A stretch of DNA of 64,000 nucleotides, taken from Rhodobacteraceae bacterium CG17_big_fil_post_rev_8_21_14_2_50_63_15 (lineage in GTDB: Bacteria > Pseudomonadota > Alphaproteobacteria > Rhodobacterales > Rhodobacteraceae). Under the pieces are notes generated by a model, which was not told the origin of the DNA, did not search any database, and saw only the letters and a list, made by a program, of their open reading frames with translations. A program made the position numbers and the translations under genes. The first letter of the stretch is position 1. Each line of letters starts with the position of its first letter. The stretch is taken from contig PFEY01000060.1 in NCBI GenBank assembly GCA_002783205.1, forward strand, positions 95,574 to 159,573, given 5' to 3'. Below are positions 1 to 64,000 of the stretch, piece by piece.

Positions 1-261
1 CAGCATGTCATCGACGGGCTGGAGGCGCGCAAGGTGCCGGTCGGGCCGGTCAATACGATCGAACAGGCGCTTGAGAGCGAACAGGCGCAGGCGCGCGGCA
101 TGACGATCACGCTGCCCGCTGCGCAGACGGCTGCGGGCGAGGTGCGGCTGATCGGCAATCCGCTCAAATTCTCGCGCACGCCGGTCAGCTATCGAACGGC
201 TCCCCCCCCCAAGGGTGCGGATACCGAGGCGCTGCTCAACCGGCTCAAGACCGGTTTGTAA
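1..261 (+). CDS. CaiB/BaiF family III CoA-transferase, C-terminal part (5' end outside window)
   Basis: Frame open from base 1; VPVGPVNT...LIGNPLKFSRTPVSYRTAPP is the typical C-terminus of class III CoA-transferases. Confidence 0.8.
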   Translation, partial: QHVIDGLEARKVPVGPVNTIEQALESEQAQARGMTITLPAAQTAAGEVRLIGNPLKFSRTPVSYRTAPPPKGADTEALLNRLKTGL

Positions 262-337
262 CCTAAGATCGCGGCCACGTGATTTGCAGCGACTCGCATG
301 GGCGCATAGCCATCCTGTGTCAACTGGAGGAACGTTC

Positions 338-808
338 ATGCAAAGAATTTTGAAACTGTTTGCCATTCTTTTGATGGTCGCCGGATCGGCGCAGGCGCTG
401 GAGCCGCGCGAGGGCTGGGTCGTTCTGCAAAGCGGCAAATCCTTTGGTGATCTGGTCAAGGCGGTCAACGCGGTGGTGGAGACGAGCGAGATCCGCATCG
501 TGACGCAGGCGAGCGCGTCGGCAGGTGCTGCGCAGCAGGGCATCACCATTCCGGGCAATCGGATCTTTGGTCTCTATCGCAACGATTACGCGCGGCGGAT
601 GCTGGCCGCGAGCCTTGCCGCCGGAATCGAGGCGCCGATCCGGCTTTATGCCACGGAAAATGCCGATGGGACATCGACCCTTTCCTACAAGACACCGAGC
701 CATGTCTTTGCACCCTATTTCGACGAGGGCGGAGACGAATTGCGCGGTCTTGCCGCCGAACTGGACGGGATTTTTGACTCTGTCGCAAGAGCTGCCACAG
801 CTGAGTGA
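338..808 (+). CDS. DUF302-domain exported protein
   Basis: GGAGG RBS then ATG at 338; signal peptide MQRILKLFAILLMVAGSAQA; AGIEAPIRLY...LSY motif resembles DUF302. Confidence 0.7.
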   Translation: MQRILKLFAILLMVAGSAQALEPREGWVVLQSGKSFGDLVKAVNAVVETSEIRIVTQASASAGAAQQGITIPGNRIFGLYRNDYARRMLAASLAAGIEAPIRLYATENADGTSTLSYKTPSHVFAPYFDEGGDELRGLAAELDGIFDSVARAATAE

Positions 809-1015
809 TCCATGTGCAGGTCGAGACGATGCACCCCACCCTAGGCAGAATTGTGCTGATTTTCTTCGCGTATCAGAGGTTTGGCTCTGCCACTTCACCG
901 TCACATTCGTTAAACTTCGGATAACGTATTGGTGAAGTTAGCCGCATGAGCGTTGCTGCTGTCTTACATAGCAGGCTAGCTGAACGTGGAATGACTGTCG
1001 AAAGGATGTCGGGTT

Positions 1016-2392
1016 ATGGGTACTGATCAGTTCGGGTACGAGACGACAGTCTCGTCTCCTGCCGCCGCTGCGGCTTGGGACAACACGGTTTTAGCCTTTC
1101 TCGCCCACGGCGCAAGAACGCCCGAATATCTTGGAAGAACCCTGAGCGAAGAGCCGGACTTTGCCATGGGCCACGCAACCAAAGGCTTGTTCCTTCTGAT
1201 GCTTGGGCGGCGCGAACTGACTGCAACGGCCCAAGACAGCTATGCCATGGCTCTTGCCGCTGCTGATCGTGTTGCGCCGACAGCGCGTGAGATGGGGTAT
1301 GTTCGTGCCCTCGGGGCGTGGCTGGACGGACGCCCTTCCGGGACCGTTCAGGAGATGGAGGCGATTTTGGCCTGCTGGCCAGAGGATGCACTTGCCATGA
1401 AGATGAGCCACGCCACACGGTTCATTCTGGGCGATGGCAAGGGAATGCGTGCCTCGGTCGAGGCGCTTTTGCCCGCCTATGACGCCAAGAATCCGGCCTG
1501 CGGCTATCTGTTGGGCTGCCACGCCTTTTGTCTGGAGGAAACCGGCGAATATGGGCGCGCCGAAACCGCCGGTCGCCTCGGGCTGAGCCTTGCCCCCGAC
1601 GATGCCTGGGGCCTGCACGCGGTGGCGCATGTGTTTGACATGACGGCCAATGCGCGCGCCGGCCTCAATTGGCTTGAGGGGCGCGAAGGCGCCTGGGCGC
1701 ATTGCAACAATTTCCGCTACCATGTCTGGTGGCACAAGGCGCTGATGCATCTCGATCAGGGCGAGATCGACGCGGTGTTCCACCTCTACGATACCGAGGT
1801 GCGCCGCGACCATACCGACGATTTCCGCGATATTTCCAACGGGGCCGCAATGCTCATGCGGCTAGAACTGGAGGGGATCGATGTGGGCGATCGCTGGGAG
1901 GAAATGGCCGAGATCAGCGAGCGCCGGACCGAGGATGCCTGTCTGATCTTTGCCGACCTGCATTATCTCATGGCTTTGGTCGGCGGGCAGCGCGACGTGG
2001 CGATCAAGCGGATGATGGGCCGCCTGCACCGGGATGCGAAACAGAGCAGCGTCTCTGAAATGACGGCGCGCATGGCGAATCCCGGCCTGTCCGCCGCGAC
2101 GGGCCTTGAGGCCTTTGGCGCGGGCGATTACAAGACCGCATTCCTCAACCTTGGGAGGGCGAGACGGTCCATGCAACTCGTCGGAGGAAGCCATGCGCAG
2201 AGGGATGTCTTTGAGCGACTCACCATCGATTCCGCGATCCGGGGCGGGTTTCTCCACGAGGCAGAGAGCATTCTGCGCGAACGCACTACACAGCGCTCCG
2301 GTCGCCTCGATGCCTATGCCAGCAGCCGTCTCGATCTGATTGCCGACTCTCAAGGCGATTGGAAAGAGGTTGGGCGCTTGCCTGCCGAATAG
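1016..2392 (+). CDS. TTC38-like tetratricopeptide repeat protein
   Basis: 458 aa; DAWGLHAVAHV and HVWWHKAL motifs plus helical repeats as in the TTC38 family. Confidence 0.8.
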   Translation: MGTDQFGYETTVSSPAAAAAWDNTVLAFLAHGARTPEYLGRTLSEEPDFAMGHATKGLFLLMLGRRELTATAQDSYAMALAAADRVAPTAREMGYVRALGAWLDGRPSGTVQEMEAILACWPEDALAMKMSHATRFILGDGKGMRASVEALLPAYDAKNPACGYLLGCHAFCLEETGEYGRAETAGRLGLSLAPDDAWGLHAVAHVFDMTANARAGLNWLEGREGAWAHCNNFRYHVWWHKALMHLDQGEIDAVFHLYDTEVRRDHTDDFRDISNGAAMLMRLELEGIDVGDRWEEMAEISERRTEDACLIFADLHYLMALVGGQRDVAIKRMMGRLHRDAKQSSVSEMTARMANPGLSAATGLEAFGAGDYKTAFLNLGRARRSMQLVGGSHAQRDVFERLTIDSAIRGGFLHEAESILRERTTQRSGRLDAYASSRLDLIADSQGDWKEVGRLPAE

Positions 2393-2425
2393 ACGCACCC
2401 ATCTCAGCAAGGGAGACGACACCCT

Positions 2426-3658
2426 ATGACGAGTGTTGCCGATCCGTCCATGATCCATCGCCGTCCGGCGCAGGCCGTCGCCGCGCCTGTCGTCTCGACG
2501 CGCGATATCCGGCTGGATTTCTTTCGTGGCCTCGCGATGTTCATCATCCTGTGCGCCCATACGCCGAACAATTTCTTTACCAACTGGATTCCCGCGCGTT
2601 GGGGTTTTTCGGATGCCACCGAGATGTTCGTCTTTTGCTCGGGGATGGCCTCGGCCATCGCCTTTGGCCGCACCTTCGATCGTGTCGGCTGGGTGCTGGG
2701 AACGGGGCGTGTCGGCTATCGGATCTGGCAGGTTTATTGGGCGCATCTCTGCATGTTCTTCGCCATCGCGACGCTGCTGGCGACCTTTGACGTCATGGGC
2801 GATTTCCAAAAGACCTATGTCGCCACGCTCAATCTGCAAAGGTTCTTTGCCGATCCCGCGCCGCAACTGGTGGGGCTGTTCACGCTGACCTATGTGCCCA
2901 ACTATTTCGACATCCTGCCGATGTATATGGTCATTCTGGCGATGATGCCGCTGATGGTCGCGCTGAGCCGGATCAGTCTCTGGATGGTGGCGCTGGCCTG
3001 CGTCCTGCTCTGGTTGTTCGCGCAGGCTGCATTGCTTGACCTGCTCGGGCTGGGGCATCTGCATCTTTCCTTTCCGGCAGAGCCCTGGTCGGATCGAACA
3101 TGGTTCTTCAACCCGTTCGGATGGCAGTTGATCTTCTTCACAGGCTTTGCCTTCATGCGCGGATGGTTGCCGAAACCACCGGTGAACCTCGGTCTGATCC
3201 TCATTGCTCTCGCGATTGTCCTTGTAAACGTGCCGCTTTCTAATATCGGTGTGCGGGAATTCGGCTTTGACTGGGCAAGGGGCTGGCGCATCGCCAATCG
3301 ACCACTGTTCAACAAATCCGATTTTGGAATTCTGAGGTATGTACATTTTCTGGCGCTTGCATATCTGTGCTGGGCTGCGGCAGGCGATGGTGGGGCTCGT
3401 CTGCGCGCCGTTGGCAGCGGCACAATCGCACATATCTGGCGAGTCGTTCTCAAGATGGTTCTGAAGGTCGGGCAGCAGTCGCTGGCGGTCTTTGTCTTTT
3501 CGATGGTGTTCGCCCGGTTCTCGGGATTCGTGATGGATCAGATCGGGCGAACCACGGGGAACATGATTTTGGCAAACTTCATCGGCTTTGGCGCGTTGAT
3601 CGTGGTGGCCTACACCGTGAGTTGGTTCAAGTCGCATCCCTGGCGGGCGGTAAAATGA
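2426..3658 (+). CDS. opgC: OpgC periplasmic glucan succinyltransferase-type membrane protein
   Basis: RDIRLDFFRGLAM, GFSDATEMFVF, FDILPMY and FNPFGWQLIF motifs; many TM segments; directly upstream of opgG/opgH. Confidence 0.9.
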   Translation: MTSVADPSMIHRRPAQAVAAPVVSTRDIRLDFFRGLAMFIILCAHTPNNFFTNWIPARWGFSDATEMFVFCSGMASAIAFGRTFDRVGWVLGTGRVGYRIWQVYWAHLCMFFAIATLLATFDVMGDFQKTYVATLNLQRFFADPAPQLVGLFTLTYVPNYFDILPMYMVILAMMPLMVALSRISLWMVALACVLLWLFAQAALLDLLGLGHLHLSFPAEPWSDRTWFFNPFGWQLIFFTGFAFMRGWLPKPPVNLGLILIALAIVLVNVPLSNIGVREFGFDWARGWRIANRPLFNKSDFGILRYVHFLALAYLCWAAAGDGGARLRAVGSGTIAHIWRVVLKMVLKVGQQSLAVFVFSMVFARFSGFVMDQIGRTTGNMILANFIGFGALIVVAYTVSWFKSHPWRAVK

Positions 3659-5160
3659 TTCGTCGGGATGTCCTGAAATCCATGACAGCTTTTGCGTTGT
3701 TGCCGTCGGTAGCCCGTGCAAATGGCGCAGCGCCATTTTCTGAGGCGGCGCTGCACGATCTCGCGCGCGAGATCGCGGCCCAGCCCTATGTCGAGCGGCC
3801 GCTTGTGCCGCAAGCCTGGCGCGATCTGACCTATGACCAGTATCGCGGGATCCGGTTTCTCACCGAGCGCGCGGTTTGGGCGGGCACCGATACGACGCTG
3901 GAATTCGACCTCTTTCCGCCCGGTCTCTACTTTGAGCATGTGGTCGAGGTCAATGTGGTCGAGGACGGTGTCGTGCGCGTCCTGCCGTTTGATTTCTCGC
4001 TCTATGATCTGCATGAGATCGTGCCCGAGTTGCCGATCGAGCCGGGTCTTGGCTATTCCGGCATCCGGCTGCGCACCGAGCTGGAAAGACCGGGATTTTT
4101 TCAGGAATATGCGGTGTTTCAGGGGGCAAGCTATTTTCGCGTGATCGCGCGCGATCTGGCCTATGGGCTGTCGGCCCGAGGGCTTGCGCTCAGGACGGCG
4201 GATCCGGAGGGTGAGGAATTTCCCGATTTCACCCGCTTCTGGATCGAGAAGCCCGCACCCGGCGCGATCTTTCACAAGGTTCATGCCCTCATGGAAAGTC
4301 CGTCGGTGACAGGACTTTACCACTTTACCCTGTTGCCGGTCGGTGAAACGACCGAGGTCGAGGTGCGCGCGACGCTCTGGCCGCGCGAGGATCTGGCAAA
4401 TGTCGGGATCGCGCCCTTGACCTCCATGTTCTTTTTCGATGAGACGAACCGGAACCGCTTTGACGATTTCCGCCCGGCGGTGCATGACAGCGACGGCCTG
4501 AGCATTCTCAATGGCAATGGCGAGCTGATCTGGCGACCGCTCGCCAATCCGCTGCAAGTGCAGGTGTCGAGCTTCATCGACAACAACCCGCAGGGCTTTG
4601 GTCTGGAACAGCGCGAGCGCAAGTTCTCGGATTTCGAGGATCTCGAGGCCCATTATCATCAGCGTCCCAGTCTCTGGGTCACGCCGGGTGAGGATTGGGG
4701 CCGGGGAGCGGTGACGCTGGTCGAGATTCCGAGCGACAAGGAAATCTATGACAATATCGTCGCCTACTGGCGGCCGCGTGATCCGCTGGTGGCGGGATCA
4801 GAGCACAGCTTTAGCTATCGGATGACATGGACGGGTCAGATCGCACCGCAGAAACCCGTGGCGCAGGTGCTCAACACCCGGATCGGCAAGGGCTTTGCGC
4901 ATAACGAAAGAAAACTCGTGGTGATCGATTTCGCCCCGCATGAAGCGCTGCCGCAGGACTATGACGATCTGGTGGTCCATGTGAATTCGAACAAGCTCGA
5001 ATTGCTGGAGGCTCAGGTCCAGCCCAACCCCGAGACCGGCGGACCGCGTCTGGTGTTTTCCTTTGATCCTGGCAAAGTGACGGTAGCGGAAATGCGCGCG
5101 CAACTGTTTCATCAGGAGCACGGCGTGTCCGAAGTCTGGCTTTACCGATGGACAGCCTGA
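3655..5160 (+). CDS. opgG: Glucan biosynthesis protein G/D (MdoG family), Tat signal
   Basis: ATGA overlap with opgC stop; MIRRDVLKS twin-arginine leader; FQGASYFR, GLSARGLA and RPAVHDSDGL motifs; G versus D paralogue not resolved. Confidence 0.88.
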   Translation: MIRRDVLKSMTAFALLPSVARANGAAPFSEAALHDLAREIAAQPYVERPLVPQAWRDLTYDQYRGIRFLTERAVWAGTDTTLEFDLFPPGLYFEHVVEVNVVEDGVVRVLPFDFSLYDLHEIVPELPIEPGLGYSGIRLRTELERPGFFQEYAVFQGASYFRVIARDLAYGLSARGLALRTADPEGEEFPDFTRFWIEKPAPGAIFHKVHALMESPSVTGLYHFTLLPVGETTEVEVRATLWPREDLANVGIAPLTSMFFFDETNRNRFDDFRPAVHDSDGLSILNGNGELIWRPLANPLQVQVSSFIDNNPQGFGLEQRERKFSDFEDLEAHYHQRPSLWVTPGEDWGRGAVTLVEIPSDKEIYDNIVAYWRPRDPLVAGSEHSFSYRMTWTGQIAPQKPVAQVLNTRIGKGFAHNERKLVVIDFAPHEALPQDYDDLVVHVNSNKLELLEAQVQPNPETGGPRLVFSFDPGKVTVAEMRAQLFHQEHGVSEVWLYRWTA

Positions 5161-7034
5161 CCCCTTTCCCCGTTGCGGGGGCCATGCCGCCACACAGTCC
5201 GTTGGACAATCCGGTTCAGGATCTCTGGCGGGCGTTTCATGATCCGAATGCACCAGGATGGCAGCGCGCCTCGCATATCTGGAGGCGGCGTGCGGCGGCC
5301 TTTCTGCCGGCTGTCCTGACCACTGGAGTGCTGGCCTGGGTCTTTGCCGATTGGCTCTCTACGGGGGGAATCTGGTGGTTGGAATGGGTTCTGCTGGCGC
5401 TTGTGGTCATGACATTCTTTTGGATCGCCCTTGCGCTTGGCACGGCAACGCTTGGCCTCTTCTGTTACATACAACGCAAACGGTCGCGGCGACGCGGTGA
5501 TCTGACTCCGCTTCGTGTGGCGCTGCTTGTGCCGATCTACAACGAGGACCCGGCTGAAGTTTTTGGCAACGCCTGCGCGATGATGTCTGCCCTGCGCCCG
5601 ACCCGATCAAGCCATCGCTTTGAGCTGTTTGTCCTCTCGGACACGCAGGATGCGGCAATCGCCATGGCGGAACAGCAAGCCTTTGAAACGCTGCGGGCGG
5701 CCCAGCCGATGGATGGTGCGGTGTGGTACCGGCGACGGGTTCAGAACATCGGGCGCAAGGTTGGCAATGTCGGTCAATGGCTGGCAAACTGGGGCGCAGC
5801 CTATGAGGCGATGATCGTTCTCGATGCCGACAGTCTCATGAGCGCGGAAGCCTTGATTGCACTGAGCGATGAAATGGCCGCGGACCCTAGCGTTGGGCTC
5901 ATCCAGTCCGCGCCGATGGTGATCGGCTCTGACACGCTGTTTGGCCGGATGCAGCAATTCTCTGCCGCGGTCTATGGCACGCTCCTCTCCGAAGGCTTGG
6001 CGGGATGGACCGGATCCGAGGGCAACTATTGGGGCCACAACGCGATCCTGCGCACTCGCGCCTTTGCCGATTGCGCCGGCTTGCCGCGGATGCCCTCCCT
6101 GCGGGGCACAGGTGGCCTGATCCTCAGTCACGATTTTGTCGAGGCGGGTCTCTTGCGGCGCGCCGGATGGGCCGTGCGATTCATGCCCTTCATCGCGGGC
6201 AGTTACGAAGAGCCTCCCGCGACGCTCATCGACTATGCCCTGCGTGATCGCCGCTGGTGCCACGGCAACCTGCAACATCTGAGTTTGTTGGGCGTGCGTG
6301 GGTTTCATGCCGTGTCACGGTTCCATCTCTTTCACGGTGCAATGAGTTATCTGCTCTCTCCCGTCTGGTTCAGTCTCCTGGTGATCTGGGCGCTCCATGG
6401 TAACGGGCCGGATAGCGTGATCCGTTACTTTTCGGACGAAAACCCGCTTTACCCCATCTGGCCGGAAATGAGCCGAGTGAGTTCCGTTCTCATTTTGCTG
6501 TTCATGTATGGGATGCTGTTGGCGCCAAAGTTGATGGGTGCCTTGGCGCTTGGCCTGACGGACGTGCGCATCGTGCGGTTTGGCGGCACTGCGCGATTTG
6601 TGCTGTCCCTGTTCACAGAGATCCTGCTCTCGGTCCTCTTTGCGCCGATCATGATGTTCCAACAGGTTGTTGCGGTTTTGCGCACGGTGATCGGCATCCG
6701 TCCGATCTGGTCGCCTCAGGCGCGCAAAGGCGGTGACTATAGCGCGTGGACTGTGCTGAAGTTTCATGCACTTGAAACCGTGAGCGGGTCGCTGCTGATG
6801 CTTGGAATGGCTGCGGGCGTGGTGTCGGTCTGGTTGCTCCCGATTGCCACCAGCCTGATTGCCGCCGTGCCGCTGTCGATGCTGTCCGGTTCTCGGCTCA
6901 GTGAGCGGCCCTTGCTGCGCCATCTCATGGCGACGCCGGATATGTTCACGCCACCGGCAATCCTGGACCTGGCACGTCTCAACCGTAATCTGTTTCGGAC
7001 AGTCCAGCAGCATCCGCCGATCGCCGCCGAATAG
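5148..7034 (+). CDS. opgH: Glucan biosynthesis glucosyltransferase H (GT2)
   Basis: PIYNEDP, RKVGN, VLDADSLM, NYWGHNAI, LSHDFVEA and RDRRWCHGN motifs. Confidence 0.95.
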   Translation: MDSLTPFPVAGAMPPHSPLDNPVQDLWRAFHDPNAPGWQRASHIWRRRAAAFLPAVLTTGVLAWVFADWLSTGGIWWLEWVLLALVVMTFFWIALALGTATLGLFCYIQRKRSRRRGDLTPLRVALLVPIYNEDPAEVFGNACAMMSALRPTRSSHRFELFVLSDTQDAAIAMAEQQAFETLRAAQPMDGAVWYRRRVQNIGRKVGNVGQWLANWGAAYEAMIVLDADSLMSAEALIALSDEMAADPSVGLIQSAPMVIGSDTLFGRMQQFSAAVYGTLLSEGLAGWTGSEGNYWGHNAILRTRAFADCAGLPRMPSLRGTGGLILSHDFVEAGLLRRAGWAVRFMPFIAGSYEEPPATLIDYALRDRRWCHGNLQHLSLLGVRGFHAVSRFHLFHGAMSYLLSPVWFSLLVIWALHGNGPDSVIRYFSDENPLYPIWPEMSRVSSVLILLFMYGMLLAPKLMGALALGLTDVRIVRFGGTARFVLSLFTEILLSVLFAPIMMFQQVVAVLRTVIGIRPIWSPQARKGGDYSAWTVLKFHALETVSGSLLMLGMAAGVVSVWLLPIATSLIAAVPLSMLSGSRLSERPLLRHLMATPDMFTPPAILDLARLNRNLFRTVQQHPPIAAE

Positions 7035-7161
7035 TCGGCGCGATGTCATCTGGCAGAGTTCAGACCAGCCGGTCCGTGGGCTCCTTTCCGGCAAAGGACG
7101 CATCGAGATTGTCCAGCGCGCGAAAGCGATTCGTTGCCATGCGTTTTGCACGTGCGAGGTT

Positions 7162-7193
7162 AATGGTTCCGCCACCAATGGTTCCGCCACCAA
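7162..7193 (+). repeat. Tandem duplication of 15-mer AATGGTTCCGCCACC
   Basis: Two exact adjacent copies at 7162-7176 and 7177-7191 followed by AA. Confidence 0.9.
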
Positions 7194-7612
7194 AGACAAG
7201 AAATTTGGTAAGAAAGTGTGATCACCTTTGCCCATTTCCGATGCAAAAGAGGCAGAACTTTACCGATCCATGGCAATCTGCCGACCATCATGGGTACCCG
7301 GATGTTTCGGTGCCATCCACAAAAGGGCACGAACAACCGCTGCGGGAAAAGGATGGTTGCGCCAGCGCGCGACCTCCGGAGATCAGACCTGGAAACGGGC
7401 CCGGCCAGCGCAAGGCGACAGGATCGGACCGTCGTCCGATCGGAATGGTGCCGGAAAGGCGAAGGTTGTGAACTTCGCGCTTTTTACATGCGGCCGGGTC
7501 GGCTATCTTTTGGCGCGCCGAGTGGGGTCTTGGAAAATGATGCGGGCCCGTTTGCACGACTCATGCCGTGATCACTTCGCGCAGGGTCAGAGACCGGGGG
7601 GAGCCGATCACC

Positions 7613-8461
7613 ATGAACCGTTCGATAGATCGACGCGCCTTTCTCGGGGCCACCATTGCCGCAACTGTGTGCGGTCCGGCACACGGGCAATCGGTGTTTC
7701 GTCTCGGGTTGACCCCTGTCTTTCTGGACAACGACGCGGCCGTTATCGACGGACTGCGGCGGGCGCTTTCCCGCGGGATGGCGCGTGAGATCGAACTGGT
7801 CCAGCGGCGGACATATCAGGAGATCACGGGTATGCTTCTGGAGCGGTCCGTCGATGGCGCCTGGCTGTGTGGCTATCCCTATCTGCAACATGCCGATACG
7901 CTGCAACTGGTAACCGTGCCGATCTGGCGCGGCGGGCCTCTCTATCAGTCCTATCTGATCGTGGGGGCAGAAGATGCCGCAACCGAACTGGCTGATCTGC
8001 GGGGCGGGACCCATGCGTTCTCCGACCCGGATTCCAATTCGGGTTATCTTGTCACGGCAACCGATCTTCGCCGAAGGGGCGAGCGGCCTGAGACTTTCTT
8101 CAGCCGCTCGATCTTTACATATGGTCATCGTAATGTGGTGCGGGCGGTGGCGGATGGGCTGGTGCAATCCGGCAGCGTGGATGGCTATGTCTGGGAGGCG
8201 CTGGCGCAGATCGAGCCGGAGTTGACCGCGAACACGCGAGTCATCGGAAAATCTGAATGGCTTGGTTTTCCGCCAATCTGCGCACGCCGGGATGGGTTTG
8301 CATCCGAACCGGTGCAGGCCTTGCGGGCGGCCCTTTTGGAGATGAATACAACAGATGAGGGCCAGCAGGCGCTGTCCGCCCTGCAATTGGACGGGTTCGC
8401 TGATGCACCTGCCGCGCTGTTCGACGGGATCGCGGCAAGAATGCGCGATCTGGAGCAGTGA
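7613..8461 (+). CDS. aioX: Periplasmic arsenite-binding protein AioX (PhnD-like), Tat signal
   Basis: DRRAFLG leader; AWLCGYPY carrying the conserved As(III)-binding Cys; DPDSNSG motif; first gene of aioXSR. Confidence 0.9.
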   Translation: MNRSIDRRAFLGATIAATVCGPAHGQSVFRLGLTPVFLDNDAAVIDGLRRALSRGMAREIELVQRRTYQEITGMLLERSVDGAWLCGYPYLQHADTLQLVTVPIWRGGPLYQSYLIVGAEDAATELADLRGGTHAFSDPDSNSGYLVTATDLRRRGERPETFFSRSIFTYGHRNVVRAVADGLVQSGSVDGYVWEALAQIEPELTANTRVIGKSEWLGFPPICARRDGFASEPVQALRAALLEMNTTDEGQQALSALQLDGFADAPAALFDGIAARMRDLEQ

Positions 8462-8464
8462 TTC

Positions 8465-9895
8465 ATGCCGACACTGACTCGACTTCCTTTGTCTCTAAAG
8501 CTGCCGCTTCTGGCCGCGGCGATGATGGTTCTGGTGGGAGCGGTCGCGTCTCAACAGGTGCTGCGCGCTCTGGCCCGCGTTCAGGATGAGCGCGTACAGG
8601 AACTGGCGCAGATGCATGTCGAAGGTTTGTCGGTCGCGCTCGGCCCGTTGGTCCTGCGTCGCGATATCTGGGAGGTCTATGATACGCTCGACCGGGCATC
8701 ACAAAGCAGCGAAGGGCGCCGGATGATCCTGACCGCCGTAGCAGACGAGGCCGGGCGCGTTCTTGCGGCGACCGATCCGCGCCGTGTCCCCGTGGATAGC
8801 TCAATTGCCGATTTCGCCGGCAGCGCGGACGGCTTGGACGCTCTTTCGGTGAGCAGAGCGAAACCCATTCTGCGACTGATTGCACCGCTCGACTATCAGG
8901 GTCGAACGGTTGGCCAGATCGTGTCAGAGCTGGATGTCTCCGATCTGCTGAGTGAACGCCGAGAGGCGCTGATCTTGCTGATCCTCGGCAATGCCCTGGC
9001 CATCGGGGTTCTGGCCCTGGCGGGGTATCTTGCCATTCGAAAGATGTTGGGGCCCGTGTCGGTTCTGGCCCGCCAGATGACCGAAACAAAGGGCGAACCT
9101 CATCCGATTGCGACGACTGAGATCCCGAAGGGTGATGGTGAGCTGGCCCGTCTTGCGCGCATCTACAACACGATGGTGGGTGCGGTTGCCGCCAAGGCCG
9201 AGGCCGAACGACGGCTTGCAGAACGCGAACGCTTTGTCGCGCTCGGACGCTTGTCGTCCTCGCTGGCGCACGAGATCAACAACCCATTGGGCGGACTCCT
9301 GAACGTCACGGATACGATCCGCAACTTTCCGGATCGACCGGATGTCGTGCGTCAGTCAGCCGACCTGCTCGATCGGGGCCTGCGCCATCTGCGCGATGTA
9401 ACCCGGGCAACCTTGGACCTCAACAGGGTGGACGCCGAAGGCCGGCATCTGCGGTCTGCCGATTTTGACGATCTGAAGTTACTGATCCAGCCCGAAACAT
9501 CGCGGCGGACTCAAGATCTGGACTGGTCTGTTTGTCTGCCCGACGATGGCGCGGTTCCCTTTGCGGCGGGTCCGATACGTCAGATTTCCCTGAACCTGCT
9601 TCTGAATGCCGCCGCCGCCGCCGGATATGGGGGACGAGTTGGCCTTAAGGCAGAAACGCAAGACCGCAGCCTGACCATCGAGATCAGTGATACCGGAGAG
9701 GGAATGCCGCGCGCCGCGCTGGATCGCCTGCTGACGGATGAACCACTCAATCCCGGTGGCGGCGTCGGGTTGAGACTGGTTCGCGAACTGACCCTTAGCC
9801 TTGGTGGCCGGATTGTGCATGAGCGGGCAGACGGACAGACGCGTGTCACCGTTACGATCAGGCAAGAGCAAGGGGCGTTCCATGCTCAAGGGTAG
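8465..9895 (+). CDS. aioS: Sensor histidine kinase AioS
   Basis: Two TM segments, HAMP-like region, H-box AHEINNPLGG, DTGEG and GGGVGL boxes; lies between aioX and aioR. Confidence 0.9.
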   Translation: MPTLTRLPLSLKLPLLAAAMMVLVGAVASQQVLRALARVQDERVQELAQMHVEGLSVALGPLVLRRDIWEVYDTLDRASQSSEGRRMILTAVADEAGRVLAATDPRRVPVDSSIADFAGSADGLDALSVSRAKPILRLIAPLDYQGRTVGQIVSELDVSDLLSERREALILLILGNALAIGVLALAGYLAIRKMLGPVSVLARQMTETKGEPHPIATTEIPKGDGELARLARIYNTMVGAVAAKAEAERRLAERERFVALGRLSSSLAHEINNPLGGLLNVTDTIRNFPDRPDVVRQSADLLDRGLRHLRDVTRATLDLNRVDAEGRHLRSADFDDLKLLIQPETSRRTQDLDWSVCLPDDGAVPFAAGPIRQISLNLLLNAAAAAGYGGRVGLKAETQDRSLTIEISDTGEGMPRAALDRLLTDEPLNPGGGVGLRLVRELTLSLGGRIVHERADGQTRVTVTIRQEQGAFHAQG

Positions 9896-11111
9896 ACGGA
9901 TTGTGCTGGTTGAGGACGACGAGATCATGGGGGCGTCGCTCTTGCAACGGCTCGAACTCGAAGGCGCACAGGTTCTTTGGCACAAGCAGATGTTTCGGGC
10001 GCTTGGTGCGATCCGCACGCCAAGCCAGGCGATCGACGCCGTGATCTGTGACATCGGTCTGCCTGACGGATCCGGGGAAGAGCTGTTTGCCACCCTGATG
10101 CGCACCGGGACACCGCCTCCGTTCCTGTTCATTACGGGTCAGGGCGGGATCGTTCAGGCCGTTCGTCTGATCAAATCGGGGGCGGCGGACTATGTCACAA
10201 AACCCTTTGACATGGCGGTCTTTTTGGAACGGCTCAGCCTTCTGGTCTCGCCGAAATCGGAACTTGGTTTTCCACTCCTCATGGGGGTTTCTCCGGCAGC
10301 ATCGCGAATCGAAGCACTGATTGCGCATGCTGCGGCAGAAGACAATTCGGTCCTGATCCGTGGTGGACCCGGAACCGGAAAGGATCTTGTCGCCCGGCGA
10401 ATCCACGACATGTCGGATCGCCAGGCTGCACCCTTCGTCGCCGTCAATCTGGCGCGGGAAGACGACGCCGGACTTGCCCTGTTTGGTTCCGAGCGAGGTT
10501 TCAACGTTGTCGGCGACGGCACGCTCTTCATAAATGCCATCAATCGGTTGCCCGGAGACGTTCAGGGCCGCTTGCTGGCCCGGCTCGATCTGGGCTTTGA
10601 AGGGCGTCTGATCACGGCCTGCGGCAATGACCTCGATGGTTCGATCGATGAGCGACCCTTCAATCCCGAACTCCTCTACCGATTGGGTCAAATTGTAATC
10701 CCTGTCCCGCCTCTGACGACGCGGCCCGACGACGCTGTCTGGCTGCTTCAGCAACTGTTCCACAAGCTTGCTCCAAAGCTCGCCCCCAGCCTTGAGGGCA
10801 TCGGTGCCCTGTGTGAAGCCGCCGCCCGGGGGCACGACTGGTCGGGCGGGGGGCGTGAAGTGCGAGCCCGACTGGTGCGGGGCCTCGCCATGGCGTCCGG
10901 TCCGTTGCTGCAACCGTCCGACCTGTTCCCCGAACATCTCGCCAGATCTGACGAGATGATGTCGCTTGTCGAGGCACGCGAGATGGCCGAGAAGGCGCAG
11001 ATCATTGCGGCTCTTGATCGGACGGGGGGACAGATCGGCGAATCGGCAAGGCTTCTCCGTATCGCGCGCACGACTCTCTGGGAAAAGATGCAGAAATTCG
11101 GCCTGTCCTGA
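9882..11111 (+). CDS. aioR: Response regulator AioR (receiver, degenerate AAA+ domain, Fis HTH)
   Basis: VLVEDD/ICDIGLPD receiver; Walker A GGPGTGKD; C-terminal ARLLRIARTTLWEKM HTH; start placed at ATG 9882. Confidence 0.88.
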   Translation: MLKGRRIVLVEDDEIMGASLLQRLELEGAQVLWHKQMFRALGAIRTPSQAIDAVICDIGLPDGSGEELFATLMRTGTPPPFLFITGQGGIVQAVRLIKSGAADYVTKPFDMAVFLERLSLLVSPKSELGFPLLMGVSPAASRIEALIAHAAAEDNSVLIRGGPGTGKDLVARRIHDMSDRQAAPFVAVNLAREDDAGLALFGSERGFNVVGDGTLFINAINRLPGDVQGRLLARLDLGFEGRLITACGNDLDGSIDERPFNPELLYRLGQIVIPVPPLTTRPDDAVWLLQQLFHKLAPKLAPSLEGIGALCEAAARGHDWSGGGREVRARLVRGLAMASGPLLQPSDLFPEHLARSDEMMSLVEAREMAEKAQIIAALDRTGGQIGESARLLRIARTTLWEKMQKFGLS

Positions 11112-11127
11112 GCACCACATCGAGTGA

Positions 11128-11153
11128 CAGATGTTCGGATTTCCGAACATCTG
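11128..11153. promoter_or_regulatory. Perfect inverted repeat containing an AioR-box-like GTTCG-N6-CGAAC
   Basis: CAGATGTTCGGA-TT-TCCGAACATCTG about 130 bp upstream of aioB; core fits the GT[CT]CG-N6-CG[AG]AC AioR site as I recall it; could also act as a hairpin ending the aioR transcript. Confidence 0.6.
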
Positions 11154-11281
11154 AATTTGATAAATAGAATCATCAATTTACGCCGATGCGGCGGGCTGAT
11201 CGCACCATCGCTCCGCCCTGCTTCATCGCTTATTGTGACAGATGTATTCAACACGTGAAGACCTAGGGAGGGTTCTATCCG

Positions 11282-11800
11282 ATGAAGTGCAATCGATTGG
11301 TTGACGCCGGGCGCCGACAGTTTCTGAGAGGCAGTCTCATGGCGACAGCCGGAGCTGCCGCCGCGACCGTCATCGCCCCAGAGAAAGCCAGCGCCGAGGC
11401 TTTGGCGCGCGTGGACTTTCCACAAAACCGTTTGGCAAACATCTCCGACCTCGCGGTAAACGAGCCGATGGATATTGCCTATCCCGATGCCGATAGCCCG
11501 GGCGTGCTTCTCAAGCTGGGTCAGGCGGTTGAAGGCGGGGTCGGTCCGGATGGCGATGTGGTCGCATTTTCGGTGCTGTGCCCGCACAAGGGCTGGATGC
11601 TGAGCTATTCGGCCGCGGACAAGACATTGAACTGCCCCGGCCATCATTCGCGCTTTGACTGTGAGACTGGCGGCCAGCAGACCTGGGGTCATGCGACGCA
11701 GAATCTGCCGCAATTCATGCTGAGCGTCGACGAAAAAGGCGACATTTACGCAAATGGTGTGGACGATCTGATCTACGGCCGTCTGTCGAACGTGCTCTGA
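11282..11800 (+). CDS. aioB: Arsenite oxidase small (Rieske) subunit
   Basis: GRRQFLRG Tat leader; Rieske ligands CPHKG...CPGH without the disulfide cysteines; GHATQNLPQ. Confidence 0.97.
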   Translation: MKCNRLVDAGRRQFLRGSLMATAGAAAATVIAPEKASAEALARVDFPQNRLANISDLAVNEPMDIAYPDADSPGVLLKLGQAVEGGVGPDGDVVAFSVLCPHKGWMLSYSAADKTLNCPGHHSRFDCETGGQQTWGHATQNLPQFMLSVDEKGDIYANGVDDLIYGRLSNVL

Positions 11801-11814
11801 GGGAGAAACAACAA

Positions 11815-14280
11815 ATGGCTTTCAAAAGACAAGTCGATCGTCTGCCGATCATTCCCGCAGACGCAAAGGAACATAACGTCACCTGCCACTACTGCATCGT
11901 CGGGTGCGGCTACAAGGCCTACACCTGGCCGATCCAGACGCAGGGACATTCGGCTCCGGACGGCAACAAGTTCGGTGTTGACCTTAGTGAACAGCAACCC
12001 ATGGAAACCGAAGCCTGGTATGCACCGTCGATGTATAACGTCGTGCGCCAGAACGGCCAGGACGTCCATCTGGTCGTCATGCCGGACGTGAACTGTGTCG
12101 TGAACTCGGGACTTGGCTCGATCCGCGGTGCGCGCATGGCCGAGAACCGCCCTTCCAGGGTGACAGGCACACAGCAGCAGCGCCTGTCCGACCCGCTGGT
12201 GTGGCGCAACGGTGTGTGGCAGCCGACTTCCTGGGACGATGCGCTCGATCTCGTGGCGCGGGTCACCGCACGGGTGATCACCGAAGGCTCCGAGGACGAT
12301 CTCGTGGTGTCGATGTTCGACCACGGCGGCAGCGCGGGCGGCTATGAGAACACCTGGGCCACCGGCAAGCTCTATTTCGAGAGCATGAAAGTCAAGAATG
12401 CCCGCATTCACAACCGCCCGGCCTACAACTCCGAGGTCCATTCGACGCGCGACATGGGCATCGGTGAACTGAACTACTCCTACAGTGATTACGAGGTCAC
12501 GGACACGATCTTCATGGTCGGTGCCAACTCGATGGAAACGCAGACGAACCTCTACCTCAACCACATGGTTCCGGGGTTTCGGAATGGTGCGAAATTCATC
12601 GCCGTCGATCCGCGCCGCACCATCACCATCGCTTCTTCCGAACAATATGCGGGCAAGGACAACGTGCTGCATCTGGCGATCAAGGAGGGCACGGACATGG
12701 CGCTCTTCAACGCCATCCTGACTCATATCGTTGACAATGGCTGGGTCGACGCCGACTTCATTGCGAATTCCACCTTTCAAGGCGGCGTCGCGACGGCGGA
12801 AGATGAGGCGCACCCGGCAAGCCTGGGCAGCCTTGATCACGCGATGGCGACCTGCCGCACGTCGCTCGAGCAGGCGGCGGAAATCTGCGGGGTGGATGCG
12901 GCGGATATCGCCAAGGCCGCCGAGTGGATTGCCAAGCCCAAGGACGATGGCAGCGCCCGCAAATGCGTCACGGCCTATGAGAAAGGCATCATCTGGGGCA
13001 ATGACAACTACCGCACCATCGGTGCGCTGGTGAACATTGCACTTGCAACTGGGAACGTCGGCCGTGAAGGCAGCGGGATCTGCCGTCTCGGCGGCCACCA
13101 GGAAGGTTACTACCGGCCGTCTGACGCACATGTCGGTCGTCCGGCAGAGTATGTCGATCAGTTCCTGATCCGGGGACTGGGGGGCGTGCATCACATCTGG
13201 GCCTGCGACCATTACAAGACGACGATCAACGCCTCAGAGTTCAAGCGGGTGCACAAACGTCGCTCCGACATGGTCAAGGCTGCCATCGACGAAGCGGCAG
13301 GCGGTACGCGTGAGCAGGTGGTCGATGCCATTGTTTCGGCAATCAACGCCGGCGGTCTGTTCGTGGTGGACGTGGACATCATCCACAGCCAGATCGGTCA
13401 GAATGCCCACGTGGTCCTGCCCGCCTGTGAATCGAACGAGATGAACCTCACGTCGATGAACGGCGAGCGGCGCCTGCGGCTGTCCGAACGTTACATGGAT
13501 CCTTATGGCAACTCGAAACCCGATTGCCTGATCGCTGCCGGCATCGCACAGAACATGGAACGTGTTCTGCGCGCGATCGGGCAAGACGCCTATGCCGACC
13601 AGTTCAAGGGCTATGACTGGGCGAGCGAGGAAGACGCCTTCATGGACGGCTACAACAAGGGCAATCCTGAAGTGACCTATGAGCGCCTGCGCGCGATGGG
13701 CAACAACGGGGTGCAGGAGCCGGTCGTGGGCTTTGCCGATGGCAAGCTTGTCGGCACCGAAAGGCTCTATGCCGATGGCACCTTCGATCGGCATGGACGC
13801 GACGACAAGAAGGCCTTGTTCTGCGCGGCGGGCTGGCGCGGCTGGCAGGCGCCGGGCAAGGCGCGCGAGCAGGCGTCGCACCGGTTCTGGATCAACAACG
13901 TGCGCGCCAACATCTTCTGGCAGAATCAGTTCCTCGATCAGAAGAACGACTTCATCCAGGACCGCTATCCTCATCCGTTTGTCGAGATGCATCCAGACGA
14001 CATGGTGGAACTCGGGCTCAACCCCGGAGACCTTCTGGAAATCGTCAATGACAATGGCGTGACCCAGGGCATGGCCTATCCCATGCCGACGCTCAAGCGC
14101 GACACCGTTGCGATGGTTTTCGGAGCACCGGCGGGCAGTCAGGGCAACGTGGTCAACCCAGGCGTGAACGAGCTGGTGTTGCCGGATTACAAGCACTGCT
14201 GGGGGTCCATACGCAAGATTGCGGATGCAACCGCCCAAACGCGCAGCATCTCGTTCAAGGCGCATGAAGCCGTCCTGTAA
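11815..14280 (+). CDS. aioA: Arsenite oxidase large molybdopterin subunit
   Basis: CHYCIVGCGY [3Fe-4S] motif; HNRPAYNSE substrate-site motif; FDHGGSAGGYENTW; 821 aa. Confidence 0.98.
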   Translation: MAFKRQVDRLPIIPADAKEHNVTCHYCIVGCGYKAYTWPIQTQGHSAPDGNKFGVDLSEQQPMETEAWYAPSMYNVVRQNGQDVHLVVMPDVNCVVNSGLGSIRGARMAENRPSRVTGTQQQRLSDPLVWRNGVWQPTSWDDALDLVARVTARVITEGSEDDLVVSMFDHGGSAGGYENTWATGKLYFESMKVKNARIHNRPAYNSEVHSTRDMGIGELNYSYSDYEVTDTIFMVGANSMETQTNLYLNHMVPGFRNGAKFIAVDPRRTITIASSEQYAGKDNVLHLAIKEGTDMALFNAILTHIVDNGWVDADFIANSTFQGGVATAEDEAHPASLGSLDHAMATCRTSLEQAAEICGVDAADIAKAAEWIAKPKDDGSARKCVTAYEKGIIWGNDNYRTIGALVNIALATGNVGREGSGICRLGGHQEGYYRPSDAHVGRPAEYVDQFLIRGLGGVHHIWACDHYKTTINASEFKRVHKRRSDMVKAAIDEAAGGTREQVVDAIVSAINAGGLFVVDVDIIHSQIGQNAHVVLPACESNEMNLTSMNGERRLRLSERYMDPYGNSKPDCLIAAGIAQNMERVLRAIGQDAYADQFKGYDWASEEDAFMDGYNKGNPEVTYERLRAMGNNGVQEPVVGFADGKLVGTERLYADGTFDRHGRDDKKALFCAAGWRGWQAPGKAREQASHRFWINNVRANIFWQNQFLDQKNDFIQDRYPHPFVEMHPDDMVELGLNPGDLLEIVNDNGVTQGMAYPMPTLKRDTVAMVFGAPAGSQGNVVNPGVNELVLPDYKHCWGSIRKIADATAQTRSISFKAHEAVL

Positions 14281-14292
14281 GCCAAACTGATG

Positions 14293-14324
14293 GGCCCGCC
14301 CCCACGAAAGGGGGCGGGCCTTTT
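14293..14324 (+). terminator. Intrinsic terminator after aioA
   Basis: GGCCCGCCCCC-ACGAAA-GGGGGCGGGCC followed by TTTT. Confidence 0.8.
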
Positions 14325-14339
14325 CCTTGGGGGGAGATC

Positions 14340-15584
14340 ATGGCTGATACTGCAAGATGTTCCGCCGGCAAGCCCGGCGCTGCCTTGTCTGTGGACGCCG
14401 CACGTTTGCGGGCCATCGCCGTTGCGCGCCCGGTGGAACAAGAAACTCTGGCCCTCGTCTCAGCGGTTGGCCGGGTGCTTGCTGCGCCAGTCTTTGCTAA
14501 TTCGCCTCTACCGCCCTTCGACAACTCCGCCATGGATGGCTATGCCGTGTCTCTTGCCGATCTTTCTGGCGAGGGCCCCTGGGATGTGCCAGTCACCCTG
14601 CGCATTGCCGCAGGTGACAGCAGGGGACTGACCCTTGCACAGGGCGAGGCGGCACAGGTCTTTACAGGTGCACCGGTTCCAAAGGGGGCCGACGCCGTGG
14701 TCATGCAGGAAAACGTCACTCGTCTGGGGGATCGGATCACCTTTTTCCTTCGTCCGCAATCCGGCCAGAACATTCGCCGTAGGGGCGAAGATGTGCAGAT
14801 CCGAGGACGGGCTCTTGCGGTCGGTGTGGAGCTGACACCACCGCGCCTTGCCTTGCTGGCGGGCTGTGGTGTCACGGATGTCGCTGTGCACCGGCGGGTT
14901 CGCATTGCCATGTTTTCCACCGGCGACGAGCTCGTGGAACCCGGAGGAGATCTTGCCCCCGGACAGATTTACAATTCCAACCGGATCATGCTGGGCGCGC
15001 TTATGGACCGTCGGTGGGCCGATGTCACGGATCTGGGAATCTTGCGCGACAATCCCGCCCGTGTTCGGGCTGCTATCCGCGAGGCGGCGCAAAGCCATGA
15101 TGTCGTGATTTCCTCGGGCGGCGTCTCTGCTGGTGAGGAAGATCACATCCTTGACGCCTTGCGGGCTGAAAACGCCCGGCTTGATATCCTGAAGGTCGCC
15201 ATCCGTCCCGGCAAGCCGCTCACTGTCGGCCGCGTGGCGGATGCTCTGTTCTTCGGTCTGCCCGGTAATCCCTATGCCGCAGCGATCACGTTCTCCCAGA
15301 TCGTTCGTCCCGCCTTGCGTCGTGTGGCAGGGCTCTGTGAAGATCCTGATATCTGGATCCCGGCGGTCTCTGGGTTTTCCTACACCCGCAGCGCTGGTCG
15401 CCGCGAATTTGTTCCCGTCACTTGGTCGCAGCGAGACCAGATCGGTCGCCCGGTTCTGGAAAGGCTGGGCCGAGGGGCCTCTGCCAGCCTCTATCCGATA
15501 GCGCAGGCACAAGGCATAGCGGTCCTGCCACCGGAGATCGCGAACATCTTGCCGGGTATGCCGCTGCGCGTCGAGCCCATTTAG
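14340..15584 (+). CDS. moeA: Molybdopterin molybdotransferase
   Basis: PPFDNSAMDGYA, FSTGDEL, SGGVSAG and KPLTVG...FGLPGNP motifs. Confidence 0.95.
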   Translation: MADTARCSAGKPGAALSVDAARLRAIAVARPVEQETLALVSAVGRVLAAPVFANSPLPPFDNSAMDGYAVSLADLSGEGPWDVPVTLRIAAGDSRGLTLAQGEAAQVFTGAPVPKGADAVVMQENVTRLGDRITFFLRPQSGQNIRRRGEDVQIRGRALAVGVELTPPRLALLAGCGVTDVAVHRRVRIAMFSTGDELVEPGGDLAPGQIYNSNRIMLGALMDRRWADVTDLGILRDNPARVRAAIREAAQSHDVVISSGGVSAGEEDHILDALRAENARLDILKVAIRPGKPLTVGRVADALFFGLPGNPYAAAITFSQIVRPALRRVAGLCEDPDIWIPAVSGFSYTRSAGRREFVPVTWSQRDQIGRPVLERLGRGASASLYPIAQAQGIAVLPPEIANILPGMPLRVEPI

Positions 15585-15685
15585 GGCGAGATCGGTTCTG
15601 TCAGGTTATGACTGCGCCACCAAGGGTATCGGGCAAAGGCCACTGGAAAACTGTCCCCGCCATCCGAACGGGTTGTGGGGTCGTG

Positions 15686-16450
15686 TCAGGCAACCAGCCT
15701 GCCGAGATCGGCGGCGGCTTCGCGCATCGCTCCAAGATAGTTCAGTGCGCGTTCGATACTGAACCTCCGGGTCGGCGCGTGACAGGCGAGCGTTGCCATC
15801 AGCCGCGCGCTCGGATCAAGGACTGGCACGGCAATTGCAATCATGTCATCCATGAATTCCTCACGGTCGAGGGAATAGCCCTGCGCCCGCACCTGCTCGA
15901 TTTCGGCCAACAGCGCATCCGGGTCGGTCAGTGTGTTGCGCGTCCTTGCTCTTAGATCGGTTGCGCTGACATAGCCCTTCAGGTGACGCTGCGGCAGTGT
16001 GCTGAGATACAACTTGCCGCTGGCGGTGCAATAGAGCGGCACGCGCGTCCCGATTGGCAATTGGATTCGTAGCGGCCATTCGGTCTCGACTCGTTCGAGA
16101 TAGATCATCGCATCCCCGTCCGGCAGCGTGATGTTGCAGGTTTCGCCAATCCCGAGGCTAAGACGTTTCAGGATCGTTTGACGCGCCGTGCGGACCCACA
16201 GCGAAGACAGAACACCACCTGCCAGTGTCCGCAAGCGCGGTCCCGTTGAATAGCTGCGCCCATCGAGCTCGCGCTGCAGAAACCCCTCCTCCTCGAGTGT
16301 GGCAAAGAGCCGGTGGATGGTCGGCTTGGGCAGGCCGAGCACAGCGTTAACCTCTGTCGGCGTGATCGGAACGCCCAGGCGCGCAACCGCTTCAATCACC
16401 AACAGCAGGCGCATGGTCGTGGGGATCGTCGCTGCACCCTCGCCATCCAT
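15686..16450 (-). CDS. iseR: IclR-family regulator, probably IseR
   Basis: GLPKPTIHRL HTH and PLYCTASGK effector domain; symbol from synteny with the roseobacter isethionate cluster. Confidence 0.7.
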   Translation of the reverse strand: MDGEGAATIPTTMRLLLVIEAVARLGVPITPTEVNAVLGLPKPTIHRLFATLEEEGFLQRELDGRSYSTGPRLRTLAGGVLSSLWVRTARQTILKRLSLGIGETCNITLPDGDAMIYLERVETEWPLRIQLPIGTRVPLYCTASGKLYLSTLPQRHLKGYVSATDLRARTRNTLTDPDALLAEIEQVRAQGYSLDREEFMDDMIAIAVPVLDPSARLMATLACHAPTRRFSIERALNYLGAMREAAADLGRLVA

Positions 16451-16463
16451 GGATCACCCATCC

Positions 16464-17822
16464 CTATCGTTTTGGAAGCAGCGCCGTCGAAAGCTCGGGA
16501 ACCAGGGCAATGAGAAACCAGACCGACAGAAGGGCCACAAGATAGGGGACGGTGTAGCGCAAAAGCCTGAAATAGGGAACGCCCGTCACGCCCGAGGCCA
16601 CGTAGAGATTGAGCCCGTAAGGGGGCGTGATGAACCCGATAGACGCCCCGACAAGGAAGATCACCGCGAATTGCACCGGATCGACCCCCACCGCGTGCGC
16701 GATGGGCGCCAGAATCGGCGCGAGGATGATCGTGACCGGCAGGCTCTCAAGCACCATGCCACAGATGAACACGATCCCCATGGAGGTGAACAGGACCGCG
16801 TAATAGCCCCCCATGGATGTCACGAAGTTGCCAATTGTTTCCTGCGCACCCAGAATCGACAGAATCTGCTGCATCACCACCGATACGGCGATGAGCGGCG
16901 CCAGAATACCGGTAATCTGCGCCGAGCGCATGGTAATCGACGGCAGTTCCAGCGGGCTGAAGCCCTCGACCACCAGCATTTCCGAAATCCGCTTCTCAGA
17001 GGCATCGCGGCCCTTTGATCCACCGATCAGGCGAAAGAGCGGCAGGCTGAGAAAACCCACGATCACGCAAAACCCGACGGTCACGCCCGCCGCCTCGGTC
17101 GGAGAGAACTTTCCGGTGTAAATGCCCCAGAGCACCAGGCCGATGGCAAAAAACCCGAGCCAGGCACCGATGGCGGTCTTGAACACGCGCATCGGGCTGA
17201 GCGCAATCAGGATGCCCCAGCCATTGCGCCAGGAGATCAGAAAGGCCGCCAGCATCATCGCCAACACCATCAGAATACCCGGCAGGATGCCCGCGACGAA
17301 CAGTTCGGCTATCGGCAGGTTGAGCAAAAATCCGTAGACAATGAAGATGATCGAGGGCGGGATGATGATCCCAACTGTGCCTCCCGCCGCAGCGGTGGCC
17401 GCAGAAAAGCGTTCGTCATAGCCGCCTTTGACCATTTCTGGGTGCAACATCGAACCAATCGTCGCCGTTGTCGCTGAATTCGAGCCTGATATTGCGGCAA
17501 ACAGCCCACAGGCTCCAAGCGCCGCCATCGCCAGACCACCCCGGATCCAGCCCAGACAGGCATAGGCAAAATCGCTGAGGCGCCGCGCGATCCCCGAGCG
17601 GTTGATAAGATCTCCGGTCAGGATGAAAAGCGGCATCGCCAGAAGCGCAAAACCATCGGTGAACACATCCGCAAGCGCCCCTCCGATGTTTTGCAAAGGC
17701 ATGTCCAAAACAAGAGACACACCAATGACCCAGTAGCCAATGACCAGAAAAACCGGCACACCCAGCATGAAGAGCAGCGTCACTGCCACGGAAATGAGGG
17801 TGATGAGAGTCGGGTCGGTCAT
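16464..17822 (-). CDS. iseM: TRAP large permease (DctM), probably IseM
   Basis: LLAMPLFILTG, ISGSNSAT, IIPPSI and FITPPYGLNL DctM motifs; substrate inferred from synteny. Confidence 0.75.
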   Translation of the reverse strand: MTDPTLITLISVAVTLLFMLGVPVFLVIGYWVIGVSLVLDMPLQNIGGALADVFTDGFALLAMPLFILTGDLINRSGIARRLSDFAYACLGWIRGGLAMAALGACGLFAAISGSNSATTATIGSMLHPEMVKGGYDERFSAATAAAGGTVGIIIPPSIIFIVYGFLLNLPIAELFVAGILPGILMVLAMMLAAFLISWRNGWGILIALSPMRVFKTAIGAWLGFFAIGLVLWGIYTGKFSPTEAAGVTVGFCVIVGFLSLPLFRLIGGSKGRDASEKRISEMLVVEGFSPLELPSITMRSAQITGILAPLIAVSVVMQQILSILGAQETIGNFVTSMGGYYAVLFTSMGIVFICGMVLESLPVTIILAPILAPIAHAVGVDPVQFAVIFLVGASIGFITPPYGLNLYVASGVTGVPYFRLLRYTVPYLVALLSVWFLIALVPELSTALLPKR

Positions 17823-17823
17823 G

Positions 17824-18492
17824 TCAATCGCCTCCGATCACGGCTTGTGTAATCAGGGTCTCGCCCCGTCGGAAATTGGAGAGGTCGGTCAACGCATTCT
17901 CGATCACCCGCGCCACCAGAGTGGTAAAGGCCAGCGGCACCGACAAGAGAAACCACCATTGCATGACATTGTCCGTGCCCAGCATGATCTGGAAATTCGC
18001 GGCCGAGTTGGCCACCACCTTGGACGAGGTTGCGACAACTACCCATGAGAACCCGATCCAGAGCAAAGCGTCGAGCAGAAGGCACCCGATTTGCCCCATC
18101 CGTGGCATCGCGGTGCGAAACTCGGCAAAGGCCAGATGGGTGCGCAGCTTGACGTTATAGCTGCAGCCGAACCACGTCATGATGAGAAAGAGAAAAGGTG
18201 GTAATGTGGTGGACCATGGAACCTGTTGCGACAGTACGAATCGGCGGATCACCTCGACAAAGATGATGCCACCGATTGCAAGATACGAAACGACCATGAT
18301 CGTTCGTTCCAGATTGCGCTCAGCCCACGGGCTGAGGCGATAGATCATCAGAACGAGCAGAGCGGACACCGTCATCGCAGCCAAGCTCAACGGCCAGATC
18401 GCCGGTTGAGTCATCGCCTCGCTCAGCATCCATGAATCGCCTGCCATGAGAGCGTCCAGGATCTCTCCCGTGCCATGAAACCAGCCGGTCAT
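17824..18492 (-). CDS. iseL: TRAP small permease (DctQ), probably IseL
   Basis: GAGGAGG RBS before ATG at 18492; 4-TM DctQ layout, EVIRRF...LRTHLAF. Confidence 0.75.
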   Translation of the reverse strand: MTGWFHGTGEILDALMAGDSWMLSEAMTQPAIWPLSLAAMTVSALLVLMIYRLSPWAERNLERTIMVVSYLAIGGIIFVEVIRRFVLSQQVPWSTTLPPFLFLIMTWFGCSYNVKLRTHLAFAEFRTAMPRMGQIGCLLLDALLWIGFSWVVVATSSKVVANSAANFQIMLGTDNVMQWWFLLSVPLAFTTLVARVIENALTDLSNFRRGETLITQAVIGGD

Positions 18493-18552
18493 GCCCCGTC
18501 CTCCTCTATTTTGATGCCCCAAGTCTACCGCATCTCCGGCGGTACCTCCAAT

Positions 18553-18577
18553 CGGGCCGCCCTAGCAAGGCGGCCCG
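18553..18577. other. Intercistronic stem-loop after the DctP gene
   Basis: CGGGCCGCC-N7-GGCGGCCCG between binding-protein and permease genes. Confidence 0.55.
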
Positions 18578-18594
18578 GTCTGTGCCTCAAGAGA

Positions 18595-19830
18595 TCAGGC
18601 CGAACGCCACCAGCGACGCGGTTCGACGTTTTCTGGAAGCGTCTCCAGGGGAATCTCACGCGCCACGGCGTGGATCTCCTGATAGGTGTCGATGCCGCCC
18701 GCCCAGGAATTGAGCCGATCGCGCCATTGCGCCCAAGGCTCCGGGTTGAATTCGGGAGAGCACATTTCCTCGGCCATCTTGATCTGATCGTCAGCCAGAA
18801 ACGCCGGTTTCACGTTGTTTTGGGCAAAGATGGTGCCGGGCAATTGCGGATCAGAGAAGCCAACGGTCTTGACCAGCGCTGCTTCATTGGCCGCCTGCAC
18901 ATGGACCTGCGCCAGATAAGCGGACTCCATGATTGCATCCTGCAAATGCCCCTCCATCGCGTCGAACACCTTGGCCGACATCGAGGTGTGCTCGGTGCCG
19001 CAGAAGAACCGCAGATCGACCGATTGGCTGACCACCGGCGACATGTTGGCATAGGCCACGGCCGAGGCCCAGGTTTCCGCACCATCGATCAGACCCTGTT
19101 TCAGCCCGTCGAGGGTTTCTTCCCAGGCCACGGGCACCGGGTTCAGATTCAGGAGCTGCATCGCGATGCGGCCAAGCTGCGTTCCGGTGACACGGTTCTT
19201 GGTGCCGAACAGTTCTTCGAGCTTGGTCACGGTCGGCTTCTGGGCAAAGGACTGGCCCATCTGCAACCCGCGCAGCTCGCAATGCGAAAAGAGGAACTTC
19301 AGCCCGTGCCGTTTTTCCAACGGCTCGCGCAGGATACGCTGCGAGGCGGGGCTGTAAAGGAAATGATACTGCGCCGCCCGGCTGGGAAACATGTAGGCAT
19401 AGTCGAGCACGTTGAGATAGGGTGCGCCCCCGGCAGAGTTCTGGGTCGAGGCGGCATACATGTCGATCACGCCCAGCTGGGTCTTTTCCACACAGTTGAG
19501 CTGACCGCAGATCTGGTTGTCGCCAATGAATTCGACGCGAATTTCGCCATCGGTCCGTTCCTCCAGATCGCGTGCGAAATCCAGGACACCGGCGCGCTCG
19601 ATCAGGAGGTTGCGCGCGTTGAAACCTGCGGCCCCCAGTTTAAGAGTGTGCTTCGGCTCTTTGCCAAAGCGTTTTTCATAGGTGCTCTCAGCAGCGCGGG
19701 CCAAGGATGAGAGCGAGACCGTCCCGGTCAACGCCCCCGCGCCTAGCACCACGGATGACAGGCCGAACTGGCCTGACAGACGGAACAGATCCCGGCGAGA
19801 AATCCCGCTCAGGGCTTTTGATACTTTCAT
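18595..19830 (-). CDS. iseK: TRAP substrate-binding protein (DctP), Tat signal, probably IseK
   Basis: ISRRDLFRL leader; KNRV and WEETLDGLKQGLIDGAE DctP motifs; ATG at 19830 with GGAGGAG RBS. Confidence 0.75.
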   Translation of the reverse strand: MKVSKALSGISRRDLFRLSGQFGLSSVVLGAGALTGTVSLSSLARAAESTYEKRFGKEPKHTLKLGAAGFNARNLLIERAGVLDFARDLEERTDGEIRVEFIGDNQICGQLNCVEKTQLGVIDMYAASTQNSAGGAPYLNVLDYAYMFPSRAAQYHFLYSPASQRILREPLEKRHGLKFLFSHCELRGLQMGQSFAQKPTVTKLEELFGTKNRVTGTQLGRIAMQLLNLNPVPVAWEETLDGLKQGLIDGAETWASAVAYANMSPVVSQSVDLRFFCGTEHTSMSAKVFDAMEGHLQDAIMESAYLAQVHVQAANEAALVKTVGFSDPQLPGTIFAQNNVKPAFLADDQIKMAEEMCSPEFNPEPWAQWRDRLNSWAGGIDTYQEIHAVAREIPLETLPENVEPRRWWRSA

Positions 19831-19846
19831 GGTCTCCTCCCTAGAG

Positions 19847-19888
19847 TGCAATTTTGATACTTGCAGTCTCAATAATGATCGAATTATT
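19847..19888. promoter_or_regulatory. Candidate operators in the divergent iseK/iseJ promoter
   Basis: TGCAA-N9-TTGCA (19847-19865) and AATAAT-N6-ATTATT (19871-19888) in an AT-rich spacer; short arms, could be chance. Confidence 0.3.
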
Positions 19889-19944
19889 CTTGATCTGGCA
19901 AGGAATTTTTTTCCCGCTGTCACGAATGAGGAGGATGATCAGAA

Positions 19945-21558
19945 ATGTCGGAGATTTCAGCAGACTACTTGATCGTCGGCGCGGGCTCTGCCGGATGCGT
20001 TCTGGCGAATCGGCTCTCGGCGAATCCGCGGATCAATGTCATCCTGCTGGAGGCGGGCGGCCGAGACTGGAACCCGTGGATCCACATCCCGGTGGGCTAT
20101 TTCAAGACGATGCACAATCCGAGCGTCGACTGGTGCTATCGCACGGAGCCCGATCCGGGGCTGAACGGGCGCGCGCTCGACTGGCCGCGCGGCAAGGTTC
20201 TGGGCGGATCGTCCTCGCTCAACGGGCTGCTCTATGTCCGTGGCCAGCCGCAGGATTACGACCGTTGGGCGCAGATGGGCAATCCCGGATGGGGCTGGCA
20301 GGACGTGCTGCCGCTGTTCAAGCGATCCGAACGGCAGGAGCGCGGCGCAGATGAGCATCATGGCGACCAGGGCACGCTCTGGGTGTCCAACATGCGCCTG
20401 CAACGGCCGATCTGCGACGCATGGGTCGCCGCTGCGCAGGAGGCGGGCTATCCGTTCAATCCCGATTACAACGGCGCCACGCAGGAGGGGGTCGGCTATT
20501 TCCAGCTGACCACGCGCAAAGGGCGGCGCTGTTCGGCCGCCGTGGCGTTCCTCAACCCGGCGCGCAAGCGGCCAAACCTGACCATCATCACCCATGCGCA
20601 GGCCAGCCGCATCCTCTTTGATGGCACCCGCGCGACCGGTGTCGCCTACCGTGACCGCGCCGGGCGCGAACAGGTGGCGCGTGCGGGAACCGAGGTGATC
20701 CTGACTTCGGGGGCCATCGGCTCGCCGCAACTGCTGATGCTCTCGGGTCTGGGGGAGGCCGCGCATCTTCAGGATCACGGCATCGCGGTGCGCCATGATC
20801 TGCCTGCCGTCGGACGCAACATGCAGGATCATCTCCAGGCGCGGCTGGTGTTCAAATGCCGGGAACCGACTCTGAACGACGAGGTGCGCAGCCTGACCAG
20901 TCAGGCACGGATTGCGCTGAAATACGCGCTTTTCCGGTCCGGGCCGATGGCCATGGCCGCGAGCCTCGCCACCGGCTTCATGCGCACGGCAGAGCATGTG
21001 GAAACGCCCGACATCCAGTTCCACGTTCAACCATGGTCTGCCGACAGCCCCGGCGAGGGCGTGCATCCCTTTTCCGCCTTCACCACCTCGGTCTGCCAGT
21101 TACGTCCCGAAAGCCGTGGCGAGATCCGCCTCGCCTCTGCCGAACCGGCCCGATATCCCGTCATCCGCCCCAACTATCTGTCCACCGAGACCGATTGCCG
21201 GACCATCGTCGAAGGCATCAGGATTGCCCGCCGCATTGCCCGCTGCGCACCCTTGACCAGCAAGATCTCCGAGGAGTTTCGCCCCGACCGCAGCCTTGAG
21301 CTTGACGATTACGAGGGCACGCTCGATTGGGCGCGGCAGTATTCCACCACGATCTATCACCCCACCGGCACCTGCCGGATGGGTCAGGGTGCGGGCGCCG
21401 TGGTTGATGCCCGGTTGCGCGTGCACGGGGTCACGGGGCTGCGAGTCGCGGATGCCTCGATCATGCCCGAAATCGTCTCGGGCAACACCAACGCCCCGGC
21501 GATCATGATCGGCGAAAAGGCCTCCGACATGATCCTCGAGGATCGGGTATCAGGCTGA
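19945..21558 (+). CDS. iseJ: GMC flavin oxidoreductase (BetA-like), probably isethionate dehydrogenase IseJ
   Basis: GAGSAG FAD motif; [20 protein letters not shown] and SGNTNAP; divergent from IclR-TRAP genes as in described ise clusters. Confidence 0.7.
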
Positions 21559-21573
21559 ATCCGATCTCGCGGA

Positions 21574-24500
21574 TCACTCCGTCTTGCCAGTGCGCCCGAA
21601 GAGGCGGGTCACGATCACGAAGAACACCGGCACGAAAATCACGCCCAGGACCGTGCCCGAGATGGTGCCGCTCAGCACACCCGAGCCGATCGCATTGCGC
21701 CCGCCAGAGCCCGCGCCGGAACTCAGCACCAGCGGCAGCACGCCTAGGGAAAACGCCATGGAGGTCATAATGATCGGGCGGAATCGCTGGCGCGCGGCTT
21801 CGATCACAGCGTCGAACATGCCCTCGCCCGCCGCGTGACGATCACGCGCGAATTCCACGATCAGGATCGCGTTCTTGCCAGTCAGGCCGATGACGGTCAG
21901 CAGACCGACCTGAAAGAACACGCCGTTCTCGAACCCACCAAGCCAGGCACCAGTCAGGGCGCCGACAATCCCGATCGGCATCGCCAGCATCACCGCAAAG
22001 GGGATCGACCAGCTTTCATAAAGCGCCGCGAGCGACAGAAAGATCGCTGCCAGCGAGAGCGCATAGAGCAATGGGGCCTGACTGCCCGAGTCGCGCTCCT
22101 CCAGCGACAGGCCGGTCCAGGCCAGATCGAAATCCGGTCCCAGTTGTGCTACCAGCCGTTCCATCTCGACCATCGCCGCGCCGGTTGAGACCCCTGGCGC
22201 AGGCGTGCCCTGCACCTGCACCGAAGGGATGCCGTTATAGCGATAGAGCCCTTGCGGGCCATAATCCCAAGCACCTTCCGAGAAGTTCGAGAACGGCACC
22301 AATCCACCGCTGACATTGCGCACCCGCCACTTGTCGATGTCGGAGGGCACGGCACGTGCCTCTGCCTCGCCCTGGACGTAGACCCGCTTGATCCGGCCTT
22401 GATCGATGAAATCGTTCACATAGGCCCCCGCCCAGGCGATCTGGAGCACTTGGCCGACATCCGTGGGCGTCAACCCCATCGCCCCTGCCTTGCGCCAGTC
22501 GATATCAAGGTTGAACTGTGCCGCGTCTTCCAGCCCATTGGGGCGTGCCGAGGCAATCAGATCGCTCTGCGCGGCCATTCCAAGCAATTGATTTCGGGCC
22601 GCCATCAGATCGGCTTGGCTCTGCCCGCCGCGCGCTTGCAGATAGAAATCGAAGCCAGAGACGTTGCCCAACTCGATCACCGACGGTGGCACGACCGGGA
22701 ACACCATCGCATCGCGGATCTGGCTGAACGCACCAAAGGCCCGGCCCGCCAGCGCTTGCACACTTTGCCCCGGTTCGGTGCGCTCCTTCCAATCCTTGAG
22801 CTGAACAAAGGCGAGACCCATGTTTTGACCATTACCGGCAAAGCTGAAGCCGACCACCCCGAACAGCGAATTTACCACTTCGGTTTCTTGCGTGAGGAAA
22901 TAATCCTCGACCTGCTTGACGACTTCGAGTGTGCGTTCGGCGCTCGATCCGGTGGGAGTCTGGATCAGGGTAAAGAGAATGCCCTGATCCTCGTCGGGCA
23001 AGAACCCCGTCGGTGTGCGCAAAAACATCAAAGCCATGCCAAACGCCAGTGCCAGATACACCAGAAAGACCCGAACCGGGCGGCGCACCGACCAGCGTAC
23101 GCCGCTGCCATAGCCATTGGTCAGCCGGTTGAACCCGGCGTTGAACCAGGCGAACGGCCCGCGTGCCACGCCATGCCCCTTGGGTTTGAGAAGCGAGGCG
23201 CAGAGCGCCGGCGTCAGCGTGATCGCGACCACGACCGACAGCGCCATGGCAGAAACGATGGTGATGGCAAACTGCTGATAGATGACACCCGTGGAGCCCG
23301 GAAAGAATGCCATCGGCACAAACACTGCCGAAAGCACCATCGCGATGCCCACCAATGCGCCGGTGATCTGACCCATGGATTTATGGGTGGCCTCGCGCGG
23401 CGAGAGTCCCTCCTCCTCCATGATTCGCTCGACATTCTCCACCACCACGATGGCGTCATCCACCAGCAGGCCGATGGCGAGGACCATCGCCAGCATGGTC
23501 AGCGTGTTGACCGAGAACCCGGCCACCGCCAGCACCCCGAAGGTGCCCAACAACACGATCGGCACCGCAAGGGTCGGGATCAGGGTTGCGCGCAGGTTTT
23601 GCAGGAACAGCAACATCACGAGAAAGACGAGGCCGATCGCCTCGAACAGCGTCTTGACCACTTCCTTGATCGAGATCTCGACAAAGGGCGTGGTGTCATA
23701 GGGGATGATGTATTCGACGCCCGCGGGAAAGAAGCGGGCAAATTCGGCCATCCGCGCCTTGACCGCGCGAGCCGTCTCGAGCGCATTGGCTCCGGGTGCC
23801 AACGTGATTGCCATGCCCGCCGCCGGATCGGTGTTGAAGCGCGCCGTGGTGGCATAGTTTTCCGCCCCGATCTCGACCCGCGCCACATCATCGAGCAACA
23901 CGAGACCACCATCCGTCTCGGCGCGCAGCACGATCTGGCGAAAATCCTCTGGCGTGCTGAGCAGAGATTGCGCGGTGATCGTGGCGTTGAGTTGCTGGCC
24001 CTCAACCGTCGGGCGTGCCCCAAACGAGCCCGCCGAGATCTGCGCATTCTGGGCGGCCACGGCGATGACCACATCCGAGGGGGTCAGGCCAAATCCCGCC
24101 AGCTTGGATGGATCCAGCCAGATCCGCATCGCGTATTGCGCACCGAAAACATTGACCGATCCAACACCTTCGATTCGGCTCAACTCATCCACAAGATTGC
24201 TGACCATGTAATCCGAGAGATCCACCTGATCGAGACTGCCGTCGGTCGAAATCATGCCCACGACCATCAGGAACCCGGCCGAGGATTTCTCGACCGTGAT
24301 GCCCTGTCGCTGCACGATCTCGGGCAGGAGCGGAGTCGCCTGTCCCAGCTTGTTCTGCACCTGCACCTGCGCGATATCCGCATCGGTGCCTGTTTCAAAC
24401 GTCAGCGTGACCTCTGTGCTTCCTGCAGAGGTCGAGCGCGACGCGAAATAGCGCAACCCATCGAGCCCGGTCATCTGCTGCTCGATCACTTGCGTTACCG

Positions 24501-24678
24501 TATTGGCCACGGTCTCGGCTGAGGCGCCGGGATAACTGGCCGTGACAGTGACCGAAGGCGGCGCGATCTGTGGATATTGCGCGACGGGCAGGATCAGGAT
24601 GGCCAGAACGCCGACCCCCATGATGAGAATCGAGATGACCCAGGCGAACACCGGGCGGTCGATGAAGAAACTGGCCAT
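21574..24678 (-). CDS. acrB: RND efflux permease, AcrB/HAE1 family
   Basis: [11 protein letters not shown] start; [38 protein letters not shown]. Confidence 0.93.
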
Positions 24679-24698
24679 GCGCGATATTCCCTGCCCGA

Positions 24699-25826
24699 TT
24701 ACTGTTGCGGCTGAGTGGTGCGTTCTTCGGGTGTCACGGCCGCACCAGGGGCAATTTTCTGGAACCCGGCAACAACAACGCGATCACCGGGGTTCAGCCC
24801 CTCGTTCACCACCCAGGCATTGCCACGATCCTGAATGACGTCGAGCGTGTGTTCCTCGATTACACCCTCAGCGTTGACTACCCATGCGAGGGGCCGCCCG
24901 CGTCGGTCGCGGATCACGCCCTCTTGCGGCACGAGATAGACGCCCTTGGCCACTTCGACCGGCATTTCCACCTGCACATACATGCCGGGCAAGAGCAGAA
25001 GATCGGGATTGTCGAACTGCATACGCAGGGTCACGACGCCGGTTTGAGGATTGACTTTGGGCTCTGCCGCCTTGAGAAGCCCGGTCTCGCTGTACTCCGA
25101 CCCATCAGCCAGCCTGAGCCGAACCGTGGTATCCGCCCCTGCAAGGTCGCGCTCTGTCTCACCGCGCCGCCAGCGCAAAAGATCGGCTGCAGACTGCGTC
25201 ACATCGACATAGACCGGATTGATCTTGCGGATTATTGTCAAGGGCTGCGCCTGACTGGCGGTCACAAGCGCACCCTGCGAGGTCAGCGAGAGACCGATAC
25301 GGCCAGAGAGCCGCGCCTCGATTGTGGTGCGCGACAACTCGATTTGCGCGGAATTGAGTTGCGCCTCAGCCAGATCAAGCCCCGCCGCCGCAGAATCACG
25401 CACCGAAACTGCCTCATCCAGCGCCTGCTCACTGGCCACATTACGCGATTGCAGTTCCACCAGACGGCGTGCCTCGCGTTCTGCTGCGCGCAACTGCGCG
25501 TTGGCCTGCGCCACGCTGGCCCGCGCCTGCTGCACGGCAGCCTCATAACTTGCCGCGTCGATCTGATAGAGCGGATCGCCCTCAACCACGTCGGCGCCTT
25601 CTTCAAAGAGCCGCGCCGTGATAATGCCATTGACCTGCGGGCGCACCTCGGCCTCGGCTGACGCGGCCACACGACCAGGCAAGAGCGAAGTCAGGGTCAC
25701 GTTCTGCGGTTGCAGCGTGACCACGGTGACGGAGATCGGCCCCTGACCCTGTTGTGCGCCGGACAGGGTTGGCAGCAGGCAAGCACAGGCCGCAAGGGCA
25801 GGGATGAACTTTCCAAAATGTGCCAT
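24699..25826 (-). CDS. acrA: RND periplasmic adaptor, AcrA family
   Basis: [30 protein letters not shown] and LLLPGMYV; start placed at ATG 25826. Confidence 0.9.
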
Positions 25827-25969
25827 CAGGAGCCCTTTCACGATAAAGCAGTGGCAAAACTGTGTCGGATAATTTAAGAAACGCTTGGGTTTTATAAATA
25901 TCATAAATCCCGAAGTGGCAAGCGCACCGTTGCGCCCGCGCAGCACCTGTGCGGAAATGAGTAACATTG

Positions 25970-26650
25970 ATGCAGACCAAAACCAACACGCAGAAACCCA
26001 AAGGGCACGCGACCATTCGGCGGGGCAGGCCGATCATTGCCTCTTGTGACGAACGACGAGAGGCCATCTTTTCCGCACTCGAATCGGTTTATGCCGAGTA
26101 CGGCCTCGATGGCGCAACGATGCAGGTCATCGCGCAAAGGGCGGGTATGTCCAAGCGCACGCTTTACGATATCTTTCCCGGGCGCACGGCGCTCTTTCGG
26201 ACCTACATGGAAAAGGTTGCAGGCCAATTCATCAATCCTCTTCTCGGCTCAGATACTGACCTTCCTGTTGCCGAACGGCTGGACCGGGTTCTGTCCCAGA
26301 ACCTCCGGCGTGAGGGTTATGGCCTGCCACTGGAAATTCTGCGCGCTTTCATGGCACAGGTTCCTGCGACGCCCGAAATCGGACGCGATCTGGTGGACCG
26401 ACTGATGCAGCGCGATCTGAGCATCCTGATCAGCGAGTTGGATCGGAGTGTCATGAGGGGGGAAATCACTCTCGAGGATACGACAAGTGCCGCCGCCTTG
26501 TTGCTGGACATGGTGCGACCCTGGCCATTGGAAGCCCTGCTCGACCCTGCGCGACTGGCAACGCCGAAAGACTTTGCCGAGCGCCGTGGCCTTGCAATCC
26601 GGGTTTTTCTCAATGGTGTCGTCGGGCATCCTATTGATTTGACGCCATGA
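25970..26650 (+). CDS. TetR/AcrR-family regulator
   Basis: N-terminal HTH ATMQVIAQRAGMSKRTLY; divergent from the pump genes. Confidence 0.88.
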   Translation: MQTKTNTQKPKGHATIRRGRPIIASCDERREAIFSALESVYAEYGLDGATMQVIAQRAGMSKRTLYDIFPGRTALFRTYMEKVAGQFINPLLGSDTDLPVAERLDRVLSQNLRREGYGLPLEILRAFMAQVPATPEIGRDLVDRLMQRDLSILISELDRSVMRGEITLEDTTSAAALLLDMVRPWPLEALLDPARLATPKDFAERRGLAIRVFLNGVVGHPIDLTP

Positions 26651-26910
26651 TTTTAGTGGGCGCGCTCACCTCAGCCCTTGCCGTCCGAGCGCGGTGTGTT
26701 CGGGTCCGCGATGCCCCGCTATCTGTCTGTCGTGAGGCATCACGGCTGGGTGCCCCTCGACCGCCTTGCGACGCGTTCGGCGGTCCAAACGGGCCAGCGG
26801 GGCCCATCCCTGCGCCATGGTCGAGACGTTCACCAATCCTTCGCTTTGCTCACCCCGATTGTCGTTTCTTCAGGCAAACAGGTCCGGCCGAAATCCCTCC
26901 CTCAGGTCCC

Positions 26911-27315
26911 CTAGCGCAGCACATGCACCGCACAAGGTGCGTGCCGGACCACCCGGGCCGCAGTGGATCCGAGGAAAAAGTCGCTCAAGCCCGGCTTGTG
27001 TGAACCGACGATGATGCAATCGGCCCCGATATTCCTTGCGTGATCGGTAATCGCCCGCCCCGATTGGCCGCGCAGCATCACTGCTGTAACGTCCGGCGCG
27101 TCCGCCACCCGCTCTGCAAGAAGATCCTGCGCTCGGTTATAGGCCTCCTCGACCACGCTTTCATCCAGATAGGCCCGGACCGATCCTTGCATCGGCTCAT
27201 AGGCATGTATCGCAACGATTTTACCACCTTCCGCGCGTAGGGCACGGGCAACCTTCAGGGCGGTCTGGCTGATGCCATGATCAAGGGCCAGCGCCACAAT
27301 GATATTGCGATACAT
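26911..27315 (-). CDS. Universal stress protein
   Basis: ADCIIVGSH...FFLGSTAARVVRHAPCAVHVLR; last gene of the hps operon. Confidence 0.93.
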   Translation of the reverse strand: MYRNIIVALALDHGISQTALKVARALRAEGGKIVAIHAYEPMQGSVRAYLDESVVEEAYNRAQDLLAERVADAPDVTAVMLRGQSGRAITDHARNIGADCIIVGSHKPGLSDFFLGSTAARVVRHAPCAVHVLR

Positions 27316-27329
27316 TCAAAGCCTCCGTT

Positions 27330-28313
27330 TCAGGGGTGAAGAAGGATCTTGGGGCTGGTGACGCGACCCGCGCGGATATCGGCAAACGCGGTGGCCCCGT
27401 CACTTAACGGACGGTCCTCGACCCAGTCGAGTGCACCGAGACGTCCGTCGAACATCGCCTGTGCGCAGTCGCGGAAATCCTGCGCGGTATAGGTATAGGT
27501 GCCGATAAAGGTGATCTCCTGAAGGGTCATTCGCCGGATGTCCAGTCCTCCGGCGGCCTGTCCCAGTCCGATATGCACGATCACCCCGCCGGGCCGCACA
27601 TGGGCCGAAGCCTGCGACCGCGTTGCCTCAAAGCCTACGCCATCGACCACGATGTCGAATTGATCAAGCGCATCCAAGGTCTCGGGATGGGCCACTCTCT
27701 GATCGCAATGCAGGCCCAGATAGGTCCGGCGCGCAGCATGGGGCTCAACCACAGTCACATCGCGAATGCCCTGCGCCGCAAGGCTCAGCGCCGCGCCCAA
27801 ACCGATTGCACCGCCGCCCAGAACAAGCGCCCGGTGCGGTCCATCTCCCAATACGGCACGACCAAGCCTGACCGCATGCCAACCGCAGGCGATCGGCTCG
27901 GCAAGGGCGGCCTGATTGGTGGTTACATGATCCGGCAGGGCAACCAGATTGCGTTCTGGCATCGCCAGCAGACCGGCAAACGCCCCCTCGCGCGGTGGCA
28001 TCGAGATGATCTGCCGCGTGGCACAAAGGTTGTCTCGCCCTGACAGGCAGGCCGGGCAGGCGCCGCAGGTGACAAGCGGATTGACCGTCACTCTTTGCCC
28101 GGACATCGCGCCGCTCAGAACCATACCCGCAGCTTCGTGCCCCAGAACGAGCGGCGCGGGGCGACGGTCGTCATGTCCGAGATAGGCATGCATGTCAGAT
28201 CCACAGATACCCACGCTCTCGACGCGGATGAGCGCCTCGCCGGAGTCTGGTTGCGGATCTGCAAAATCGCGATACTCCAGCCCTTCGGGGCCGGTATACA
28301 CAAGCGCTTTCAT
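27330..28313 (-). CDS. hpsP: Zn-dependent DHPS dehydrogenase HpsP
   Basis: GICGSD, GHE and CGACPAC...C Zn motifs; follows hpsN-hpsO; ATG at 28313 overlaps upstream stop. Confidence 0.8.
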   Translation of the reverse strand: MKALVYTGPEGLEYRDFADPQPDSGEALIRVESVGICGSDMHAYLGHDDRRPAPLVLGHEAAGMVLSGAMSGQRVTVNPLVTCGACPACLSGRDNLCATRQIISMPPREGAFAGLLAMPERNLVALPDHVTTNQAALAEPIACGWHAVRLGRAVLGDGPHRALVLGGGAIGLGAALSLAAQGIRDVTVVEPHAARRTYLGLHCDQRVAHPETLDALDQFDIVVDGVGFEATRSQASAHVRPGGVIVHIGLGQAAGGLDIRRMTLQEITFIGTYTYTAQDFRDCAQAMFDGRLGALDWVEDRPLSDGATAFADIRAGRVTSPKILLHP

Positions 28314-29068
28314 TTCGCGGTAAACCCTCCATCCACCATCAGCACCTGTCCGGTCACGTATCGCGACGCCTCGGAGCAAAAGAACAGAAGTGGGCCGTCC
28401 ATGTCCTCGACCTCGCCATTGCGCCCGATGCAGGTTTGCGCCGCGTTGCGCGCCGCGCGCTCAGGATCATAAAAGACCGGGGCGGTCAATTCGGTGCGGA
28501 TGAAACCGGGCGCCAGCGCATTGACGTTGATCCCGTGCCGCGACCAGGCCTCGGCCATGGCGCGGGTCATCTGCGCCACGCCGCCCTTGCTCGCGCCATA
28601 GGCGATGCCGCCAGGAAAGGCGCGAAACGATTGCAGCGAGGCAAAATTGACGATCCGTCCCCAGCCGCGATCCTTCATCGCGGGCACGAGGTGCTGGCTG
28701 AGAAAGAAGGGCGCGCTGAGATTGAGCGCGAGCGTCATGTCCCAGCCACGCTCCGTCACGTCATCGGCGGCCTCGCGGGTATTGATCCCCGCGGCATGAA
28801 CCAGAATGTCCGGCGCTCCAAAGGGTTTGCAGACCGCCGAGGCCAGGGCCTCGATCGTGTCTCGATCCGCGATGTCATGGACAACCGTGGCGGCATTCTC
28901 GCCCACCGACTGTCGCCAGAGTTCCAGCGCGTCGGCGCGCCGCGCGACGCCGACCACCCGCGCGCCGGCCTGCGCCAGGACGGTGGCCGCCCGCCGACCA
29001 AGGCCAGACGAGGCCCCGGTGACACAGGCCACATGGCCCGTCAGGTCAAAGAAGCCCGGCTCAGCCAT
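28310..29068 (-). CDS. hpsO: SDR-family DHPS dehydrogenase HpsO
   Basis: TGASSGLG and YGASK SDR motifs; lies between hpsN and hpsP. Confidence 0.8.
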   Translation of the reverse strand: MAEPGFFDLTGHVACVTGASSGLGRRAATVLAQAGARVVGVARRADALELWRQSVGENAATVVHDIADRDTIEALASAVCKPFGAPDILVHAAGINTREAADDVTERGWDMTLALNLSAPFFLSQHLVPAMKDRGWGRIVNFASLQSFRAFPGGIAYGASKGGVAQMTRAMAEAWSRHGINVNALAPGFIRTELTAPVFYDPERAARNAAQTCIGRNGEVEDMDGPLLFFCSEASRYVTGQVLMVDGGFTAK

Positions 29069-30368
29069 TGGCGCTCAGATCAAAGGTCTCGTTGGGGAAA
29101 TACTTGCGCAGGCGGATATCGGCGGTGCGCGCGTGTCCCTCCATTCCTTCCAGCCGGGCAATGCGGGCGGTCGCCTCGGCCACCGGTCTGGCGCCCTCTC
29201 GCGTGGCGCGCTGCCAGGTGACGATCTTCATGTACTTGTGCACGCTGAGACCGCCGGTATAGCGCGCCGCGCCCGAGGTTGGCAGAACGTGATTGGTGCC
29301 CGCCGCCTTGTCGCCATAGGCCACGGTGGTTTCCTCACCGAGGAAAAGCGAGCCATAGCAGGTCAGCCGTTCAAGCCACCAGTTCAGATCCTCGGCCTGC
29401 ACCGTCAGGTGTTCGGGGGCGTAGGCGTCCGAGGTGGCTGCCATTTCGTCGCGATCGGCACAGAGGATCACCTCGGCATAATCGCGCCAGGCCGCACTGG
29501 CATTCTCGCGGTTGACCTGCGGCAGATCGGCGATGAGGCCGGGGACAAGGCGCATGACCTCCTCGGCCAGCGGTCGGTGATCCGTCACCAGCCAGACGGG
29601 CGAATTGTATCCGTGCTCTGCCTGTCCCACCAGATCGGTCGCCACGACCATCGGATCGGCGGTTCTGTCTGCAAGGATCAGGCTGTCGGTCGGCCCTGCG
29701 ATCATGTCGATGCCGACGCGGCCAAACAGGATCCGCTTGGCCTCGGCCACGAACTGATTGCCGGGGCCGACGAGGATATTCGCCTTTGGCAAACCGAAGA
29801 GGCCGAAGGTCATCGCGGCCACGCCCTGCACGCCGCCCATTGCCATGATGACATCCGCGCCGCAGATATGCGCGGCATAGATGATTGCGGGGGCCACGCC
29901 CACGCCGGGCCGGGGGGGCGAGCAGGCCACGATATGCTGACAGCCCGCGACCTTGGCGGTGGTGACGGTCATGATTGCGCTGGCGATATGGCTGTAGCGC
30001 CCGCCCGGCACATAGCAGCCCGCGGCGTTGACCGGGATACTCTTTTGCCCGGCGATCAGCCCCGGCACGACCTCGATCTCGATGTCGCGCAGCGTCTCTT
30101 TCTGCGCCTCGGCGAAACGGCGGACATTGGCATGGGAAAACTCGATATCGCGCTTGAGTTTGTCCGGCACCAGTGCCGCCGCCGCTGCGATCTCCTCTGG
30201 TCCGAGCAGGATCCTGCCCTCGTACTGGTCGAGTTTCGCGGCATAGTCGAGCGCCGCCTGATCGCCCCCCGCCTCGATGTCGGCAAGGATCGTCTTGACC
30301 GTTTCATGCACGTCGCTCGCGCCCGAGGTTGAGGTCAGCGTCGCTTTCTTGAGGTAGTTCACTGTCAT
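29061..30368 (-). CDS. hpsN: Sulfopropanediol 3-dehydrogenase HpsN (HisD paralogue)
   Basis: HisD-like GCYVPGG, GPGNQFV, IDMIAGP, APEHL and GTNHVLPT; sits in a TRAP/SDR/ADH catabolic operon rather than his genes. Confidence 0.88.
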   Translation of the reverse strand: MTVNYLKKATLTSTSGASDVHETVKTILADIEAGGDQAALDYAAKLDQYEGRILLGPEEIAAAAALVPDKLKRDIEFSHANVRRFAEAQKETLRDIEIEVVPGLIAGQKSIPVNAAGCYVPGGRYSHIASAIMTVTTAKVAGCQHIVACSPPRPGVGVAPAIIYAAHICGADVIMAMGGVQGVAAMTFGLFGLPKANILVGPGNQFVAEAKRILFGRVGIDMIAGPTDSLILADRTADPMVVATDLVGQAEHGYNSPVWLVTDHRPLAEEVMRLVPGLIADLPQVNRENASAAWRDYAEVILCADRDEMAATSDAYAPEHLTVQAEDLNWWLERLTCYGSLFLGEETTVAYGDKAAGTNHVLPTSGAARYTGGLSVHKYMKIVTWQRATREGARPVAEATARIARLEGMEGHARTADIRLRKYFPNETFDLSANG

Positions 30369-30377
30369 CTGTCTATC

Positions 30378-31703
30378 CTATTTGTAGATATCCGGCAGCA
30401 TCGTGGTCGAGAGTGCCGGAATATAGGCGATCATCAGGACCACGATCAGCATGAAGAATACGAAAGGCACCGCCCGCGCGGCAATCTTGAGAATGGATTC
30501 CCCGGTGATGCCGGAGACGACAAAGAGATTGAGGCCCAGCGGCGGCGTGATGAAACCGACGCCAAGCGCGGTGATCATCATGATGCAGAACTGGATCTCG
30601 TTCATCCCGATATTGTCGGCCAGCGGTTTGAGGATGGGGGCGAGGATCACGATATTGGGTGTCGTCTCCATCACGCAGCCCGCCGCGATCAGAATGAGGA
30701 TCATCAGCAGGATCAAGACCATCGGCTCGTCCGTCAGCCCTGTGATCGCCCCGACAAAACCTTGCGGAATACCCATGATAGCCAGTGCCTGCGCCAAAGG
30801 AAGGGAAAAGGCAATGATCGGCAGGATGACCCCGTTGACTTTGGCCGAACTGATCAGCATGGCCGGAAAATCCGCCAGCCTGAGCGTGCCGAGGATGAAG
30901 CCCAGCAGGACCGTGACCACCACGGCCGTGGCTCCCGCCTCTGTCGGTGTAAGGTGGCCGGAGAAGATCCCGTAAAAGATGATCCCTGGAACGATGAACG
31001 CATACCATCCCGAGGCCAGCGCGCGACCGAGGTTGGAGAAATAGTCACCAAGGCTGATATTTCCGCCGCCTTCATAGCCATAGATGCGGTTAACGACGAT
31101 ATTTGTTATCAGGATCGACACAAGGATGAGCAGGCCGGGGATGAGCGCCGCCAAGAACAGCGTTGACGCGGAGATGCCGAGCACGAGCCCGATGATGATA
31201 TAGGCGATCGACGGCGGGATCAGGATGCCCGTGCAGGCCCCCGCAGCCACCAGCGCGCAGGCATAGGGGCGCGGATAGCCGCTCTCGACAAGCCGGGCGA
31301 TCGTCATTCTCCCCACCGCCGCCGCACCCGCCGCATCAGAGCCTGATATGGCTGAAAACATGCCGCAGACCAGAACTGTTGCCGATCCGAATCCGCCCTT
31401 GGCGAACTGCGTGAGCGCCTCGGCGACATTCAGGAACTTGCGGCTGAGACCCGTGCGAACCAGAACATCGCCTGTCAGAATGAAGAGGGGCACGGCGGTC
31501 AGTGCAAAGGCGTCAATCCCGTCAAAGAGGCTCTCGCCGACAAGGCTGAGCGGCAGAGCACCCGACCAGAACAGCATCAGGATGGCGCTTGCGCCGATCG
31601 CGGCCCAGATCGGTACTGCAAGTGCGACAAGCAGCACGAAGAGGATCACCGGGCCATAGAAATCCCAGCCCAGTTCGACCGTTTGCGAGAATGTATTCCA
31701 CAT
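30378..31703 (-). CDS. hpsM: TRAP large permease HpsM
   Basis: DctM motifs AVPLFILTG, ISGSDAAG, LIPPSI and FITPPLGLNL; hps synteny. Confidence 0.82.
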   Translation of the reverse strand: MWNTFSQTVELGWDFYGPVILFVLLVALAVPIWAAIGASAILMLFWSGALPLSLVGESLFDGIDAFALTAVPLFILTGDVLVRTGLSRKFLNVAEALTQFAKGGFGSATVLVCGMFSAISGSDAAGAAAVGRMTIARLVESGYPRPYACALVAAGACTGILIPPSIAYIIIGLVLGISASTLFLAALIPGLLILVSILITNIVVNRIYGYEGGGNISLGDYFSNLGRALASGWYAFIVPGIIFYGIFSGHLTPTEAGATAVVVTVLLGFILGTLRLADFPAMLISSAKVNGVILPIIAFSLPLAQALAIMGIPQGFVGAITGLTDEPMVLILLMILILIAAGCVMETTPNIVILAPILKPLADNIGMNEIQFCIMMITALGVGFITPPLGLNLFVVSGITGESILKIAARAVPFVFFMLIVVLMIAYIPALSTTMLPDIYK

Positions 31704-31713
31704 GGCGCGCCCC

Positions 31714-32220
31714 TCAGTCGAACAGCTGATTGCCTTCGTGAACGGGTGTTCCGTCACGAAGGGCGCGCAGATCGCGCAGGAAGGATTGCACGAGCCGAAG
31801 AAGCATCAGGCCAAAGCCGACAGGAACAGCAAGCAGAAACCACACCATGGACACGCGCAGACCGGCGCTGACCGATCCGAACTTGGCGGAGACCAGAACG
31901 GTCTCCCACGACCAGTAGAGTGCGATCAGGGCGACCGCCGCCATCATCAGATCGCCAAAGATGTAGAGCGCGGCCTTGGTGCGGGGTCCGACGTAATGCA
32001 TGATCACGTCGATGCGGATATGCGCGCGCTCGCGCACTGCGGCCGCGGCCCCGATCCATGCCAGATAGATGAAGGCGTAGCGCACGATTTCTTCGCCCCA
32101 GACAGAGGAATAGGCAAAGACCTCGCGCCGGATTACCTCGACCGCCATGGTCACGACGAGCATCATGTAAAAAATCAGAAGCGCCCATCGCTCCAGATTG
32201 CGGTCAAGTGTGCCGAGCAT
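31714..32220 (-). CDS. hpsL: TRAP small permease HpsL
   Basis: DctQ motifs WGEEIVRY and HIRIDV; hps synteny. Confidence 0.82.
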   Translation of the reverse strand: MLGTLDRNLERWALLIFYMMLVVTMAVEVIRREVFAYSSVWGEEIVRYAFIYLAWIGAAAAVRERAHIRIDVIMHYVGPRTKAALYIFGDLMMAAVALIALYWSWETVLVSAKFGSVSAGLRVSMVWFLLAVPVGFGLMLLRLVQSFLRDLRALRDGTPVHEGNQLFD

Positions 32221-32325
32221 GTCAAACCTCTTGGGTCCAGGGGGCACCGGGCCGACCTGTCCGTTCTGTCATTCTCAGGGGACATGCCGGACGCGGCCAT
32301 GGCACGCGCCCGGTGTTTGCCCGCA

Positions 32326-33471
32326 TCAGGCGTCGTGGACGTAGAACTTGCCCTTGGTGCCCGCCGCCTCCACCAGCTTGTCGAAGGTCTCCATAGATCC
32401 GGCCAGTTCGGTCTTGAAGCTGTCCCATTCCGAACGCTGGAAGCCCACTGTCTCTTGCCATTCCGCCAATTGATCGGCTGTCAGGGAATGGAACTCCACA
32501 CCCGACTTGCGCATTTCGGCCATGGCGAAGGTCCGTGCCGATGGCACTTTGGCGAGGTTCTGATGGAAACTCATCTCCGAGGCCCAGGCAATCGCATCCT
32601 GCACATCTCCGGGCAAGGTGTTGTACCATTCGAGGTTGCAGGCGTAGGTCTGGCTGTCGGGCACCGCCTGAGTGAAGGTGACATGGCTCAGGATGTCCTT
32701 GAAACCGAAAGCATAAAGCGCGCCCACCGAGGGGTCGAGCGCGTCTGCCACGCCCTGCTTGATCGCCGAAGGTGTTTCGCCCCAGGCGACCGGGGTCGGG
32801 TTGGCGCCACCCATGCGGTAGAACTGTTGCAGCATGTTCGAGCCGGGCACCCGGAACTTCACACCCGCCAGATCCGCAGGGGTGATGATCGACGCGCCGC
32901 CTTTGCGCACCGCCATGACACGCGGATCGATGCAGAAATAGAACATCGGCTTGAACCCGCGCGCCTCGACCATCGCATCGACTTCTTTCTTCCAGATGTC
33001 GGAGGTCACAAGGTTGACGAAGCGCTGATTGGAACCGCAGAAATAGGGCATGTTGATCAGGTCAACGGCCGGTGCGAAGGGGGCAAAATTTGACAACGAG
33101 AACTGCGCCGCGTTCACCGTCCCGCCTTGGACCTTCTGCGCCAGCGCAGAGCCGATCCCCAGTTGACCGCCCGGTGCGAGTTTCACATAGATCTTGCCGT
33201 TCGACGCGTTTTGCAAATTCTCTTTCACGTCGAGTTGCATCATTGGATAGGCGCGTGTGGTGCCCACCACATACTCCGTGGCGAGCGTCATCACATGCTC
33301 TGCTGCCGCCTCGCGCTCGCGCTCCTCATTGGCGGTCTGCGCAGTAGCCCCGGAGGACCACAGCACGCCGCCCGCGCCTGCCACGATCGCTGCCGTGACA
33401 CTGCCTGTCGATGCCAGCTTCAAAAAATTGCGCCGCTCCTCCGACACAAGATCTTCGAATTCCGTCTTCAT
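32326..33471 (-). CDS. hpsK: TRAP substrate-binding protein HpsK, Tat signal
   Basis: ERRNFLKL leader; KFRVPGS...PTPVAWGETPSAIKQGVADA DctP motifs. Confidence 0.82.
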   Translation of the reverse strand: MKTEFEDLVSEERRNFLKLASTGSVTAAIVAGAGGVLWSSGATAQTANEEREREAAAEHVMTLATEYVVGTTRAYPMMQLDVKENLQNASNGKIYVKLAPGGQLGIGSALAQKVQGGTVNAAQFSLSNFAPFAPAVDLINMPYFCGSNQRFVNLVTSDIWKKEVDAMVEARGFKPMFYFCIDPRVMAVRKGGASIITPADLAGVKFRVPGSNMLQQFYRMGGANPTPVAWGETPSAIKQGVADALDPSVGALYAFGFKDILSHVTFTQAVPDSQTYACNLEWYNTLPGDVQDAIAWASEMSFHQNLAKVPSARTFAMAEMRKSGVEFHSLTADQLAEWQETVGFQRSEWDSFKTELAGSMETFDKLVEAAGTKGKFYVHDA

Positions 33472-33502
33472 TTGGTCTCCTCCCATGGATAGCCTCATTT
33501 TG

Positions 33503-33685
33503 TTAATGGGTGTCATTTTTACGGGCCGCCTCGCTCTTCAGCGTTGCGACGACAAAGACGATCACCGCCGCCAGAAGCAGCAGCATCTCATGGACGACGT
33601 TCAGAAACGCGACCCCGGAAAGGGCTCCCACCACTACGTTAAGTCCGAAAGCCGCGAACAGCATGACGGCCATTAGCAGGAACAT
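33503..33685 (-). CDS. 60-aa two-TM membrane protein of unknown function
   Basis: GAGGAGG RBS 6 nt before ATG 33685; two hydrophobic helices; co-oriented directly upstream of hpsK. Confidence 0.7.
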   Translation of the reverse strand: MFLLMAVMLFAAFGLNVVVGALSGVAFLNVVHEMLLLLAAVIVFVVATLKSEAARKNDTH

Positions 33686-33727
33686 CGCGTCCTCCTCTAC
33701 GCCGGGGATGCCGACGATTCGAGATGA

Positions 33728-33743
33728 ATGTAAGCGCTTACAT
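33728..33743. promoter_or_regulatory. LacI-type operator, probable HpsR site
   Basis: Perfect palindrome ATGTAAGCGCTTACAT matching LacI/GalR TGNAANCGNTTNCA, between divergent hpsR and hps operon. Confidence 0.8.
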
Positions 33744-33841
33744 AATTTCAGGCAAGCTGATATATTCGTCGCGTAAGGATGGTGATGCAAGTGTAGTTAT
33801 GCGTTCTTCAGACGCAGCCAGCTCTCAGATCGGACCCGTCG

Positions 33842-34888
33842 ATGACCCGACGCATCAAGGAGGACGACCGCAATCTGCCCACCCTGTCGGATGTGGCGGT
33901 GCGGGCGGGTGTATCCACCGCGACCGTTTCGCGGTGTCTGAACTCTCCTGCGCAGGTGCAGCAAGTTACCCGTGACCGGGTGATGGCGGCGGTTGCCGAT
34001 CTTGGCTATTCGCCGAACTTCGGTGCCCGGGCGCTCGCGGCACGGCGCACCGGCACGATCGGTGCAATCATTCCGACGATGGAGAACGCAATCTTCGCGC
34101 GCGCCTTGCAGGCGTTTCAGGAGGAACTGCACCAAAGCGGGCTGACCCTGCTGGTCGCTTCGTCCTCTTATCGCCCCGAGATCGAAGAGGAGCAAATCCG
34201 CACCCTCGTGGCGCGCGGAGCAGATGCGCTGTTCCTGATTGGCCACGATCGCGCCGAGACAATCTATGAGTTTCTCGACCATCGCGGTGTGCCGGCTCTG
34301 ATCGCTTGGGTCTTTGATCGCGCGCAGGGGCGGATCTCGATCGGGTTCGACAATCGCCGATCGATGGCAGAGCTTGCCCATGAGGTGCTTCGGCAGGGAC
34401 ATCGCGACATCGCCATCATCTCTGCATTCGTGGAGGGCAACGACCGGGCACGGGCGCGGGTGGAGGGGGTACACGATGCCTTGCGCTGCCATGGACTCGA
34501 TCCCGCCACCATCCAGCTGATAGAGACCGCCTATAGTTTTGAAAATGGAGGGGCGGCGCTCGCCCGTTTGTTCACGGGGAGCCGCCCCCCGACCGCCGTG
34601 ATCTGCGGCAACGATGTGCTGGCTGTCGGGGCGCTGCAAATGGCCCGCAAACTCGGACTGCATGTGCCGCGGGATGTCTCGATCACCGGCTTTGATGACA
34701 TCGAACTGGCCACTGTGGTAGAGCCTGCGCTGACCACGGTCCACGTGCCGCATCGCGAAATGGGCTGCGAGGCCGCGCGGCGCCTGGTGGCGACACTGGC
34801 TGGTCAGAATCCCGGCACCAGCACCTGCCTCGAAACCACGCTCTGCCTGCGCGCGACCCTGGCCCCGCCAGTAACACGGCAAGGCTGA
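33842..34888 (+). CDS. hpsR: LacI-family regulator HpsR
   Basis: TLSDVAVRAGVSTATVSRCLN HTH; DVSITGFDDI and LTTV; divergent from hpsK. Confidence 0.85.
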   Translation: MTRRIKEDDRNLPTLSDVAVRAGVSTATVSRCLNSPAQVQQVTRDRVMAAVADLGYSPNFGARALAARRTGTIGAIIPTMENAIFARALQAFQEELHQSGLTLLVASSSYRPEIEEEQIRTLVARGADALFLIGHDRAETIYEFLDHRGVPALIAWVFDRAQGRISIGFDNRRSMAELAHEVLRQGHRDIAIISAFVEGNDRARARVEGVHDALRCHGLDPATIQLIETAYSFENGGAALARLFTGSRPPTAVICGNDVLAVGALQMARKLGLHVPRDVSITGFDDIELATVVEPALTTVHVPHREMGCEAARRLVATLAGQNPGTSTCLETTLCLRATLAPPVTRQG

Positions 34889-34970
34889 CGTTGGTGAACG
34901 ATCTGCTGGAATTGATCGTTCAGGCCGAGGTATTCGTGACTGCAGCGCATGTTCTTGTCGCAGCGCTGGA

Positions 34971-35672
34971 CTATCCCCAAACAACTTCGCCCAGAAAGAT
35001 GTAGCCTGCGCCATAGATCGTCTTGATCAGGCGCGGATTTCGCGGGTCTTCGTGTAGCTTGGTGCGCAGGCGAGAGATCCGCACATCCATCGCGCGGTCA
35101 AAGCTTTCGCCTGCCGCCCCACCTAACGCCTCCTGCATCGCCTGTCGGGAGATCAATCGCTTGGGGCGCTCCAGAAAAAGCCGCAGCACCTCGCCTTCGG
35201 CATGGGAAAACGGCGTCTCCATGCCGCTTTCATCCGCCAGAAGATAGCGGTCGAAATATGCGATCCACCCGTTGAACCGTGCGACCTCGCCAGCTTGCGG
35301 ACTGGGTGTGCTACGGCGCAGGCGGGCGCGAACTCGGGCCACCACTTCGGCGGGATCGAATGGCTTGATGATGTAGTCATCTGCTCCCAGTTCCAGCCCC
35401 GTCACCCGGTCTTGAACCTGCGCGCGGCCCGAGATGATGATCACCGTGGCGCCTTGTTCCAGCGCAAGGCGATGCACCAGCGTCAGCCCATCGCGATCGG
35501 GCAGCGAGAGATCGACCAGGCAGACATCGGGGCTGGTCTGTCTCAGTGCGGCTTCGAATTCGGTCGCTCGCCCAAAGCTCATGGTGCGAAAGCCCGCCTC
35601 GTTCAAGGCCTCCGCCAGCATCGTGCGGATGGCGGGTTCATCATCGAGAATGGTCACAAGTGGCGCGGTCAT
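34971..35672 (-). CDS. OmpR-family response regulator
   Basis: ILDDE, LVDLSL and GADDYIIKPF receiver; wHTH DVRISRLR...KTIYGAGY. Confidence 0.92.
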   Translation of the reverse strand: MTAPLVTILDDEPAIRTMLAEALNEAGFRTMSFGRATEFEAALRQTSPDVCLVDLSLPDRDGLTLVHRLALEQGATVIIISGRAQVQDRVTGLELGADDYIIKPFDPAEVVARVRARLRRSTPSPQAGEVARFNGWIAYFDRYLLADESGMETPFSHAEGEVLRLFLERPKRLISRQAMQEALGGAAGESFDRAMDVRISRLRTKLHEDPRNPRLIKTIYGAGYIFLGEVVWG

Positions 35673-37576
35673 GGTGTTTCCGGCAAGCTGAGTGCTGCAT
35701 TCAACTGAGTCGCAGTAAAGGGTTTGCGCAGCACCGGCGCCTGCAAGGCCGCCGCGCGATAGAGTTGGTCATCAGGCGGCAGCGAGGTCATCAGCACCAG
35801 CGGGCAATCCTTGCGTCGGGGCAGGCCGACGAGATCAAGCCCTGTCTTGTAACCTTCGAGCACGATGTCCGACAGCACAGCGGATATTTCGGGCAGGTCC
35901 GCCATCAAGGTGACGGCCTCTTCGACGCTGGCAGCTTCGATCACGCTATGGCCCGCGCCGCGCAGCATGTCGCGCAACGTGCTGCGCAGATCGGGGCTGT
36001 CCTCTACCAGAAGAACAAGTCCCGGCGGACGTGCCGCCCCAGCAGGCCGCAGCGGCAGACGAAGCGCCACGCGCGCACCCGTTTCGGTATTGCCAAGCAG
36101 GATGCGCCCACCGGCCAGCTTGGTCATGTCATAGACCATTGGCAGGCCCAGTCCCGACCCTTCGCCGCCCTTGGTGGTGAAGAACGGATCGAGAGCGTGG
36201 TCGATCGCGTCGCGCGTAAAGCCGGGGCCGGTGTCGTGCACCACGAATTCAAGCCATGTCTCCTGGAGAGCGCGTGCCGTGAGGATGATCCGGCCTGAAG
36301 TGCCGCAGGCATCACGGGCGTTGAGGATCAGGTTGAGGAGTGAATCCTGCAACATGCCGGGATCGAGCATGTATCGGTCCGCCGTTGCCTCGCGCTCGAT
36401 CCGTAGCGTGACCCCAGAGGGCAGGGCCGCACGCGCCAATGTTTCCAGATCCCCCAGGAAGGCAGCGAGATCGGTCGGTACCGGCTCGTGCTCGCGTGGG
36501 CCGGTCATGTCGGCAATGCGGTTGAGCAGTCCTCCACCGCGTCTTGCTGCCGCGAGCGTTGCGTTGATCAGATCCTGTGCCGCGGGTTTCAGATCCATCC
36601 GGCCAAGTCGCGACTGCATCCCCAGAATGATGGTCAGCAAGTTGGAAAAATCATGTGCAAGGCCTCTGGTCAGTTGCGCTGCCAGTTCCCGCCTCCGGGT
36701 CTGTTGCAGGGCAGCGCGGGTCTGGCTTTCCTCGGTGATGTCCATCGAGAGGATATAGACCCCGCCGCTGTTGTGATCGGGGGTCAGCGCAACGCGGATA
36801 CGGCGCGAGCTGAGCTCGTGAGTGAACTCGAATACCGAAGACTGGCCGGAATAGGCCTTGTCCAGTTCCGGAGAAATGATCGCCCAGGTCTGCGGTCCGA
36901 GCACGTCCGCGGCATGGACCCCGATGAGAGTGGCACGTGACCCCGGCATGATGGAGGTCAGTTTCTGGTTGGAATAGGTGTAGCGGCGATCAGGGCCGAC
37001 ATGCGCGATATGGGCAGGCATCATTTCTGCGGTCAGACGGGTCCGCGCCTCGGCCTCGGAAATCTGACGCTTGGCCTCTTCGAGCGCCGTGATCGTCGCC
37101 TCAAGCGCGCGGTTGGCCGCCGCAAGCTCTTCGGAATAGCTCAGGATCTGATCCGAGAGTTCCTCGGAGCGGGCCCGCAAAAGAGCCTCTTGCCGCTTGG
37201 TGCGGGTGATGTCGGTATAGACCGTGATCCAGCCGCCCTGCGGCAAGGGCGAGCCCTCGACGCTGATCGTGCGGCCATTGGCGCGGGTGCGTTCCATGTA
37301 ATGCGGCTCGAACGCGCGGGCAATCTCGACGCGGGTGGCCACAAAATCGCCGACATCGCCGACATCTCCGTAGTCTCCGCGCGTTGCCAGATAGTGGATC
37401 GTGTCGGCAAAATCCGCGCCGGGGGTCACGAGCGCGTCGGGCAGGGCGAACATTTCCTGAAACCGGCGGTTGCAGACTGCCAGACGCAAATCCCGGTCAT
37501 AGATGGTGAGGGCCTGCTGAATAAGGTTCAGCCCCGCCATCGTCATGGCGTCATGAATGGCACGGTACGGGAACAT
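35669..37576 (-). CDS. PAS-domain hybrid sensor histidine kinase
   Basis: PAS folds; H-box GLAHDFSNLL; DTGPG, FFTTK and GLGL; C-terminal receiver; start uncertain (37576 or nearby). Confidence 0.88.
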   Translation of the reverse strand: MFPYRAIHDAMTMAGLNLIQQALTIYDRDLRLAVCNRRFQEMFALPDALVTPGADFADTIHYLATRGDYGDVGDVGDFVATRVEIARAFEPHYMERTRANGRTISVEGSPLPQGGWITVYTDITRTKRQEALLRARSEELSDQILSYSEELAAANRALEATITALEEAKRQISEAEARTRLTAEMMPAHIAHVGPDRRYTYSNQKLTSIMPGSRATLIGVHAADVLGPQTWAIISPELDKAYSGQSSVFEFTHELSSRRIRVALTPDHNSGGVYILSMDITEESQTRAALQQTRRRELAAQLTRGLAHDFSNLLTIILGMQSRLGRMDLKPAAQDLINATLAAARRGGGLLNRIADMTGPREHEPVPTDLAAFLGDLETLARAALPSGVTLRIEREATADRYMLDPGMLQDSLLNLILNARDACGTSGRIILTARALQETWLEFVVHDTGPGFTRDAIDHALDPFFTTKGGEGSGLGLPMVYDMTKLAGGRILLGNTETGARVALRLPLRPAGAARPPGLVLLVEDSPDLRSTLRDMLRGAGHSVIEAASVEEAVTLMADLPEISAVLSDIVLEGYKTGLDLVGLPRRKDCPLVLMTSLPPDDQLYRAAALQAPVLRKPFTATQLNAALSLPETP

Positions 37577-37775
37577 GACTCGCTCCTCCTGATCTTTGGC
37601 TAGCACCTGAAGGCCGACCCGCAAAGCCCAATGAGGGGGCTGTTACAATTCGTAAGGTTTGCGAAATGTTCAGGAAAAAGTTGACGGCAACGGTGAATCA
37701 CGCACCTTCTGAGGAGAGGAGAATCGCCTCATGGCGGTCGCGGGTTCGCAGCGCGGACAAATGGGAGGATGATAT

Positions 37776-39749
37776 TTGGCACAGCCGTCACAGACGACGG
37801 ACGGATTGGAGTCCGTTCCGGCGCTCTTGCAACGTAACGCCACCCGATTCGGCGACAAACCCGCCTATCGGGAAAAGGAATATGGTATCTGGCAGTGCTG
37901 GACCTGGGCTGAGACCGAGAAAGAGATCGAGGCCCTCGCGCTTGGCCTTATCAATCTCGGGGTGAATGAGGGCGACTTCATCGCGATTATCGGTCGCAAC
38001 CGTCCGTATTTCTACTGGTCAATGGTGGCGGCGCAGTCAGTGGGGGCGGTTCCCGTGCCGCTTTATCAGGATAGTGCTGCGGACGAAATGGCCTATGTCA
38101 TGGATCACTGTGGCGCCCGCTTTGCCATCGTCGAGGATCAGGAACAGGTCGACAAGCTCATCGAGGTGCAGGAGGATCTGCATCAACTCGAGCACATCAT
38201 TTACATCGATCCGCGCGGATTACGAAAGTACGACCACCGCAAGCTGCACCGCTTCATCGACATCAATGAGCAGGGGCGGGCGGCCTATTACGAACTGATC
38301 GCGGATCTCAAGGCGCGACGAGAAAAGCTGACCTATGACAGCATCTGCGTCATGCTCTACACATCGGGCACGACCGGCAAGCCCAAGGGCGTGGTGCTGT
38401 CCAATCGCAACATCATCGAGTCGTCGAAATCCTCTTCCGCATTCGATCACCTGACGCGTGAGGAAGAGGTGCTGGCCTATCTTCCGATGGCCTGGGTGGG
38501 CGATTTCATCTTTTCCATCGGTCAGGCCTATTGGTGCGGCTTCTGCGTCAACTGTCCTGAGTCGCCCGAGACGATGCAGACCGACCTGCGCGAGATCGGC
38601 CCGACCTATTACTTCGCGCCGCCGCGCGTGTTCGAGACCCAGCTGACGAATGTCATGATCCGAATGGAAGATGCCAGCCGATTCAAGAAGTGGCTGTTCG
38701 ACACCTTCATGGCACATGCACGCAAGGTGGGCCCCGCCCTTCTGGATGGCAAGCCGGTCGGTGCGCTCGACCGGCTCAAATATGCTTTGGGCAACATCTT
38801 CATCTATGGCCCGCTCAAGGACACTCTGGGGCTTGGACGGGTCCGCGTGGGCTATACCGCAGGCGAGGCGATCGGGCCGGAAATCTTCGAGTTCTACCGG
38901 TCTCTGGGGATCAATCTCAAACAGCTTTACGGCCAGACCGAGGCGTCGGTGTTCATCACCCTGCAACCCGATGGCGAAGTGCGCAGCGATACGGTGGGCG
39001 TTCCTGCGCCAGGGGTGGAAATTCGCATCAGCGACACCGGCGAGGTGTTTTATCGCTCGGCCGGCACTTTTGAATGCTACTACAAGAATCCCAAGAGCAC
39101 CGCCGACACCAAGGATGCCGAAGGTTGGGTGGCGACCGGCGATGCCGGATTCTTTGACAAGGACAACGGCCACCTGCGGATCATCGACCGGGCCAAGGAC
39201 GTGGGCAAGATGGCCGATGGGCGTCTCTTTGCGCCGAAATATGTCGAGAACAAGCTTAAATTCTACCCCAACATCCTTGAGGCGGTGGTGTTCGGCAACG
39301 GCCGCGACGCCTGCACAGCCTTTATCAACATAGACCTTGCTGCGGTCGGCAACTGGGCAGAGCGCAACAATATCGGCTATGCTTCCTATCAGGAACTGGC
39401 AGGCCATCCGCGCGTGCTTGACACCATTCAGGCCCATGTCGAGGAGGTTAACCGCTCGCTCGCATTCGATCCGATGTTGTCGCATTGTCAGGTCCATCGC
39501 TTTCTCGTGCTGCACAAGGAACTCGACGCCGATGACGGCGAGATGACCCGCACCCGCAAGGTGCGCCGCAGGATCGTCGAGGGAAAATACGAGGATCTTC
39601 TGACCGCCCTCTATGACGGGTCAAAGGAGATCTTCACGAGGACCGAAGTGACCTATGAGGACGGGCGCAAAGGCCATATCAGCGCGACCCTTCAGATCCG
39701 CGACGCGACGGTGGTGCCGATCGAGAGAGCAAGGGTGGCAGCGGAATGA
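37776..39749 (+). CDS. Long-chain acyl-CoA synthetase (AMP-binding)
   Basis: YTSGTTGKPKG P-loop; YGQTE and TGDAG; TTG start after GGGAGG. Confidence 0.9.
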   Translation: MAQPSQTTDGLESVPALLQRNATRFGDKPAYREKEYGIWQCWTWAETEKEIEALALGLINLGVNEGDFIAIIGRNRPYFYWSMVAAQSVGAVPVPLYQDSAADEMAYVMDHCGARFAIVEDQEQVDKLIEVQEDLHQLEHIIYIDPRGLRKYDHRKLHRFIDINEQGRAAYYELIADLKARREKLTYDSICVMLYTSGTTGKPKGVVLSNRNIIESSKSSSAFDHLTREEEVLAYLPMAWVGDFIFSIGQAYWCGFCVNCPESPETMQTDLREIGPTYYFAPPRVFETQLTNVMIRMEDASRFKKWLFDTFMAHARKVGPALLDGKPVGALDRLKYALGNIFIYGPLKDTLGLGRVRVGYTAGEAIGPEIFEFYRSLGINLKQLYGQTEASVFITLQPDGEVRSDTVGVPAPGVEIRISDTGEVFYRSAGTFECYYKNPKSTADTKDAEGWVATGDAGFFDKDNGHLRIIDRAKDVGKMADGRLFAPKYVENKLKFYPNILEAVVFGNGRDACTAFINIDLAAVGNWAERNNIGYASYQELAGHPRVLDTIQAHVEEVNRSLAFDPMLSHCQVHRFLVLHKELDADDGEMTRTRKVRRRIVEGKYEDLLTALYDGSKEIFTRTEVTYEDGRKGHISATLQIRDATVVPIERARVAAE

Positions 39750-40567
39750 AGGATATGGTCCCTGAAGATACGATCACCGAGGACGGCCGCAAGATCGGTG
39801 GCGTCGTGATGGAGATGAAGAACATCACCCTGCGCTTTGGCGGTGTGGTGGCGATCAAGGACATTTCCTTTGACATCCGGCAGGGCGAGATCCGCGCGAT
39901 CATCGGGCCAAATGGGGCGGGCAAATCCTCGATGCTCAACGTCATCAGCGGCTTCTATCATCCGCAGGAAGGCGAGGTCTGGTATCAGGGCAAGCGGCGT
40001 CCGCCGATGAAGCCGTTTGAAGTTGCGCAACAAGGGATTGCACGCACGTTCCAGAACATCGCGCTCTTTGAGGGAATGACGGTGCTCGACAACGTGATGA
40101 CGGGACGCTTCCGCCAGATGAAGGCGGGACTTTTTGCGCAGGCGATCTGGAAAGGCAGCGCGGAGGCCGAAGAAATGAAGAACCGCGAAGCCGTCGAGAA
40201 GATCATCGACTTTCTCGAAATCCAGCATATCCGCAAAACGCCGGTCGGCCGTCTGCCCTATGGTCTGAAAAAGCGCGTGGAGCTTGCGCGCGCTCTGGCC
40301 GCAGAGCCATCAATCCTGCTGTTGGATGAGCCGATGGCCGGCATGAATGTCGAGGAAAAGGAGGATATGAGCCGATTCATTCTCGATGTGAATGATGAAT
40401 TTGGCACCACCATAGCCCTGATCGAGCACGATATGGGAGTTGTCATGGATCTCTCGGATCGGGTCGTCGTGATGGATTACGGCAGAAAGATTGGCGACGG
40501 CACGCCGGATGAGGTGCGGACCAATCAGGATGTGATCGACGCCTATCTGGGGGTGGCGCATGATTGA
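39746..40567 (+). CDS. LIV-type ABC ATPase (LivG-like)
   Basis: GPNGAGKS, ARTFQNI, LPYG and LLDEP. Confidence 0.92.
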   Translation: MKDMVPEDTITEDGRKIGGVVMEMKNITLRFGGVVAIKDISFDIRQGEIRAIIGPNGAGKSSMLNVISGFYHPQEGEVWYQGKRRPPMKPFEVAQQGIARTFQNIALFEGMTVLDNVMTGRFRQMKAGLFAQAIWKGSAEAEEMKNREAVEKIIDFLEIQHIRKTPVGRLPYGLKKRVELARALAAEPSILLLDEPMAGMNVEEKEDMSRFILDVNDEFGTTIALIEHDMGVVMDLSDRVVVMDYGRKIGDGTPDEVRTNQDVIDAYLGVAHD

Positions 40568-41042
40568 GGTCCGTTTGCACAGTGCCAGGCTGTCCGCCAT
40601 TTCGTCTTGTGCACGCAACGGGGGGGCTGTGATAAGCCTCTGTATCTGGCCGCTCTCCGTTCATGCTGATGGCTGGTCTGAATTTCACGCCAGATGTCTC
40701 TCGGCACTCGAAGCCCTCGTGTCTCCAGTGGTTGCAGGTCTGGGTGATGGCGAGGCCACGAATGGCGTTCGTCGTTATGCTCTGCCTGATGGCCTGCATC
40801 TGCTCGTGGAAATGACACCTCCCGATGGGCTGTCGGCCTGTTCGGTCAATGATCCGACAGGACAAGCCGAGGTAGGGTTTGACACCTGGATCGCCGAGGC
40901 GGTCGCAGCGGGGCGTTACATCCTTGCGAAACCAGGCACATGGCTCAGCAATCAGTGGACTGAGCCGGTTCTTGCAGTTGAAAAACATCGCGCCGACGTC
41001 GGCGTGACCCTCCGGATTGTCGAGACCCGCCATGAAGCCTGA
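40560..41042 (+). CDS. Hypothetical protein inside the ABC operon
   Basis: 160-aa ORF fills the gap between livG-like and livH-like genes; start overlaps upstream stop; no recognised motif. Confidence 0.5.
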   Translation: MIEVRLHSARLSAISSCARNGGAVISLCIWPLSVHADGWSEFHARCLSALEALVSPVVAGLGDGEATNGVRRYALPDGLHLLVEMTPPDGLSACSVNDPTGQAEVGFDTWIAEAVAAGRYILAKPGTWLSNQWTEPVLAVEKHRADVGVTLRIVETRHEA

Positions 41043-41080
41043 AGCGCCAAGCAAACTTGTCATCGGATCGGAGACAGATC

Positions 41081-42067
41081 ATGCCTGATCAGTTGTTGTT
41101 CGGAATGGAAGTCGTGCTGAACGGGCTGATGGCGGGGGTGCTCTATGCCCTTGTGGCGCTTGGTTTCGTGCTGATCTACAAAGCCTCGGGGATTTTCAAC
41201 TATGCCCAGGGGGTGATGGCGCTTTTTGCCGCCATGACGCTGGTCGGGATCATGGAGGGCAACGTGCCCTTCAGCCATCTCATCAACGCGGTGTTCGGGA
41301 CGCAGGTGCACCACTTTGGTTGGCAGGTGCCGGGGATTGCGGCGGTCGCACTGACCATGATCGTGATGGTGGCGCTGGCCTGGGTCGTCAATCAGCTGAT
41401 CTTTCGCCACCTCGTCAATCAGGCGCCGATCATTCTTTTCATGGCCACCATCGGTCTGGCCTATTTTCTCGAAGGCTTTGGCGATGTCATGTGGGGTAGC
41501 GACATCAAGAAACTTGATGTCGGGCTGCCGCAGGGCCTCAATACGGTGATCGACGATCTGACCTATGGCCTGTTCGGCTATGGGTTCTTCATCGACAATC
41601 TCGATATTGTTGCGACGGTTGTGGCGGCGCTGCTTGTGGGCTCTCTGGTCGTGTTCGCGCAGTATTCCAAGCAGGGCCGGGCAATGCGTGCCGTTGCGGA
41701 TGATCATCAGGCGGCGCTTAGCGTCGGGGTTTCGCTCAATTTCATCTGGGTCATGGTCTGGTCGCTCGCCGGTTTCGTCGCGCTCGTCGCCGGGATCATG
41801 TGGGGAACGAAATCGGGGGTTCAGTTCTCGCTGTCGCTGATTGCCCTGAAGGCGCTGCCGGTGCTGATGCTGGGCGGCTTTACCTCGATCCCCGGCGCCA
41901 TCGTGGGCGGGCTGATCATCGGGGTCGGCGAGAAGCTGTTCGAGTTTTCTGTCGGAACGATGGTGGGTGGCGCGACGGAAAACTGGTTTGCCTATGTGCT
42001 GGCGCTGATCTTTCTCGTCTTTCGGCCACAGGGCCTTTTCGGCGAGAAGATCATCGAGAGGGTGTGA
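41081..42067 (+). CDS. LIV-type ABC permease (LivH-like)
   Basis: GVLYALVALGFVLIYKASGIFNYAQG, GRAMRAVADD and GGFTSIPGAIVGG. Confidence 0.92.
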   Translation: MPDQLLFGMEVVLNGLMAGVLYALVALGFVLIYKASGIFNYAQGVMALFAAMTLVGIMEGNVPFSHLINAVFGTQVHHFGWQVPGIAAVALTMIVMVALAWVVNQLIFRHLVNQAPIILFMATIGLAYFLEGFGDVMWGSDIKKLDVGLPQGLNTVIDDLTYGLFGYGFFIDNLDIVATVVAALLVGSLVVFAQYSKQGRAMRAVADDHQAALSVGVSLNFIWVMVWSLAGFVALVAGIMWGTKSGVQFSLSLIALKALPVLMLGGFTSIPGAIVGGLIIGVGEKLFEFSVGTMVGGATENWFAYVLALIFLVFRPQGLFGEKIIERV

Positions 42068-42072
42068 GAGAG

Positions 42073-42327
42073 ATGCAAAAGCTGATTGCCATCGTCAACG
42101 TGATCGCCTGGGGCGGATTCTGGGCCTTTGGCTATCTCGCCTTTTCGGCGGAACCGCATCAGACCGGACAGATGGTCATCGCCGCCGCACTGGCGGCGAT
42201 GGGCGGCGGTCTGGGCATGCTCGCCTTTCTCTGGCTCGTGCGGCATTCAGAGCGGACGGGCTATGCCAAACCAGCCAATCGCGCACGCAAACGCGAGGAT
42301 GACGATATTCATGGGGAGGTGCTCTAG
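42073..42327 (+). CDS. 84-aa two-TM membrane protein
   Basis: ATG 5 nt after livH-like stop; stop abuts next ATG; two hydrophobic helices and a charged tail. Confidence 0.7.
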   Translation: MQKLIAIVNVIAWGGFWAFGYLAFSAEPHQTGQMVIAAALAAMGGGLGMLAFLWLVRHSERTGYAKPANRARKREDDDIHGEVL

Positions 42328-43404
42328 ATGTTTTACCGCGAGGCGGGGGATTTCAAGACCTCCTACACCGATGACAGCCAGACCTTTCCCATCAAGTTCG
42401 ACCGCTACCGCTATTACGTGGTCCTGATCGCGGCCTTTGCCGTCATTCCGTTCCTGATCAACGATTACTGGGTGAATGCCGTCCTCCTGCCCTTTCTGAT
42501 CTATTCGATCGCCGCGATCGGCCTCAACATTCTCGTGGGCTATTGCGGGCAGGTCTCTCTGGGCACGGGCGGATTCATGGCGGTCGGGGCCTTTGCGGTC
42601 TACAAGCTGATGACCGCCTTTCCCGAGATCAGCATTTTCATCCATGTCATTCTGGCGGGTGGGATCACCGCCGGGGTGGGCGTGCTCTTTGGTCTGCCAT
42701 CCCTGCGCATCAAGGGGTTCTATCTCGCCGTGGCGACGCTGGCGGCGCAGTTCTTTCTGGTCTGGCTCTTCAACCGGGTGCCGTGGTTCTACAACTATTC
42801 GGCCTCGGGCCAGATCAGCGCGCCGGAACGCTCCTTTCTGGGCGTGCCGATCACGGGCGCGCAAACAGCCCCTTGGGCGGCCTATCTGTTTTGCCTCGTG
42901 TTCTGCGTGGCCTGTGCGCTGATTGCCCGCAACCTTACCCGCGGCATGGCAGGACGCAAATGGATGGCGATCCGCGACATGGACATCGCCGCCGAGATCA
43001 TCGGGGTGAACCCGCTCAAGGCCAAGCTGAGCGCCTTTGGCGTGAGCTCGTTCTTTGTCGGCATCTCGGGCGCGCTCTTTTTTGCGGTTTATCTCGGCGC
43101 TGTCGAGGTGGGCGAGGCCTTTGGCATCAACAAGTCTTTCCTCGTGCTTTTCATGGTCATCATCGGCGGGCTTGGCTCGATCTTCGGAAGCTTTGCCGGA
43201 GCGGCCTTTCTCGTGCTCTTGCCGGTGCTTCTGAAGAATACGCTCGTGGGCGGGCTTGGCTGGCCCACAGATCTGGCGGCGCATCTGGAATTCATGATCG
43301 TGGGCGCGATGATCATCGTCTTTCTGATCGCCGAACCACACGGGCTTGCGCAACTCTGGCGCATCGCCAAGGAGAAACTGAGACTTTGGCCCTTCCCGCA
43401 TTGA
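42328..43404 (+). CDS. LIV-type ABC permease (LivM-like)
   Basis: GLNILVGYCGQVSLG, LRIKGFYLAVATL and MVIIGGLGS. Confidence 0.92.
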   Translation: MFYREAGDFKTSYTDDSQTFPIKFDRYRYYVVLIAAFAVIPFLINDYWVNAVLLPFLIYSIAAIGLNILVGYCGQVSLGTGGFMAVGAFAVYKLMTAFPEISIFIHVILAGGITAGVGVLFGLPSLRIKGFYLAVATLAAQFFLVWLFNRVPWFYNYSASGQISAPERSFLGVPITGAQTAPWAAYLFCLVFCVACALIARNLTRGMAGRKWMAIRDMDIAAEIIGVNPLKAKLSAFGVSSFFVGISGALFFAVYLGAVEVGEAFGINKSFLVLFMVIIGGLGSIFGSFAGAAFLVLLPVLLKNTLVGGLGWPTDLAAHLEFMIVGAMIIVFLIAEPHGLAQLWRIAKEKLRLWPFPH

Positions 43405-43422
43405 GAAGGGTCGAGAGGGTGC

Positions 43423-43445
43423 GGCGGGCCGCAAACCCGCCCTAC
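43423..43445 (-). repeat. GTAG-type REP-like palindrome
   Basis: Minus strand reads GTAG-GGCGGG-N7-CCCGCC, intergenic; only one copy seen in the window. Confidence 0.45.
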
Positions 43446-43481
43446 GCAACATCGGACAGAACCATGGGAGGATACAAACCG

Positions 43482-44768
43482 ATGAGACAGAGACTACTGA
43501 CAGCCGTGACCGCCGCCGTGCTGGTCGCGGGGCCGGCCTTCGCCGATCTGACGATCATCGACACAAGCTATCGCACCGGGCCCTATGCCGCGAACGGGAT
43601 TCCGTTCTCGGACGGGTATCAGGATTATTTCACCCTGCTGAATGAACGCGATGGCGGCATCGGCGGCGAAAAGATCAACCTCGTGGAATGCGAGACCGGC
43701 TATAACACCGAAAAAGGCGTGGAATGCTACGAGGGCACAAAGGGCGCAGGCAATGGCGCTCTGCTCTATCAGCCGCTCTCGACCGGGATCACCTATCAGC
43801 TGATCCCCAAGGCAACGGCCGACGGCATTCCGCTTCACACCATGGGCTATGGCCGCACCTCGTCCAAGAATGGCGGTGTCTTTCCCTTCGTGTTCAACTA
43901 TCCGGCCAACTACTGGGACGGCGCGAGCCACGCCATTACCCATATCCTCGAACAGAATGGCGGCGATATCAGCGGCAAGAAGATCGCGCTGGTCTTTCAC
44001 AACTCGGCCTATGGCAAGGAGCCGATCCGCACACTGGAAGAACTGGGCAAGAAGCATGGTTTCGAGGTGATGCTGCTGCCGGTGGATCACCCCGGTCAGG
44101 AGCAAAAGTCGCAATGGCTTCAGATCCGGCAGCAGCGGCCCGATTATGTGCTGATGTGGGGCTGGGGCGTGATGAACCAGGTCGCCATTCAGGAAGCTGT
44201 CAACATCCGCTTTCCGATGGAGAATTTCATCGGCATCTGGTGGTCCGGTTCCGAGAACGACGTGAAGGCGGCGGGTGCGGGCGCCAATGGCTACAAGGCC
44301 CTGGCCTTCCACAATCTGGGCTCGAATTATCCGGTCTATGACGACCTGCGCAAATATGTCGTCGATGCCGGAAAGGCGGCCGGTGCGGGCGATCAGCTTG
44401 GCACCGTGCTCTATAACCGGGGCATGTATGCCGCGATCCTCGCTGCCGAAGCGATCAAGACCGCACAAGAGATGCACGGCACCGCTGCGATCAATGCAAG
44501 CCAGATGCGTGACGGGATGGAGAATCTCGATATGACAGAGGCCAAGATGACAGCGCTCGGCGTGCCCAACTTTGGCCCCGAGTTCAAGGTGTCCTGCCAG
44601 AACCACGGCGGCAACGGCTATGGCGCCGTGTCGCAATGGGATGCAGCCGCTGGCGAATTCAAGCTGATCACCGACTACTACCAGTCCGATCAGGAGGTCA
44701 TCTCTGCCCTCGTGGCCGAGGACAGTGCCGCCTTTGCCGCCGAAAACGGCATCACGCCAGGCTGCTGA
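43482..44768 (+). CDS. LIV-type ABC substrate-binding protein
   Basis: Signal peptide MRQRLLTAVTAAVLVAGPAFA; YRTGPYA, ECETGYNTEKGVECYE and PLSTGIT. Confidence 0.9.
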   Translation: MRQRLLTAVTAAVLVAGPAFADLTIIDTSYRTGPYAANGIPFSDGYQDYFTLLNERDGGIGGEKINLVECETGYNTEKGVECYEGTKGAGNGALLYQPLSTGITYQLIPKATADGIPLHTMGYGRTSSKNGGVFPFVFNYPANYWDGASHAITHILEQNGGDISGKKIALVFHNSAYGKEPIRTLEELGKKHGFEVMLLPVDHPGQEQKSQWLQIRQQRPDYVLMWGWGVMNQVAIQEAVNIRFPMENFIGIWWSGSENDVKAAGAGANGYKALAFHNLGSNYPVYDDLRKYVVDAGKAAGAGDQLGTVLYNRGMYAAILAAEAIKTAQEMHGTAAINASQMRDGMENLDMTEAKMTALGVPNFGPEFKVSCQNHGGNGYGAVSQWDAAAGEFKLITDYYQSDQEVISALVAEDSAAFAAENGITPGC

Positions 44769-44875
44769 GCCGGGTAAATCTTCCCGGCTGCGGCCCCTGT
44801 CGCGGCCGGGAGTTATGAGTATTTTTGGAACGATGAAGGCGGGGTAGCCCTGTCCTAAAGAGAGGGAGAACCAAC

Positions 44876-45700
44876 ATGCTTGATGCCAGCCCGACGGACG
44901 AGACCCTGTTGGACGTCAACAACATCGAGGTGATCTACAATCATGTCATCCTCGTTCTCAAAGGGGTCAGCCTCAAAGTGCCCAAGGGTGGCATCACTGC
45001 GCTTCTCGGCGGCAATGGCGCGGGCAAGACCACGACGCTCAAGGCGATCTCCAATCTCTTGAAGTCCGAGCGCGGCGAAGTGACCAAGGGCACGATTACC
45101 TATCGCGGCGAGCGCGTGCAGGATCTGTTGCCCTCGGATCTTGTCAAGAAAGGCGTTGTGCAAGTGATGGAGGGGCGGCATTGCTTCGAGCACTTGACGG
45201 TCGAAGAGAACCTCTTGACCGGGGCCTATACCCGCACGGCGAGCCGGGGCGAAATCGATGCCGATCTCAACAAGGTCTACGACTATTTTCCTCGCCTCAA
45301 GGAGCGCCGCAAATCGCAGGCGGGCTATACTTCGGGCGGCGAGCAGCAAATGGTGGCCATCGGCCGCGCACTGATGTCGCGGCCCGAGACGATTCTGCTC
45401 GATGAACCGAGCATGGGTCTTGCGCCGCAACTCGTCGAGCAGATCTTCAACATCGTGAAATCGCTCAACGAGGCAGAGGGCTATACCTTTCTTCTGGCCG
45501 AACAGAACACCAATGTCGCGCTGCGGTTTGCCCATTACGGCTATATTCTGGAATCGGGGCGGGTGGTGATGGATGGCCTTGCCGCCGATCTGCGCGAGAA
45601 CCCGGATGTCAAGGAGTTCTACCTTGGCATGTCTGACGAGGGTCGCAAGAGCTTTCGGGATGTTCGCAGTTATCGCCGTCGCAAGCGTTGGCTGGCGTGA
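44876..45700 (+). CDS. LIV-type ABC ATPase (LivF-like)
   Basis: GGNGAGKT, SGGEQQM, LLDEPSMGLAP and AEQN. Confidence 0.92.
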   Translation: MLDASPTDETLLDVNNIEVIYNHVILVLKGVSLKVPKGGITALLGGNGAGKTTTLKAISNLLKSERGEVTKGTITYRGERVQDLLPSDLVKKGVVQVMEGRHCFEHLTVEENLLTGAYTRTASRGEIDADLNKVYDYFPRLKERRKSQAGYTSGGEQQMVAIGRALMSRPETILLDEPSMGLAPQLVEQIFNIVKSLNEAEGYTFLLAEQNTNVALRFAHYGYILESGRVVMDGLAADLRENPDVKEFYLGMSDEGRKSFRDVRSYRRRKRWLA

Positions 45701-45745
45701 TGCGTGTTCTCCAGTTTGCAAGCCCCCGCGCCAGAGGATAATCGC

Positions 45746-46966
45746 ATGACTGAGTATTTTGACCAGCTTGAGACCCGAAGCCCCGAGGCGCGCGCCGCGG
45801 CGCTGGCGCGCGCCTTGCCCCTGCAGATTGCCCGCGCGCAGGCATTGCCAGGTTATCAAGGGGCCTTGGCGGATGTCGAGGCGGCCCAGATCACGACTCC
45901 ATGCGATCTGGCGCGCTTGCCGGTCCTGCGCAAATCCGACATGGGCCGGGCTCAGGCGGGCAAGCCCCCGTTTGGCGGGTTGACCACGCATTCCGCGCCG
46001 TTAATGGCACATATCTTTCAATCCCCGGGACCGATCTACGAACCTGGGGGTGTGACGCATGACTGGTGGCGGATGGGCCGATTTCTGCATGCCTGCGGAA
46101 TCGGAGCGGGTGACATCGTGCAAAACTGCTTTTCCTACCACCTGGTGCCAGCCGGCATGATCTTTGAGAATGGCGCGCGGGCGGTGGGAGCCGCCGTGCT
46201 GCCCGCAGGCACTGGCCAGACGGAATTGCAGGCGCGTGCCGCACATGACGTAGGCGTGACCGCCTATGCCGGCACACCGGACTATCTCAAGGTCATTCTC
46301 GACAAGGCGGCGGACATGGGTCTTCCCTTGAAGATCACCAAGGCGGCGGTTGGAGGTGGGGCGCTCTTTCCGTCGCTACGCGCCGAATACGCCGCGCGCG
46401 GAATTACCTGCCTGCAATGTTATGCCACGGCCGATCTCGGCAACATCGCCTATGAGAGCGCGGCACAGGAAGGCATGATCGTTGATGAGGCCGTGATCGT
46501 CGAGATCGTCACACCCGGCACCGGAAACCCGGTTGCGCCGGGTGAAGTGGGCGAGGTTGTCGTGACCACGCTCAACCCCGACTATCCTTTGATCCGCTTC
46601 GCCACGGGTGATCTGAGTGCCGTGATGGAGGGGCCAAGCCCGTGCGGGCGCACCAACATGCGCATCAGGGGCTGGATGGGCCGGGCCGATCAGACGACCA
46701 AGATCAAGGGCATGTTCGTGCGTCCCGAGCAGGTCGCGGCGCTTGTGGCGCGCCATGACAGTATCACCCGCGCCCGGGTCATTGCCAGCCGCGAGGGCGA
46801 GTCGGATGTCATGACCGTGCGGATCGAAGCTTTGGGCGGCGAGGCGGATCACTATGCGGGATCCGTGACGGAGACGCTCAAACTCAGGGGTCGAATCGAG
46901 ATCGTGCCGCCGGGAAGTCTGCCCAACGACGGCAAAGTCATCGAGGATCTGCGCAGCTACGACTGA
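45746..46966 (+). CDS. Phenylacetate-CoA ligase (PaaK)-like protein
   Basis: LPVLRKSD, YAGTPDY, GEVGEVVVTTL and PLIRFATGDL; canonical P-loop replaced by QSPGPIYEP. Confidence 0.8.
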   Translation: MTEYFDQLETRSPEARAAALARALPLQIARAQALPGYQGALADVEAAQITTPCDLARLPVLRKSDMGRAQAGKPPFGGLTTHSAPLMAHIFQSPGPIYEPGGVTHDWWRMGRFLHACGIGAGDIVQNCFSYHLVPAGMIFENGARAVGAAVLPAGTGQTELQARAAHDVGVTAYAGTPDYLKVILDKAADMGLPLKITKAAVGGGALFPSLRAEYAARGITCLQCYATADLGNIAYESAAQEGMIVDEAVIVEIVTPGTGNPVAPGEVGEVVVTTLNPDYPLIRFATGDLSAVMEGPSPCGRTNMRIRGWMGRADQTTKIKGMFVRPEQVAALVARHDSITRARVIASREGESDVMTVRIEALGGEADHYAGSVTETLKLRGRIEIVPPGSLPNDGKVIEDLRSYD

Positions 46967-46972
46967 TCGGGT

Positions 46973-48214
46973 TCAGAACCGGTTGGCATCATAGGGCGCG
47001 AGGTCGATGTTCGGGTGAATGCCGGCGATGAGGTCGGCCACGATCCGCCCCGTCTTGGGGCCCGCTGTCAGGCCGATATGCTGATGACCGAAAGCCGCAT
47101 AAACGCCCGTCCGCCCGACCTCACCAATCAAGGGCAGGCTGTCCGGGGTGGAGGGGCGAAAGCCCACCCATTCCTCGACACGCTCATAGGTCAGCTCTGG
47201 AAAGGCCCGCGCCGTGCCACGCCGGATCAGATCAAGCGGCGCGCGTGACGGGCCCTTGGCAATCCCGCCGAGTTCAACCGTTCCGGCACAGCGCAAGCCA
47301 TGCGCCATCGGGGTGACGGCGAATTTGCCGCTGGTGATCATCAGTGGGTGGCGCGGCATCTGCGAGGGGCCCGTGAAATGCAGGTGATGGCCCCGCTCGG
47401 CCTCGAGTGGCACCCGCAGACCCAATTTGCGCATCAGTGGTTTGGACCAGATTCCCGCTGCGAGAACCGCGACATCACAGGGTATCAGGCCGCGATCTGT
47501 CGCAACGGCGGTGATCCGACCCTCTGTCAACGATATGTCCTGCACCTCGGCCTGTTTGAATGCGCCGCCTTCTTCCTGGAACACCACTGCGAGATCGGCC
47601 ATGTAGGCGCCGGGATTGAGGATATGCCCGTGCCCCCTGAGGCTCGCCAGACACTGGATTGCCGGGCCAAGCATTGGTTCAGCTTCTTGCACTGCGCCAC
47701 CGGTGATGACTTCGGGAATGTATCCAGCTTCGCGCTTGATCGCCCAGCCATAGGCGTCCGCCTCGAATTTGGCCAGGCTTTCATAGGCATAGCTGAAATC
47801 GCTTGTTGCAATCCATTTTGCGGCGCTTGTGCCCCGCGTCAGTGCGATGTGCTGATCGAGACTGTCACCGACAATCGGCGCGAGCCCTGCCACCATGCGC
47901 CGTGTGTCACCCTCATTGGCGTGACCGGCAAACTTGATCAACCAGGGGATCAGGCGCGGAAAATACGACCATTGCATGAACAAGGGTGCGCGCGGATTGA
48001 AGATGTACTTGATCCCCGAGGTCAGCACTCCGGGCGTATTGACCGGGACAATGGCCCATTGTGCAAGAAGACCCGCATTGCCAAAGGAAGCCCCGGCTCC
48101 GGGGCCGTCCTTGTCCAGAAGCGTCACCTCGTGCCCCGCGCGGCGCAGCCAGATGGCGGCGCTAAGGCCGCAGATCCCGGCACCGATCACGATGACTTTG
48201 AGAGGCGGTGTCAT
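46973..48214 (-). CDS. DadA/DAO-family FAD-dependent oxidoreductase
   Basis: GAGICG dinucleotide motif; GASFGNAG, GFRPSTPDSLP and FGHQHIGLT. Confidence 0.88.
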   Translation of the reverse strand: MTPPLKVIVIGAGICGLSAAIWLRRAGHEVTLLDKDGPGAGASFGNAGLLAQWAIVPVNTPGVLTSGIKYIFNPRAPLFMQWSYFPRLIPWLIKFAGHANEGDTRRMVAGLAPIVGDSLDQHIALTRGTSAAKWIATSDFSYAYESLAKFEADAYGWAIKREAGYIPEVITGGAVQEAEPMLGPAIQCLASLRGHGHILNPGAYMADLAVVFQEEGGAFKQAEVQDISLTEGRITAVATDRGLIPCDVAVLAAGIWSKPLMRKLGLRVPLEAERGHHLHFTGPSQMPRHPLMITSGKFAVTPMAHGLRCAGTVELGGIAKGPSRAPLDLIRRGTARAFPELTYERVEEWVGFRPSTPDSLPLIGEVGRTGVYAAFGHQHIGLTAGPKTGRIVADLIAGIHPNIDLAPYDANRF

Positions 48215-48307
48215 GGGGCATCCTTCATCGGCAAATCACTTGCGCGGCCGAGCTAATCTCAGCTTTGCTTCTTGCGCAAGCGGTCCTTTGGTGGTCCGAC
48301 ACAAACG

Positions 48308-48333
48308 AAAACCCCGCCGGGAGAGGCAGGGTT
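48308..48333 (-). terminator. Intrinsic terminator after rpmJ
   Basis: Minus strand CCCTGCC-TCTCCC-GGCGGGG followed by TTTT. Confidence 0.65.
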
Positions 48334-48365
48334 GAATCCCGTGACCGGAAAGCATTTTCAGTGGT

Positions 48366-48491
48366 TCAGCCCTGACGGGCCTTGAACTTTGGTTGCGTCT
48401 TGTTGATGACGTAGACGCGGCCTTTACGGCGCACGACTCGGCAATCGCGGTGCCTGTTCTTGAGCGAACGCAGCGAATTACGAACCTTCAT
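48366..48491 (-). CDS. rpmJ: 50S ribosomal protein L36, zinc-independent (YkgO-type); not in ORF track
   Basis: Manual translation [41 protein letters not shown], 41 aa. Confidence 0.97.
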
Positions 48492-48568
48492 GGTCGTCTC
48501 CTGATCTGTCGCGGCGCGGGCCAGCGCCTTGGATTGCGGGCGTCCTGCGGGACAGGACTACGAATTCA

Positions 48569-48643
48569 TGGTGGGCGATACAAGGTTCGAACTTGTGACC
48601 CCTTCGATGTCAACGAAGTGCTCTACCACTGAGCTAATCACCC
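48569..48643 (-). tRNA. tRNA-Val(GAC)
   Basis: GGGTGATTAGCTCAGTGGTAGAGCACTTCGTTGACATCGAAGGGGTCACAAGTTCGAACCTTGTATCGCCCACCA folds as a cloverleaf with GAC anticodon and encoded CCA. Confidence 0.98.
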
Positions 48644-48790
48644 AAGAATACCGGCAGGTCGCCATGCCCCCAACAAATAGGGGCGCGGAAATCCGCGCCG
48701 GTCCGCTGGTCTATAAAAGGAGTCGTCGAGCGGATCAAGGGCTTTCAGATGCACAATTTCCGTCTATGATGAATTTCAAGGGGAGAGAGA

Positions 48791-49654
48791 ATGCCAAAGG
48801 CTGCGTATCATCTGATCTATCCGGAACGACGCAACACAGCGGTGGTGTTTGCCTCGCCGCATAGTGGCCGGGATTATCCCTGGACGTTTCTGCGCCGCAC
48901 GGCGCTCAATGAACATTCGGTGCGCTCCTCCGAGGATGCCTTTGTCGACCAACTCTTTGACAGCGCGCCGCAAGCAGGCGCGCCCTTCATCAAGGCGGGT
49001 GCGCCGCGCGCCTATGTCGATCTCAACCGCAACGTGGACGAGCTTGATCCTGCGTTGATCGAAGGGGTAAGCCATCAGGGCCACAATCCTCGTGTGGCCT
49101 CGGGCCTTGGCGTGATCCCGCGTGTCGTCGCCAACGGACAGGTGATTTATTCCGGCAAGCTGAGCCTCGCGGAGGCGACGTATCGGATAGAGAATTACTG
49201 GCGACCCTACCATACGGCCTTGCAGGGACAGCTAGATCAGGCGCACATCATGTTTGGGCAGGCGATCCTGATAGATTGCCACTCGATGCCGCATGAAGCG
49301 ATGGATTCGGTCGCTCGGCGCGGGATGCGACGCCCCGAGATCGTTCTGGGGGACAGATTTGGTGCGGCGGCGGATCCGATCGTCGTGGATCTCGTCGAGT
49401 CGGCTTTTTCCCGAGCCGGGCTGACGGTGACGCGCAATTCGCCCTTTGCCGGTGCCTATATTACCCAAGCCTACGGACGGCCAGCGCGTGGTCGACACGC
49501 GATCCAGATCGAAATCGACCGCGCGCTTTACATGAACGAGCGGCTTATTCGGCCCAACGGCAACTTTGATGCCTTCCGCAGTCTCATGCGCGCGGTGATC
49601 CATGAAGTTGCCGAAATCGGACGGGCGCAGGCCGTTTCGCTCGCGGCGGAATGA
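48791..49654 (+). CDS. N-formylglutamate amidohydrolase family protein
   Basis: SPHSG, SSED, RAYVDLNR, GLGVIPR, IDCHSMP and HAIQIEIDR. Confidence 0.9.
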   Translation: MPKAAYHLIYPERRNTAVVFASPHSGRDYPWTFLRRTALNEHSVRSSEDAFVDQLFDSAPQAGAPFIKAGAPRAYVDLNRNVDELDPALIEGVSHQGHNPRVASGLGVIPRVVANGQVIYSGKLSLAEATYRIENYWRPYHTALQGQLDQAHIMFGQAILIDCHSMPHEAMDSVARRGMRRPEIVLGDRFGAAADPIVVDLVESAFSRAGLTVTRNSPFAGAYITQAYGRPARGRHAIQIEIDRALYMNERLIRPNGNFDAFRSLMRAVIHEVAEIGRAQAVSLAAE

Positions 49655-49700
49655 ACCCGCCTCTTTCGGTATTCTGTCAGTATTCTGTCGGTATGGTGTC

Positions 49701-50954
49701 TCAACGCAGAGCCCGGCCCTTGAGGATCGCGTCGGGGCCGAATTTTGCGCGGATGAGGTCGCTGGCCCGTTCCGCCTCTGCCCGCCGTGCAGCCTGTGGA
49801 TCAAGAAGATCGCCAGACCGATCCGCCCCAGCCTCTGGCTCGAGATCAGAAAGCCCTACCCCGATCAGTCGCCACGCCACGCCTTGCGGGACGTGGTTCA
49901 GCAACCCTCGCGCGGTTCGGTAGAGCGTATCGGTCAGTTGCGTGGCCTCGTGCAGCGCCTGCCGCCGGGAGATCATCGAAAAATCGGAGCGCTTGAGTTT
50001 GAGCGTCACCACCCGCCCGGCAAGTCCCCTTGCCTTGGCGCGATCGGCCACTTTCTCTGACAGGCGCCAAAGATGCCCATCGAGCAGGTCGGGGTCGAGG
50101 GTATCCACAAGAAAGGTTGTCTCGTTCGAGATCGACTTGACCGGCGCATTGGGTGAGACAGTGCGACCATCCTCACCGCGCGCCAGATGCCAGAGCCGAT
50201 CGCCCATCGACCCGAACCGCGCGGTGAGATCGGCGCGGTCCCATCGCAGCAGATCGGAAAAGCTGCGAATGCCGGACCCGTTGAGCGCATTCAATGTGGA
50301 TTGTCCCACGCCCCAGATCAGGCTGACCGGCCGGTCGCGCAGAAAATCCCCCGTCTCGCGCACCCCGATCACCGAGAACCCATGTGGCTTGTCGAGATCC
50401 GAGGCAATCTTGGCGAGAAACTTGTTATGGCTGAGCCCGACGGAGCCGGTCAGTCCAAGCTCATCGCGCATCCGCCTTATCAGCTGTGCCAGCATCACGG
50501 CGGCCGGCGCGCCATGCAGCCGCTCGGTGCCGCTCAGATCGAGAAATGCCTCGTCCAGCGAGAGCGGCTCCACGGCAGGTGTCAGCGCAAGCATCATGTC
50601 GCGGATGGCCCGTGAGACCTCCGCATAAACGGCCATGCGGGGTTTGATGACGATCGCGTCCGGGCAGAGCCTGAGCGCCTGAAACATCGGCATGGCCGAG
50701 CGCACACCCCGGATGCGCGCGATGTAACAGGCGGTTGAAACGACCCCGCGCCGCCCGCCGCCGATGATCACCGGCTTGTCCATCAGATCGGGATTGTCGC
50801 GTTTTTCCACGCTGGCATAAAAGGCATCGCAATCCATATGCGCAATCGAGAGACGGAAGAGCTCGGGATGCGAGACCACGCACGGGCTGCCGCAGACGGG
50901 ACAGCGCGCTGTGGTGTCAAACTGGCGGAAGCATTCGCGGCAGAGACTGGGCAT
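49701..50954 (-). CDS. dinB: DNA polymerase IV (Y family)
   Basis: AHMDCDAFYASVE, STACYIAR..GVRSAMP, SLDEAFLDL and KIASD. Confidence 0.97.
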   Translation of the reverse strand: MPSLCRECFRQFDTTARCPVCGSPCVVSHPELFRLSIAHMDCDAFYASVEKRDNPDLMDKPVIIGGGRRGVVSTACYIARIRGVRSAMPMFQALRLCPDAIVIKPRMAVYAEVSRAIRDMMLALTPAVEPLSLDEAFLDLSGTERLHGAPAAVMLAQLIRRMRDELGLTGSVGLSHNKFLAKIASDLDKPHGFSVIGVRETGDFLRDRPVSLIWGVGQSTLNALNGSGIRSFSDLLRWDRADLTARFGSMGDRLWHLARGEDGRTVSPNAPVKSISNETTFLVDTLDPDLLDGHLWRLSEKVADRAKARGLAGRVVTLKLKRSDFSMISRRQALHEATQLTDTLYRTARGLLNHVPQGVAWRLIGVGLSDLEPEAGADRSGDLLDPQAARRAEAERASDLIRAKFGPDAILKGRALR

Positions 50955-51065
50955 GATGCACGTAGTCTAGCCTGTCACGGCACCTTTTGCAGCCGTCACG
51001 CCAACACAAAATGCGAAACCCGTGTTTCGGGAATTCTCGGGTTTTTACTTCATCGAGAAGATGTT

Positions 51066-51082
51066 TGGTGGACCTGACAGGA
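51066..51082 (-). repeat. att-like tRNA 3'-end fragment marking the island's left border
   Basis: Minus strand TCCTGTCAGGTCCACCA has exact tRNA 3' geometry (T-stem strand CCTGT, acceptor strand CAGGTCC, discriminator A, CCA); preceded by a TTCGA T-loop mimic; no full tRNA here. Confidence 0.7.
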
Positions 51083-51167
51083 GAAGAGTCGAACCTCCTG
51101 TTTGAAGTTCTTCAGGACTGGGAACACCATCTCGCACAACTGGACCTGAACGGTCTGGCGGTGCACG

Positions 51168-51611
51168 ATGACAAGCCTAAACCATGAATTCAATAAGTTA
51201 GCGGCCAAGCCCGAGCCAAAGCATCCGAAGCCGTTCTCACTGCGGCTCAGCTTCGATGAGCGGGGCATTCTGGAGCATGACGCAGCGGGGAAGGCTCTTG
51301 GCGCGTATATTCGTGATCGCCTCTTCGGCGATGATGTGACCCCGCGCACGGTGCGGGGGAGAACTCCTGTGAAGGATCACGCCGCCCTCGGGCGCGTGCT
51401 TGGGGCGCTTGGCGCGTCGCGCCTGTCTGCCAACCTGAACCAACTGGCAAAGGCCGTGAACACGGGCTCGCTGCCCGTCACCCCCGAAACCGAAGAGGAT
51501 CTGCGGCAGGCTTGCAAAGATGTGCAGGCGATGCGCCGCGATCTCCTGATCGCGCTCGGGCTAAATCAAGCAGGATCAGGCTCCAAAACCGGACCGGATT
51601 TGAAGCCATGA
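51168..51611 (+). CDS. mobC: Relaxosome accessory protein MobC
   Basis: FSLRLSFDER RHH-like start; LGASRLSANLNQLAKAVNTG MobC motif; overlaps relaxase start. Confidence 0.85.
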   Translation: MTSLNHEFNKLAAKPEPKHPKPFSLRLSFDERGILEHDAAGKALGAYIRDRLFGDDVTPRTVRGRTPVKDHAALGRVLGALGASRLSANLNQLAKAVNTGSLPVTPETEEDLRQACKDVQAMRRDLLIALGLNQAGSGSKTGPDLKP

Positions 51612-52915
51612 TCATTAAGGCCAAAGAACGCGGCTGCGGCGCGCAACTGGCGCGTTACCTGCTGACCATGCGGGACAACGATCATGTCGAGCTGCATGAG
51701 GTGCGCGGCTTTGTCACCGATGATCTGCGCGGCGCGTTCTGCGAAGCCGATGCCATTGCCGCAGGCACGCGCTGCCAGAACCATCTGTTTTCGATCAGCC
51801 TGAACCCGCCGCAGGATGCGACGGTCACAGCCGAAGAGTTCGAAGCGGCGGCAAACGAGATCGAGCGCAAGCTCGGCCTAGAAGGTCAGCCGCGCGCGAT
51901 TATCTTCCACGAGAAAGACGGGCGGCGGCACGCCCATGTCGTCTGGTCGCGCATCGATGCGGAGCGGATGCGGGCGATCAACCTTTCACACTACAAACTG
52001 CACTTGCGCGATGTGTCGCGTGATCTGTTCCGCTCGCATGGCTGGGACATGCCCAAAGGGCTGCGCGACTGGCGGGAACGCGATCCGCAGAGCTTCACCC
52101 GCGAGGAATGGCAGCAAGCGCGGCGCGCGGGGCTTGACCCAAAACACATCAAGGCGCTGTTTCAGGAATGCTGGAGCCGTTCGGACTCGGGCGCATCCTT
52201 CGCCCAAGCGCTCAAAGAGCGGGGATTCACGCTGGCGCGGGGTGATCGGCGCGGCGTTGTCGCCGTCGACTATCGCGGCGAAGTCTATGCCGTCGCACGG
52301 CAGGCAGGCGTGAAGACAAAGGACGTTGTTGCGCGCATCGGCGATGCCGAAGCCCTGCCCTCGGTCGATCAGGCCAAGGCCACATTGGCCGCGCAGATGA
52401 CGGATCGGATCAAGGGATTTATCCGTCAGGCCGAGCTTGAGGCGGGGCAAGGCCGTCAAGCGCTTGAATTCCGCCGAAGCGAGATGGCGGGACGGCATCG
52501 GGAAGAGCGCAGGGCGCTGCGCGAAGCACATGAGGCGCGCTGGACAGCCGAAACCAATGCGCGGGCGGCACGGTTGCCGCGCGGCTTCTCGGGCATCTGG
52601 CATCGCATCACGGGTAAATACAGCAAGATCAGGGAACAGAACGAGCGTGCCGCCTGGGCGGCGCTGCTGCGGGATCGTGCGGAGCGTGACGATTTGGTTG
52701 CGATGCAACTCGATGAGCGCCGCGATCTGCAACACGACATTCGGCAACAGCGCGAGCGGCAACAGGCCGATCTGCTGCTGCTGCGCGAGGATGTCGCCCG
52801 CTATCAGGAGATGGCGCTGCCTGACCGCACAGCGGAACGGCGCGAACTGGATCGCGAAGGGCGGCAACGGACACGCGGGCGCGACAGAGGGCGCGATTAT
52901 GGATTTGAACGATAG
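51608..52915 (+). CDS. MOBP/VirD2-like relaxase
   Basis: Candidate catalytic Tyr in LARYLL; FSISLNP motif II; HEKDGRRHAHVVW His triad; coiled-coil tail ending RTRGRDRGRDYGFER. Confidence 0.88.
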   Translation: MIIKAKERGCGAQLARYLLTMRDNDHVELHEVRGFVTDDLRGAFCEADAIAAGTRCQNHLFSISLNPPQDATVTAEEFEAAANEIERKLGLEGQPRAIIFHEKDGRRHAHVVWSRIDAERMRAINLSHYKLHLRDVSRDLFRSHGWDMPKGLRDWRERDPQSFTREEWQQARRAGLDPKHIKALFQECWSRSDSGASFAQALKERGFTLARGDRRGVVAVDYRGEVYAVARQAGVKTKDVVARIGDAEALPSVDQAKATLAAQMTDRIKGFIRQAELEAGQGRQALEFRRSEMAGRHREERRALREAHEARWTAETNARAARLPRGFSGIWHRITGKYSKIREQNERAAWAALLRDRAERDDLVAMQLDERRDLQHDIRQQRERQQADLLLLREDVARYQEMALPDRTAERRELDREGRQRTRGRDRGRDYGFER

Positions 52916-52933
52916 CGAAAGGAGCACCGAATA

Positions 52934-53299
52934 ATGACATTTGATGGCAAGAAACTCGATGCAAAACAAAAGGAAGAGCTGCGGGCGGAAATCGCGCGGG
53001 TTCAAGAAATATATAATCACATCACGCGCGAGCATCTGTTTGACGACAGCATGCAGCGCGTGGTGCTGACCCTTCCGAAGCCCGTCATCCACCTCGCCCA
53101 GTTTCTTTCGATACTGGAAGAGCGTCCGTTGCCTGGCTCGCTGCACCTATGGCAGTATGTTAGCGGGAAAGGTGCGGATGATCCGACGCCTTCCCGGAAT
53201 GCCAAGCGGATCATGCGGGCGTGGCTTGAGCAGGAAGTCACGACGCGGGTTCATGTGGCCTTGCTCCAGATGTGCGCCGAGCTGAAGGACGAGGACTGA
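52934..53299 (+). CDS. Hypothetical protein
   Basis: AAAGGAG RBS; 121 aa; followed by a terminator; no recognised motif. Confidence 0.7.
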   Translation: MTFDGKKLDAKQKEELRAEIARVQEIYNHITREHLFDDSMQRVVLTLPKPVIHLAQFLSILEERPLPGSLHLWQYVSGKGADDPTPSRNAKRIMRAWLEQEVTTRVHVALLQMCAELKDED

Positions 53300-53328
53300 A
53301 ATCCCGCTGCGGTATGCGGATAAGTGGA

Positions 53329-53353
53329 GGGAGCGCCTAAGCGCTCCCTTTTT
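53329..53353 (+). terminator. Intrinsic terminator of the mob operon
   Basis: GGGAGCGC-CTAA-GCGCTCCC followed by TTTTT. Confidence 0.8.
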
Positions 53354-53573
53354 CGTTCTTGTCGTCGCCGCTGTGAACAGGCTCGTCGAGCGGCTGGCGG
53401 AGGACGATACGGCCATTGATGGGCATCACTTCGAGCTGGAGCGTGAAGCCCTTGCTGTCCTTGTGCGCCCACGCCGCGCCGACCTTGTTCCAGAACGATT
53501 TCTCGCCCTTGTCGGTGACGTGCCACGCCAGCTGGTGCGGGCAGGATATTGATGGCTGACCGCGTTCGGTCAG
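53337..53573 (-). pseudogene. Small plasmid-type gene lacking a standard start codon; not in ORF track
   Basis: Manual translation LTERGQPSISCPHQLAWHVTDKGEKSFWNKVGAAWAHKDSKGFTLQLEVMPINGRIVLRQPLDEP...; resembles small alphaproteobacterial plasmid proteins; no ATG/GTG/TTG between the in-frame TAA and the conserved core. Confidence 0.55.
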
Positions 53574-53878
53574 GAAGTCAGGCGGTTAAGAACGGGGCAA
53601 TTCCGAGGGAAAGGTCTGATTCATCGCGGTTCAGCACGAAACCTGCGCTCTCCCGCATCCATGCACTCCTCTGGCTTTCCCGTGGCTCTGTCTTTCAGGT
53701 CATCCGAGATCAGTTCTGGCATAGAAGGCTCTGGCAATGCACAAGGCGGCAAGGCTGCCTGCTTCACGCTGTTGCGCCCCCCAGCAATTTCTTGGGGGTG
53801 TCCATCAAGCCTTCGAAGCATCTCCCGCTCCCGAAACGACCTGGAAAGGCCAGGTCGAGAACGGAAAAGGAGATTCAC

Positions 53879-54082
53879 ATGAACACGATCATCACACAGA
53901 ACGAGTTGAACAGGCTCACGTTTCAGGAACTCGGAGAGTTGCATCAGTTGCTAACGCTGCTGCTGGCAGAGGCCGATCCGGCATCGCAGGAACGCCGCAA
54001 TATCCTGGCATCGCTTGCAAACGTCGCCCGTGCCCGTGCTGGCAGGTCAAGACCAGTCGCACGACCGCCACAGCCACGCTGA
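53879..54082 (+). CDS. 67-aa helical hypothetical protein
   Basis: AAAGGAG RBS before ATG 53879; ERRNILASLANV segment; followed by hairpin 54091-54113. Confidence 0.7.
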   Translation: MNTIITQNELNRLTFQELGELHQLLTLLLAEADPASQERRNILASLANVARARAGRSRPVARPPQPR

Positions 54083-54134
54083 CGCGGCTCGCAGCCCGCA
54101 AGCGGCGGGCTGCTGTCCTGCGCAAGGCGCAAAC

Positions 54135-54177
54135 TGGCCAACCAACCGGCCATGGAACCGGCCACCTATGCGGCCAT
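54135..54177 (+). repeat. Four GGCCA repeats with exact 12-bp period upstream of fic
   Basis: GGCCA begins at 54136, 54148, 54160 and 54172. Confidence 0.75.
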
Positions 54178-54267
54178 AAACTTGCTGACAAACAGGCTAA
54201 ACATATGCTATTCTTTACTAAATTAGAACGATTGAGCTGCCTTAGAAGCGGCCAAATGCGAGGAAGA

Positions 54268-55461
54268 ATGACGCTAAGAGATGATGGAGAGACCATAGGC
54301 TTATTCGAGCCGCTGATGGTCAGCGAGGGTTCGCCGCACAGGGGCGAGCTGAACGATCTTGCCCTCGATCTCGCCGCGCGCGCCGCCGCCTTCCGCAGCA
54401 GTTTGCCGGATCAGGTCGCGTCGGCTCTCGCCACCCTCATCCGCTCCATGAATTGCTACTACAGCAACCTGATCGAGGGTCACAACACGCACCCTATCGA
54501 TATCGAGCGCGCTCTGCATGACGACTACAGCGCCGATCCCGAGAAGCGCGACCTCCAGCTCGAAGCCAAGGCGCATATTGCCGTCCAGAAATGGATCGAT
54601 GACGACGGGCTGACGGAGCCCCCGACAACACCAGCGATGATCAAGGAAATTCATCGGAAGTTCTGTGAGCTGCTGCCCGCAGATTTGCTCTTCGTGGAGA
54701 TGCCGAGTACCGGCGAGCACATCCCCGTCATTCCTGGTGAGCTAAGGGAACGGGATGTCGAAGTCGGTCGCCATGTTGCCGTCAGCCCTGGCGCTGTCCC
54801 AAGATTCCTTGACCGCCTGAATCAGGCATACCGCACGGCAGGCCGGATTGAGTCGATCCTCGCGTCAGCTTGCGCGCACCACAGGTTATTGTGGGTTCAC
54901 CCATTTCTGGACGGCAACGGACGCGTGGCGCGCCTCATGTCCTACGCCATGCTGCGCGGCTCGCTGAATACTGGCGGCCTCTGGTCGATCGCGCGCGGAC
55001 TCGCTCGCAACGAAACGGCTTACAAACAACACTTGCAAGCATGTGACGAGCCAAGGCGCGGCGACATGGACGGGCGCGGTACGCTCAGCGAAGCGGCGCT
55101 CGCTTCTTTCACAAAATTCTTCCTGCAAACCTGCATCGATCAAGTCGCCTTTATGGAAGGATTGATGAAGCCGGATCGGCTGCGTGATCGGATCATGATC
55201 TGGGCGGAAGAGGAAATTCGCGGCGGACGGCTTCCGCTGAAATCTGACGCGGTTCTGCGTGCAATCCTTTATGAGGGTGAACTAAAGCGCGGTGCGGTGG
55301 CGGATATCTTGGGCGCGAGTGACCGAACGGCGCGGCGCGTGACATCGGCACTGATCGATGCGGGCGCGCTGACATCTGAAAGCTCACGCGCACCCTTGGT
55401 TCTGGCATTTCCGGCAACACTTGCTGGGCGCTGGATGCCTGGCCTCTTCCCTGACCAATAA
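54268..55461 (+). CDS. Fic-family protein, class II, with C-terminal HTH
   Basis: Catalytic HPFLDGNGRVAR; N-terminal inhibitory SNLIEG (SxxxEG); C-terminal GASDRTARRVTSAL HTH; start at ATG 54268 after GAGGA. Confidence 0.9.
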   Translation: MTLRDDGETIGLFEPLMVSEGSPHRGELNDLALDLAARAAAFRSSLPDQVASALATLIRSMNCYYSNLIEGHNTHPIDIERALHDDYSADPEKRDLQLEAKAHIAVQKWIDDDGLTEPPTTPAMIKEIHRKFCELLPADLLFVEMPSTGEHIPVIPGELRERDVEVGRHVAVSPGAVPRFLDRLNQAYRTAGRIESILASACAHHRLLWVHPFLDGNGRVARLMSYAMLRGSLNTGGLWSIARGLARNETAYKQHLQACDEPRRGDMDGRGTLSEAALASFTKFFLQTCIDQVAFMEGLMKPDRLRDRIMIWAEEEIRGGRLPLKSDAVLRAILYEGELKRGAVADILGASDRTARRVTSALIDAGALTSESSRAPLVLAFPATLAGRWMPGLFPDQ

Positions 55462-55515
55462 CTTAAGGCACGCATTGTCTGCATGCCAATCAATGGATGG
55501 GCGCAGTTAATCGTC

Positions 55516-55567
55516 TTGCCTATCTATAGATAGGCAATTCGCGGCTGACCGAGCGGTCAGCCGCGAA
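55516..55567. terminator. Two adjacent palindromes between convergent genes
   Basis: TTGCCTATCTATAGATAGGCAA (perfect 22-mer) and TTCGCGGCTGACCG-AG-CGGTCAGCCGCGAA followed by ATTTT. Confidence 0.6.
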
Positions 55568-55579
55568 ATTTTGACGTTG

Positions 55580-55840
55580 TCAGAACAGCGATAGCTGCGC
55601 GCCGCCCCAGCCTTTGCGGGCGGCTTCATGATCAAGCCAAGCGGTCACGAATGCGGCTGCGTCGCCGTACTCGGCAACACTACCAAGCGGAAAATATTCC
55701 GAGCGGTAGCCTGTTTCTGTCACGGGCAGCGGCGTCTTGCCTTCGGTGCGCAGCTCTATGTGATCGGTCACGCCCCATTTTTTTGGGGTATAGGTGATCT
55801 CGATCCCGATTCCGCGCCATACGATTGTATGCTTTTCCAT
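55580..55840 (-). CDS. 86-aa hypothetical protein ending in the beta-clamp motif QLSLF
   Basis: GGAG RBS; 32 bp downstream of ardC; TETGYRSEY core; C-terminus AQLSLF-stop verified from DNA. Confidence 0.8.
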   Translation of the reverse strand: MEKHTIVWRGIGIEITYTPKKWGVTDHIELRTEGKTPLPVTETGYRSEYFPLGSVAEYGDAAAFVTAWLDHEAARKGWGGAQLSLF

Positions 55841-55872
55841 GGGTCAGCCCTCCTTACGGGCAGAGCCGCCGC

Positions 55873-56775
55873 TTACGCGGCGACTCCTTCCTGCTGTTCG
55901 GTTTGCTGTTGAAAACCATGCAGAAAATCCGCTGCCTTTTGGGCGTGTGCTGCGGCGCTGAAGATCGCGCGCTTGTCGTTCCGCAGAACCTTGAGCCAGC
56001 TTTGAATATAGGCGGCGTGATCGGTGCCAGGTTCTGGCGTCAGGGCAAGATCGGCGCAGAGGAACGCCGCGCCAAGCTCGGCAACAAGTTCCTCACGGGC
56101 GTATCCTTCATCGCCCCATGACTTGCGTCCGAATTCACGGTCAAGGCGTTTGGGGTGCTTCGTCCAGTGGGTCAGCTCGTGGGCAAGGGTCGCATAGTAG
56201 GCTTCGGGGCTGCGGAAGCTCTCGAAAAACGGCATCTGCACGTGATCGCTGCCGCCGCTGTAGTAAGCCCTGTTCCCGCCGTTGCGGATGTCGGCACGGG
56301 TGGCGGCAAAGAACGCCTCGGCATGCTCGATCCGCTCCGCGCCATCGATCACAGGCTCGGGCTTGCGGTAGAAATGTTCGGGCAAGCCATCGATCTGTTC
56401 GACGTTGAAAACGCTGTAGCCCTTCATGAACGGGATTTTCCGCTCTTCGGCGCTGCCGTCGTCCTGCTCTTCGGTCTTGGTGATGGTGTTGGCATAGACA
56501 ACGAGGTTGCCGCGCTCGCCCTTGCGGACATGCGCCCCGAATTCTGCTGCTTGGCGGTAGGTCATCCAGAACGGGGAAATATAACCGCCTTCCATCGCCG
56601 CGCCCCACAGCATCAGCACGTTGATTCCGCTGTAGGGCATGCCGTTGTGCCGTAGGGGCTTGATGATCCGCCCTTCGGTGTTTGCGGCGCTCCATGGCTT
56701 CAGCCATGTCAGTTCGCCTTGCTCCAGATCGGCAATGATCTTGTCGGTCACTTTCTGGTAAATGTCTTGTTTCAT
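55873..56775 (-). CDS. ardC: ArdC antirestriction protein (ssDNA-binding N-domain plus zincin-like domain)
   Basis: DIYQKVTDKII..LE.G...W.KPW, YSGINVLML, WMTYRQA, VFNVEQ, HELTHW and YAREELVAE; start at ATG 56775. Confidence 0.92.
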   Translation of the reverse strand: MKQDIYQKVTDKIIADLEQGELTWLKPWSAANTEGRIIKPLRHNGMPYSGINVLMLWGAAMEGGYISPFWMTYRQAAEFGAHVRKGERGNLVVYANTITKTEEQDDGSAEERKIPFMKGYSVFNVEQIDGLPEHFYRKPEPVIDGAERIEHAEAFFAATRADIRNGGNRAYYSGGSDHVQMPFFESFRSPEAYYATLAHELTHWTKHPKRLDREFGRKSWGDEGYAREELVAELGAAFLCADLALTPEPGTDHAAYIQSWLKVLRNDKRAIFSAAAHAQKAADFLHGFQQQTEQQEGVAA

Positions 56776-56849
56776 TGTCTTTTTCCCTTCATTGGATAGT
56801 CGGTTGCACATGCAACCGAGCTAGGCGCGCGCCAATGAGCGGGGGGGGT

Positions 56850-56980
56850 GCGGTCAAGACCCGCGCGGCGTGAGGGGGATCACCCGCCCTGCACAAATGA
56901 AATGCGGAAGGACGGGGATACGCGCCGCGCGCGCCCGAAAGGGCGTTCAGGTCTTGATGGCTGGGGGCCGCAAGCCCCTT
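56850..56980 (-). promoter_or_regulatory. Multi-hairpin structured leader upstream of ardC
   Basis: TCAAGACC/GGTCTTGA (56854-61/56950-57), GCGCGGCG/CGCCGCGC (56863-70/56923-30), CGCCC-GAAA-GGGCG and GGGGC-CGCAA-GCCCC; TTGACC on the ardC strand. Confidence 0.5.
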
Positions 56981-57182
56981 TAACTTTGGGAAATAGAGTC
57001 AGCCCGACGAGGCTGTCAGTATTCTGTCTTCACGCGAGGGATCGAAGCCGAACGGCCGAAACCGCTTGGGTTCGGTTCATGAGAGCCGGCTCCGAAGGAC
57101 GCGCTCAGATTAAACCACGTAATAGTGAAGCTTCACCGACTTGAAAAGGCGGCAAAATACTCGAAAGCTTATGCATATGTCG

Positions 57183-59042
57183 TTAAGGCCTGTTAATAAA
57201 GGAAACGTTTGCGACTTTGAGCTTCTCAACAAAATCCTTGATGTTTCTTGCTCCCCTTGAGTCCTTAGTAAACGAAAAATAGACGCGTTCACGCGCCCTC
57301 GATAGCGCTACGAAGAAAACATTTACGTCATCGTCATTTCCCCAAAAGGCATCATCATTAAATTCGACAAAGACCACTGTGTGATACTCAAGCCCTTTGC
57401 TTTTATGGATCGTCATTAACCGAACAGATTCCGCACCCTCCATGTTCGAAATGCATTCAGACCAGCTACTTGTACCTTCTCGGCACTCATCAAGGAAAAC
57501 CCTGAAGCCCGTAATTACGGTATCTAAGCGCTCGCCTCCTACATATTCCCGATAGGTGCGTTGCAACTCGCCACGCGATATGAATGCTAATATAAGGTCG
57601 GAAATTTCCTGTCCCTCAACTTGACTAGGTTCCCTGCCGTCAATGAGGTCATTTAATTGAGAGATTAAACTCCTTACTGCAAAAAGAGCTTCGCTATGCC
57701 CTTGGTCACTATTGAGGTCAGCTCCGCGGACATCTGCGATTGTGTTGCGACATTCTTTAAATGGTTCTCCAACTCTAACATTTACTGAGAGCTTTAGTGC
57801 AGACAACAGAAATGCATATGCTTTTTCTTTCAGCAGATCTTGGATCGCAATCCCTCCGACTAGTCTTGCTTCGTTCCTGAGCTTTAAGCCCCTTTCCTTG
57901 AAGTTAGACTTAATGCGGTCTTCCACATCGTTAATTCTCAACCGAGCCAAAATAACAAAGTCTGTGGGCCTCAAGTTAGAGTTGTCTGCAAGCTCCTTCG
58001 CCACATAGGAAGCAAGATATTCACCTTCGTCCTGCCGGGTCTCAAACACCCATCCTTCAACAGCGTTCTCAGGTACTGGTTCATCATGGCGCGCGCATTC
58101 AGTTGGGATGAAACTTTCATCAAACGTAGCAGTCAGACCATTGATAAGTTCAACAATTTTAGCGTTTGATCGAAAATTAAAAAGAAGCCGTTTATCGGTC
58201 GCGATGAAGTCTGCTTCAAATTGGTCAAAGATATCTGCGCGAGCTCCTGCCCAACGCATAATGGCCTGATTTGTGTCACCGACAGCGGTAAGGATAGAAC
58301 TTGAACCCCAAAAGGCTACTTTGACTAAGTCGTACTGGCGCTGGGTTACATCTTGAAACTCATCCAAGAACACATGTGAATATGTGCTCCTCAAGGCCGA
58401 CAAAATGCTATCATGGCTTTGAAGAATTTGAATAGCCAAGAGCTTAATCATATCAAAAGTAAGGCACGAAGGCGATGCGCCAATTTGATCGCGCCACCAA
58501 ATCCACTGGATTTGTTGTTCTATCGTCGTAGCATCCTCCAAGTTGGTAGTAGGAACAGAACTGTGTGTGATCTGTTCAAGCTGCTTACCGTTTTTTGATC
58601 TGATGCCAGGATAGTCATTACTGTTCTTGTTTCCAAAATCCTCCCAGATATCTCGGCTTGGAAAGATAATTTTATAGTCTGGAGACGGGCGCAGCTGGGC
58701 TGGTATCGCCTCTAAGAACTGATCGACAATTCTCTTTGCGAACGCATCAAGTGTTAAAGATTCAAATCTGTTCGCGTGGGCGGTGTCAGATCGTTCGGAA
58801 ACCCGCTCCAGCAAGTTGCGTGCGGCATCAACTTTGAAAGAAATTGCTAAAATGCGGCGTGGAGGTGGGCACAATCCAGTCGCAAGCAAATATGCAGCTC
58901 GTTGCGCCAATAGTTCTGTCTTTCCGGCGCCTGGACCGGCCGATACAGAAATCGAAGAATCTGATCGGACAATCTCTAGCGCTGTCCCTTCTAAACGTAT
59001 CTGTGGGGAGGATTTCCAGTCATCGGGAAGGACATAGGTCAT
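57183..59042 (-). CDS. gajB: UvrD/SF1 helicase, Gabija GajB-like
   Basis: AGPGAGKT, FLDEFQD, VGDTNQAI, NFRS, MTIHKSKGLE and FVALSRA; ATGA overlap with the OLD nuclease stop. Confidence 0.8.
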   Translation of the reverse strand: MTYVLPDDWKSSPQIRLEGTALEIVRSDSSISVSAGPGAGKTELLAQRAAYLLATGLCPPPRRILAISFKVDAARNLLERVSERSDTAHANRFESLTLDAFAKRIVDQFLEAIPAQLRPSPDYKIIFPSRDIWEDFGNKNSNDYPGIRSKNGKQLEQITHSSVPTTNLEDATTIEQQIQWIWWRDQIGASPSCLTFDMIKLLAIQILQSHDSILSALRSTYSHVFLDEFQDVTQRQYDLVKVAFWGSSSILTAVGDTNQAIMRWAGARADIFDQFEADFIATDKRLLFNFRSNAKIVELINGLTATFDESFIPTECARHDEPVPENAVEGWVFETRQDEGEYLASYVAKELADNSNLRPTDFVILARLRINDVEDRIKSNFKERGLKLRNEARLVGGIAIQDLLKEKAYAFLLSALKLSVNVRVGEPFKECRNTIADVRGADLNSDQGHSEALFAVRSLISQLNDLIDGREPSQVEGQEISDLILAFISRGELQRTYREYVGGERLDTVITGFRVFLDECREGTSSWSECISNMEGAESVRLMTIHKSKGLEYHTVVFVEFNDDAFWGNDDDVNVFFVALSRARERVYFSFTKDSRGARNIKDFVEKLKVANVSFINRP

Positions 59043-61000
59043 TCGATATCCTCAGCAACAACCGGTGGAGATGGTGTGAGAATTGTGTTTGCGGCTTCTA
59101 TCAAGGCTCTGAGTGGTTCAGGGCAATTCGCCTTGATTATCGCGTCATCAAGAGCTGCAAGGCCCTTGTAGTGAGAGGCTGGTTTAGAGCGAGACTTGAA
59201 AAGGTTTTTGTAAGTGAACAATTCTTGATCTGTAAAAGCCGCGCCAAGACGTGCAACGTCCACATTGCCTTTGCCGCTATCACCAAAAACTGACCTTGCA
59301 ACTTTCTCAGGATCATCTTTCGCCAAATCTAAAGGGCGGCTTGGCAAATAGGCATTTGGGAAAGATTGAACCATCATCATGTCGAGATCCAATGGTGATG
59401 AATAATAGACATTAAGCGTTCTCATCCAATCCACCCATTCATTAAGCATTGCTGAGTTTAACGCTTCGTTCCCCGCCACTTTAGTTGGATCAACCTCGTA
59501 TCCAATATCTTTGAGCCAACTTACAGCATTCTTCATCCTTCCCATTCCAGCGTTGTGCCGTCCAAGGTCAAAATCCAACAATGTTAAGCATGGGATATCT
59601 AATCCTCTGACCAGTTTCCACAAATGTTGAGCGTGTCGTCCCCCGACTGGCACAAACGCAACGAATGAAGGATCTAATGAAACATCAAATGCTTCGGCTA
59701 CTCGTGGAATAACTATACGCTCGCTGTCACCTTCACCGATAATCACAAGACGAGCGAAATAGATTTCTGGATTGGATAAAATCACTTGGTGTAGAAAATT
59801 GTCTTCGTCGGTTCCCTTAGCGGGTAAGGGAATCTCCTTTACGCTGGAAATGAGTGAGTTTCTGCAATTTCTAAAATACCGAACATTCCGAGGCGGGATG
59901 CGACTTAAAACGCTTGTGGAGTGGCTTGTTACAAACGCCTGCGCGGAACCTGTTTTGACGAGTTCTTCTAGCAGTCCGATGAGACGTGGTAAATAGAAGG
60001 GTGCGAGATGGTTTTCTGGCTCTTCTAATGCAAAAATTGTTAGCGGTGCTGGAACAAAATCTAGAGCTTTAAAACCCTCAAGATGCGAGGGAGATTTTGC
60101 TTCCATCTTCCAAATCAAATTATGCAGTGTCGCAGATAGTGCAAAATACAGAAGCGATATTTGGCCTTCACTTAACTCTTCAAGGTGGCGCTGCCCACCC
60201 CCTGGCGACTTTTCAAAACGTAGTGTTAGATCACGGATTAACTGTTCAAATTCTGTCGCAACTACGCTAATTATTGGATTTGCATCATAGTGGCCGTCAT
60301 GAAGCGTGCCCCAAAATGACTTCAGATCGTGGGTAACGGTTCCAATTGCATCCACGCCGTTCAGGCTATTCTCAAGCTCTTTCGCAAAAGCCTGTGACTT
60401 GTTTTTGGTTTCGTCGCTCCAGTCTGCGGAACGTTCAAGCCGCTTCAATACGTTCATCAGAGCATGGCGCGTTACTGCAAGAGAATCCCTGTGCGCAGGA
60501 ATGTATACGAGTTCGGCAAATTGAGTTGGCCGTCCGCGCAACGGAGTTTTGCGCTCATCATCTGGCCCAAATGGAACGTCATCTAGAGTTCGCACTGTAT
60601 AGAGTTTTACCTCAATATCATCTTCGTGAGATTCCGACTTTTTGTAGTTTGCCTCAAGTCGCAAACGGACTTTTAGAGACTGGTCTGCGCTATCGAAAAA
60701 AATGTCGCTAAATACGTGTGGTATGGCGTCTGGGTCGGAAAAACCAAATACGACATCTATGACGACCTCTCTTTCGTCAACTTCTTGACTATCTTCTCCA
60801 TGCCCAAAGTGAACATCACTTTTGCGAAGCTTGCGTTCGGATGAGACGGAGGAAAATAGCCGTTTTAGGGCTTCCAATGCCGAAGATTTGCCAGCACCGT
60901 TGTCACCAACGAAACCAGACACACCACTATTTATCGGAATGCTGACAGATGTATCTCCGAAGCATCGGAAGTTTCGAAGAGAGATTTTTTCTATATGCAT
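59039..61000 (-). CDS. gajA: OLD-family ATP-dependent nuclease (ABC ATPase plus TOPRIM), Gabija GajA-like
   Basis: ISLRNFRCF, GDNGAGKS, ALEEPENHL, VTSHS; TOPRIM IGEGDSE and LLDFD. Confidence 0.85.
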   Translation of the reverse strand: MHIEKISLRNFRCFGDTSVSIPINSGVSGFVGDNGAGKSSALEALKRLFSSVSSERKLRKSDVHFGHGEDSQEVDEREVVIDVVFGFSDPDAIPHVFSDIFFDSADQSLKVRLRLEANYKKSESHEDDIEVKLYTVRTLDDVPFGPDDERKTPLRGRPTQFAELVYIPAHRDSLAVTRHALMNVLKRLERSADWSDETKNKSQAFAKELENSLNGVDAIGTVTHDLKSFWGTLHDGHYDANPIISVVATEFEQLIRDLTLRFEKSPGGGQRHLEELSEGQISLLYFALSATLHNLIWKMEAKSPSHLEGFKALDFVPAPLTIFALEEPENHLAPFYLPRLIGLLEELVKTGSAQAFVTSHSTSVLSRIPPRNVRYFRNCRNSLISSVKEIPLPAKGTDEDNFLHQVILSNPEIYFARLVIIGEGDSERIVIPRVAEAFDVSLDPSFVAFVPVGGRHAQHLWKLVRGLDIPCLTLLDFDLGRHNAGMGRMKNAVSWLKDIGYEVDPTKVAGNEALNSAMLNEWVDWMRTLNVYYSSPLDLDMMMVQSFPNAYLPSRPLDLAKDDPEKVARSVFGDSGKGNVDVARLGAAFTDQELFTYKNLFKSRSKPASHYKGLAALDDAIIKANCPEPLRALIEAANTILTPSPPVVAEDIE

Positions 61001-61057
61001 CAGATAGTCTTTCGAGAATTTATTTAACGTGTTTTATTGCGCGCACTAGGTGGATTC

Positions 61058-64000
61058 CTATCTTACATCGGCTTCTGATCGGACCCCTTGGTCGAATTCT
61101 CTCATTCCACTTCTTGAGAAAAATTCGAATAGACGATCCGTTCTGTCAGACAGATCCGACTCAGAGTAGGTATCGACAGGAAGGCCAGTTCTATCATCGT
61201 AAAGGTAGTCATAGATCGTCTGGCGGAAGCGGTCGCGTGTTGATGTTTTGCCGAAGATATCCTGCACGTCGCGCATTTGCTTCTCAAGCTTCTGAAGGAG
61301 CGATACAGCAACTGACTTGATCTTCTTAATGTCAGCCTTCGAAAGTTCAGGCTTCAGCAGCAGATCAAATACGGCAAGCTGCTCCTCGCTTTCCAAACCT
61401 TCTTGCACGTAGCGCTTGGACTCGGCTGACATCTCGGCTGTTAGCTTCATAAGCTGCTCAAATGTCGCCTCAATCGTGTTCTTGTCTTTCTCCTGATTGT
61501 ACTCGCGCACAATCTCATCGAAGCGCTCCTGAAAGTCTGTGCGGGTCGGGTTCTCTGCCAACATCTTGCGCAGACGGTCTTCTACCACTTTCTTCACATC
61601 CTGCACATCAGAGCGCATGGTCTCGCTCTTCGAAAATTCTTTACGTAACAAATCGAAGTTAATCTTCGATATATCGAATACCTTGTCGTCCGATTCTGGA
61701 TCGGCTGAGACATCAATGGCGTCGCTAACAATTGCGTTTAGTTTTTGAATGATCTCGGACGTGTCGGCATTTTCTCGGTCTTCTTCCAACGTTTTGTAAA
61801 GGAAGCTGATCGCTTCACTGTCCGCTCTAAACGCCTGCACACCCTTGAATGTCAGGCAGGCTTTATATTTTCGAAATACAGAGCGTGCAGATATCTCAAA
61901 CTTCTTACGGCTCTCATCATCGATGTTTACCGCTTCTTTGGCATCCATGATGGCCTTGTTTCTTGCAAAGCCTACGGCAGTCTTCAGCGTATCGAGTTCA
62001 AAGCCGTTGTCTCGCAACTGACTGCGGACAAACTCAATGGCGTCGCTGAGCTTTTCCAGCAGCTCTTCCTCGGGATGCAGCGGATCAGTCTCGGCTCCTC
62101 CTTCGCCGTCGAAGCCGCCTTCACCTGTGTGACCGGCAAAGGTGGCCAAAGCCTTACGAAGGTTTTTCAGAATTCCGCAGTAATCAACGATGAGACCATT
62201 ATTCTTGCCTTCCTTCACGCGGTTCGCGCGGGCTATGGCTTGCATCAACGTGTGGGCCTGGAGCGGCTTATCAAGATAAAGTGTAGAGAGAGAGGGAACA
62301 TCAAAGCCGGTTAGCCACATCGCACATACGATCACGACCCTGAACGGATGATCTTCGCGTTTGAAGGCGGTCTCGACGTCGAGGCGCTTGCCATCTTCAA
62401 GCAAGAAACCGTCCCGCATCAACTTGCGGTGCGGGCCGATATCCAGCCCCCATTTTCGAAACTTATCGACTTCGCCTTGTTCATCACTGATGACAACCGC
62501 CATTTCGGTTTCGCGCATCCATGCAAGTTGTCGTTCGCGCACGACTTGATCCTGATCATCTCTGGTGTCCGATAGCTCCGCTTCGAGACGAGCGATCTGC
62601 CCTTTCCAAGCTTCCTGAATGTATGCGTGCATTCGCACGGCTGTGATCTTGTCGATGGCAACAAACATCGCTTTTCCGGTTTCCCAGCTAGTCGAATAGT
62701 GGGACGCAAAGTCGTTGGCGATGTGCTTCAGGCGCTTTTCGGCGGTGACGACGTGGTACTCACGCTTGAGCTCATTCTCCAGCTTGGCCGCCACATCAGC
62801 ATCACTGATTTCGGCATCTGCGATGGCACTGGCGAGCTTCTCGTTAAGGCCCTCAGCCGACAGTCCTAGCTTGTCGCCCCGCGCATCATAGTAGAGCGGC
62901 AGTGTCGCGTTATCCTCAATGGCGCGCTGGAAGTCATAGGTGGAGACGTATCCACCGAAGACGCGTTGTGTGATCTCATCGCTTGTGAAAAGCGGCGTTC
63001 CCGTAAAGCCGATGAAGCTGGCGTTCGGCAGAGCGTCTCGCATGTTCATGGCCAGCGTCCCGTACTGTGTCCGGTGCGCTTCGTCAGTCATGACAATGAT
63101 GTTTTCCCTGTCGGAGTAGACGTCACCTTCCTTGATTTCTTTGTTGAATTTCTGGATGAGCGAGAAAACAAACGCCTTCTGCTGACCGAGCAAGTTCTTC
63201 AGATCATCACCGCTGTCAGCACGGCACGGGTCTTTGTCATTATTGGCCAAACCAACGCCTGCGAACGTATCATAAATCTGCTTGTCCAGATCAGCGCGGT
63301 CGGTCAGGACAAGGAAAGTGAAGTCACCGCCCAGCTTGCGCCGCACCTTTTGTGCAAACAACGCCATAGAATATGACTTTCCTGAACCTTGCGTGTGCCA
63401 GAAAACACCAAGTTTCCCGTCACGCTCCTTGCGTTCGATCACCGATTGAAGCGCGCGATTGACCCCCAGATACTGGTGGTTACGCGCGACGATCTTGGCC
63501 AGCTTGCCGGTGCTGTCATCGAACAGAATGAAGTTCTCAAAGATATCGAGAAAGTTGGCTTTGGTGCAGATACCCTTGACAAGGGTCTCCATCTGCACAA
63601 CGCCCTTTTCGCCCTCGGCAAGGCGCTTCCAGTCGCTAAAATGTTCGTACTTGGCACTGATCGAACCGACCTTGGCCTCAAACCCGTTCCCCAGCACCAC
63701 AAAGGCGTTGAAGTGGAAGAGCTGCGGAATCGTGTCCATGTAGTCTTTGAAGTTGTCGTCATAGGCGCGGCGCAGCGATTTGTCAGGGCGTTTCAGCTCC
63801 ACGAACATCAGTGGTAGGCCGTTCACGAAGCCGATGATGTCGGGACGGCGGCGGTGGCCGTTGGGGCCACTCACCCACATCTCGCGCACGCACAAGAAGT
63901 TGTTGTTCGCAGGATCGGCGTAATCGAAGACCTTCAACCGCGTCTTCTTGATCTCGCCGTTCTTCTTGTAGCTGGCGACCACCCCGTCGCGGATCAGCTC
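61058..64000 (-). CDS. hsdR: Type I restriction endonuclease subunit R (5' end outside window)
   Basis: PDIIGFVNGLPL..VELK nuclease motif; WHTQGSGKS, DEAHR, GFTGTP, MWLTGFDVP and QAIARANR. Confidence 0.95.
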   Translation of the reverse strand, partial: ELIRDGVVASYKKNGEIKKTRLKVFDYADPANNNFLCVREMWVSGPNGHRRRPDIIGFVNGLPLMFVELKRPDKSLRRAYDDNFKDYMDTIPQLFHFNAFVVLGNGFEAKVGSISAKYEHFSDWKRLAEGEKGVVQMETLVKGICTKANFLDIFENFILFDDSTGKLAKIVARNHQYLGVNRALQSVIERKERDGKLGVFWHTQGSGKSYSMALFAQKVRRKLGGDFTFLVLTDRADLDKQIYDTFAGVGLANNDKDPCRADSGDDLKNLLGQQKAFVFSLIQKFNKEIKEGDVYSDRENIIVMTDEAHRTQYGTLAMNMRDALPNASFIGFTGTPLFTSDEITQRVFGGYVSTYDFQRAIEDNATLPLYYDARGDKLGLSAEGLNEKLASAIADAEISDADVAAKLENELKREYHVVTAEKRLKHIANDFASHYSTSWETGKAMFVAIDKITAVRMHAYIQEAWKGQIARLEAELSDTRDDQDQVVRERQLAWMRETEMAVVISDEQGEVDKFRKWGLDIGPHRKLMRDGFLLEDGKRLDVETAFKREDHPFRVVIVCAMWLTGFDVPSLSTLYLDKPLQAHTLMQAIARANRVKEGKNNGLIVDYCGILKNLRKALATFAGHTGEGGFDGEGGAETDPLHPEEELLEKLSDAIEFVRSQLRDNGFELDTLKTAVGFARNKAIMDAKEAVNIDDESRKKFEISARSVFRKYKACLTFKGVQAFRADSEAISFLYKTLEEDRENADTSEIIQKLNAIVSDAIDVSADPESDDKVFDISKINFDLLRKEFSKSETMRSDVQDVKKVVEDRLRKMLAENPTRTDFQERFDEIVREYNQEKDKNTIEATFEQLMKLTAEMSAESKRYVQEGLESEEQLAVFDLLLKPELSKADIKKIKSVAVSLLQKLEKQMRDVQDIFGKTSTRDRFRQTIYDYLYDDRTGLPVDTYSESDLSDRTDRLFEFFSRSGMREFDQGVRSEADVR

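Follow-up and report, generated by a model that had tools for sequence, protein, structure and literature searches.

How is arsenite oxidase switched on at a locus whose regulator has the architecture of a sigma-54 activator and lacks the loops by which such activators contact sigma-54? The locus lies in a stretch of DNA from a Rhodobacteraceae bacterium (64,000 nucleotides; hereafter the window) and carries an aioXSR-linked aioBA operon, a type for which experiments in A. tumefaciens and in H. arsenicoxydans established RpoN dependence (PMC3834237, PMC6011840, PMC3673622). In the literature searched, no paper joins AioR with GAFTGA, and none treats the AioR of Rhodobacterales. Our reading, with a probability of about two in three, is that AioXSR is a three-component arsenite sensor whose AioR appears to have become an atypical, sigma-54-independent enhancer-binding protein; bound at about -102, it would activate a promoter of sigma-70 type and hydrolyse no ATP in doing so.

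The arsenite oxidase locus and its transcripts

The genes of the locus are as follows.

7568-8461, + strand: aioX, periplasmic As(III)-binding protein with a PhnD/phosphonate-binding fold (Pfam Phosphonate-bd, 3.5e-46), in the position of the annotated aioX of NT-26 and A. tumefaciens
8465-9895, + strand: aioS, sensor histidine kinase (HisKA and HATPase_c, Pfam), syntenic with aioS of loci L001 and L002
9882-11111, + strand: aioR variant, 409 residues, comprising REC, degenerate AAA+, lid and Fis-type HTH
11282-11800, + strand: aioB, arsenite oxidase Rieske subunit (TIGR02694, 192 bits; cutoff 96)
11815-14280, + strand: aioA, arsenite oxidase molybdopterin subunit (TIGR02693, 1080 bits)
14340-15584, + strand: moeA/glp molybdopterin molybdotransferase (Pfam MoeA_N, MoCF_biosynth, MoeA_C), downstream of aioBA as in NT-26

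Thus aioR stands directly after aioX-aioS and before aioBA, and its start at 9882 (MLKGRR...) gives a 14-nt overlap with aioS that is the same in homologous loci. The nearest characterised relative of the protein is AioR (40% identity to that of NT-26, E = 3e-81). The nearest species representative to this aquifer metagenome population is only 81% identical.

In four aquifer metatranscriptome runs, assembled contigs (Logan; unstranded, possibly including some DNA, the earliest starting at 11315 with no 5' end readable) cover 11315-14094 at 95-100% identity, and aioA is covered in all four. Nearly no contigs from these runs lie over 7000-11300, that is, essentially none over aioXSR. The aioBA genes are transcribed in this aquifer.

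State of the AioR protein

Pfam finds Response_reg, Sigma54_activat and HTH_8 in the window AioR, so the REC, AAA+ and Fis-type HTH architecture is present. The Sigma54_activat match covers 140 residues against 166 profile positions and scores only 68 bits, and AAA_lid_14 reaches 22.6 bits, under its own cutoff of 27. In the AlphaFold model (pLDDT 82; AAA+ core mostly 85-93), superposition of the AAA+ domain on PspF gives 2.3 A, and the top full-length Foldseek matches are NtrX (5m7p, the best), NtrC1 and VpsR (7v2b). The key positions are listed below, with counts over the variants, that is, the 85 relatives of this AioR examined.

10047-10067, + strand: receiver phospho-acceptor region CDIGLPD (Asp57); the Asp is invariant in 85/85 variants and in canonical AioR
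10362-10385, + strand: intact Walker A, GGPGTGKD (residues 161-168); GxxGxGK in 84/85 variants
10485-10511, + strand: loop L1 remnant GSERGFNVV; 12 residues including GAFTGA deleted
10524-10541, + strand: degenerate Walker B, LFINAI (residues 215-220; canonical LFLDEI), with Asp-Glu replaced by Asn218-Ala219
10587-10604, + strand: site of a 12-residue deletion in loop L2 (the pre-sensor-I insertion), DL/GFEG; deleted in 85/85
10839-10862, + strand: sensor II, WSGGGREV (residues 320-327; canonical WPGN[AV]REL), Arg325 kept; Arg in 84/85
10986-11102, + strand: Fis-type HTH DNA-binding domain (Pfam HTH_8, 3.4e-11)

Alignment to the AioR of NT-26, A. tumefaciens and Bosea, and to Aquifex NtrC1, places a 12-residue gap exactly at GAFTGA, leaving an L1 remnant that reads ...ALFGSERGFNVVGDG at residues 202-210. 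L1 is shortened in every one of the 85 variants, with the F-T dipeptide in 0/85, and none retains the Walker B Asp-Glu, for which the most frequent replacements are NA, NG, QA and HG/HA. The first-pass annotation had read the intact Walker A, the lost GAFTGA, the altered Walker B and the altered sensor II just as they stand here; it overlooked the second 12-residue gap, the L2 deletion, whose junction is L237/G238. The R-finger region FRxDLxxRL reads FNPELLYRL, the first Arg having become Asn, and the HTH string RTTLWEKM is identical across variant and canonical AioR.

As judged from these residues and the predicted model, the AAA+ domain still has the fold and, in Walker A and the sensor II Arg, the residues that bind nucleotide. 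It has lost the residues of hydrolysis (the Walker B Asp-Glu, sensor I and, in part, the Arg fingers) along with both sigma-54-contact loops. We infer that the variant AioR binds ATP without hydrolysing it, and the term 'ATPase-dead', which had been applied to it earlier, is to be taken in the same sense. The role of the domain is probably ATP-dependent oligomerisation or polymerase contact, rather than remodelling.

The aioB promoter

The region between aioR and aioB contains five predicted elements.

11128-11153, + strand: predicted AioR box, palindrome CAGATGTTCGGA-TT-TCCGAACATCTG, with core GTTCGGATTTCCGAAC at 11133-11148; centre about -102
11154-11180, + strand: A/T-rich tract, closed at 11168-11180 by an IHF-like site, AATCATCAATTTA; centre about -69
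11208-11213, + strand: weak -35-position element TCGCTC, with a 17-nt spacer to the -10, a weakly conserved TCG and 2/6 matches to TTGACA
11231-11236, + strand: predicted -10 hexamer TATTGT; predicted transcription start near 11243
11265-11272, + strand: Shine-Dalgarno sequence AGGGAGGG of aioB, conserved in the alignment

The core of the box is the sole perfect copy in the window and corresponds to the published AioR site, GT[CT]CG-N6-CG[GA]AC (PMC3673622). Its pattern is found in 76 of 82 variant aioB promoters, the remaining six being one-base variants. The box is also found at canonical aioB promoters, and over variant and canonical loci together it stands 132-151 nt before the aioB ATG. 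The window promoter has a single box only and therefore one dimer site. Across the 30 nt that follow the box the A+T content is 65-69%, against 30-40% further on. Among the 75 distinct variant promoters, defined as those alignable on the AioR box, an IHF-like core (CAR-N4-TTR) occupies a single fixed position in 24 (2.5 in shuffles); the IHF site is kept as tentative because the strict consensus is satisfied in just 7/75.

The first-pass annotation saw no convincing TGGCAC-N5-TTGC box before aioB, and the scan agrees: the best match to TGGCAC-N5-TTGCW in 11112-11281 is 7/11 (CGGCGGGCTGATCGCA at 11189), a score that shuffled sequence also reaches. Over 81 variant promoter regions the mean best sigma-54 score is 6.93 versus 7.05 in shuffles, and a GG-N10-GC column is conserved nowhere across them. 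Canonical loci score 9-11/11 for the -24/-12 consensus, with TGGCAC-N5-TTGCA (11/11) in NT-26 and A. tumefaciens (cf. PMC6011840). Six regulators that bear GAF[TS]GA were examined, five beside aioBA and one beside an arx-type operon, and each is paired with a GG-N10-GC promoter that lies 51-62 nt ahead of the first codon of the neighbouring oxidase operon; for three of them, besides those of NT-26 and A. tumefaciens, the distance is 51-54 nt. The window holds no second enhancer-binding protein or GAFTGA, and tblastn with E. coli RpoN found no rpoN in the window or in 1.1 Mb of fetched loci. The notion that Rhodobacterales generally lack rpoN was rejected, since P. denitrificans and R. pomeroyi appear among the sigma-54 carriers in Francke et al. 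(PMC3162934), so that some members of the order have it.

A TAnnnT hexamer stands at the aligned column in 74 of the 75 variant promoters. The distance from the box centre to TAnnnT is 89-92 nt (sd 0.9) in 74/74, and that from the hexamer to the ATG is 35-52 nt (sd 5.4). TGn lies upstream of the -10 in 28/75 promoters and is absent from the window copy. The window promoter matches TTGACA-17-TATAAT at 6 of 12 positions, and a simple sigma-70 consensus scan of 11000-11400 returned zero matches. The putative sigma-70-type assignment is drawn from comparative conservation; a different member of the sigma-70 family may read TAnnnT, or the hexamer may not be a -10 at all. A class II promoter adjoining the box (TAGAAT at 11165 in the window) was considered and rejected, its column not being conserved.

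It is unlikely that polymerase at this promoter carries, in place of the housekeeping sigma, an alternative factor of the sigma-70 family (RpoH-like, or an ECF factor such as RpoE2), with AioR as a co-activator. The -35 position holds only the weak TCG, the alphaproteobacterial RpoH-type -10 resembles CTATNT where the commonest hexamer context here is GCTATCCT, and an RpoE2 promoter is known at aioXSR of NT-26 (PMC6011840); yet no GGAAC-N16-17-CGTT or CTTG -35 column is conserved, and TAnnnT, with TGn in more than a third of the promoters, is typical of group-1 sigma promoters.

Somewhat less likely still is a variant AioR that acts mainly as a repressor or anti-activator, whose unphosphorylated form would keep a sigma-70 promoter silent, by analogy with NtrX at its own promoter and FleQ at pel. 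Repression needs no ATP hydrolysis, some atypical enhancer-binding proteins such as NtrX do repress (PMC6158489), and unphosphorylated AioR has been proposed as a repressor of motility genes in NT-26 (PMC3673622). Against this, some 90 nt separate the box centre from the -10 downstream of it, a distance too great for occlusion; the strict phasing of box and -10 next to a poor -35 is the signature of an activator-dependent promoter, and canonical systems use the homologous box as an upstream activating sequence.

Conservation of the variant clade

The degenerate AAA+ state is common to all 85 relatives examined, mostly Rhodobacterales, down to 43% identity, although the counts over them are non-independent because the 85 sequences in the alignments and trees descend from one ancestral event. 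The variants are monophyletic in the AAA+ tree (bootstrap 50/50) and in the REC tree (49/50). A full-length NJ tree makes them the sister group of Hyphomicrobiales AioR, and in the AAA+-only tree the attachment point of the clade is supported by just 11/50 bootstraps; the domain trees fit both decay of the AAA+ domain in situ and its swap from another atypical enhancer-binding protein. The system also occurs in hosts beyond Rhodobacterales (Roseibium, Stappia, Pannonibacter), and the clade has a wide range that takes in marine settings, saline lakes, hot springs and aquifers.

The variant AAA+ domain is under purifying selection, with a dN/dS of 0.15 (REC 0.045, HTH 0.054) and a mean pairwise identity of 0.50, versus 0.28 in the linker. 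Because all 85 relatives share the state, form one clade and keep the domain under such selection, local decay does not explain it. The first-pass annotation held that arsenite oxidation had been rewired here to sigma-54-independent control. The independence is supported by shuffle-like sigma-54 scores and a box-locked TAnnnT in the variants, and by the GG-N10-GC promoters that accompany GAF[TS]GA-bearing regulators; the rewiring is, on this comparative evidence, an old trait of the whole, mostly Rhodobacterales clade, not an event peculiar to the window.

These data also make it improbable that AioR is a decaying relic and aioBA constitutive or under other control. Such decay would fit the loss of the catalytic AAA+ residues, an AAA+ domain that evolves about 3x faster than REC and HTH, in situ transcripts that barely include aioXSR when aioBA is seen, and the lack of a strong promoter in the sigma-70 consensus scan. 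However, the phospho-acceptor Asp, Walker A, sensor II Arg and HTH are intact across the clade, the dN/dS of the AAA+ domain is not about 1, the AioR box is retained at a distance to the -10 fixed within 2 nt, and the aioXSR-aioBA order is near universal, being kept in nearly all of 80 related loci; low, constitutive aioXSR expression is moreover the normal state in NT-26 (PMC6011840).

It is highly improbable that sigma-54 is still used at a divergent -24/-12 element, whether the variant AioR touches it in some non-canonical way or works alongside another enhancer-binding protein that is ATPase-proficient. The NCBI label 'sigma-54-dependent' transcriptional regulator on family members, the presence of sigma-54 in some Rhodobacterales (PMC3162934), the -24/-12 elements that Li et al. 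(2013), with Rhodobacter sp. SW2 in their strain list, report in all 12 aioXSR-linked operons (PMC3834237), and a 10/11 consensus match at one variant locus (L024) speak for it, but 85/85 have lost L1 and L2, and no other surface for sigma-54 contact is known; Walker B is dead, the promoters show shuffle-level scores with no conserved GG-N10-GC column, SW2 itself (L063) scores 7/11 and has an AioR without GAFTGA, the L024 match sits at a 5'-UTR palindrome of its closest relatives and is unshared by them, and Francke et al. treat GAFTGA-less homologues as non-sigma-54 (PMC3162934).

Proposed model for aioBA activation and its implications

The activator reading can be laid out as a sequence of steps. 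As(III) would be bound by AioX, and AioS would phosphorylate AioR at Asp57. AioR~P, as a dimer or higher oligomer, would occupy the palindrome, whose centre lies some 102 bp ahead of the predicted start site of aioB, and the A/T-rich, possibly IHF-bound bend would bring it to RNA polymerase carrying a sigma-70-family factor. The polymerase would sit on the promoter formed by the weak -35 and the TAnnnT -10, and aioBA, probably with moeA, would be switched on. The sigma factor, the start site, activation as opposed to repression and the role of IHF are assigned here by what we infer from the elements described above.

A broader version, which we consider an even bet, is that the clade has switched sigma class. 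The upstream site, its distance of about 90 nt (within 2 nt) and the bendable A/T spacer would have been kept while a -10/-35 core took the place of -24/-12 and the AAA+ ring gave up both loops, L1 and L2, together with catalysis, leaving an ATP-binding, hydrolysis-dead oligomer that activates sigma-70 polymerase by looping from -100. On the same switch, the system would work in hosts outside Rhodobacterales because regulator and promoter travel as a portable module.

As far as promoters and regulators can be read comparatively, the variant loci contradict the published generalisation that aioXSR-linked aioBA is RpoN-dependent. Reviews and annotation pipelines that describe aioBA as RpoN-dependent and its regulator as sigma-54-dependent appear to be wrong for Rhodobacterales-type arsenite oxidisers. 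How enhancer-binding proteins pass from one sigma class to the other, sigma-54 or sigma-70, can be studied cleanly in this natural pair: the sister groups have sensor, DNA box and promoter geometry in common, and the sole differences lie in the loops of AAA+, its catalytic residues and the core promoter. For arsenite biosensors and expression studies built on AioR and the aioB promoter of these organisms, rpoN in the host should be unnecessary.

Comparison with known systems

The canonical AioR proteins (NT-26, A. tumefaciens 5A/GW4, H. arsenicoxydans) share with the window the gene order aioX-aioS-aioR-aioB-aioA(-moeA), about 40% full-length identity, the receiver, the HTH, and the box some 90-100 bp upstream of the start site with an A-rich spacer after it. 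They differ in having GAFTGA, L2, LFLDEI and WPGN.REL and in driving TGGCAC-N5-TTGCA, whereas the window has none of these and a promoter with TAnnnT.

Closer analogues of the altered protein are found among atypical enhancer-binding proteins. First, the NtrC of R. capsulatus lacks L1 and activates sigma-70 polymerase, with ATP binding required and hydrolysis not (bioRxiv 10.1101/2023.06.06.543975, citing Bowman & Kranz 1998). This NtrC, which comes from the same bacterial order, resembles the window AioR in the REC-AAA+-HTH architecture, the deletion of L1/GAFTGA and its distant upstream sites, and phosphorylation is needed there; Walker A is kept in the window AioR as well. It belongs to another orthologous group (the window AioR scores 128 bits against an NCBIfam ntrC cutoff of 559), and it needs tandem sites where the window aioB has a single palindrome. 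Second, VpsR of Vibrio cholerae has no GAFTGA, an ND in Walker B and no ATPase activity, and activates sigma-70 polymerase (PMC6158489). Like the window AioR, for which it is a structural match (7v2b), it has the Walker B Asp-Glu replaced; unlike it, VpsR requires c-di-GMP instead of phosphorylation and binds near the -35, not at about -100, and the two are only 21% identical.

Third, HupR of R. capsulatus is a GAFTGA-less NtrC-family regulator that works with sigma-70 (PMC3162934; PMC6158489). It differs in forming a separate orthologous group and in its signal, H2. HupR is also reported to be active when unphosphorylated. The hupSL promoter reportedly has a palindrome upstream, then a site for IHF and a core of sigma-70 type, which is the layout proposed here for aioB.

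NtrX (Brucella/Caulobacter), to which the window AioR had been likened earlier, also has no GAFTGA and gives the best Foldseek match. It is a poor analogue because it keeps Walker B as LYLDEV and the window AioR reaches 133 bits where the NCBIfam NtrX model has its cutoff at 600; its L2 region is undeleted in a pairwise alignment, and it is a repressor at its own promoter (PMC6158489). VpsR, R. capsulatus NtrC and HupR are closer. What the window AioR shares with R. capsulatus NtrC, HupR, VpsR, TyrR and PhhR is an AAA+ domain of the enhancer-binding type without a functional GAFTGA, and the variant AioR would thus be a further atypical enhancer-binding protein of the sort already known from R. 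capsulatus NtrC, HupR and VpsR.

Locus organization and in situ expression

The + strand of the window contains an entire arsenite-oxidase locus:

7568-8461, +, aioX, phosphonate-binding fold
8465-9895, +, aioS, HisKA and HATPase_c domains
9882-11111, +, aioR, start at 9882 (MLKGRR...), with a 14-nt overlap with aioS that homologous annotated loci also show
11282-11800, +, aioB (TIGR02694)
11815-14280, +, aioA (TIGR02693, 1080 bits)
14340-15584, +, moeA/glp

The population is a member of the Rhodobacterales from an aquifer or groundwater metagenome, and the closest genomes to it at species level are a Frigidibacter MAG (81%) and the 'CG_2015' Rhodobacterales MAGs (78%). Four aquifer metatranscriptome runs (X25-X28) contain RNA contigs over aioB and aioA (11315-14094), all at least 95% identical to the window and, among those listed, mostly identical. 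Across 7000-15800, the same runs contain almost no contigs over aioXSR or the intergenic region upstream of aioB and essentially none over moeA. Because these contigs, which are unstranded and carry no 5' end, cover aioB and aioA but almost nothing upstream, aioBA is transcribed in situ from a point after aioR and before 11315, which means that this population expresses arsenite oxidase in situ. The low aioXSR signal agrees with the low constitutive expression of aioXSR in NT-26 (PMC6011840).

Elsewhere in the window, GC content falls from about 60% to 46% across 55873-63982, a segment with the appearance of a defence island gained by horizontal transfer, in which the helicase and OLD-TOPRIM ATPase pair resembles Gabija GajB/GajA:

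55873-56811, -, ArdC-like anti-restriction protein
57183-59042, -, UvrD-type helicase
59039-61000, -, AAA_15/AAA_21 and OLD-TOPRIM ATPase
61058-63982, -, type I restriction R subunit

Loss of the sigma-54 machinery in AioR

Judged by synteny, nearest relatives and DNA box, the product of aioR is AioR. We aligned it with the annotated, characterised-type AioR of Pseudorhizobium banfieldiae NT-26, A. tumefaciens and Bosea and, in a second set, with the PDB sequences of Aquifex NtrC1 and Brucella NtrX. Every motif string quoted for AioR in the first-pass annotation was located in the sequence, and the losses described there were borne out. A 12-residue deletion, seen against canonical (GAFTGA-bearing) AioR and against NtrC1, removes the L1 loop and with it GAFTGA, and the Walker B Asp-Glu is replaced by Asn218-Ala219. 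A second 12-residue deletion, absent from that annotation, takes out the L2/pre-sensor-I insertion. Engagement of sigma-54 depends on these two loops, L1 and L2, which are specific to enhancer-binding proteins. Sensor I is also changed, and Asn replaces the first Arg of FRxDLxxRL. Walker A (GGPGTGKD) is intact, as previously noted, and so are the sensor II Arg325, the receiver Asp57 and the Fis-type HTH. This pattern, in which Walker A and the sensor II Arg are kept while the Walker B Asp-Glu, sensor I and part of the Arg fingers are lost, fits nucleotide binding without hydrolysis.

The Pfam Sigma54_activat profile matches AioR over 140 residues versus 166 profile positions, with only 68 bits. 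An AlphaFold model built with 30 family members as input is confident, reaching a pLDDT of 82, with most of the AAA+ core at 85-93. PspF can be superposed on the AAA+ domain of this model at ~2.3 A, and over the full length the best structural matches are NtrX, NtrC1, NtrC4, LuxO, VpsR and FleQ. Model and alignments indicate that the AAA+ fold is kept and the sigma-54 machinery is gone.

An ancient clade of variant regulators

The first-pass annotation placed this loss in the present locus; it is instead an ancient, clade-wide state. In a protein search, over 120 clusters of proteins 383-416 residues long shared at least 59% identity with the window AioR, and those with an organism name are nearly all Rhodobacterales, among them Roseovarius sp. 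217, Lutimaribacter, Thioclava, Thalassovita, Phaeobacter and Marinovum. PLSDB and GTDB scans yielded 85 usable loci with GAFTGA-less (variant) AioR, including Paracoccus seriniphilus, Rhodobacter sp. CZR27 and SW2, Neotabrizicola, Cereibacter azotoformans and Pseudosulfitobacter; a few come from outside Rhodobacterales (Roseibium aquae, Stappia, Pannonibacter). In nearly all loci aioR, aioB and aioA are still adjacent, in that order.

Motif states among the variant AioR proteins

L1 shortened: 85/85
L2 shortened: 85/85
Walker B DE kept: 0/85 (NA 31, NG 16, QA 7, HG/HA 12, others)
Walker A GxxGxGK kept: 84/85
Sensor II Arg kept: 84/85
Receiver Asp kept: 85/85

NJ trees recover the variants as monophyletic, with bootstraps of 50/50 (AAA+) and 49/50 (REC), and in the full-length tree they are sister to the canonical AioR of Hyphomicrobiales. 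Their AAA+ domain may stem from in-place decay or from an ancient domain replacement; the tree on AAA+ alone fixes no attachment point. Among close pairs of variants, dN/dS is 0.045 (REC), 0.147 (AAA+), 0.104 (lid) and 0.054 (HTH). At 0.147, the AAA+ domain is relaxed yet clearly still under selection, which a vestigial relic would not show.

Three loci from Stappiaceae (Hyphomicrobiales), namely L021 (Roseibium aquae), L023 (Stappia sp.) and L083 (a Pannonibacter MAG), also have the variant regulator and a TAnnnT promoter, which suggests that the regulator-promoter pair travels horizontally as a unit. On Cereibacter azotoformans pORIO3 (L005, 2705-11230), a GAFTGA-less X-S-R module precedes an arx-type operon rather than aioBA; the operon codes for a 4Fe-4S protein, a molybdopterin oxidoreductase, a second 4Fe-4S protein and NrfD, and the intergenic region holds two AioR-type boxes and a TACCAT hexamer. 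On a Pseudosulfitobacter pseudonitzschiae plasmid (L006, 6258-7638), an IS3-family transposase sits between the AioR box and aioB, parting the activator site from the core promoter; among the variants, the AioR of this locus has diverged furthest (43% identity, 8-residue L1 deletion).

A promoter that changed with its regulator

The palindrome GTTCGG-N4-CCGAAC (the AioR box) lies upstream of aioB in all regions, canonical and variant, and the HTH residues RTTLWEKM are invariant in both groups. The window copy at 11133-11148, within an extended 12+12 palindrome (11128-11153), is the sole perfect one in 64 kb and is the same as the AioR site GT[CT]CG-N6-CG[GA]AC predicted by Andres et al. for Rhizobiales (PMC3673622). 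A one-mismatch sequence, GTTCGGCGGTCCAAAC at 26775-26790 (+), is probably fortuitous (with up to one mismatch allowed, chance alone predicts 0.25 matches). An 11-nt direct repeat, GTGACAGATGT, occurs at 11124-11134, flanking the left box arm, and at 11235-11245, overlapping the predicted -10 and start site; it was not seen at the -10 of the related promoters inspected and may reflect chance or local duplication.

The core promoter differs between the two groups. The NT-26 aioB promoter, TGGCACAACGATTGCA, is a published RpoN promoter (PMC6011840), and that of A. tumefaciens reads TGGCACAGCTATTGCA. The regulators of Bosea, Acuticoccus, Hydrogenophaga and Sulfuricella (arx) all carry GAF[TS]GA and LFLDE[IV], and in each a GG-N10-GC lies 51-62 nt ahead of the start codon of the adjacent oxidase operon. 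In 81 distinct variant intergenic regions, the mean best score against the sigma-54 consensus TGGCAC-N5-TTGCW is 6.93/11, versus 7.05 for shuffles. The best match before aioB in the window scores only 7/11, near 11189, at the site already judged poor.

Box-anchored alignment of 75 distinct variant promoters leaves few informative columns. After the box come a CA and a TT, both inside an A/T-rich tract, then a weak TCG, an almost invariant T-A-n-n-n-T and finally the Shine-Dalgarno. The TAnnnT hexamer is found in 74/75, most commonly as TATCCT or TACCCT and in the window as TATTGT (11231-11236), with an extended -10 TGn in 28/75. The distance from box centre to hexamer is 89-92 nt in 74/74 (sd 0.9), and that from hexamer to ATG is 35-52 nt (sd 5.4). 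A sigma-70-like -10 hexamer whose position is tied to the activator site rather than to the coding sequence is the expected look of an activator-dependent sigma-70-family promoter. The predicted start site is near 11243, which would place the box centre near -102. Regulator state and core promoter co-vary: the promoter changed together with the protein.

A+T content is 65-69% in the first 30 nt beyond the box, versus 30-40% further on. A core CAR-N4-TTR occupies one fixed position in 24/75 variant sequences (shuffled segments, 2.5; control windows, 0-2), and the window copy is AATCATCAATTTA (11168-11180). It resembles the IHF consensus WATCAR-N4-TTR, whose strict form is found in only 7/75, making IHF or an intrinsic bend plausible.

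Other elements were noted around these promoters. A second small palindrome, CGCCG-ATG-CGGCG, lies at 11181-11193, about -55 to -60; its form in relatives, TGCCGC-N3-4-GCGGCA, holds a fixed position in a promoter subset (L003, L004, L009, L010, L058, L063 and others), in 13/75 by strict pattern and more by eye, and is missing from an A/T-rich marine subgroup of variant promoters. In a subgroup of closest relatives (L009, L011, L012, L020, L022, L088), a palindrome CAYCAnTTGRTGA, absent from the window, lies in the aioB 5' UTR between the predicted -10 and the Shine-Dalgarno. The lone 10/11 sigma-54 match, in variant locus L024, is spurious and arises from sequence related to this palindrome. 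The only zero-mismatch sigma-54 consensus in 64 kb, TGGCACGGCAATTGCA at 15824-15839 (+), lies antisense to an IclR-family regulator gene (15686-16450, -), inside its 3' portion, with no + strand gene downstream; about 0.06 are estimated by chance, and it is probably a chance match.

Proposed mechanism

AioX would sense As(III), and AioS would phosphorylate AioR on Asp57. AioR~P would then bind the palindrome at about -102, and the bent A/T spacer, possibly with IHF, would carry it to RNA polymerase bearing a sigma-70-family factor at a promoter whose -35 is poor; aioBA transcription would follow. This scheme does not depend on the genome being free of rpoN. Both the positive direction of this control and a role for ATP in binding alone are predictions. 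The original proposal, sigma-54-independent control of aioBA by an ATPase-dead AioR, holds in substance; sigma-70 use and ATPase loss are predicted.

Comparison with known systems

The window AioR misses four defining features of sigma-54 enhancer-binding proteins: GAFTGA, L2, Walker B and a -24/-12 target. Li et al. 2013 described palindromes and -24/-12 regions in all 12 aioXSR-linked operons, and their strain list has Rhodobacter sp. SW2 (PMC3834237). Here, SW2 (L063) is without GAFTGA, has a Walker B of LFLNAL and reaches a best sigma-54 score of 7/11. Our literature search found no paper connecting AioR with GAFTGA loss. The variant AioR corrects a widely repeated model of an environmentally important pathway, and the canonical/variant pair offers a clean natural experiment on sigma-class switching.

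The NtrX-like analogy drawn at first is not the best one: the window AioR scores 133 bits against an NtrX cutoff of 600, and NtrX retains LYLDEV, which rules out an NtrX identity. Hsieh et al. list TyrR, HupR, HsfA, PhhR, NtrX and VpsR as atypical enhancer-binding proteins (PMC6158489), and the window AioR belongs with these and with R. capsulatus NtrC. VpsR is without GAFTGA, has ND at Walker B, is without ATPase activity and activates sigma-70 polymerase (PMC6158489). R. capsulatus NtrC, from the same order, is also without L1, activates sigma-70 polymerase from distant sites and is reported to bind nucleotide without hydrolysis (bioRxiv 10.1101/2023.06.06.543975). The type of mechanism is not new, with precedents in the same bacterial order.
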